Source: an uncultured Erysipelotrichaceae bacterium
GTDB lineage: Bacteria > Bacillota_I > Bacilli_A > Erysipelotrichales > Erysipelotrichaceae
Length of the DNA: 32,000 nucleotides
NCBI GenBank assembly: GCA_942493105.1
Contig: OW818668.1
Location: 1,140,001-1,172,000, forward strand
Direction: 5' to 3'
The notes under the pieces were generated by a model. That model saw only the letters and a program-made list of their open reading frames with translations. It did not search any database and was not told the DNA's origin. The translations under genes and the position numbers were made by a program. Positions 1 to 32,000 of the stretch are shown here, piece by piece (position 1 is the first letter of the stretch; each line of letters begins with the position of its first letter).

Positions 1-716
1 CACTTTTTGGTGATCCAAAGTTTATTGATAATCCAATGGAAAGGGTACTGTCTAGTTCTTATGGAAGTGAAAAAGCTGCTTTAATCCATAAAGACAGTTC
101 TATTAAAGTAGACTTAGATCTTCTAAATAACAAATCTTTGAACACTTCATCGATGGTGGTTGTTGATCAATTTGGGAATGCATGTTCGTTTATTACCAGT
201 GTTAATGATGCTTTTGGAGCCTGTATTATAGACGAAGAAACTGGGATTATACTTAATAATCGAATTGGGGCTTGTTTTAATATGGTAGAAGGGCATCCCA
301 ATTGTATTGCTCCAAAAAAGAAAACGATGAATACCTTGAATGCTTTTCTAATCACAGATGATCAAGGTTTTTGCCGCTATGTTTCCAATACCCCGGGTGG
401 TGATCGTCAACCGCAATGGAATGCACAAACCACAGTTCATTTACTAGATCAAAAGTTGAACGTCATTGAAGCGCTTCATGAACCCTATTGGTTTGATGCA
501 CAAACAACCAATCCTTATCCCAATCAAATTGAAAATGTGCTAAATCTTGAGCCGGGTTATTCTGATCAAACGATTCAATCACTTAAAGATAAAGGGCATG
601 TCATAGAAATGATCGAACGCTGTAATTCAGCCCTTCAGTTGATTGAAATCACAAAGGATAATGTGTACTGTGGCGCAACGGATTGGAGATCAGAAGGCGT
701 TGTGATTGGTTTTTGA
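1..716 (+). CDS. ggt: gamma-glutamyltransferase family protein, C-terminal part (5' end lies upstream of the window)
   Basis: Frame +3 is open from the left edge (LFGDPKFIDNPMERVL...), so the ATG at 36 is internal. The blocks NTSSMVVVDQFGNACSFITSVNDAFGACIIDEETGIILNNR and NTPGGDRQPQW look like the Thr-nucleophile and small-subunit regions of GGT enzymes. A hairpin terminator follows. Confidence 0.8.
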   Translation, partial: LFGDPKFIDNPMERVLSSSYGSEKAALIHKDSSIKVDLDLLNNKSLNTSSMVVVDQFGNACSFITSVNDAFGACIIDEETGIILNNRIGACFNMVEGHPNCIAPKKKTMNTLNAFLITDDQGFCRYVSNTPGGDRQPQWNAQTTVHLLDQKLNVIEALHEPYWFDAQTTNPYPNQIENVLNLEPGYSDQTIQSLKDKGHVIEMIERCNSALQLIEITKDNVYCGATDWRSEGVVIGF

Positions 717-775
717 TGAGTTAAGTAAAAATACTTTGTTTGAGCTAGATGAGTATATTTCCCTTTCTATAAAAT

Positions 776-819
776 TAAAAACGACCTTATATTGTGATAA
801 CAAATGTTAGGTCGTTTTT
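776..819. terminator. bidirectional rho-independent terminator between convergent ggt and the MFS gene
   Basis: AAAAACGACCT (776-787) pairs with AGGTCGTTTTT (809-819). It is flanked by an A-run and a T-run, so it can work on both strands. The loop is rather long (about 21 nt). Confidence 0.6.
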
Positions 820-867
820 AATTTTAACAGTAATATTGGATAAAGTGAAAAGATTTGAGAACTTAAG

Positions 868-2091
868 TTATTCTAGTGAATACTTCACTGTATTGATATC
901 ATGCTTTGGTTCAGCAATTTTTCTACTGATGAACCATAAAAGAGATGCTGTAACGATGGAAGAAAATATACCTGGTGCCCACGTTCCAAGTGAAGCCATT
1001 AAGAACCCACCTAAGATTGGGGTAATGATTGAGGTCATACTTTCAAGAGAAGAACTTAAACCAAGTATTCCGCCTATTTCTTCTTTAGCAACGGATTTGG
1101 TTAAGGCACTACGCAAAACTGTATTTAAGATACCGCTTCCTGCTGCTATGGGAATTAAAACGATCATCAATAGAATCAAATTTGGAACCAATGCCCATAA
1201 TAGATAACTAATTACTAGAATGAAACTTGATGATTTCATGAGTTGATTTTCTGTGTACTTTTTGGTTAGTTTTCCTATAGCACCCACTTGAACCAAGACC
1301 ACCAATATTCCTACATAACCTAATACCAAACCTGTTTGAGAAGCATCCAAATTCAAACGTTTTTGGGCGTACAAAGCGAATATGGTTTGAAATACCCCAT
1401 GCGCAAATGAATAGTATACTCTTGAATGAAGTAAAGGTCCTGCGATGGGTTTACTAAGTGCTTCTTTTAAGATCTTTAGAGAGAATTTTGTTTTATCGCT
1501 ATGACGAAGTTTTGATCTCGTTTCTGCACTAAGTGATTCAGGAAGAATCAATGTAATCAGGATCAGATTAGTGAAGCTTAAGCCTGCCGCTAATAATGCG
1601 GGGACTTGATAACCCCATTGGCTTGTAAAACCACCAATCGCAGGACCAAAGATAAAACCCAAACCAAAGGCAGCACCAATCATCCCCAAACCTTTTGCTC
1701 GATTTTCTGGAGTTGTTACATCTGAGATATAAGACTGAGCAACTGTTATGTTTCCTCCTGTCAAGCCATCAAATAAACGTGTCGCAAATATCAAAACAAT
1801 CGAACCTGAAGGATTATATAGTAAAATTAAGCCCAGACTGATTAATGCAAGAAAGGTACCTGCAACACTTAACAGTAAGATTGGTTTTCTACCAAATCGA
1901 TCAGATAAACGACCCAGAATCGGTGTTCCAAATACTTGACCTATTGGATACGTTGCTAGAAGTAAGCCAACAAAGAATGAATTGAGACCATAATTAGCCG
2001 CAATATATGGCATTAAAGGTAAGATAAGACTAAAACTTAAGAGGTCTACAAATACAACTAGAAATACGGGAAATAAAACACTTTTTTTCAT
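868..2091 (-). CDS. MFS transporter (drug:H+ antiporter / TetA-Bcr-like)
   Basis: 407 aa and hydrophobic throughout, with about 12 TM segments. MFS motif A GRLSDRFGRKPILL sits after TM2. SD AGGAG lies just upstream of the ATG at 2091. Confidence 0.85.
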   Translation of the reverse strand: MKKSVLFPVFLVVFVDLLSFSLILPLMPYIAANYGLNSFFVGLLLATYPIGQVFGTPILGRLSDRFGRKPILLLSVAGTFLALISLGLILLYNPSGSIVLIFATRLFDGLTGGNITVAQSYISDVTTPENRAKGLGMIGAAFGLGFIFGPAIGGFTSQWGYQVPALLAAGLSFTNLILITLILPESLSAETRSKLRHSDKTKFSLKILKEALSKPIAGPLLHSRVYYSFAHGVFQTIFALYAQKRLNLDASQTGLVLGYVGILVVLVQVGAIGKLTKKYTENQLMKSSSFILVISYLLWALVPNLILLMIVLIPIAAGSGILNTVLRSALTKSVAKEEIGGILGLSSSLESMTSIITPILGGFLMASLGTWAPGIFSSIVTASLLWFISRKIAEPKHDINTVKYSLE

Positions 2092-2123
2092 GAAATTCTC
2101 CTAGATAGTTTAGTAACTTAATT

Positions 2124-2132
2124 ATTATCACA
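2124..2132 (-). promoter_or_regulatory. candidate extended -10 (TGTGATAAT) for the MFS gene
   Basis: The minus strand reads TGTGATAAT about 30 nt upstream of the ATG at 2091. There is no convincing -35, which an extended -10 can tolerate. Confidence 0.35.
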
Positions 2133-2462
2133 CACTCTGAACAAACACATTTATAATGACTGAAATTTGGTGAAAACATTAACCCTAAAAGAATCTCATG
2201 GGGTTTGCTTACTCGAGTTTGCTAATCCCCGGAAAATATAAGCAATAAGTATTTCCATCATAAATAATTTGTATCTCTAATTTTTTGTGTGATCAATTCA
2301 ACTATCAATTTTAAGCTAAAATCTAGATGAGATGAGAATGCATATGAGTTATCCCGTGTATAATATGTTTGACAGTTATATCTAGATTAGAATGATGCTT
2401 TAGGAGATTAAAAATCAGAATTTATATCAAGATATAAGTTGATGATAAAAAAGGAGAATAAA

Positions 2463-3548
2463 ATGAGCTCGCTTCTAAGGATTAGTAATGATCAAACGAA
2501 CACTTTAGCTGAGAAAGCATTTAAAATGCAATTCGATCTTGACCAAGAAATGGCAAACACTTATTCAGAACGTCAAAGAAGATTGATGTATGAAGACATT
2601 CTTTATAACTTGAGCTATTTGGAAATTGCTGTAAAATTTGATGATGAAAAAATATTCATCGAATACACAAGATGGTTATATAAACTTCTGTGCAATTTAT
2701 CAAAAAATAGCACTGATCCTCGTGAACAAACACATCGTCGACTCAAAGAGCATTATCAAATCCTTGAAAAAATATCAGAGGATATTGAACCTTTAGAATT
2801 ATCACAAAGAAGAACACATATGATAACTAAAGGAATAGAAGCACTGGATCAAGAGCTAAATCAAGAACAAGATTTACTGTATCAAAACAGTGATCAATAT
2901 CAAGAAATAAGAAAAGAATATCTTAATTATCTGATTAAGAGTGACACTCGTGCAGCCATCAATTTAGTCAGAACTTTATCGAAATCAGACATATCGATTG
3001 ATGATATCTTTCAAAAAATACTTCAGGAAGTCATGATTGAAGTAGGTGATTTGTGGCATAGAAATGAAATATCAGTGGATAAAGAACATTATTGTACTTC
3101 AACCACACAAACAGCTCTTTCACAATTTTATTCTGTTATTTTTGAGCAACCAAGAAATGGATGTAAAATTCTGACTTGTTGTGTTGGAAGTGAACTTCAC
3201 GAAATGGGCATCAGAATGCTATCGGATCTATTTGAATATCATGGTTGGGATAGTATTTACCTTGGGGCTGCTGTTCCTAAAGATGCCATATTAAAATCGA
3301 TCAGTGAAAATAATCCAGATTTTATTGGACTATCTGTAACCATGCCCCAACACCTTGAATTATGTCAAGATATCGTTTTAGGTATCAAAGAAAAATTCCC
3401 ACATCTCAAAATCGCTGTTGGTGGTCAGGCTTTTAGTTCTACCCATGAGTTGTGGAAAAAATGGGGTGTTGATATTTCTACTCAAAATGCCTCTCAACTT
3501 ATCGAATGGGCTGAAAAGAACATCGTCCTTAATAAGGGAAGACAATGA
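2463..3548 (+). CDS. stand-alone cobalamin (B12)-binding protein, CarH-type sensor module without a DNA-binding domain
   Basis: The preferred start is ATG 2463, with SD AGGAG at 2452-2456 and a 6-nt spacer; the track start at 2439 is a TTG. Residue numbers follow the 369-aa track ORF. W206-x9-E216-H217 lies in VGDLWHRNEISVDKEHY (nt 3054-3089). E252-L-H254-E-M-G257 (nt 3192-3209) is followed by x41 to S299-V-T and x26 to G328-G329. This is the helical B12-binding_2 cap plus the Rossmann B12-binding domain. The N-terminal 155 aa or so is helical and I do not recognise it. Confidence 0.8.
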   Translation: MSSLLRISNDQTNTLAEKAFKMQFDLDQEMANTYSERQRRLMYEDILYNLSYLEIAVKFDDEKIFIEYTRWLYKLLCNLSKNSTDPREQTHRRLKEHYQILEKISEDIEPLELSQRRTHMITKGIEALDQELNQEQDLLYQNSDQYQEIRKEYLNYLIKSDTRAAINLVRTLSKSDISIDDIFQKILQEVMIEVGDLWHRNEISVDKEHYCTSTTQTALSQFYSVIFEQPRNGCKILTCCVGSELHEMGIRMLSDLFEYHGWDSIYLGAAVPKDAILKSISENNPDFIGLSVTMPQHLELCQDIVLGIKEKFPHLKIAVGGQAFSSTHELWKKWGVDISTQNASQLIEWAEKNIVLNKGRQ

Positions 3549-4585
3549 AAACATTTTTAGTTTTGGTAAATCTTGAGGGAACCATTATTGAAATCATGTG
3601 GTGTGATCCCGTTTCATTAATTGATAAAAAAATAGGTAATATCAGAGAAATTTTTGAAAGACAAGTTCATGAGTCAGTCATGAGAAGTATATTTGAATGT
3701 TCAAACGATTCAAAGCTGTTGGTTCACCTTGAACATCAGCCTTTATATGTGTCTCAAATTTCGCTGGACCTATATGGAATCAAGTCAAATAATGGGGTTT
3801 ACATTTTTGCACTTCAAGATGACTTTTGTCATGATTCTATTGAAAAAGAGCAGTTACATAGGCTTATATCTCACTTTATGTTTTTACAACAGACAGTCGA
3901 TCATAAACTCGGCTTTCATAATCCAGAATCATCTCGATTTCAGTTTGAAGAAATACAACTGCTCAATAATGAATTGGTTAACACCAAACGTAAGCTCGAG
4001 AAATCAAATGCTCAACTCAATGTATTAAACAAAGAGCTCAACAATCGCTTAGTCAAAGATCCACTTACGGGACTAGTCAGTCGATATCAATATCGATCAG
4101 AGATTGAATATCAAATCAGTCAACATCAAGATAAACTTGGAGTATTCATGTTTATAGACATGGATGATTTTAAAAAGATCAATGACACCTATGGCCATCA
4201 AATTGGGGATGATTATTTAATCGAATTTGCGAATCGATTAAAAAATATGCCTCTTCCCAATTCTGTAAAGCTCAGAATCGCTGGAGATGAGTTTGGGGTC
4301 TTTATCTATGGATTGAATTCGGTAGAAAACTCTGACTTGGAATCATATTGGGAGCTTATAAAACACTATATCATCGATCAACCGTTAGTGATTGATCATA
4401 ACTCCTTAGTATTCTCATTGAGTTGTGGTATGGCTATCTATGGTCAAGATACTGATGAAATTTATGAGATCATAGAGTATGCTGATTTTGCGATGTATCA
4501 TGCTAAAAAAACAGGAAAAAATAGATATGCGAAATTTGACTTGAAAGAATACGAAAACCTAAAGTCGAAGAAATCAAATAAGTGA
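3545..4585 (+). CDS. diguanylate cyclase-type protein (PAS-like N-domain, coiled coil, GGDEF domain with AGDEF motif)
   Basis: The ATG overlaps the upstream stop (ATGA at 3545-3548). GGDEF-domain blocks are DPLTGLVSRYQY, FIDMDDFKKINDTYGHQIGDDYL, RIAGDEFGVFI and YADFAMYHAKKTGKNRY. The heptad-like segment EEIQLLNNELVNTKRKLEKSNAQLNVLNKELNN precedes the domain. Confidence 0.9.
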   Translation: MKTFLVLVNLEGTIIEIMWCDPVSLIDKKIGNIREIFERQVHESVMRSIFECSNDSKLLVHLEHQPLYVSQISLDLYGIKSNNGVYIFALQDDFCHDSIEKEQLHRLISHFMFLQQTVDHKLGFHNPESSRFQFEEIQLLNNELVNTKRKLEKSNAQLNVLNKELNNRLVKDPLTGLVSRYQYRSEIEYQISQHQDKLGVFMFIDMDDFKKINDTYGHQIGDDYLIEFANRLKNMPLPNSVKLRIAGDEFGVFIYGLNSVENSDLESYWELIKHYIIDQPLVIDHNSLVFSLSCGMAIYGQDTDEIYEIIEYADFAMYHAKKTGKNRYAKFDLKEYENLKSKKSNK

Positions 4586-4680
4586 TTTTCGATTTAGGTT
4601 GAGCATATCAATTATTAGTGGGTGATGTTTGGTAAATGTAATGGATTGTCGGATTTATCTTGAGAGAAAAATGATTATCT

Positions 4681-4724
4681 AAACGATGAATTCTGTGTTT
4701 AACCAAGTTCATCGTTTTTATTTA
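4681..4724 (+). terminator. rho-independent terminator after the B12/GGDEF pair
   Basis: AAACGATGAA (4681-4690) pairs with TTCATCGTTT (4708-4717), followed by a T-rich tail. Confidence 0.6.
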
Positions 4725-4799
4725 TTAAGCGTATAATTAAAATAGACAGACAATAATGATCATAATGGTTTGGGAACTTGTCTGTGAAAGAGGCGCGAC

Positions 4800-6275
4800 A
4801 TGGGATTCTTTAAACTCAACATTGAGAAGATGGCTAAGAATAAAGATATCAAAGGCTTAGCCAAAGCATTAATGGACAGAAGAGATTTAGATACTCGTAA
4901 TGAAGCAGCACAGGCATTAGAAGTGATGAAAGATATAGGAAAAATTGCAGACAGTCAATTTGTGGAAATGTTGATTAAAGTAAGATGCGATTCTTTGCGA
5001 CTCTTACCAAAGGTGGATCCAAAACTTCAATCAAAATTAAAAAATTCTGATACGAATGCTAGTTTCGTTGCCAATAAATTATTGCACCATTGTGGAGATG
5101 CAGCCATAGAACCACTGGTTAACGCAATTACAGGCAATCTAGAAAACTTGGACTATAAACAAAAAATGGAGATCAGAATCTTAGCAGGATATATAATTCA
5201 TAACAAAGAAGATAAACTACCCCCTACGATGATTGAACGACTCTTATCATCACTGAACTCTCCAGATGAAACAGTCGTAAGAAGTTCAGCTTTTGCTTTA
5301 GCTAGAGTCAAAAAAGAGCATGTAACAGATGCATTGATAGGGTTGTTGCATAATCCAGCGACTTTACATTTCGGCGAAGTTGCATGGGCACTTCAAGAAA
5401 CTCAAGATCCGCGTGCCATTGATCCATTGATCAGTGCTATTCAACATGGAGCGACTGCACGTGAATTCTCAAGAGCTTTGGCTTCCTTTGGAGATCCTAA
5501 AGTTGTAGAACCTTTACTGAATATTTTGAAATCTTACATTATGAGAGATGACAATATTGATCAACCATCTGCCACCATACATGCTTTATCTCAATTGAAA
5601 GATAAACGGGTTATTGAACCCTTTATTGCATTTCTTTCACATCAATCTAATTATGAAAAAGGTAGCGAATCTACGCGTTCTTCTTTGGCAGGAGCATTAG
5701 GTGATGTTGGTGATGAGCGTGTTGTGTTGGTCTTGGTTAGAACACTGAATACGGACCCAAGTGATACTGTTCGGTACTACGCTGCTAAGGCACTTGGTGA
5801 CCTAGCTGAACGTGGTCAACTTGATTCTATGATAGAAATCGCTCGCACAGCCCTACAAGCCTCTTCTGGTGTTGGATCTGAAAGTGTTAGGATAGTGTCA
5901 CTACAATCATTAACCAAATTCCCGAAAAAAGTGGAAATCAAACCAACTGGCGTTGAGGTCACAAACACGATAAATCAATCTGCCCAATTAGAGGAACAAT
6001 TATCCGATATCATCAATGATTATGAAGAGTTTGCGATGATTGAAGAAATCGCAAAACTATTGGTTGATCTTAATCGAAAATCCAACCAACAATACAACGT
6101 TGATCAAAGGGCGTATGATAGTACACTTAAATCCATTAAACACATTGGCACAAGACTGCATCAAGAGGGCAAAGAGCAACTGATGATTAAAGTGCTTACT
6201 CAAGCTGGTCAATATGGATGTAATGTCAGATTTATCGAAAGAGAATGGAATGGAATTGGTTCTTGGAGAGGATAA
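4800..6275 (+). CDS. HEAT / PBS-lyase-like repeat protein with an unassigned C-terminal domain
   Basis: 491 aa, with SD AAGAGG 7 nt upstream. Repeat units recur: DPRAIDPLISAI, GDPKVVEPLLNIL, KDKRVIEPFIAFL, GDERVVLVLVRTL, VRYYAAKALGDL. The last 130 aa or so (..RFIEREWNGIGSWRG) are not repeat-like and I do not recognise them. Confidence 0.75.
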   Translation: MGFFKLNIEKMAKNKDIKGLAKALMDRRDLDTRNEAAQALEVMKDIGKIADSQFVEMLIKVRCDSLRLLPKVDPKLQSKLKNSDTNASFVANKLLHHCGDAAIEPLVNAITGNLENLDYKQKMEIRILAGYIIHNKEDKLPPTMIERLLSSLNSPDETVVRSSAFALARVKKEHVTDALIGLLHNPATLHFGEVAWALQETQDPRAIDPLISAIQHGATAREFSRALASFGDPKVVEPLLNILKSYIMRDDNIDQPSATIHALSQLKDKRVIEPFIAFLSHQSNYEKGSESTRSSLAGALGDVGDERVVLVLVRTLNTDPSDTVRYYAAKALGDLAERGQLDSMIEIARTALQASSGVGSESVRIVSLQSLTKFPKKVEIKPTGVEVTNTINQSAQLEEQLSDIINDYEEFAMIEEIAKLLVDLNRKSNQQYNVDQRAYDSTLKSIKHIGTRLHQEGKEQLMIKVLTQAGQYGCNVRFIEREWNGIGSWRG

Positions 6276-6351
6276 ACTTTTGTTGTATTAATCCAATGGT
6301 GTAATGGTTGATTGGATAGATAACATAAAATCACCCAGTAAGGAGTTCACA

Positions 6352-7110
6352 ATGTATGAATTTCTAAAAAGAATTAACGCGACAGGATCAAACCAAAATG
6401 AAGCTTTAGATCTATTGAAACAACAAGTCCCAAAAGACCATGTACTTGTGGTTTGGTATTCAACAACAGGTAAAGGTTTTGGGTCAATAAAAGAGAAAGA
6501 TAAAACAGAAGAATTGGCTTTTCAATTGGCTGAAAGCAAATTGCCTAAAAATGCCAGGGATATTGTTAAAACAGTCATACAAAAAGGAACTCAACGTAGC
6601 ATAGAAATCAGATCATGGTTGTCGTTAGGTGATGTGCTTAAAGAAGCTGTTTTGAAGATTCATACCAATGAATTCATCAAAGACGGAAAGTTGATCGAAG
6701 CACCAAAATCAGGTTTATTTGGAGTAGGTGCTAAACAAGGTCTATATCAAGTTGATATCGCATCCTATGTTTCAGTATCGATCACTTATAATTCACCAAT
6801 TGAACTTGTTGGTTATTATGGAGAAACATCTGCAAATCAACTTATCAAGTCGATGATGGCTTGGTATCGAAGAGAAGCTGGACTAAAAGGTTACATGTTT
6901 AGGACTGATTTGATTTGTGATGACTGTAATCAGCCAGTTAAGCAGAACATTTATTTGCGACCCGGACGAATAAGTTGTGAGAACTGTACTCAAAGGTTAC
7001 TGGGGACAGCGGATTGGGAAAGTGCACTCAAGGATATGAATGCTTATTTTGGACCTAGTGTACCCCAAGACATTATTGATCTAGTCAATGAATTGAATCT
7101 GAGCCATTAA
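6352..7110 (+). CDS. hypothetical protein with a C-terminal CxxC...CxxC zinc-ribbon
   Basis: The preferred start is ATG 6352 (MYEFLKRINATG), with SD AAGGAG at 6340-6345. The track start at 6304 has no SD. The C-terminus has CDDCNQPV-x12-CENCTQRL. I recognise no family. Confidence 0.7.
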   Translation: MYEFLKRINATGSNQNEALDLLKQQVPKDHVLVVWYSTTGKGFGSIKEKDKTEELAFQLAESKLPKNARDIVKTVIQKGTQRSIEIRSWLSLGDVLKEAVLKIHTNEFIKDGKLIEAPKSGLFGVGAKQGLYQVDIASYVSVSITYNSPIELVGYYGETSANQLIKSMMAWYRREAGLKGYMFRTDLICDDCNQPVKQNIYLRPGRISCENCTQRLLGTADWESALKDMNAYFGPSVPQDIIDLVNELNLSH

Positions 7111-7162
7111 TCGTCGCAATCTATAATAATTTTCGAAAATTGATTTAAGAATTCTCAATTAG

Positions 7163-7185
7163 ACCCTAAACCTAGGGTTTTTAAA
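7163..7185 (+). terminator. short hairpin terminator after the Zn-ribbon gene
   Basis: ACCCTA-aacc-TAGGGT followed by TTTTT. The stem is only 6 bp. Confidence 0.45.
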
Positions 7186-7190
7186 TATAA

Positions 7191-7241
7191 TGACAAGTTT
7201 ACTTGACATAATCAGATGCTTGTTGTAAAGTTAACTTGTCA
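7191..7241 (+). promoter_or_regulatory. sigmaA-type promoter bracketed by operator-like inverted repeats (probable autoregulation by the XRE protein)
   Basis: -35 TTGACA (7203-7208), a 17-nt spacer, then -10 TAAAGT (7226-7231). TGACAAGTT (7191-7199) is the perfect reverse complement of AACTTGTCA (7233-7241). A third half-site, ACTTGACA (7201-7208), overlaps the -35. Confidence 0.5.
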
Positions 7242-7253
7242 AATGGAGGTTAA

Positions 7254-7457
7254 ATGAAAAACAATCTTGAGAAGTTGCGAAGACAATTAGGAATAAGTCA
7301 GGAAGAATTAGCTAATACATTGATGGTTTCCAGACAAACCATCAGTTCGCTTGAAAAGGGTCAATATAATCCATCGATTCTTTTAGCGTTTAAAATTTCA
7401 AAGTTCTTTAGTCAGTCGATTGAAGAAATATTCATCTATGAGGAGGATGAGAAATGA
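7254..7457 (+). CDS. XRE/Cro-CI family helix-turn-helix transcriptional regulator (67 aa)
   Basis: The HTH_XRE signature LRRQLGISQEELANTLMVSRQTISSLEKGQYNPS is present. SD GGAGG lies upstream, and the stop overlaps the next ATG (ATGA at 7454-7457). Confidence 0.9.
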   Translation: MKNNLEKLRRQLGISQEELANTLMVSRQTISSLEKGQYNPSILLAFKISKFFSQSIEEIFIYEEDEK

Positions 7458-7867
7458 ACACCATCAACATTAGGAAATATCGCTTATATTTGTTTTTAGG
7501 TATTATGCTAACTCTATGCGGTTTGATAGTAATCCAATTGACAAGTCCCAATCAAGGTTATGAAGGTTTCATTATAGGATTTGGATCTTCAATAAGTGCA
7601 GTGTTTCTTATACGCTTGCGCAAAAATATTAAACATCCCGAAGAAGTTAGGCAAGACTTAATTGAAGCTGAAGATGAACGAAATAGGATGGTCAATGGAG
7701 TCGCAGGCTATGTGAATGTAAAAACCACTTCAATCATCCTGAGTATTCAAAGTGTAATTTTCTACTTTATGAAACTCCCGATTCCGTTAGTTATATCATT
7801 ACTTGCGTTGGTTATTCATTACACGAGTTTTACTTTATTAAGAAATTACTACGACAGAAGGATGTAA
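7454..7867 (+). CDS. small integral membrane protein, co-transcribed partner of the XRE regulator (DUF2178-like arrangement)
   Basis: 137 aa with 4 hydrophobic segments, translationally coupled to the XRE gene. The family assignment comes only from the common XRE-plus-membrane-protein gene pairing. Confidence 0.6.
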   Translation: MNTINIRKYRLYLFLGIMLTLCGLIVIQLTSPNQGYEGFIIGFGSSISAVFLIRLRKNIKHPEEVRQDLIEAEDERNRMVNGVAGYVNVKTTSIILSIQSVIFYFMKLPIPLVISLLALVIHYTSFTLLRNYYDRRM

Positions 7868-8008
7868 TATGCAAATTGAAAATTCCACACCAGAACGAAC
7901 ATTCATCTTAATGGACATTTGTCTTGAAAAGATCGATAATTTAAATATAAATACCTATGAGCACAATTAACTCAATGAGGTAGATTTTCTTGAAAGGAAA
8001 GCATTGAA

Positions 8009-8602
8009 ATGACGAATCATCGTATGAATCCTAAGGTCAGTGCGTTTATGAATCAAGCCACTAAATGGCAAGCTGAATTTAAAAAGTTAAGAGAAATCTT
8101 ACTTGAAAGTCAGCTTACAGAAGAACTGAAATGGGGCCAACCTTGTTATACTTTAGATGGATCAAACATAGTCTTGATGCATGGATTTAAAGATTATTGT
8201 GCCTTGTTATTTATGAAAGGTGCTTTACTTAAAGATCCCAAGAGTATCCTTATTCAACAAACCCTCAATGTTCAAGCAGCTCGTCAGATTAGATTTAAAA
8301 ATCTTTCTGATATTGAAGTGCTCGAAACTGATATTAAAGACACTGTCAATGAAGCGATTGATGTTGAAAAGTCTGGTTTAGAAGTATCCTTTAAAAAGCA
8401 TACAGAGTTTGCTATTCCAGATGAACTTCAACAGAAATTCTATTCAAATCCGGATTTAAAGGCAGCTTTTGAAGCGTTGACACCAGGAAGACAAAGAGCT
8501 TATTTACTTTACTTTGCTCAACCTAAACACGCTAAAACAAGAGAAGATAGAATTGAGAAACAGTTTCAACGGATTTTAGATGGAAAAGGACTCAATGATT
8601 AG
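8009..8602 (+). CDS. YdeI/OmpD-associated (DUF1801 + OmdA-like) family protein
   Basis: 197 aa. The N-terminal part has KWGQPCYTLDGSNIVLMHGFKDYCALLF (DUF1801-like). The C-terminus has FEALTPGRQRAYLLYFAQPKHAKTREDRIEK (YdeI/OmdA-like). Confidence 0.6.
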   Translation: MTNHRMNPKVSAFMNQATKWQAEFKKLREILLESQLTEELKWGQPCYTLDGSNIVLMHGFKDYCALLFMKGALLKDPKSILIQQTLNVQAARQIRFKNLSDIEVLETDIKDTVNEAIDVEKSGLEVSFKKHTEFAIPDELQQKFYSNPDLKAAFEALTPGRQRAYLLYFAQPKHAKTREDRIEKQFQRILDGKGLND

Positions 8603-8628
8603 CGAAGTAAATTACTTAATAACCCATT

Positions 8629-8658
8629 AAAAAGTTCTCATCAATAGAGAACTTTTTT
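8629..8658 (+). terminator. rho-independent terminator
   Basis: AAAAAGTTCTC-atcaata-GAGAACTTTTTT. Confidence 0.75.
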
Positions 8659-8727
8659 GTGAGTTCATCATCAATTAACCCAGTTGATGAGTGCTATAAT
8701 TTAATCAAATAGAAAGCGAGAAATAAA

Positions 8728-9513
8728 ATGAAATTATTGGTTCAATCTGATGATTATGGGTTTACAAAAGGTATAACAGATGGTCATATTGATGCGTTTA
8801 AGCATGGGTTTATCACCTGTACCGGTTTGTTTACAAATGTGCCTTCTTGCGAATATGCCGTTGAACGTATCAAAGATTTTCCTAATATTTGCTTAGGCAT
8901 CGATATCAACGTGGTTTCAGGAAGACCTGTCGCTGATCCAAAATTACTTCCAAATTTGGTTAATCCAGAAACAGGTGAATTTATTCGTTCTACTGAAAAA
9001 TACAAAGACCCAAATTTTAAGATCATAGATTTATGGCCATATGAGGAAGTATTGATTGAAGCTGTTGCCCAAATTGAAAAATTCATCGCCTTAACAGGTA
9101 AGAAACCAGAGTATGTTCATGGACACTCCATCTCAAGAGTAAGCCCAAATTTTGTTAATGCTGTTCGGGATGCTGGTTTGAAGTTTGGCATCCTATATTC
9201 AGCTGATATGAGAAGTAAGGTAGGCATGATTGCGATGCCTGGTGTCAATTTGAAACCATTTGGAATAAAAGAACAAATGGAAGCTGATCCTGAAGCTTTT
9301 GCCTTATCTCAATTACCAAACTTCTTAGATAAAGAATGGGTATCATTGGGTGGCCATTGTGGTTATGTCGATGACGAAATCATGAAGTATTCAACCTATT
9401 CGATCATTCGTGCTAAAGATCATGCCATGTATACGTCTAAGAAGATTCAACAATGGTTTAAAGATAATCATGTTGAGCTCATTTCTTATCGCGATATCAA
9501 AAAACTGGGTTAA
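8728..9513 (+). CDS. chbG: ChbG/YdjC family carbohydrate deacetylase
   Basis: 261 aa. The N-terminus MKLLVQSDDYGFTKGITDGHIDAFKHGFITCTGLFTNVP fits the YdjC family (metal-binding Asp-Asp plus downstream His residues). Confidence 0.7.
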   Translation: MKLLVQSDDYGFTKGITDGHIDAFKHGFITCTGLFTNVPSCEYAVERIKDFPNICLGIDINVVSGRPVADPKLLPNLVNPETGEFIRSTEKYKDPNFKIIDLWPYEEVLIEAVAQIEKFIALTGKKPEYVHGHSISRVSPNFVNAVRDAGLKFGILYSADMRSKVGMIAMPGVNLKPFGIKEQMEADPEAFALSQLPNFLDKEWVSLGGHCGYVDDEIMKYSTYSIIRAKDHAMYTSKKIQQWFKDNHVELISYRDIKKLG

Positions 9514-9578
9514 TTCAACAACCGTTCTGAATAATATGTTGGATCATTTTCTTATTTCTTATTAAAATATTAAACCTT

Positions 9579-9608
9579 AAACTCATCATTTTGATGAGTT
9601 TATTTTTT
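9579..9608 (+). terminator. rho-independent terminator
   Basis: AAACTCATCA-ttt-TGATGAGTTT followed by ATTTTTT. Confidence 0.75.
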
Positions 9609-9794
9609 ATCCACAGAATCATGATGGGAAACATATTCTATAATTAGTCATAATGATTTCGCAAAATATATCGCTTGATGTATAATTAAAAATATATAGT
9701 TTTAACCTATGGATTCTGTTTTAAGAACCAAGTATCATGAATAAAGCTTAGACGTTAGTATCGCAATTCCTATTATAATTTTATAAGGGGGTCT

Positions 9795-11423
9795 ATGAGA
9801 ACTTCGGATTATGATGTCATTGTCGTAGGGGCTGGGATTGCAGGGTTGACGGCTTCTGCCTACTTAAGTAAAGAAAGACACCGTGTGCTGTTGATTGAAA
9901 AAGAACCAGAATGCGGAGGTCTTTTAGGTGCCTTTAAACTTGATGGTCATACCTTAGATAAGGGTGCTCGAGGAATCATCGATTCTGGGATCGTGTTTTC
10001 TATGATGAAGCAATTAGGAGTAGATATAGAATTTCTTCCAAATCCGATTAAGATGTCTGTAGGATCAAAATCAATCCTTTTAAAAGATGAATCTAGTATT
10101 GATGAATACGGAGCCTTATTAAAAGAATATTATCCTAGTGAAAAGCAGGATATTGATGAAATTTTAGTGGATGTTAAGAGAGTCATGAAATACATGGATG
10201 TTTTGTATGGAATAGACAATCCACTATTTATGTCTAAACCTTATGATATGAAATATTTGGGTAAGGTATTACTGCCATGGATGGGTAAGTTTATCATCAA
10301 TATGAATAAAGCCATGAAGATGTTTGAACCTGTGAATGATTATTTAAATAGGAAAACAAAAAATAAAGCATTGATTCATATTATAGCTCAACATTTCTTT
10401 ACCGATACCCCGACTTTCTTTGCCTTGTCTTATTTTACCCTTTACTTGCAATATCATTATCCCAAGGGATCGACTCAGGTCATTGTAGACAAACTGAGTG
10501 AACTGATCAAAAAACAAGATTGTACCATTCTCAATAATGCTCAAGTGATGTCCATTGATTCAGATAAAAAAGAAATTGTGACCCAAGATGGCCAGGTTTT
10601 TACTTATCAGCAATTGATTTGGACAGCGGATACCAATGCTTTCTATAAAGTGCTTCAAACTGAATCCATTCAAAGTTTGCCTGTTAAACAAAAAGTTATT
10701 GAAAATACGGCCAAATTTAAAACATTTAAAGGGGCAGATTCAATCTTGACTCTGGTTATTTTAGTGAATCAACCGATAGAAACTTATAAAGACATCAGTG
10801 GTCCACACTGTTTTTACACCAAGAAACTGGAAGGGTTATCCAAGATATCATTATCTGAAATTCAGGATGAAAACAAGGCGTTCATTACCGATAAAAAGGC
10901 CTTATTTGATTGGCTTAAAAAATACATTGAGTATAATACTTTTGAAATATCAATTCCTGCTTTACGTGATGCCTCCTTATCCCCAAAAGGCGAAACTGGA
11001 CTCATTGTATCAACTTTGTTTGATTATGATTTAACCAAACTTATTGCCGATCTAGGTTACTATGAAGAATTCAAACAGTTTGTAACTGAAGCAATTATTG
11101 ACTTCTTTAATGATGAATATTGGCCAAATTTCAGAAACACAATCAAGAAAACGCAGGTTGCGACACCACTCACGATTCAATCCAGAACCTTCAGTACAGA
11201 TGGGTCTGTTACTGGTTGGTCATTTGGAAATCACCCATTCCCGGTTGAGTATAAATTCCTTAAAGTCAATAAATCTGTATTGACCCCAATCCCATCAATC
11301 AAACAAGCTGGTCAATGGACATTTAATCCAGCAGGGGTTCCTGTAGCCATCCTAACAGGGAAATTAGCATCAGATGTCGTGGATAAAGAGCTAAAGAAAA
11401 TCAAGAAAAGGCAAGGAAAATAG
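9795..11423 (+). CDS. NAD(P)/FAD-dependent oxidoreductase of the CrtI / phytoene-desaturase-like superfamily
   Basis: 542 aa with SD AAGGGGG. The N-terminal dinucleotide fold is DVIVVGAGIAGLTASAYLSKERHRVLLIEKEPECGGL. The C-terminal block GQWTFNPAGVPVAILTGKLAS is typical of CrtI/RetSat-like flavoproteins. Confidence 0.75.
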   Translation: MRTSDYDVIVVGAGIAGLTASAYLSKERHRVLLIEKEPECGGLLGAFKLDGHTLDKGARGIIDSGIVFSMMKQLGVDIEFLPNPIKMSVGSKSILLKDESSIDEYGALLKEYYPSEKQDIDEILVDVKRVMKYMDVLYGIDNPLFMSKPYDMKYLGKVLLPWMGKFIINMNKAMKMFEPVNDYLNRKTKNKALIHIIAQHFFTDTPTFFALSYFTLYLQYHYPKGSTQVIVDKLSELIKKQDCTILNNAQVMSIDSDKKEIVTQDGQVFTYQQLIWTADTNAFYKVLQTESIQSLPVKQKVIENTAKFKTFKGADSILTLVILVNQPIETYKDISGPHCFYTKKLEGLSKISLSEIQDENKAFITDKKALFDWLKKYIEYNTFEISIPALRDASLSPKGETGLIVSTLFDYDLTKLIADLGYYEEFKQFVTEAIIDFFNDEYWPNFRNTIKKTQVATPLTIQSRTFSTDGSVTGWSFGNHPFPVEYKFLKVNKSVLTPIPSIKQAGQWTFNPAGVPVAILTGKLASDVVDKELKKIKKRQGK

Positions 11424-11425
11424 TT

Positions 11426-11947
11426 ATGAATGATCACGATGAAAGCATCGCACTAGAATCTGAATTGTCGATCCAGCGTGATCAACAAAATGAAGCGGTC
11501 ACACCTCCTGTTTTAGAAGAACTGACCACAACTTCTGTTCAAAATTTATGGTCTAAAACATACAATACACAAGGAAAACCGGATTGGTCGCATATTTTTC
11601 CGTATTATCATCCCAACATTATCTTTCAGGATTCCATTCAAAGAATAGAAGGTATCGATCAATTTGTTGAAATGTGCAATCGTTTAACCAAACGTTGTGA
11701 ATCTTTACATATGGATCTTTCCAACATCGTAAAACAAGGGCATGTGATCAGTATGGAATGGGTCATGACGATGTCGTTTAAGAAATCTCCAACAACACCG
11801 CTTTATGGCTGTACCAGATTGACTTTAGGTGAGGATGGCCGGATCATTGAACAAAGAGATTATTATGATCTGTGGGGCGATATCTTTAATAATATTCCTT
11901 ACTTTAAGAAGTCATATCGCAAATTCTTATCGAAGTATTTTGGTTAA
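11426..11947 (+). CDS. NTF2/SnoaL-like fold protein
   Basis: 173 aa, starting 2 nt after the upstream stop. The core is YHPNIIFQDSIQRIEGIDQFVEMCNRL ... TRLTLGEDGRIIEQRDYYDLWGDIF, which fits SnoaL-like domains. An acidic extension of about 40 aa sits at the N-terminus. Confidence 0.65.
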   Translation: MNDHDESIALESELSIQRDQQNEAVTPPVLEELTTTSVQNLWSKTYNTQGKPDWSHIFPYYHPNIIFQDSIQRIEGIDQFVEMCNRLTKRCESLHMDLSNIVKQGHVISMEWVMTMSFKKSPTTPLYGCTRLTLGEDGRIIEQRDYYDLWGDIFNNIPYFKKSYRKFLSKYFG

Positions 11948-11956
11948 GGGGACCTT

Positions 11957-12868
11957 ATGAAACTTCCAGATGAATTGATGTTTCTGCAAAATAAAAATGC
12001 TCAACAAAAAGAAACACAGGCTTTGATGAAAGGTAAAGTATGTGTCATCACAGGGGCAACATCGGGTGTAGGACTTGAAGCTGCCAAAGCATTGGCACAA
12101 GGTCAGGCAACACTGATCATTGTGGCTCGTAATGCTTATCGAGCTTATGAAGTACAGAAAGAACTAATCGATGCGTATCAGGTTTCGGTGGAAGTGGTCA
12201 TCGCAGATTTTAGTAATCTTGAGGATGTCCGTAAAGCAGCTCTTCAGATCATTTCACTAACCTCACATATCGATGTGTTGATCAATTGTGCAGGTCTACA
12301 TTCAACCAAGGCAACCTATACCAGTGAAGGTCATGAGACTGTTTTTTGCGTCAATCACTTGGCTTCTTTTTTATTGACAGAACTTTTACTTCCAACCCTT
12401 AAGAAAAGTGCTCCTTCGCGTATCCTACAAATCAATTCAGAAGGACATCGTTTTAATGGCTTAGATATTCATGATCTTGATTGGAAGAAACGTCATTATA
12501 CGGGATTAAGAGGCTATGGTGCTTCAAAAACTGCACAGTTGATGTGTGTATGGGAACTCCATGATCAGCTGACTCAAACAGGTGTAACGATCAATGCGAT
12601 GCATCCTGGGGATGTTAAAACAAACATAGGAAGCAATAATGGTTGGCTTTATCGTTTATTCTCAAAAATCATGATCAAACCGATGTTAAGAGATCCAATC
12701 ATCTCAGGTAAAGCCATTTATTATTTGGTAGCAGAGCCTGCTTTACAAGATATCAGCGGTAAGTTTTATCATTTGACCCTAGAAGAGATCCCTGCCAAAC
12801 ATGCCCTTGATCGTAAACTTGGAAAAGAAGTATATGAGATCAGTATGAAATTGACAGGACTTAAATAG
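11957..12868 (+). CDS. short-chain dehydrogenase/reductase (classical SDR, retinol-dehydrogenase-like subgroup)
   Basis: The cofactor motif is TGATSGVGLEAAKAL (TGxxxGxG), the catalytic motif is YGASKTAQ (YxxxK), and NCAG is present. SD AAGGGGA lies upstream. Confidence 0.85.
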   Translation: MKLPDELMFLQNKNAQQKETQALMKGKVCVITGATSGVGLEAAKALAQGQATLIIVARNAYRAYEVQKELIDAYQVSVEVVIADFSNLEDVRKAALQIISLTSHIDVLINCAGLHSTKATYTSEGHETVFCVNHLASFLLTELLLPTLKKSAPSRILQINSEGHRFNGLDIHDLDWKKRHYTGLRGYGASKTAQLMCVWELHDQLTQTGVTINAMHPGDVKTNIGSNNGWLYRLFSKIMIKPMLRDPIISGKAIYYLVAEPALQDISGKFYHLTLEEIPAKHALDRKLGKEVYEISMKLTGLK

Positions 12869-12912
12869 TTCACTTAAGATTAACTTAACTTTGAGTTTGT
12901 TAAGATGATGGT

Positions 12913-13599
12913 ATGAAAAAAATAGGTACATTATTAATACTTGCACTCATATTAGCTGGATGTGCAAGCCCCAAAGACAAGAAAGAATGGACTTTTAATT
13001 TTAATAACGACCAAGAAGGTTTTGAGGTCATCTTTGCGGATTATCATGATGATGGTAATGATCTACAAACTTATGAGATGACTCATGGACATGCACTCAT
13101 TCCTGTTGGAACTTCAACTTCTCAAGGTCTTTTTATCAGCGCTCAAAATAGAAGCGATGATTTATTTGTGGGCTATTTTAAAAAGTTAAGCGGACTAAAA
13201 AGTTCATTGACCTATAAAGTAAAAATCTCATTTAAATTGGCAACCCAAGAGGATTCGGGATCGATTGGGGTGGGTGGATCTCCAGCAGAAAGTGTTTACG
13301 TTAAGGCTGGTGCAGTCAATCAAAAACCAGAAATCAAACTTGATGATCAGCAAGTCTTCCGTCTCAACATCGATAAAGGCAATCAGTCAGAAGGATCACT
13401 CACTGTTCCTGTAGTAACCAATATGGCAAAACCTGAAGGAAGTGCATCAGGCTTTGTCTTTAAAGAACTCAGCGTTGAAGTTGAAATAAGCACCTCGTCC
13501 GATGGCTCACTTTACATACTTATCGGAACAGATTCGGCCTTTGAAGGTTTAACTCGTTATTATCTGGATGACATCAAAGTCGTCGCAACTCAAAAATAA
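12913..13599 (+). CDS. lipoprotein of unknown function
   Basis: The signal peptide carries the lipobox LILAGC|ASPKD. The mature part looks beta-rich. I recognise no family. Confidence 0.75.
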   Translation: MKKIGTLLILALILAGCASPKDKKEWTFNFNNDQEGFEVIFADYHDDGNDLQTYEMTHGHALIPVGTSTSQGLFISAQNRSDDLFVGYFKKLSGLKSSLTYKVKISFKLATQEDSGSIGVGGSPAESVYVKAGAVNQKPEIKLDDQQVFRLNIDKGNQSEGSLTVPVVTNMAKPEGSASGFVFKELSVEVEISTSSDGSLYILIGTDSAFEGLTRYYLDDIKVVATQK

Positions 13600-13637
13600 G
13601 AGGACGTAAAATTTGAGTATTATTTGGATATTGGAAT

Positions 13638-13674
13638 AAAAAACCTTTCGTACAGAATTAGCGAAAGGTTTTTT
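13638..13674. terminator. bidirectional rho-independent terminator between convergent genes
   Basis: AAAAAACCTTTCG-11 nt-CGAAAGGTTTTTT. Confidence 0.8.
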
Positions 13675-13690
13675 ATATATCAATTAGGTT

Positions 13691-14767
13691 CTAAAAGGTC
13701 CTGCTTTTTAATTTTGCGATATAATTTTCATTCTTTTCAACATTAGGATCATGTTTCAACAGTTCAGGTAAGAATACAGCCAACACTTGAAACACAACGA
13801 CAGTCGTTAGACATGAATTGGTCAAACGCTTTGGTTTAAGTGTGATTTCATCTTTACTCTTATCACGAGCTTCAGTAGAGCGGATCACCAAACGATTGGG
13901 TGTCTTTAAGCGCATGTACTCTACCGTTTTTCTCATCTTTTCAGAAGCTTCACCTTGACTATGAATCAAGATCATATAACTTTTATCAGTAAGTAAGCGA
14001 TGATTCCCATGGGCATATTCATCGATATCAGAAGCTATGGCTGGCACTAAACAGGTTTCTAAAAGTTTCAATGCACCTTCTATGGCAGTACCTGTATTGT
14101 CGTCATGACCTAAAACCATAAAGTAAGGTGCTTTAGCCCATTTGCGATGTTTCTTGGCCCAAGCGAGTGTTTTATCGATGACAGAAGGGATCTCATCGAT
14201 GCTTTCTTGTAATTCTTTATGTAAAGCCATAGCCGTATCAAAATCGATGATGCCTTTTCTTTTGCCCAGTTCAATTGCAATCAAATGAAGCAGCAACAAG
14301 GAAGCACTATAACCTTTTGTCTTTGCGTTACAGGCTTCTTCACCGCATTCAAAGTTCAATGTCCAATCTCCAATATTAGCGATGGGGGTTTTAGGACGTT
14401 CCGTTAAAGTTAAAATTTGATATCCTAAGTCTTTGGCCTTGTTTAAACATTCGTAAGGACCAGCACTGGTTCCTGTCTGCGAAATGCCGATCACAAGTGT
14501 ATCTTCAAGTGGATATTTAAAAATCATCCGTTCTTCTTTCATGAATTCAAAAGGATAAAGATGAGCTACATTTGTAGCTCCATATCGCTCAATGAAATTT
14601 TTTGCACATCGTACGATATTGTTTGAACTGCCTGATGAGACAAAGAGTAAATTCTTCGTGATGGCTAAAGGAATCAAAGATATGGTTTCGGCTACCTTTT
14701 CAGACTCCATAAGTTGAGTTAAAACAGATTTTTCTTCATTGATGTATGTCCACATGATGCTTTTCAT
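13691..14767 (-). CDS. double SIS-domain sugar-phosphate isomerase/deglycase (GlmS C-terminal / AgaS / FrlB-like)
   Basis: 358 aa with SD GGAGGA. The SIS phosphosugar-binding block is VIGISQTGTSAGPYECLNKAKDLGYQILTLT, and a second SIS-like half follows (MVLGHDDNTGTAIEGALKLLE). There is no glutaminase domain. Confidence 0.75.
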   Translation of the reverse strand: MKSIMWTYINEEKSVLTQLMESEKVAETISLIPLAITKNLLFVSSGSSNNIVRCAKNFIERYGATNVAHLYPFEFMKEERMIFKYPLEDTLVIGISQTGTSAGPYECLNKAKDLGYQILTLTERPKTPIANIGDWTLNFECGEEACNAKTKGYSASLLLLHLIAIELGKRKGIIDFDTAMALHKELQESIDEIPSVIDKTLAWAKKHRKWAKAPYFMVLGHDDNTGTAIEGALKLLETCLVPAIASDIDEYAHGNHRLLTDKSYMILIHSQGEASEKMRKTVEYMRLKTPNRLVIRSTEARDKSKDEITLKPKRLTNSCLTTVVVFQVLAVFLPELLKHDPNVEKNENYIAKLKSRTF

Positions 14768-14810
14768 AGTTCATCCTCCATCCCCTATTTTACTTCATTA
14801 AGCATACACA

Positions 14811-14912
14811 TGTATAGTCAAGTTGTAAGTATTTTAAAGTTTCAAAAAGAAAACCATAATATTCCACATTTTGACTTGAAGGACCTTCTCTCATGTTGTA
14901 TAGTCAAGTTGT
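14811..14912. repeat. two identical 16-bp direct repeats TGTATAGTCAAGTTGT in the divergent SIS/PTS intergenic region
   Basis: Copy 1 is at 14811-14826 and copy 2 at 14897-14912. They are 16/16 identical, with 86 bp start to start. Confidence 0.9.
14876..14904 (+). promoter_or_regulatory. candidate sigmaA promoter of the PTS IIC-IID gene
   Basis: -35 TTGAAG (14876-14881), a 17-nt spacer, then -10 TATAGT (14899-14904). The -10 lies inside repeat copy 2. Confidence 0.45.
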
Positions 14913-14953
14913 GATGTGTCTGATTATCATAAAATTACACAAGGGGAGATCTT

Positions 14954-16531
14954 ATGTTCACAACGTTTCAAATCATTGCCTTAACGGTTTTGACAGGGGT
15001 TATCATCTATGATAACAGTCATACCCAAATCACCAATTATGGTCGTTTGGTGTTCATTGGATTGGTTGCGGGAGCCATCATGGGGAATATCCCAGAAGGT
15101 CTATTGATTGGGGGAACACTTGAACTCATGTCTTTGGGCGTTGCGGCTTTTGGAGGCGCAGCTATTCCTAATTATATGTTGGGTTCGATCATTGGGATTG
15201 CTTTTGCGATCAGTACCGGTGGTGGCATCGAAGCTGGTTTGGCTGTTGGGATCCCTGTTGCCGCATTAGGCGTCCAATTACAGTTGGTATCCAATATGAT
15301 CAATTTGTATTTCTTACATAAAGCACAAGACAATGCAAAACGTCGTAACTATAAAGGGATGTATCGTTGGATCTTGGTGGGATTATATCAACGTGTTGCG
15401 TTGATGATGGCTGTTGTTTTATTGACCTTGACGATTGGAGCTGGAGCCATCACTCAAATATTGGCTTTGATGCCAAAGTGGTTGGCCTTAGGTTTATCGG
15501 TTGCAGGAGGATTGTTGCCTGCAGTTGGATTCTCAGTCTTACTTAAGTATTTGCCATTAAAACGTTACTTTGTATATGCCATTCTTGGCTTCTTGCTTTC
15601 CTCTTACTTTAACTTACCGATCATTGGTGTGGCTGGCTTTGGCTTTATCGTTGCCTATCTCATTTATGTTAAAAATGAAAAAGAACATAAAGATGAATTC
15701 CCCAATGAAATCATATCGACACCTGATGTTCAGGCTTTCAGTATTTTGACTAAGAAAGATGTTAATCGCTCGCGTAATCGTTGGTTGTTTACGCAACAAA
15801 TGTGTTTCAATTATGAATCCATGCAGGCTGCCAGTGTTGTTTATGCGGTTGGACCTAGTTTACAGAAGATCCATGCCGATGATCCTGAAGCTTTGGATCA
15901 ATCCATCACCACTCATTTCCGTTTCTTTAATACCCATCCTTGGATGGCTAATATCGTATTGAGTGCTGCTTTGGCTGTTGAAGAAAATGGTAAAGCTGAA
16001 GGCATTGAAGCTGCGTCATCGATTCGTACTTCTTTGATGGGACCTTTCGCGGGTCTTGGGGATTCTATTTTAATGGTTTTGCCTAAGACGATTTTTGGGG
16101 CCATTGCAGCGTATATGGCCATTGAAGGTAACTTTGCAGGAGTTCTCATTTGTATTGCTTTAGGTTTAGTTATGTGGGTATTACGCTTAAAATTCTGGTC
16201 GATCGGTTATCAACAAGGGGTACGTTTTGTAACCTCAAGTCAAAGTAAACTCAACAGTGTTACCGATGCTGCCGCGGCCTTAGGTTTAGTCGTCGTTGGT
16301 GCTTTGATAGCTTCCAATGTCAAAGTCATGGTTCCAGTCACCTTTACGATTGGAGAGTCGGTCACAAAACTTCAAGACATCTTCAATAAGATCTTGCCTA
16401 ATCTATTGCCTTTATTATTGGTCATTGTTACTTTCTGGGCTTTGGGATTAAAGAAAATGAATTCGACTAAAATGGTTTGGATCTTGATTGGCTTTTCGAT
16501 CTTGGGAGCTTTCTTAGGCATCCTGGGTTAA
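14954..16531 (+). CDS. PTS mannose/fructose/sorbose-family permease, fused IIC-IID polypeptide
   Basis: 525 aa with SD AAGGGGAG. Residues 1 to about 240 are IIC-like (Gly-rich TM helices). A hydrophilic linker KNEKEHKDEFPNE follows. The rest is IID-like (RSRNRWLFTQQMCFNYESMQAASVVYAVGPSLQKIH, FRFFNTHPWMANIVLSAALAVEE). Confidence 0.85.
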   Translation: MFTTFQIIALTVLTGVIIYDNSHTQITNYGRLVFIGLVAGAIMGNIPEGLLIGGTLELMSLGVAAFGGAAIPNYMLGSIIGIAFAISTGGGIEAGLAVGIPVAALGVQLQLVSNMINLYFLHKAQDNAKRRNYKGMYRWILVGLYQRVALMMAVVLLTLTIGAGAITQILALMPKWLALGLSVAGGLLPAVGFSVLLKYLPLKRYFVYAILGFLLSSYFNLPIIGVAGFGFIVAYLIYVKNEKEHKDEFPNEIISTPDVQAFSILTKKDVNRSRNRWLFTQQMCFNYESMQAASVVYAVGPSLQKIHADDPEALDQSITTHFRFFNTHPWMANIVLSAALAVEENGKAEGIEAASSIRTSLMGPFAGLGDSILMVLPKTIFGAIAAYMAIEGNFAGVLICIALGLVMWVLRLKFWSIGYQQGVRFVTSSQSKLNSVTDAAAALGLVVVGALIASNVKVMVPVTFTIGESVTKLQDIFNKILPNLLPLLLVIVTFWALGLKKMNSTKMVWILIGFSILGAFLGILG

Positions 16532-16550
16532 ACTTAACGATTATTTTAAT

Positions 16551-16581
16551 AAAGCGTCTGATGTATCAGATGCTTTTTTTA
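16551..16581 (+). terminator. rho-independent terminator after the PTS gene
   Basis: AAGCGTCTGA-tgta-TCAGATGCTT followed by TTTTTT, with one G:U pair. Confidence 0.8.
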
Positions 16582-16636
16582 TGATTAAACAGGTGAATCG
16601 TGATGAAAGCACTTTTTATGATAAAATGATTTTGCT

Positions 16637-18322
16637 ATGTTTGAAAATATATTTAACAACATTATCTTGAATATCGCCATATTGTTGATCATGGGCAATG
16701 TGATCCCTAGGATCCATTTTTTTCGTGAAACTCTTTTTAGATATGAAAGATCTTGGAAAGATATCATTATCTTATCAATGGTATTTGGTGGTTTGGGGAT
16801 CTTATCTACTTATATGGGCATCAACATCAATGGAGCCATCGTTAACACACGTGTCATCGGAGTGATCACAGGTGGTCTTTTAGGAGGTCCCTGGGTTGGT
16901 CTTTTTTCTGGTCTGATTGCGGGAGGACATCGTTTTTTATATGATTTAGGCGGCTTTACGGCCTTGTCTTGTGGTTTATCGACCTTGGTTGAAGGGATAT
17001 TAGGCGGTCTGATGTATAGCCGTATCCGCACATCTAAAAATAAATATGCTTGGATCTATGGGACAACTTTTGTGGCTGAGATCTTACAGATGGTTATCAT
17101 CTTACTGATTGCCAGACCTTTTGATGCGGCAGTAGAATTGGTCAGGATCATTGCCTTACCGATGATCTTCCTAAATGCCTTGGGCTCTGTTATTTTTATT
17201 CAGGCTATTTTCTCGGTTCAACGCAGTATCGATGCCCAATCTGCCAAGCATTTAAAATTGGCCTTTGATATCGCCAAAGTAAGCTCTATATATACGCAAA
17301 AAGGATTAGAATCTGAAAAGGACATGCAAGAGGTTGCCCGTATCGTTCGCATCGAATCAGAAAGTGATTTCGTCATGATCACGACTTTAGATAAAGTCAT
17401 TGCCCAAGACGGAAATAACGAGATCAGCCAAGAAATCATAGGATCTTGGAGACCTTGGGTCAAAGAAACATCATTTAATGGGACCAGTAAACAGCTTTCT
17501 AAGAAAGAAATCGCAGAAGTTCATTTAAAACATGCGAATAAACGTATTTTTGTGACTCCGATTTTAAGAAACGAAGTAGTTGTAGGTTCAATCATCATCT
17601 GTGATAAGAATTATCAAGAAAGTTCAAAAACGACCCTAGAATTTACAGAAGGTTTATCTCGTTTGCTTTCTACCCAACTTGAATTATCTGAAATCGAAAA
17701 TCAACGTAAACTGGTTCAAAAAGCTGAACTTAAAGCACTTCATTCTCAAATCAATCCTCATTTTTTATTCAATGCGCTCAATACGATAGCGGCTACCAGC
17801 CGAGAAAATCCCGAAAGAGCCAGACAGTTGATCATTGCCTTAGGTTCTTATTTCAGAAATACCTTAAGTTCTCAAAAAGAACTGATCGATATTCAAAGTG
17901 AAGTTGAACATGTCTTATCGTATATCGAAATCGAAAAGGCGCGTTTTGAGGATCGTTTGGATGTTCAGATCCTTTGTGACCCTAAATTAAAATGGGAAGT
18001 GCCTAACTTCATCATTCAGCCTTTGATTGAAAACAGCATCAAACATGGGATGAAAAAAGACATCCTGCATCTTAAGTTGACCATCCTAAAAGTCAAAGAT
18101 AAATTGAACATTGAAGTCTGGGATGATGGGGGAGGCATGGATGCCTCTATCATTGAAAGGCTTTATTCTAATACGTCAGATCGTGAAAAAATCGGTTTAG
18201 CCAATATTCATAATCGACTTAAAAGCATTTATCCTAATCATAAAGGTTTAATCATCGAAACCAAACCAAATGAATCTACCTTGATCAAGATGCGTATTCC
18301 ATCTTCAGAGGTGAAACCATGA
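16637..18322 (+). CDS. LytS/YehU(BtsS)-type sensor histidine kinase (5TM-LYT, GAF-like, His_kinase, HATPase)
   Basis: 561 aa. The N-terminal membrane domain has GG-rich helices (GVITGGLLGGPWVGLFSGLIAGGHRF). The H-box is LKALHSQINPHFLFNALNTI. The ATPase N and G boxes are PNFIIQPLIENSIKHG and VWDDGGGM. Confidence 0.9.
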   Translation: MFENIFNNIILNIAILLIMGNVIPRIHFFRETLFRYERSWKDIIILSMVFGGLGILSTYMGININGAIVNTRVIGVITGGLLGGPWVGLFSGLIAGGHRFLYDLGGFTALSCGLSTLVEGILGGLMYSRIRTSKNKYAWIYGTTFVAEILQMVIILLIARPFDAAVELVRIIALPMIFLNALGSVIFIQAIFSVQRSIDAQSAKHLKLAFDIAKVSSIYTQKGLESEKDMQEVARIVRIESESDFVMITTLDKVIAQDGNNEISQEIIGSWRPWVKETSFNGTSKQLSKKEIAEVHLKHANKRIFVTPILRNEVVVGSIIICDKNYQESSKTTLEFTEGLSRLLSTQLELSEIENQRKLVQKAELKALHSQINPHFLFNALNTIAATSRENPERARQLIIALGSYFRNTLSSQKELIDIQSEVEHVLSYIEIEKARFEDRLDVQILCDPKLKWEVPNFIIQPLIENSIKHGMKKDILHLKLTILKVKDKLNIEVWDDGGGMDASIIERLYSNTSDREKIGLANIHNRLKSIYPNHKGLIIETKPNESTLIKMRIPSSEVKP

Positions 18323-19032
18323 AGCTTTTGATCGTTGATGATGAGCGGATCTCACGCAATGAACTCAAACATCAACTTTTAGAATTGAATTCATCAAATA
18401 CGATATTTGAAGCTGATTCATGCGAAAATGCCTTGACCTTATTAAAAACCATTTCCTTTTCAGGAGCTTTCTTTGATATTGAACTCTTGGATGGCAAAGG
18501 AACAGATCTTGCTCAACAAGCCTTAGTTCTTCAACCAGATCTCAACTTTGTCTTCTCAACGGCCTATGATCAATTTGCCTTGGAGGCATTTAAGTTAAAT
18601 GCCTTGGATTATATATTAAAGCCCTTTAATCCCATTGATATCCAACGTGCATACAATCGTTTAGTCAAAAGGGAAAGACTGATCGCCCCAGCAGCCTGTG
18701 CAACCGAAAAAATCACGGTATGGTCCAATGAAAAGGCGCATGTGTTAAGTTACAGTGACATCATCTACATTACATCTTCCAACAAGCAGATTCTTTTGGT
18801 TACAAAAAATCAAACCTACTCAATCAAGCAATCACTGGATCAGCTTGAGCAACGATTAGCATCTTGCGGATTTTCAAGAGTTCAACGAAGTTTTATTGTC
18901 AATCTGAATCGGGTCACAGAAATCTTGCCTTGGTTCAATAATGCCTATGCCTTAAAACTGCAAGGTCTAGATACCATCATCCCAATCAGTCGTCAAAAGA
19001 CCCAGATCTTACGCGACTATTTTGATTTCTAG
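18319..19032 (+). CDS. LytTR-family response regulator
   Basis: It overlaps the kinase stop (ATGA at 18319-18322). The REC domain has MKLLIVDDE and FFDIELLDG. The C-terminal LytTR domain has FSRVQRSFIVNLNRVTEILPWFNNAYALKL. Confidence 0.9.
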   Translation: MKLLIVDDERISRNELKHQLLELNSSNTIFEADSCENALTLLKTISFSGAFFDIELLDGKGTDLAQQALVLQPDLNFVFSTAYDQFALEAFKLNALDYILKPFNPIDIQRAYNRLVKRERLIAPAACATEKITVWSNEKAHVLSYSDIIYITSSNKQILLVTKNQTYSIKQSLDQLEQRLASCGFSRVQRSFIVNLNRVTEILPWFNNAYALKLQGLDTIIPISRQKTQILRDYFDF

Positions 19033-19048
19033 CCATCAATTTATACAT

Positions 19049-19112
19049 TTCAACCTTATTTTTCAACAATTCAACCCAAGTGTAAGCGATTGCAGGGTTG
19101 TTTTTTTATAAT
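19049..19112 (+). promoter_or_regulatory. candidate LytTR-dependent promoter of the CstA-family gene
   Basis: TTCAACC lies at 19049-19055 and again at 19070-19076, exactly 21 bp apart. TTCAACA lies at 19062-19068. A perfect -10 TATAAT is at 19107-19112 with no good -35. Confidence 0.4.
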
Positions 19113-19133
19113 GATGTGGAAAGGGAGGTTACT

Positions 19134-20561
19134 ATGTTTACATTTCTAATCGCTTTAGTCGTCTTGATCTTAGGTTATGTTTTCTATGGCGCTTTCATTG
19201 AAAAGATTTTCAAACCAGATGATCGTATTACGCCAGCTGTATCCGTCAATGATGGGGTCGATTATGTTCCTATGAAACAAAAATGGAATATCTTCTTGAT
19301 TCAATTATTGAACATTGCAGGTTTAGGTCCGATCTATGGAGCTATCTTGGGGGCTTTGTTTGGTCCTGCTGTCTATATTTGGATCGTATTTGGTTGTATC
19401 TTTGCCGGGGCAGTTCATGATTACTTGTCTGGCATGATTTCCATGCGTCACAATGGAGCCAATATTTCTGAATTGGTTGGCATCTATTTGGGCAACAATA
19501 TGAAATGGATCATGAGAATATTCTCAGTCATTCTGTTGGTTCTAGTAGGAACTGTATTTATGAGCGGACCAGCTGCCTTGTTGGCTAAGTTGACTCCGGA
19601 ATCCTTAAATTTAACATTCTGGTTGTATGCAATTTTAATTTATTATTTCTTAGCTACGATCTTGCCTTTCGATAAGATCATTGGCCGTTTATACCCAGTC
19701 TTTGGTTTCGTTTTGATTTTCATGGCTGTAGGCGTTGGTGCTTTATTGCTCATCAACAATGGCTCAAATCCTTTGCCTGAATTGACTTCCATTCCTTTAG
19801 CTAATGTTAAAGGTCAGGCTTTATGGCCAATCATGTTTATTACTGTTGCTTGCGGAGCCATTTCTGGTTTCCATGCTACACAATCACCAATGGTTGCCCG
19901 CGTCATGATGAATGAACGCGATGGTCGCAAGATCTTCTATGGTGCCATGATTGCTGAAGGCGTTATCGCATTGGTATGGGCTGCTGCCGGGACAACGTTC
20001 TATCAGGGTCCTGCCGGTTTAAATGAAGCTTTGGCTACATTAGGCGGTCAAGGCGGCGTTGTATTCGATGTAACTAAATCATTGTTGGGCCCAGTTGGTG
20101 GCGTCTTGGCGATCTTAGGGGTCGTTGCAGCTCCAATCACTTCTGGGGATACAGCTTTCCGTGCTGCACGTTTAACTTTAGCGGATATCTTCAAACTGAA
20201 TCAGAAACCTTTAAAAAATCGCTTATTCATTGCTGTTCCGTTGTTGTTTGTCGGTTGGTATTTGACACAAGGTGTTGATTATCAAATCATCTGGCGCTAC
20301 TTCTCATGGGCCAATCAGACTTTAGCGATGATCGCATTATGGATGGGTGCAGCTTACTTGTATCAACATAAACTCAATCATTGGGTTGCCAGTATTCCTG
20401 CTACTTTTATGAGTGCTGTCAGCGTTACCTACATCCTACAAGCTGCTGAAGGCTTCAAATTAGCGACCAGCATTTCCTATCCAGTTGGACTAGTCACAGC
20501 TCTTTCATTCTTTGGGTTATTCTATCTGCTCATCTTAAAAAAAGCTAGAATTGCTGTATAA
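19134..20561 (+). CDS. cstA: CstA-family transporter (short form; BtsT/CstA-like putative pyruvate/peptide:H+ symporter)
   Basis: The preferred start is ATG 19134, with SD AGGGAGG at 19122-19128; the track start at 19098 is a TTG. The protein is 475 aa and polytopic. The block TVACGAISGFHATQSP resembles the conserved CstA ACGAxSGFH motif. Confidence 0.8.
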   Translation: MFTFLIALVVLILGYVFYGAFIEKIFKPDDRITPAVSVNDGVDYVPMKQKWNIFLIQLLNIAGLGPIYGAILGALFGPAVYIWIVFGCIFAGAVHDYLSGMISMRHNGANISELVGIYLGNNMKWIMRIFSVILLVLVGTVFMSGPAALLAKLTPESLNLTFWLYAILIYYFLATILPFDKIIGRLYPVFGFVLIFMAVGVGALLLINNGSNPLPELTSIPLANVKGQALWPIMFITVACGAISGFHATQSPMVARVMMNERDGRKIFYGAMIAEGVIALVWAAAGTTFYQGPAGLNEALATLGGQGGVVFDVTKSLLGPVGGVLAILGVVAAPITSGDTAFRAARLTLADIFKLNQKPLKNRLFIAVPLLFVGWYLTQGVDYQIIWRYFSWANQTLAMIALWMGAAYLYQHKLNHWVASIPATFMSAVSVTYILQAAEGFKLATSISYPVGLVTALSFFGLFYLLILKKARIAV

Positions 20562-20563
20562 TT

Positions 20564-20598
20564 GAAAGGGAAGATTGGAAACAATCTTTCCTTTTTTT
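20564..20598 (+). terminator. strong hairpin plus T-run between cstA and the LUD gene
   Basis: GAAAGGGAAGATTG-gaaa-CAATCTTTCCTTT followed by TTTTT. It sits immediately before the SD of the next gene. Confidence 0.75.
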
Positions 20599-20611
20599 CA
20601 CAGGAGGAAAC

Positions 20612-21223
20612 ATGGATTTTCAAAAGTTAAAAGATAAGTATGCCGTTCATCATATTAATCTAGAATATTTTTCAACCATCAATGAAGCCAAGGCTAGAGT
20701 TCAAGAGCTGATTCATGATGGACAAGTCGTTGGAATCGGTGGTAGTACGACCCTTAATGCTTGGGGCATCGTTGATGATCTGCGCAATCGTCAGATTCAA
20801 TTTCTGGATCGTTTTGTGCCTGGGATCACCCCAACTCAACTCAATGATATCTTTCATCAATCGTTCAATGCGGATGTCTATTTAAGCAGTGTCAATGCGA
20901 TGACAGAAGATGGCGAATTGGTCTGTATCGATAAGAATGGCAATCGTATCGCTGCCTTATTATATGGACCCAAGAAAGTTATCTTAGTCGTTGGTAAAAA
21001 TAAACTCGTCAAGAATCTCGATGAGGCCTTTAATCGTTTAAGAACGGTTGCGGCTCCAGCCAATGCACGACGATATAACTTAACGACGCCTTGTGTGAGT
21101 ACAGGTGTTTGTATGGATTGCGATCATCCTCAAAGACTTTGTTATGCAGAGATCATCATCAAAGGTCAAGCGGATCCTTCAAGAATGACTTTATTGTTTG
21201 TCAATGAAGACGGTGGTTTTTAA
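20612..21223 (+). CDS. LUD-domain (YkgG/LutC-like, DUF162) lactate-utilisation-family protein
   Basis: 203 aa with SD AGGAGG. The blocks are GQVVGIGGSTTL, SVNAMTEDGELV, KKVILVVGKNKLV, and a C-terminal Cys cluster C161-x5-C-x2-C-x6-C177. Confidence 0.7.
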   Translation: MDFQKLKDKYAVHHINLEYFSTINEAKARVQELIHDGQVVGIGGSTTLNAWGIVDDLRNRQIQFLDRFVPGITPTQLNDIFHQSFNADVYLSSVNAMTEDGELVCIDKNGNRIAALLYGPKKVILVVGKNKLVKNLDEAFNRLRTVAAPANARRYNLTTPCVSTGVCMDCDHPQRLCYAEIIIKGQADPSRMTLLFVNEDGGF

Positions 21224-22245
21224 TGGAAGAGGCAGTATACATTCAAAAAGCTAAAGAAAACATGACGATCTGTAAGATGTGTCGTGAATGCAATGGGGAA
21301 GTATGCAGAGGTTTGACTCCTGGTCCTGGTGGTAAAGGCACAGGTTCTACCTTCGTCAGAAATGTTGCAGCGCTTAAAAAGATACAGCTCAAAATGGCTG
21401 TCATTGGCCATGATGTTCAACCAGATACGACATACAACTTCTATTCAACGATACTCAGTGCTCCCATCATGGCTGCTCCCATATCCAATGTAAAGATCAA
21501 TTATGGTTCTTTGGTGGATGAACAAACTTACTTAAATGGTTTGATTGATGGAACACAAGAAGCAGGTGTACTAAGTTTCTTAGGCGATGCCCCAGCTCAG
21601 GCTATGTTTGATTTATCACTAGAAGCCCTGAAGAAACTTAAAGGCAAAGCCATCATGACCATTAAACCTTGGGAAATGTCTACTTTTATGAATCGATTGG
21701 AAGCTGTGATGGCAGCTGATCCGATGGCCATTGCGATGGATATAGATGCTGGAGGTCTGACTTCACTTAGAACAGTTCATCCTAAAGTAACTTTCATGTC
21801 CGTTGAACAATTAAAAATGATCAAACAAAAAATGGGTTCTGTTCCTCTGATTTTAAAAGGCATCATGACCGTTAACGATGCATTGTTGGCACTAGAAGCC
21901 AATGCAGATGCGATCATTGTGAGCAATCATGGTGGACGTGTCATGGATCAAGGTGAAAGCAGCATTGAAGTCTTGCAAGACATTGTTGAAGCTGTCAATC
22001 ATAGATGTTTGATTTTGATCGATGGTGGTTTTAGAACAGGCAGTGATGTCTTCAAAGCATTAGCCTTGGGGGCTGATGCTGTATTGATCGGTCGACCATT
22101 CTCACATGCGAGTATCGGTTCAGGTAAAGAGGGTGTCGTTCATTTGGTCAACAGATTGACCAGAGAACTCAAAGACGCGATGATGTTGACTCAATGTTCA
22201 ACTTTAACTGATATCGATCTGAGTAAAGTTAAAATTCGCTTATAA
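21223..22245 (+). CDS. FMN-dependent alpha-hydroxy-acid oxidase/dehydrogenase family protein (lactate/glycolate-oxidase-like) with an N-terminal Cys cluster
   Basis: The TAATG overlap with the LUD gene indicates coupling. Catalytic blocks are IVSNHGGRVMDQG and LIDGGFRTGSDVFKALALGADAVLIGRP. The N-terminus carries C17-x2-C-x2-C-x4-C28. Confidence 0.8.
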   Translation: MEEAVYIQKAKENMTICKMCRECNGEVCRGLTPGPGGKGTGSTFVRNVAALKKIQLKMAVIGHDVQPDTTYNFYSTILSAPIMAAPISNVKINYGSLVDEQTYLNGLIDGTQEAGVLSFLGDAPAQAMFDLSLEALKKLKGKAIMTIKPWEMSTFMNRLEAVMAADPMAIAMDIDAGGLTSLRTVHPKVTFMSVEQLKMIKQKMGSVPLILKGIMTVNDALLALEANADAIIVSNHGGRVMDQGESSIEVLQDIVEAVNHRCLILIDGGFRTGSDVFKALALGADAVLIGRPFSHASIGSGKEGVVHLVNRLTRELKDAMMLTQCSTLTDIDLSKVKIRL

Positions 22246-22267
22246 ATAAATTATTTGTTATCTGCAG

Positions 22268-22296
22268 AAACCTGAGAAATCAGGTTTTTGTTTATT
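22268..22296 (+). terminator. rho-independent terminator
   Basis: AAACCTGA-gaaa-TCAGGTTT followed by TTGTTTATTTT. Confidence 0.8.
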
Positions 22297-22331
22297 TTGG
22301 GTAGATATTCTTATGAAAGATTGCTCGTGTA

Positions 22332-22360
22332 TAGACAACTTAAGTGATGTGGTAGATAAT
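22332..22360 (+). promoter_or_regulatory. candidate sigmaA promoter of the Nif3-like gene
   Basis: -35 TAGACA (22332-22337), a 17-nt spacer, then -10 GATAAT (22355-22360). Confidence 0.4.
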
Positions 22361-22430
22361 AGGATTAAAGAGGTTCCATGAACTTTTGTATATCTAATGT
22401 TCTTGTTCATAGGAAGCACAAAGGAGCACC

Positions 22431-23279
22431 ATGAAAATCAATGAAGTCATTGCAAAAATCAAAGCTTACCATAAAGGCATAGACAGTAAAGGCAACCCCA
22501 TCGATGAGGCAACGACTCGCGATAAGATCCTGTATGGTGATTCTGATCGTGAATGTACAGGCATCATCACGACTTGTTTTGCCTCAACAGAAGTCATAAG
22601 AAGCGCTATTGAGAAAGGTGCAAATCTGATCATCAGTCATGAAGCTTTGTTTTGGAATCATGGTGATCATACCGATTGGTTAACTGATAACAAAGTCTTC
22701 CTAGCAAAGAAAAAGTTGTTGGAAGAGTCCGGTATCGTCGTATGGCGTGACCATGATTATATTCACTCTGGAATTCCTTTAGGCAATGGGGAATATACCG
22801 ATGGTATCTTTTATGGACTCATGAAATTTATGGGTTGGGATGATTACTTGGTATCATCGATTCATCTTCCTGTGTTGTTTGAAATGCCTAAAACATCATT
22901 AAAGTCATTCGCAGACGATATCTTAAATAAGATAAACTTAAGCGGGATCAAAGTCATAGGTGATCCCGATACAGAAGTCAAACGGTTTTTGATTGGACGT
23001 CATATCATGGGTCCTGGTGACAGTGAGAAAATAACCGAAGTTGAGAATGGAAACATCGATGTGATCCTTAGTCTAGAAGTCATTGACTATACCGTCAGTG
23101 AATATATTCGTGATGCTTCTCAATTGGGTTGGCCAAAAGCCATTTTAGCTGTTGGACATTTTAATCTTGAAGAACCGGGAATGGCTTATATGATCGAATA
23201 TTTGCCAAACCTGTTTGATCATAAGATTCCATGCGCTTATGTTCAATCAGGAGACTCCTATCACTTCTTTACAAAATAA
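22431..23279 (+). CDS. Nif3-like dinuclear-metal-centre family protein
   Basis: 282 aa with SD AAGGAG. The block GANLIISHEALFWNHGD and the C-terminal AVGHFNLEEPGM resemble the NIF3 (YbgI/YqfO) metal-ligand regions. Confidence 0.55.
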   Translation: MKINEVIAKIKAYHKGIDSKGNPIDEATTRDKILYGDSDRECTGIITTCFASTEVIRSAIEKGANLIISHEALFWNHGDHTDWLTDNKVFLAKKKLLEESGIVVWRDHDYIHSGIPLGNGEYTDGIFYGLMKFMGWDDYLVSSIHLPVLFEMPKTSLKSFADDILNKINLSGIKVIGDPDTEVKRFLIGRHIMGPGDSEKITEVENGNIDVILSLEVIDYTVSEYIRDASQLGWPKAILAVGHFNLEEPGMAYMIEYLPNLFDHKIPCAYVQSGDSYHFFTK

Positions 23280-23350
23280 ATAAGATGATTTATCTTAAGT
23301 GGCTCTGCTTTCTTGTGTGGGAAAGTAATCAAAATCTTTAGGAGAACAGT

Positions 23351-24091
23351 ATGGAAAAAAACACTGGCGTATTCATGTTGAATCTTGTACGAAGAAATTC
23401 TGTCAATCATCCTTCACTGATTGTGGATGAACATCGGGTCATGCTGATCGATACAGGATTGCCTGATCAATATGATGTTTTAAATGAAGATCTAAAAAGA
23501 GTTGGTTTTTCAATGGATCAAGTAACAGATATTTTGATTACCCATCATGATATGGATCATATGGGCATCGTTAAACAAATCAAGACGCTTTATCCAAATA
23601 TCAATGTGTTGGCTTATCATGTTGAAATACCCTACATCAATGGAACAATTAAGCATCTTAAACTAAATGATATAGACACAGGCCGAGTCATTCTCACTGA
23701 AGATCGACAGACTTGGTATGATAATCTGGTTCAGAAATTTCCGGCTTGTGTTTGTGAAGTAGATGAAATTTTAGAGGATGGACAAATCATCGATATCGCA
23801 GGCGGTCTTCAAGTGATTTTGACGGTTGGGCATACTTTAGGTCAAGTTTCATTGTTTCATATGTCGACCAAAACTTTAATTTCTGCAGATGCATTAAACA
23901 TCAAGGATGGTAAACTGTCTGGTCCTAATCCCATCGCGACCCATGACTTGGATGAAGGCATGAGATCCATTAAGAAACTCGCTGCTTTTGATATTAAGAG
24001 CGCCATTATCTTTCATGGGGGATGGATTGAATCAGATGATCTGCCCCAACAACTCCACCAACTTGCCGACGACTATTTTATGTCAAAGTAA
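23351..24091 (+). CDS. MBL-fold metallo-hydrolase
   Basis: 246 aa with SD AGGAG. The blocks are LIDTGLPDQ, ILITHHDMDHMG (a variant of HxHxDH, with Asp in place of the second His), TVGHTLGQ, and a C-terminal FHGG. Confidence 0.7.
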   Translation: MEKNTGVFMLNLVRRNSVNHPSLIVDEHRVMLIDTGLPDQYDVLNEDLKRVGFSMDQVTDILITHHDMDHMGIVKQIKTLYPNINVLAYHVEIPYINGTIKHLKLNDIDTGRVILTEDRQTWYDNLVQKFPACVCEVDEILEDGQIIDIAGGLQVILTVGHTLGQVSLFHMSTKTLISADALNIKDGKLSGPNPIATHDLDEGMRSIKKLAAFDIKSAIIFHGGWIESDDLPQQLHQLADDYFMSK

Positions 24092-24232
24092 TTTCACTTT
24101 GTCTGATTTCTTAGGCTTTTTTTCATGAATAAGTTTATCAAAGATCATTATCTTAGTTTTCTTTCTTAACTTATTATGATGTCTTGTAGATAAAATCTAG
24201 AATTAGGAAGATAATGAAGAAGGTTTATGTTT

Positions 24233-24308
24233 GGCCCGTTGGAGAAATGGTTAACTCACATGCCCCTCACGCATGCATTCACGGGTTCAAACCCCGTACG
24301 GGTCACCA
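24233..24308 (+). tRNA. tRNA-Glu (anticodon CUC), 76 nt with encoded CCA
   Basis: A hand-folded cloverleaf supports the call. The acceptor stem is GGCCCGT/ACGGGTC (G2:U71). The D stem is GAG/CTC, with U8, A14, GG and A21 present. The anticodon stem is CATGC/GCATG. The loop CCCTCAC puts CTC at 24266-24268. The variable loop is CATTC. The T arm is ACGGG-TTCAAAC-CCCGT. The discriminator is A, followed by CCA. The 5' and 3' ends resemble Bacillus-type tRNA-Glu. Confidence 0.85.
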
Positions 24309-24357
24309 ACTAAACATGTAGGTTAATAACCTTAATCCATAAAGACCAGGAGGCTAT

Positions 24358-25434
24358 ATGAAGACATTTAAAATTGCAGTGATTTCAGGCGATGGGATTG
24401 GACAAGAAGTTACCTTAGAAGGCATCAAAGTACTAAGAAAAGTTGCTTTACTTAGTGGTCAATTTGAGATTGAAACCACCTTTTTCCCTTGGGGTTGTGA
24501 TTATTATCTTGAACATGGCATGATGATGGCGGAAGATGGTCTTGATCAACTCAGAAAATTTGATGCGATCTACTTAGGATCCATAGGAGCTCCTAGTGTT
24601 CCTGATCACATCTCATTAAAAGGTGTTCTTTTAAAGATACGTAAAGGCTTTGATCAGTATGTAAACCTGAGACCCATTGTTTTACTCGAAGGAGCACCTT
24701 CTCCATTAAAAAATGTTTCAAAAACCGACATCAATATGTTGTTTGTCCGTGAAAACAGTGAAGGGGAATATGCAGACTCTGGCAGTTGGTTGTATAAAGA
24801 TCAAGCCAAAGAAATGGTGATCCAAAACAGTGTCTTCTCTAGAGAAGGATGTGAGCGTGTCATGCGTTATGCCTATGCTCTAGCTCAATCAAAAAAGTTG
24901 ACGTTGACCAGCATCTCTAAAGCCAATGCATTAAATTATAGTATGGTTTTCTGGGATCAGATCTTTAAGGAAATTGGAAAAGAATATCCTGATGTTAAGA
25001 CTTATTCTTATTTAGTCGATGCGGCAAGTATGTTTATGATCAAGGATCCAAAACGTTTCCAAGTCGTGGTGGCTTCTAATCTGTTTGGAGATATCTTAAC
25101 GGATTTGGGAGCTGCGATTGCTGGTGGGATAGGTTTAGCTGCTGGGGCGAATTTAAACCCTGAAGGCAAGTATCCTCCGATGTTTGAACCCATTCATGGC
25201 TCTGCCAATGACATCGCTGGGAAAGGCATTGCGAATCCTTTGGCGGCCATTTGGTCGATTAGTCAAATGTTGGATTACTTTGGGTATGAGAAAGAAGGGG
25301 CACTTGTTTTATCTTCTATCGAAAAAGTTCTGAAGGATGCTAAGGTATTAACACCTGATATGGGTGGTCGTGCTTCTACGTCTCAAACCGCTGATGAAGT
25401 CATTCATCAAATTGAAGCGCTTTATCATCACTAA
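24358..25434 (+). CDS. isocitrate/isopropylmalate dehydrogenase family enzyme, tartrate dehydrogenase/D-malate dehydrogenase (TtuC/DmlA)-like
   Basis: 358 aa with SD AGGAGG. The blocks are KIAVISGDGIGQEV, LFVRENSEGEY, NLFGDILTDLGAAIAGGIGLAAGANLNP and HGSANDIAGKGIANP. Length and N-terminus fit the TDH/DmlA subgroup better than LeuB, but I cannot settle this by eye. Confidence 0.75.
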   Translation: MKTFKIAVISGDGIGQEVTLEGIKVLRKVALLSGQFEIETTFFPWGCDYYLEHGMMMAEDGLDQLRKFDAIYLGSIGAPSVPDHISLKGVLLKIRKGFDQYVNLRPIVLLEGAPSPLKNVSKTDINMLFVRENSEGEYADSGSWLYKDQAKEMVIQNSVFSREGCERVMRYAYALAQSKKLTLTSISKANALNYSMVFWDQIFKEIGKEYPDVKTYSYLVDAASMFMIKDPKRFQVVVASNLFGDILTDLGAAIAGGIGLAAGANLNPEGKYPPMFEPIHGSANDIAGKGIANPLAAIWSISQMLDYFGYEKEGALVLSSIEKVLKDAKVLTPDMGGRASTSQTADEVIHQIEALYHH

Positions 25435-25450
25435 AAGGAAACGATATTAA

Positions 25451-25480
25451 ACTGGCTTCATAAAGAAGTCGGTTTTATTT
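25451..25480 (+). terminator. rho-independent terminator
   Basis: ACTGGCTTC-ataaa-GAAGTCGGT (two G:U pairs) followed by TTTTATTT. Confidence 0.6.
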
Positions 25481-25636
25481 AGATTGGATAAATATCTGTT
25501 GTCTATGTTTAGATATGTAAAGATTTGGTTAAGGATCATAGTAAATGAAAGATATTAAGTTCATTTCATCTTTTTCATTATAGAATAGTGGTTGGATGTT
25601 TTTAGTTGATGGATCTATGGCACAGAAGGGGAACAT

Positions 25637-26329
25637 ATGTTAAAGGCAATTATTTTAGATATGGATGGCACGATGATGGATACTGAAAGAGCAGCAGCAC
25701 TAGAATGGCCCCAGGTCGGTAAAGTGTTTGGTTTTGAAGTCACCTCATCGTTTATAAACTATTTTATGGGTTTGACAGGTAAACAAAAAAAAGAAAGAAT
25801 TCAAGAAATGTTACCTGATCGAAGCGATACTGAGGAAATCATTGCTTACTTATACCAAAGTGTCAAAGCACGCATTAAAAACGAAGGTGTGGCTGCTAAA
25901 CCAGGATTAACTGAATTGATTCATTATTGTAAATCACGAAATTTGATTTTAGCCGTTGCTTCTTCTTCTCCTGTTCATCGTATTGAGGAGTTATTGGGTA
26001 ATCATGGACTTCTTCAGTATTTTGATTTGATCATTGGTGGAGATTTGGTGACACGTCATAAGCCAGACAAAGAAATCTATGATTTAGCCGCAGCACGACT
26101 AAATCTTACTCATACTGAAGTGATGGTGATCGAAGACAGTCGGGTAGGCTTAGCTGCAGCTTATGCCGCAGATATGAAAGTTATCCTAGTTCCAGATGTG
26201 GAAGCTCCTGATGAAGTGATGTTGAGTCAATGTGAGGCTTGTGTGTCATCGCTTAAGGAAGCCATACCAGTGATCGAAGGACAGCTTAGTCGAGATCGAT
26301 TGTGGTCAGTCAATGAGGATGCATCTTAA
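25637..26329 (+). CDS. HAD-IA family hydrolase/phosphatase (beta-phosphoglucomutase-like)
   Basis: Motif I is ILDMDGTMMDTE. Motif II is AVASSS. Motif III is the K in RHKPDKEIY. Motif IV is IEDSRVGLAAA. Confidence 0.85.
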   Translation: MLKAIILDMDGTMMDTERAAALEWPQVGKVFGFEVTSSFINYFMGLTGKQKKERIQEMLPDRSDTEEIIAYLYQSVKARIKNEGVAAKPGLTELIHYCKSRNLILAVASSSPVHRIEELLGNHGLLQYFDLIIGGDLVTRHKPDKEIYDLAAARLNLTHTEVMVIEDSRVGLAAAYAADMKVILVPDVEAPDEVMLSQCEACVSSLKEAIPVIEGQLSRDRLWSVNEDAS

Positions 26330-26349
26330 ATCCTATAAAAAGGAGAGCT

Positions 26350-26613
26350 ATGGAAAAGATTGAACAATTTGATCAAGTCATCAACTTGATCAAAAGAGAA
26401 GAAATACTTTTCACTCTAAAACCAGAACGAGTCTACTTCGCTCAAAAAGAACACATGATACAAGCTAAGAGTGAACAGGCTCAATATCTGATCTCATGGG
26501 AAACCTTTATCGAGTTATTTAAATCATCCGATTTTTATCTCTATGAGAAGAAAGAAGAAGTGTTCGTTGATAAAGCTAAAGATGACGAATATTATGCCTG
26601 GAAACACAAATAG
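26350..26613 (+). CDS. hypothetical small protein (87 aa)
   Basis: SD AAGGAG sits at good spacing. I recognise no motifs. Confidence 0.6.
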   Translation: MEKIEQFDQVINLIKREEILFTLKPERVYFAQKEHMIQAKSEQAQYLISWETFIELFKSSDFYLYEKKEEVFVDKAKDDEYYAWKHK

Positions 26614-26625
26614 AACTATAGCCAA

Positions 26626-27039
26626 ATGAAAATTAAAGCGAAAAAAGATAATTGGATCAACATTGGGTTTTTATTTATGATTGCAGTTCTGATTTCTAGT
26701 GTGATGATCGTTGAGCGAAATGAAAGGTTGATTTTAGCCATTTTGGTTATCCCATGTATTGGTTTGTTGCTTTGGATTTATTTTGGGACCTATTATGAGC
26801 TAAGAGATGAAGTGCTGTTTTGTAAGAGTGGTCCATTCTATGAAAAAATCCGTTATGATTCAATCAAATCGATCAAGTTGTGTGAAAACTTTATGTCATC
26901 CATGGCACTTTCAAGACAACGCATAGAAATTAAACAACACAAGAAAAATTATGTATTAGGTACGACCTATATTTCCCCTGTTGATCGCGAGAATTTCATG
27001 ATCGAATTAAAATATCGTTGTCATCATTGTGATGTATGA
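26626..27039 (+). CDS. membrane-anchored bacterial PH-domain protein (bPH_4/DUF1200-like)
   Basis: Two N-terminal TM helices are followed by YYELRDEVLFCKSGPFYEKIRYDSIKSIK..SSMALSRQRIEIK..ISPVDRENF, a pattern I associate with DUF1200 PH-like domains. No clear SD is present. Confidence 0.55.
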   Translation: MKIKAKKDNWINIGFLFMIAVLISSVMIVERNERLILAILVIPCIGLLLWIYFGTYYELRDEVLFCKSGPFYEKIRYDSIKSIKLCENFMSSMALSRQRIEIKQHKKNYVLGTTYISPVDRENFMIELKYRCHHCDV

Positions 27040-27042
27040 TTA

Positions 27043-27073
27043 AAAATACCAAACTTATGTTTGGTATTTCTTT
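27043..27073. terminator. bidirectional rho-independent terminator between convergent genes
   Basis: AAATACCAAAC-ttat-GTTTGGTATTT, with A/T runs on both sides. Confidence 0.8.
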
Positions 27074-27075
27074 AG

Positions 27076-28551
27076 TCAATCAAATATGGTGAGATTTTCA
27101 AGTCCGAAGTCAGAGAATTTTGGACTAAATCCAAGGTATTGGTCGCTACCAATGGATGCAGAGTAAGCTTTAGAATTGATATAAAATCCTGTAGTATTCA
27201 CTCTGATCCTTAGGTTGTCATAAAGTTCCTCTACAGAGACATCACTTGGTATATAGCCAACATCGATTTCTTCTTGGATTTGTGCTTTAAGAGCACTTTC
27301 ATAATCAAAACCAGGTTTAAAATAATCTTTGATTCCGATTTCTTTTAAGTTTTTATCGTAACACTTGAATTCATCTTTATATTCAAATTTATCTTGAGAT
27401 GAAACTTCGAAATTTGAAGTGAGACAATAGGTTGAACCGGATTCATTCGCATATACTCCTGCATTTAGATAATCTATGTCATATTGATCTCCATAAACCA
27501 TCAAATCATGGATGATCAGGTCTCTCATTGAAGATAATTTTGTGACAAGGATTGGATTTAAATCTTTTGGATAAGACATTAGAATTCGATAATCTTTATT
27601 CTTTATGGATATGATTTCAAAATCTTGAATTCTTTTTGGATTATTCAGCAATAAAAACTGACGATCGATGATGGGTTGATTAAAGATTTCGTTAGGAGAG
27701 GTGAAACGAGCTGTGATCCCAATATGATCTATGAAATCAAAGTATGGAACAGTAATGGACACAGTCGTAAGACCGGTATCAAATTCTGGGGTCCGATAAT
27801 CAAAGAGTAAATGTAAGCCTTGGTCACTGATGAAGAAAGGCTGTGTGGCTTTGATGCCTTTAAAAGGCACGACTTGGGTCATTTCTCCATAAAACAACTC
27901 AAATCCACTATGGACAGGTTCATCAGTACTGTTAATGTCCATTAATGAAGTGTGAAGTGAATTGTTGATGAGTTTTTGTAGATCAGCATCATTGGTAAAG
28001 ACATCAGCCAGGTTGAGTTGTTCACCATGAATCAACTCAAAGGTCATCCCATCCATCACATTGACATAGACAAAAGTTTCATCAGGATTCTTGATTGCAA
28101 TATAAGCATTCATACTTAAGCCTAAAACATAATTCGCATTATAGGAAACGCTCACATAAACATTCATGGCTTCAATTTTAGCATTTGTTTTGATTCTTTG
28201 ACGTATTCCTCGAAACGCAGGAAGAGACTCAATATCCTGATAAGCCATCATTTCATTGAATCTTTTTAATATCGCAGCGTTGATTTTAGATTCAACGGCT
28301 TCATCTTTTAAACCATCGATCACGACTCTGTTTGTATACATGGTTTCTGATTCATAGTCGTTGACATACTCGATCTCAATCGGATTATTCCAAACATAAG
28401 GAATCGCAACAGGGGAGTTGACCACTGATCCAATGGGTTTCGCAAACTCTATGACTTCTTCTTCAGGATCTTCTTTGGGTTCTTCTTTATTAATTGTGCA
28501 TGAACTTAATAAAAGACAAGTGAACAGTAAAAGTTTACTTAACTTTGACAT
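27076..28551 (-). CDS. large lipoprotein of unknown function (possibly DUF4163/DUF3298-like)
   Basis: The lipobox is LLLSSC|TINKE. Segments such as VIDGLKDEAVESKINAAILKRFNEMM and FFISDQGLHLLFDYRTPEFDTGLTTVSITVPY recall DUF4163/DUF3298 domains, but that domain call is weak. The start overlaps the upstream gene by 17 nt. Confidence 0.75.
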   Translation of the reverse strand: MSKLSKLLLFTCLLLSSCTINKEEPKEDPEEEVIEFAKPIGSVVNSPVAIPYVWNNPIEIEYVNDYESETMYTNRVVIDGLKDEAVESKINAAILKRFNEMMAYQDIESLPAFRGIRQRIKTNAKIEAMNVYVSVSYNANYVLGLSMNAYIAIKNPDETFVYVNVMDGMTFELIHGEQLNLADVFTNDADLQKLINNSLHTSLMDINSTDEPVHSGFELFYGEMTQVVPFKGIKATQPFFISDQGLHLLFDYRTPEFDTGLTTVSITVPYFDFIDHIGITARFTSPNEIFNQPIIDRQFLLLNNPKRIQDFEIISIKNKDYRILMSYPKDLNPILVTKLSSMRDLIIHDLMVYGDQYDIDYLNAGVYANESGSTYCLTSNFEVSSQDKFEYKDEFKCYDKNLKEIGIKDYFKPGFDYESALKAQIQEEIDVGYIPSDVSVEELYDNLRIRVNTTGFYINSKAYSASIGSDQYLGFSPKFSDFGLENLTIFD

Positions 28552-29407
28552 ATCCGTTATCCTCCATCAGTTGCTCACCATCTTTGCTTAAGATCCACGA
28601 TACGATCTTTCTAACATCACTGTTGAGAGGCTCATCTTTTCTAAAGACTGCATAATAGGCTGTATGAATGGGATAGGTGCCATTAGCGATGCTTGTTTTA
28701 TCAGGATAGACATTATTGACCTTCAACAATTTGACTTGATCATTGCCCCACATATCGGTCACAAAGTAATAGTATGAGTAACCTAACGCATCCGATTTAT
28801 TTTCGTAGGTCGCAACAGCTTCAATCAGCTCACCCATACCCGCATAGACCCATTGACTTGGCGGGGTCATCGGAATTATATCCTTCATGACTAAATCCAA
28901 GAAACCAGTTTGACTGCCTGAATTAACAGGTCTTTGAAAAGCAATGATCTGTGAATCAGAGCCACCGACTTCATTCCATTTGGTGATCTTACCGCTATAA
29001 ATATTGATGATCTGTGCTAGTGTCAAAGAATCCACAGGATTATTTTTATGGGTCAAAAAAACAAAAGCTTCACTGACGATCGGAATGATTTCATAAGTTA
29101 TTCCAGCTGCAGCAGCCAACGCAAGTTCCTCTGCAGAAGGACTGGTCACAAAAATAAGATCTGCTTTCTTTTCAATGAGATTGACATAGGCTTGGTGAGT
29201 TTTATTATGGACAACATAGGGTCTAACTTCCTCTATCGTTTTACGTGTCAAAGCCGCAACCAAGGCTTCATCCATGGGGATGGTAACGGTTGATCCATCC
29301 ATGACAGGTAGTTTTTCTAAGGTAAACAAAGGAGGTTCAATTTTCTTGGCTGAACAACTCATCATTAAAATTGAAATGATCAAACTGAACAAGAGTGCTT
29401 TTTTCAT
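28535..29407 (-). CDS. lipoprotein, PstS/PBP-like-2 type periplasmic-binding-fold protein
   Basis: The preferred start is ATG 29407 (MKKALLFSLIISILMMSC|SAKK, a lipobox), with SD GAGGAA upstream. The track start at 29464 would add 19 non-signal residues. The blocks DGSTVTIPMDEALV and FQRPVNSGSQTGFLDLV resemble phosphate-binding-protein-like domains. Confidence 0.6.
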   Translation of the reverse strand: MKKALLFSLIISILMMSCSAKKIEPPLFTLEKLPVMDGSTVTIPMDEALVAALTRKTIEEVRPYVVHNKTHQAYVNLIEKKADLIFVTSPSAEELALAAAAGITYEIIPIVSEAFVFLTHKNNPVDSLTLAQIINIYSGKITKWNEVGGSDSQIIAFQRPVNSGSQTGFLDLVMKDIIPMTPPSQWVYAGMGELIEAVATYENKSDALGYSYYYFVTDMWGNDQVKLLKVNNVYPDKTSIANGTYPIHTAYYAVFRKDEPLNSDVRKIVSWILSKDGEQLMEDNGYVKVK

Positions 29408-29445
29408 AGGTTCCTCACGCAGTTCTGTTGCCCATATTATATGCC

Positions 29446-29474
29446 TGTTTGAAAAGACCCACAACCTAGAAAAA
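29446..29474 (-). promoter_or_regulatory. candidate sigmaA promoter of the two-lipoprotein operon
   Basis: The minus strand reads -35 TTGTGG (29474-29469), a 17-nt spacer, then -10 TATAAT (29451-29446). Confidence 0.45.
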
Positions 29475-29515
29475 ACTTAATCTTGCCACAAATAAAGCAT
29501 GGCTTTTAAGTATTT

Positions 29516-29974
29516 TTATTTTCTTAGGATATCTTTTTTATGTATTCTTTTTAATCGATTTAAGTCAATATTGTGGTGTAAATCTGCTAACTTAACAACT
29601 CTAGCTAATTTGTTGTGTTTTAATCTTTCATAATAGACCTGATCATCTTCACCTTTGACTTTTGATAGAAGTAAAACTGCATCACAGACAGCTTTAGGAA
29701 GCTTATGGGACAATAATAAATCTTCATAGGTTATTGATGTATCTTCGATCACATCATGTAGCAAAGCCACGCATTGAGCCAATATAAGCTCTTCTTCATC
29801 TAAAGTCAGGGCAATTCTTTTCATGACCCCATAGTTATGATTTTCAACAAAAGATTGAACTTTTAATGGGTGTAAAATATAAGGTTCTTTGCCTTTATCA
29901 ACTTGAATACTATGGGCTTGATCTGCAATGAGAAAACATGTTTTGATCAAATCTTGAGCTTCGTTTGGTTTCAT
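29516..29974 (-). CDS. small HD-domain (p)ppGpp hydrolase-like protein (small alarmone hydrolase, RelA/SpoT hydrolase-domain only)
   Basis: 152 aa with SD AAGGAG. The blocks are QVDKGKEPYILHPLKV, VALLHDVIEDT (the HD..ED signature) and VKLADLHHN. They are colinear with the Rel/SpoT hydrolase domain. No synthetase domain is present. Confidence 0.75.
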   Translation of the reverse strand: MKPNEAQDLIKTCFLIADQAHSIQVDKGKEPYILHPLKVQSFVENHNYGVMKRIALTLDEEELILAQCVALLHDVIEDTSITYEDLLLSHKLPKAVCDAVLLLSKVKGEDDQVYYERLKHNKLARVVKLADLHHNIDLNRLKRIHKKDILRK

Positions 29975-30043
29975 AGAATCTCCTTACAGATTCAGTATAA
30001 ATCGTTTTAATAAGAAATAGGATCATTGTCCAATCTTATGGTC

Positions 30044-30068
30044 ACAAAAAAACCTGATGAATCAGGTT
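30044..30068 (-). terminator. rho-independent terminator after the prepilin peptidase gene
   Basis: The minus strand reads AACCTGA-ttca-TCAGGTT followed by TTTTTTT. Confidence 0.8.
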
Positions 30069-30070
30069 GA

Positions 30071-30823
30071 TCAAATAAAGAAACCAAGATACCAATCTAA
30101 GATCGGCTGAGCTGCTAAGAATGCGATAAAGATGCCTAAGGCAAGATGAGGTCCAAAAGGCATCATTGTTTTTTTATCTTTGCCTTTTTTAAGTAAGAAG
30201 ATTGCTTGAATGCCTCCCAAGATAACACCCAGAAAGAAAGCCACAATGACGTTTGGGAAACCCAGAAGCAAGCCAGCAGCCCCCATCAATTTAACATCTG
30301 CCCCACCAAATCCACCTGTCAAAACAGCCAGAATATACATAGGGATACTGATGACAAACATACCCAACAAAGTAAACATAAGATTGGTGGGATGAATCAA
30401 ATAGGCAAGGAGCGCTAATATCACGATAAAGATACTGAATCCATCATCAAATTCCATGGTATCCAAATCAATCATGGCTAATACGACTAGATCAGCAGCC
30501 AAAGCCATCCCGATCAAACTCATCCAAGTATTTTCAAATCTAAGATAACTTAAGGCAAACAAGATGCCTGTCAACAATTCGATGAGAGGATAACGCCAGG
30601 AAATCTTTTCACCACAATAACGACATTTTCCTTTAAGGAAAAGAAATGAAAAGACAGGAAACAGATCAAGTGCCGATAATCCATGATGACAATGCGGACA
30701 AAAAGAACGTCCTTTAACGAAATCCAGTTTTAAAGGAATACGATAAATCAATACATTCAGAAATGAACCAATGATGGTTCCAAAGACAAAAATAAAAAGT
30801 GCAATGAGGTTTGTTAAGTTCAT
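30071..30823 (-). CDS. prepilin peptidase (peptidase A24, PilD/ComC-type)
   Basis: 250 aa and polytopic. The N-terminal Zn motif is CPHCHH...CRYCGEKI. The active-site Asp regions are AMIDLDTMEFDD and GGFGGADVKLMGAAG. It lies 20 nt downstream of glmS. Confidence 0.9.
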   Translation of the reverse strand: MNLTNLIALFIFVFGTIIGSFLNVLIYRIPLKLDFVKGRSFCPHCHHGLSALDLFPVFSFLFLKGKCRYCGEKISWRYPLIELLTGILFALSYLRFENTWMSLIGMALAADLVVLAMIDLDTMEFDDGFSIFIVILALLAYLIHPTNLMFTLLGMFVISIPMYILAVLTGGFGGADVKLMGAAGLLLGFPNVIVAFFLGVILGGIQAIFLLKKGKDKKTMMPFGPHLALGIFIAFLAAQPILDWYLGFFI

Positions 30824-30843
30824 GCACTTATTATATCAAAGGC

Positions 30844-32000
30844 TTATTCTACTGTGACAGATTTGGCTAAATTTCTTGGTTTATCAACATCCAATCCTTT
30901 TAAAACAGAAGCATAGTAGGCAAAGAGCTGAAGTGGAATAATAGAGACCAAGGGAATCAAGGCAGGCTGTACCTTTTGGATCACAAAGATATGATCAGCC
31001 ACATCGGTTTCAAACATCGGATCATCTAAGGCAAACAAGTAAACTTGAGCTCCACGAGCCTTAACTTCTTTAATATTGGAAATGATTTTTTCGAAGAGTT
31101 TTTCTTGAGTCGCAATGGCGACAACAGGAACGTTATCCGTAATCAAGGATATGGTGCCGTGTTTCAATTCACCGGCAGGATACGCTTCTGAATGAATGTA
31201 TGAGATTTCTTTCAGTTTCAGCGAAGCTTCTAAAGCTAAGGCATAATCTAAACTTCTTCCTATAAAAAACAAAGAAGGTTTGGATACGATCAAGGATGCT
31301 AGTTGTTTAATGTGTTCTTGTTCATTCAAAATCCCAGATACCAAATCAGGGATCTTATGCAGATCTGAGATGAATTGTGATAGTTCCTCAGTAGAACACA
31401 ATCCATGGATGACCTGAAGTTTTTTAGCCAACAAGGTCAATAATGCAGATTGAACAAAGTAAGCTTTTGTTGAAGCCACAGCGATTTCTAAACCGGCCCA
31501 AGTATACAAGACCACATCTGCTTCACGAGCAATACTTGATCCTACCACATTGACAATGGCGATGACTTTAAGTCCATTGGATTTGGCTAAACGTAAAGCA
31601 GCCAAGGTATCTGCTGTTTCTCCGGATTGTGAGATCACCATGACGACTTCCGTTGGCTTTAATATAGGAGATCCATATCTGAATTCGCTGGCAATATGTA
31701 CATCACACGGAATCCTAGCATTAAGTTCAATCAAGTGCTTGCCAATCATGACAGCATGCATGGCTGTTCCACAGGCAACCAAATGAAATTTTGTGATGGA
31801 TTTTAAGAAATCATCGTTTAAACCTTCTTCACTAAAATCAATCTGTTGGTTCTTTATTCTGGGATTGATGGCATTCATCAACACTTTAGGCTGATCATGA
31901 ATTTCTTTCAGCATGAAATGCGGATAACCTTCTTTTTCGGCCGACTGTCGATCCCATGAAGCCGTTTGTAGTTCTTTATGGACGACTTCAAGATCATTGT
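30844..32000 (-). CDS. glmS: glutamine--fructose-6-phosphate aminotransferase (isomerising), C-terminal isomerase part; 5' end lies beyond the right edge
   Basis: The frame stays open to position 32000 (..WDRQSAEKEGYPHFMLKEIHDQP..), so the ATG at 31914 is internal. There are two SIS domains (VISQSGETADTLAALRLAK). The canonical GlmS C-terminus PRNLAKSVTVE is present. Confidence 0.95.
   Translation of the reverse strand, partial: NDLEVVHKELQTASWDRQSAEKEGYPHFMLKEIHDQPKVLMNAINPRIKNQQIDFSEEGLNDDFLKSITKFHLVACGTAMHAVMIGKHLIELNARIPCDVHIASEFRYGSPILKPTEVVMVISQSGETADTLAALRLAKSNGLKVIAIVNVVGSSIAREADVVLYTWAGLEIAVASTKAYFVQSALLTLLAKKLQVIHGLCSTEELSQFISDLHKIPDLVSGILNEQEHIKQLASLIVSKPSLFFIGRSLDYALALEASLKLKEISYIHSEAYPAGELKHGTISLITDNVPVVAIATQEKLFEKIISNIKEVKARGAQVYLFALDDPMFETDVADHIFVIQKVQPALIPLVSIIPLQLFAYYASVLKGLDVDKPRNLAKSVTVE

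Follow-up and report, generated by a model that had tools for sequence, protein, structure and literature searches.

B12-based light sensing by proteins other than CarH has been known for only a few years. In the AerR/PpaA-CrtJ/PpsR and AppA-PpsR systems, stand-alone B12 or B12-like proteins act on PAS-containing partners; in purple bacteria these partners are the transcription factors that control photosynthesis genes, and the systems have neither a photoglobin nor a c-di-GMP output. Of the photocobilins coupled to a cyclase, a single one has been studied to our knowledge, and that one is a fusion protein. AdoCbl is a ligand of photocobilins whether or not biliverdin is bound as well, and these proteins switch a cyclase in cis as well as in trans (PMC10979010). 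AbDPcob from an Acidimicrobiaceae bacterium (sensor structure 8J2Y; Zhang et al. 2024) is a single DGC-B12-globin polypeptide; AdoCbl keeps its cyclase inhibited in the dark, and light brings a more than 10-fold activation; AdoCbl binding alone lowers the activity relative to the apo protein, and isolated photocobilin domains modulate or activate the isolated cyclase in trans (PMC10979010). SasPcob from Saccharothrix syringae (8J2W/8J2X) is a stand-alone B12-photoglobin protein from an actinobacterial aerobe, has no output domain, and has STAS, SpoIIE and PP2C proteins as its predicted partners. The association of photoglobin-B12 proteins with GGDEF genes has also been reported bioinformatically, by Schneider et al. 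2021 (PMC8717448).

We analysed a window of 32,000 nucleotides from an uncultured Erysipelotrichaceae bacterium (contig OW818668.1, positions 1,140,001 to 1,172,000), in which two adjacent genes encode a protein pair of this kind; all features of the pair described below lie on the forward strand. Gene A (2463..3548) encodes a sensor of 361 aa with photoglobin and B12-binding domains, as assigned from Pfam, homologues, an AF2 model and PDB relatives. Gene B (3545..4585) encodes a diguanylate cyclase of 346 aa with a PAS-like domain, a signalling helix and a GGDEF domain, as assigned from Pfam, AF2 and Foldseek. We put at roughly 60% the probability that the two genes form an operon closed by a terminator of its own and encode a split photocobilin-controlled diguanylate cyclase, a figure that includes the mechanism proposed below. 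The stop codon of gene A and the start codon of gene B share an ATGA overlap (3545..3548), which on sequence reading indicates translational coupling of the two genes. The operon ends in a predicted intrinsic terminator (4681..4726), in which a 12-bp hairpin (4681-4717) precedes a U-rich tail; its folding energy is -14 kcal/mol and its z-score -3.9. A simple terminator pattern scan reported none at the operon end, having missed the hairpin because its loop exceeds 8 nt. The overlap and the terminator (given as 4681-4724) had both been recorded in the initial annotation, and both are borne out. Upstream of gene A, a consensus scan found a candidate sigma-70-type promoter (TTGACA-16-AATGAT, 2369..2396, 10/12 matches); this assignment is weak, since such sites are no commoner in the region than in shuffled sequence.

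The reading frame of gene A can be opened at a TTG (ORF 2439-3548, 369 aa) or at the ATG at 2463 (361 aa). The ATG is likely the true start, because a ribosome-binding site, AGGAG, can be read at 2452..2456, 6 nt 5′ of it, and because homologues start with MSLL or MSSLL. Residue numbers in the initial annotation were counted from the TTG and are therefore higher by 8 than the 361-aa numbers used here. Its HMM check of a B12 cap and Rossmann domain has now been run and supports both identities: a B12-binding_2 four-helix cap spans aa 150-220 (2910..3122; PF02607, 3.3e-14) and a B12-binding Rossmann domain spans aa 235-338 (3165..3476; PF02310, 5e-21). The adenosyl-pocket motif W198-x9-E208-H209 (3054..3089), annotated earlier as W206-x9-E216-H217, runs from TGG 3054-3056 to CAT 3087-3089, reads GDLWHRNEISVDKEH, is preceded by G195 (GxxW), and aligns with W61/E71/H72 of SasPcob. 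E244-L-H246-E-M-G249 (3192..3209) contains the predicted lower axial Co ligand, H246, identified by its conservation and its alignment with the lower-ligand His of SasPcob (His108 in the numbering of PMC10979010). This ELHEMG segment and the two remaining Rossmann motifs, LSVTMP (S299-V-T) and AVGGQ (G328-G329; both in 369-aa numbering), occur with the spacings given for E252-x-H254-xx-G257, S299-x-T and G328-G329 in the initial annotation. We found 643 full-length homologues of gene A, and in an alignment of 43 homologues with 45-84% identity W198, E208, H209, E244, H246, G249, G320 and G321 are invariant, so that the B12 motifs cannot be attributed to chance.

Sequence comparisons support the grouping of the gene A B12 module with light-responsive B12 domains. 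In the PDB, gene A is closest to the photocobilins 8J2W/8J2X/8J2Y (1.6e-19 by sequence, 6e-26 by profile), with SasPcob as top match and AbDPcob among the best sequence matches, and to the B12 domain of the light-responsive CtMerR (8JBS). Foldseek agrees, placing photocobilins among the nearest structures to the gene A model (pLDDT 90.3, pTM 0.87), whose scores point to a single, confidently predicted arrangement of the domains and of which only the B12 half was aligned; between the B12 halves of gene A and SasPcob the alignment covers ~200 columns with ~23% identity. Of the four elements of the SignatureFinder signature, GxxW, EH, GxxH and GxxxP (PMC11796333), gene A has GxxW (G195-W198), EH (208-209) and GxxxP (G268-P272), and in alignments to SasPcob and CtMerR the GxxH element corresponds to G242-S243-E-L-H246, with Ser at the Gly position. 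CarH/LitR repressors (5C8D and others) share the four-helix cap and Rossmann domain, the W-x9-E-H motif and the His lower ligand, and CarH reaches a Foldseek probability of 1.0; the CarH match in sequence is weak (8.8e-7, and ~2e-3 with the family profile). Unlike these repressors, gene A has a photoglobin and no MerR HTH, and would act through a partner enzyme instead of binding DNA. The absence of any HTH domain from gene A, noted from the first, agrees with both Pfam and NCBIfam. The description of the protein as a stand-alone CarH-type module holds for the type of B12 domain and the lack of an output domain, but the module is not a bare one.

What had been left as an unrecognised helical region of about 155 aa at the N-terminus is, over aa 1-135 (2463..2867), a photoglobin, that is, a phycobiliprotein-like globin domain, according to profile searches. 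A profile of the N-terminal domain alone had one credible PDB match, the AbPcob globin domain (E 0.03). Once broadened with matches from a search of 1.84 billion proteins, the profile retrieved SasPcob (4.2e-9) and AbPcob (8.6e-7), followed by allophycocyanins and phycocyanins from 2e-6. The photoglobin was assigned by sequence profiles because Foldseek, run with the full-length model, was confined to the B12 half, the globin lying on the opposite side relative to the solved photocobilins. With its N-terminal ~135 aa forming a photoglobin, gene A is a photocobilin-type sensor whose globin precedes the B12 module, the reverse of the order in SasPcob, where B12 is N-terminal. D45, conserved in at least 90% of homologues, and the invariant W71 are in register with the biliverdin-contacting Asp270 and Trp296 of SasPcob, whereas AbPcob has a His at the Asp45 position, and this His lowers its biliverdin affinity (PMC10979010). 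The distal Cys/Ser/Thr position of the photoglobin is occupied by M42; no Cys is present there, and SasPcob likewise lacks a Cys for covalent bilin attachment. Since the bilin-contacting Asp and Trp are kept, gene A is a candidate two-chromophore photocobilin and not a bare CarH-type module.

We propose that the product of gene B, for which 439 homologues were found, is a cytoplasmic cyclase in which a signalling helix links a PAS-like domain to a GGDEF domain, the layout of PAS-like N-domain, coiled coil and GGDEF that the initial annotation had described. In the AF2 model (pLDDT 88), the PAS-like domain (aa 1-122, 3545..3910) shows the order of two β-strands, helices and three β-strands, and is followed by a long linker or signalling helix (aa 127-170, 3923..4054). 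The GGDEF catalytic domain occupies aa 171-327 (4055..4525; PF00990, 116.9 bits against a cut-off of 23.8, 9.4e-34). Foldseek aligned the model over ~354 columns with PAS-GGDEF(-EAL), LOV-DGC and phytochrome-DGC structures, among them the bacteriophytochrome-DGC IsPadC (5LLW) and a LOV-DGC (8C05) over ~340-356 columns; both have the same layout of sensor, coiled coil and GGDEF, but their photosensor is fused and carries bilin or flavin, whereas the pair here has it on a protein of its own. Neither Pfam nor NCBIfam matches the PAS-like domain, which lacks a recognisable cofactor motif and is poorly conserved: only 4/122 of its columns are conserved at 90% or more, compared with 19/44 in the linker and 56/157 in the GGDEF domain. 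Within the partner family no other segment is as conserved as the linker helix, which exceeds even the catalytic domain and is a candidate receiver surface. In the family alignment the active-site motif reads A246-G-D-E-F250 (4280..4294), the first Gly of GGDEF being Ala or Ser family-wide (consensus A/S-GDEF), and the catalytic positions DxD...FKxxND, G247-D-E249 and K321/K325 are invariant. An allosteric RxxD I-site, expected five residues ahead of the active-site motif, is absent from gene B and from the family consensus; LPNS in gene B aligns with the I-site RDVD of PA0575.

Conservation of the two-gene arrangement, proposed as a check when the locus was first annotated, is borne out by a same-strand downstream partner with the linker helix at 72/72 informative related loci, spread over Bacillota, Spirochaetota, Fusobacteriota, Synergistota, Mollicutes-like lineages and Atribacterota. 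In reverse look-ups, 3/3 independently chosen gene B homologues had the sensor directly upstream. The gap between the genes is usually between -4 and ~+50 nt, and the 4-nt ATGA overlap is the most frequent arrangement. At some loci the partner carries a different output, either GGDEF-EAL, a SpoIIE phosphatase or a histidine kinase; the linker helix is present whatever the output domain (72/72), and most of these partners keep the PAS-like N-domain. The pairing of sensor and partner genes is therefore near-obligate, with swapped outputs. Apart from the signalling partner, the sensor has a single conserved neighbour across 80 loci, a small membrane protein. The pair was found in ~250 genomes of several phyla, and according to the record titles the carriers are mostly anaerobes from gut, rumen, digesters, oil-reservoir or deep groundwater samples, and sediments. 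The 'regulatory bundle' loci predicted by Schneider et al. [quoted passage not shown] That work is a survey with no experiments and reports C-x-Q-D for photoglobins, where the gene A subfamily has M-x-E-D (PMC8717448). Sections 14, 16 and 17 of the survey, together with a search for terms, do not single out a near-obligate pairing with a single partner family or a shared linker helix (PMC8717448).

Most likely, the sensor binds the helix/PAS region of its partner and gates c-di-GMP synthesis by its AdoCbl state, set by light or by cobalamin. This reading builds on the domain identities, the motif conservation and the obligate gene pairing with swapped outputs found here; in it we infer that the proteins dock, which way regulation runs, which chromophores are used and that light is the natural signal. 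The AdoCbl-loaded sensor would bind the helix/PAS region of the gene B product and fix the GGDEF dimer in one activity state. Green light would break the Co-C bond of the sensor, red light could act too if the sensor binds a bilin, and changed cobalamin loading might do the same as light; the sensor would then rearrange and the helix would relay the change, altering c-di-GMP synthesis. As in AbDPcob, a B12 domain (W-x-EH, E/DxH) with a photoglobin would control a GGDEF cyclase, with the differences that sensor and cyclase are here separate, translationally coupled proteins and that in gene B a PAS-like domain and a very conserved helix accompany the AGDEF motif. By analogy with AerR/PpaA and AppA, a B12-type protein without an output domain may bind a PAS-containing partner. 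Several observations count against a split photocobilin: light is scarce in the mostly anaerobic habitats of the carriers, where O2-dependent biliverdin synthesis is unlikely; the ORFs of the window include no haem oxygenase, cobalamin synthesis or transport, or PilZ genes, of which the haem oxygenase and cobalamin genes matter here; the distal photoglobin position is Met; GxxH is replaced by G-S-x-x-H; MetH B12 domains (~1e-9) outscore CarH (~2e-3) with the family profile; and GGDEF begins with A or S.

The initial annotation knew of no characterised example of such an output, but AbDPcob is a B12-photocobilin-gated diguanylate cyclase (PMC10979010), and with this precedent the claim to novelty is out of date. 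Because a photocobilin-cyclase system was shown to work in 2024, the pair is not a new invention; it is an uncharacterised two-protein case of a kind of system whose chromophore logic and cyclase output are already published, and it extends known biology without overturning it. It offers a naturally split form of the system, with sensor and enzyme as distinct proteins produced at a fixed ratio, and a partner family that reuses a strikingly conserved linker helix with other outputs. If the sensor docks on this helix, the two proteins would provide a compact, transferable module through which green or red light or cobalamin could control c-di-GMP and other outputs, and a concrete system for studying how stand-alone photocobilins transmit their signal. 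It also raises the question of why anaerobes of the gut, rumen and subsurface retain an apparent photoreceptor.

This question bears on an unlikely alternative, which keeps the architecture and the partner switch and replaces light by a chemical signal as the natural input: the availability or form of corrinoid, and possibly a linear tetrapyrrole that can be had in the absence of O2, would be passed on to c-di-GMP in dark anaerobic habitats. The overwhelmingly anaerobic carriers, the lowering of AbDPcob cyclase activity by AdoCbl alone, the window without haem oxygenase and the distal Met in place of the Cys of photoglobin CXQD are all consistent with it; on the other hand, the invariant W-x9-E-H is a mark of light-responsive B12 domains, every one of the nearest characterised relatives is a photoreceptor, light is possible in the sediments, springs and mats from which many carriers originate, and light and chemical sensing can coexist. 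A broader form of the idea, which we consider clearly unlikely, is that the photoglobin-B12 protein is not primarily a photoreceptor but would be a two-ligand chemosensor, responding to the form or availability of corrinoid and to a linear tetrapyrrole obtainable in the absence of O2, such as host bile pigments or anaerobic haem breakdown products, and acting on a dedicated conserved helix joined to cyclases, phosphodiesterases, SpoIIE phosphatase and histidine kinases; if true, sensor and helix would form a plug-in sensor-receiver pair of general use, beyond a light switch for one enzyme.

Two further alternatives concern the proteins themselves. Gene B might be inactive as a cyclase, its AGDEF serving as a scaffold or receptor that binds GTP or c-di-GMP while the pair signals by protein-protein interaction. 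The family-wide Ala/Ser would fit this, as would the truncated GGDEF match and strong EAL domain of the partners at two gut Clostridium loci (L039, L046), but the other catalytic positions are invariant, the 56/157 highly conserved GGDEF columns suit an enzyme under selection, and VCA0965, an AGDEF enzyme, makes c-di-GMP (PMC3974145), which together leave an inactive cyclase decidedly improbable. Gene A, in turn, could be read as a methyltransferase-type corrinoid carrier (MtaC/MtbC-like) with an incidental cyclase neighbour, as JGI calls many of its homologues 'methanogenic corrinoid protein MtbC1', its NCBIfam match to MtbC (1.5e-12) nearly equals that to the CarH equivalog (5.5e-13, covering aa 145-323 only), and MetH domains stand above CarH with the profile. 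These scores fall far under the family cut-offs (MtbC 47.5 bits against 350, CarH 48.8 against 400, TIGR02370 42 against 215), no methyltransferase gene is conserved near the sensor across the 80 loci, the signalling partner is present throughout the 72 informative loci and the reverse look-ups, and the protein combines the invariant W-x9-E-H with an extra photoglobin domain. Scores and genomic context thus effectively refute the corrinoid-carrier reading, as the initial annotation had anticipated in assigning the B12 module to the photoreceptor class, and the split photocobilin remains our preferred explanation.

Base composition shows no anomaly across the operon, and the leader (2380-2475) folds no better than shuffled sequence. 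A HEAT_PBS/CpcE-like gene that sits 3′ of the terminator might have served the photoglobin as a bilin lyase, but it is syntenic only in the closest relative, an Erysipelotrichaceae MAG with 84% identity, and absent at the other loci, and was therefore left out of the system. An Rfam scan of the window placed no family near the operon, neither a cobalamin nor a c-di-GMP riboswitch, its sole match being a tRNA at 24233-24305.

The putative sensor operon consists of two open reading frames on the forward strand, gene A at 2439/2463-3548 and gene B at 3545-4585, as read from the window sequence. The start of gene A is likely the ATG at 2463, which follows a ribosome-binding site (AGGAG, 2452-2456) and fits the MSLL opening of homologues. 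The predicted protein would then be 361 aa long, so the residue numbers of the initial annotation, which followed a 369-aa frame opening at a TTG, equal those used here plus 8. The ATGA overlap between the two genes was confirmed at 3545-3548, as was a terminator after the pair, for which RNA folding gave a 12-bp hairpin at 4681-4717 followed by a U-rich tail (dG -14, z -3.9). This hairpin was missed by a pattern scan for terminators because of its long loop. A search for a riboswitch at the operon found none.

The motifs on which gene A had been described as a B12-binding sensor, W-x9-E-H at 3054-3089 and E-x-H-xx-G at 3192-3209, were all found in place with the S-x-T and G-G spacings correct, and Pfam assigned residues 150-220 to B12-binding_2 (PF02607, 3.3e-14) and residues 235-338 to B12-binding (PF02310, 5e-21). 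In an alignment of 43 homologues (45-84% identity) W198, E208, H209, H246, G249 and G320-G321 were invariant, so the motifs are under selection and not due to chance. A sequence search of solved structures, with which a profile search concurred, gave the photocobilin SasPcob (8J2W/8J2X, 1.6e-19) as the closest relative; AbPcob (8J2Y) scored 3.2e-16, the B12 domain of CtMerR (8JBS) 5.9e-14, and a Desulfitobacterium cobalamin protein, MetH and CarH about 1e-6 to 1e-9. The top relatives comprise the photocobilins described by Zhang et al. 2024 (PMC10979010) and, from the SignatureFinder study (PMC11796333), a MerR protein that responds to light. Three of the four SignatureFinder elements (GxxW, EH and GxxxP) are exact in gene A, and the fourth, GxxH, is a variant that reads G-S-x-x-H. 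The AF2 model of gene A was confident (pLDDT 90.3, pTM 0.87), and Foldseek aligned its B12 half with CtMerR, photocobilins and CarH.

The N-terminal part of gene A, previously regarded as an unrecognised helical region, is instead a photoglobin. HMMER reported a weak second stretch in which residues 37-77 aligned with part of the C-terminal globin domain of SasPcob (residues 257-297), and when the N-terminal 145 aa were profiled on their own, the only credible PDB match was the globin domain of AbPcob (E 0.03). The same profile identified 284 relatives among 1.84 billion representative proteins; among the matches listed, the domain formed either the N-terminus of proteins of about 350 aa or a stand-alone protein of 120-145 aa. 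Once broadened with these relatives, the profile matched SasPcob (4.2e-9) and AbPcob (8.6e-7), followed from 2e-6 by subunits of allophycocyanin and phycocyanin, the same relationship to phycobiliproteins by which the photoglobin family was defined (PMC8717448). In register with SasPcob, D45 and W71 correspond to Asp270 and Trp296, both of which contact biliverdin (PMC10979010); D45 is conserved in 90% or more of the sequences and W71 is invariant. Three residues before D45 gene A has Met and SasPcob has Thr, at the globin position where the reported photoglobin motif CXQD (PMC8717448) has Cys. The gene A model and the solved photocobilins differ by a permutation of domain order, which prevented Foldseek from aligning the globin; that the B12 domain of photocobilins may stand at either terminus was already noted in 2024 (PMC10979010).

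By sequence-level membership tests, the GxxH variant apart, gene A falls within the photoglobin-B12 family. Membership of CarH/LitR, the class named in the initial annotation, was ruled out by the lack of an HTH domain, none being detected by Pfam, as had originally been described. Assignment as a methyltransferase corrinoid protein was likewise ruled out, since scores were far below cut-offs and no cognate genes lay nearby.

The proposed architecture of gene B was borne out by its AF2 model (pLDDT 88), in which a PAS-like fold of two strands, helices and three strands (residues 1-122) is joined by a long helix (residues 127-170) to a GGDEF domain (residues 171-327; PF00990, 9.4e-34). Foldseek aligned approximately 350 columns with a PAS-GGDEF-EAL protein (5XGE), Dcsbis, a LOV-DGC (8C05) and a phytochrome-DGC (5LLW). 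The active site reads AGDEF (A/SGDEF family-wide), with the remaining catalytic positions invariant and no RxxD I-site in the alignment; VCA0965, another AGDEF enzyme, is an active cyclase (PMC3974145). Columns conserved in at least 90% of the cyclase family numbered 19 of 44 in the linker, 4 of 122 in the PAS-like domain and 56 of 157 in the GGDEF domain, making the linker the most conserved segment.

The pairing of the two genes proved to be conserved. A scan at one genome per species identified 253 loci encoding relatives, of which 80 were fetched, and the next same-strand gene carried the shared linker helix in each of the 72 loci whose downstream sequence was long enough. For about 70 of the 80 the partner was a GGDEF protein of 320-390 aa whose GGDEF domain shares 45-64% identity with that of gene B; the commonest spacing was a 4-nt overlap, and nearly all gaps were below 55 nt. 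Conversely, each of three gene B homologues picked independently of gene A had a B12-binding_2/B12-binding gene of 357-369 aa directly upstream. Carriers included Erysipelotrichaceae, many Clostridia, Christensenellaceae, Tissierellaceae, Sphaerochaeta and other spirochaetes, Fusobacteria, Synergistaceae, Izemoplasmatales/Acholeplasmataceae and Atribacterota, from gut, rumen, digesters, sediments, springs and groundwater. When all neighbouring ORFs were clustered, the sole other widely conserved neighbour was a multi-pass membrane protein of roughly 180 aa (range about 170-235 aa), found directly after the cyclase in about a third of related operons (23 loci, including L009:8106-8660, L010:8071-8607, L082:4039-4590 and L083:3932-4504) and absent from the window. 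It had no Pfam or NCBIfam match and may be a third component, for example an effector or anchor.

In some loci the sensor is paired with a different output. The partner is a GGDEF-EAL protein by Pfam in L039 (7044-8819), L046, L069 (7034-8869) and L073, and as judged from size and GGDEF similarity in L065, L072 and L077; it is a SpoIIE phosphatase in L079 (7049-8317) and a hybrid histidine kinase in L075 (7029-8387). In L028 an extra PAS histidine kinase (7074-8621) is inserted ahead of the cyclase, giving two partners in series. Searches with HMMs of the gene B N-domain and linker showed that the PAS-like domain heads most of these partners (L028 kinase, 1.8e-30; L079, 8e-16; L069 and L073, about 1e-16) and that the linker helix is kept in all of them, including the L075 kinase, in which the N-domain HMM detected no PAS-like domain. 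The common element of the many outputs of one sensor family is thus a shared N-terminal helix, the pattern expected if the sensor signal is received by this helix, alone or together with the PAS-like domain.

Photocobilins bind AdoCbl in a base-off/His-on state, with Trp and the Glu-His motif holding the adenosyl group, and SasPcob also binds biliverdin beside the corrin, extending its response to red light (PMC10979010). The cyclase activity of AbDPcob falls on AdoCbl binding, its kcat rises more than 10-fold in light, and isolated photocobilin domains supplied in trans shift the activity and oligomeric state of the isolated cyclase (PMC10979010). By analogy, the gene A/gene B system would work like AbDPcob and like stand-alone photocobilins: homology and gene context suggest that gene A is a trans-acting sensor of gene B, with translational coupling presumably keeping the two proteins in proportion. 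Cobalamin status or another chemical cue is a serious rival to light as the natural signal, given that most carriers are anaerobes from dark habitats and that the window contains no haem oxygenase or cobalamin genes.

The initial annotation knew of no characterised example of cyclase output from such a sensor, a view now out of date: a 2021 paper (PMC8717448) had already linked photoglobin-B12 genes to genes for GGDEF, EAL, SpoIIE and kinase proteins, with Proteocatella sphenisci, which carries the pair in L052, among the species it aligned, and cyclase output of a photocobilin was demonstrated in 2024 (PMC10979010). In the portions of the literature consulted, we did not find it stated that the pairing with one partner family is near-obligate and translationally coupled, that swapped outputs share a highly conserved linker helix, or that the globin motif has an M-x-E-D variant.

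Directly after the operon terminator, 4800-6275 (+) encodes a 491-aa protein of PBS-lyase HEAT-like repeats (Pfam HEAT_PBS, 1.6e-19; NCBIfam CpcE phycocyanobilin lyase, 2.6e-12, 47 bits against a cut-off of 330). That a bilin-lyase-like scaffold neighbours a phycobiliprotein-like globin is suggestive, but synteny of this gene is confined to the closest relative, L001 (87% identity), and the other loci lack it. Also syntenic with it in L001 is the gene at 6304-7110 (+), whose 268-aa product, like that of 27076-28551 (-; 491 aa), had no Pfam or NCBIfam match. At 36-716 (+) a gene matches the C-terminal half of gamma-glutamyltranspeptidase alone (profile positions 290-512 of 512) and, lying near the window start, probably extends upstream of the window or has an earlier start. 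At 7254-7867 (+) a small XRE-type HTH gene (67 aa) and a gene for a predicted membrane protein of 137 aa overlap by 4 nt, a typical repressor-plus-membrane-protein pair. The genes at 9795-13599 (+), which could form a small lipid or isoprenoid-modifying cluster, encode in order a CrtI/CrtD-family FAD oxidoreductase (matched weakly, with 71 bits against cut-offs of 238-550), a SnoaL-like protein, a short-chain dehydrogenase and a protein of 228 aa without a family match. Finally, what looks like a pyruvate/peptide-sensing BtsSR/YpdAB-like unit occupies 16637-20561 (+), with successive genes for a LytS-type histidine kinase (5TMR-LYT), a LytTR response regulator and a CstA carbon-starvation transporter.
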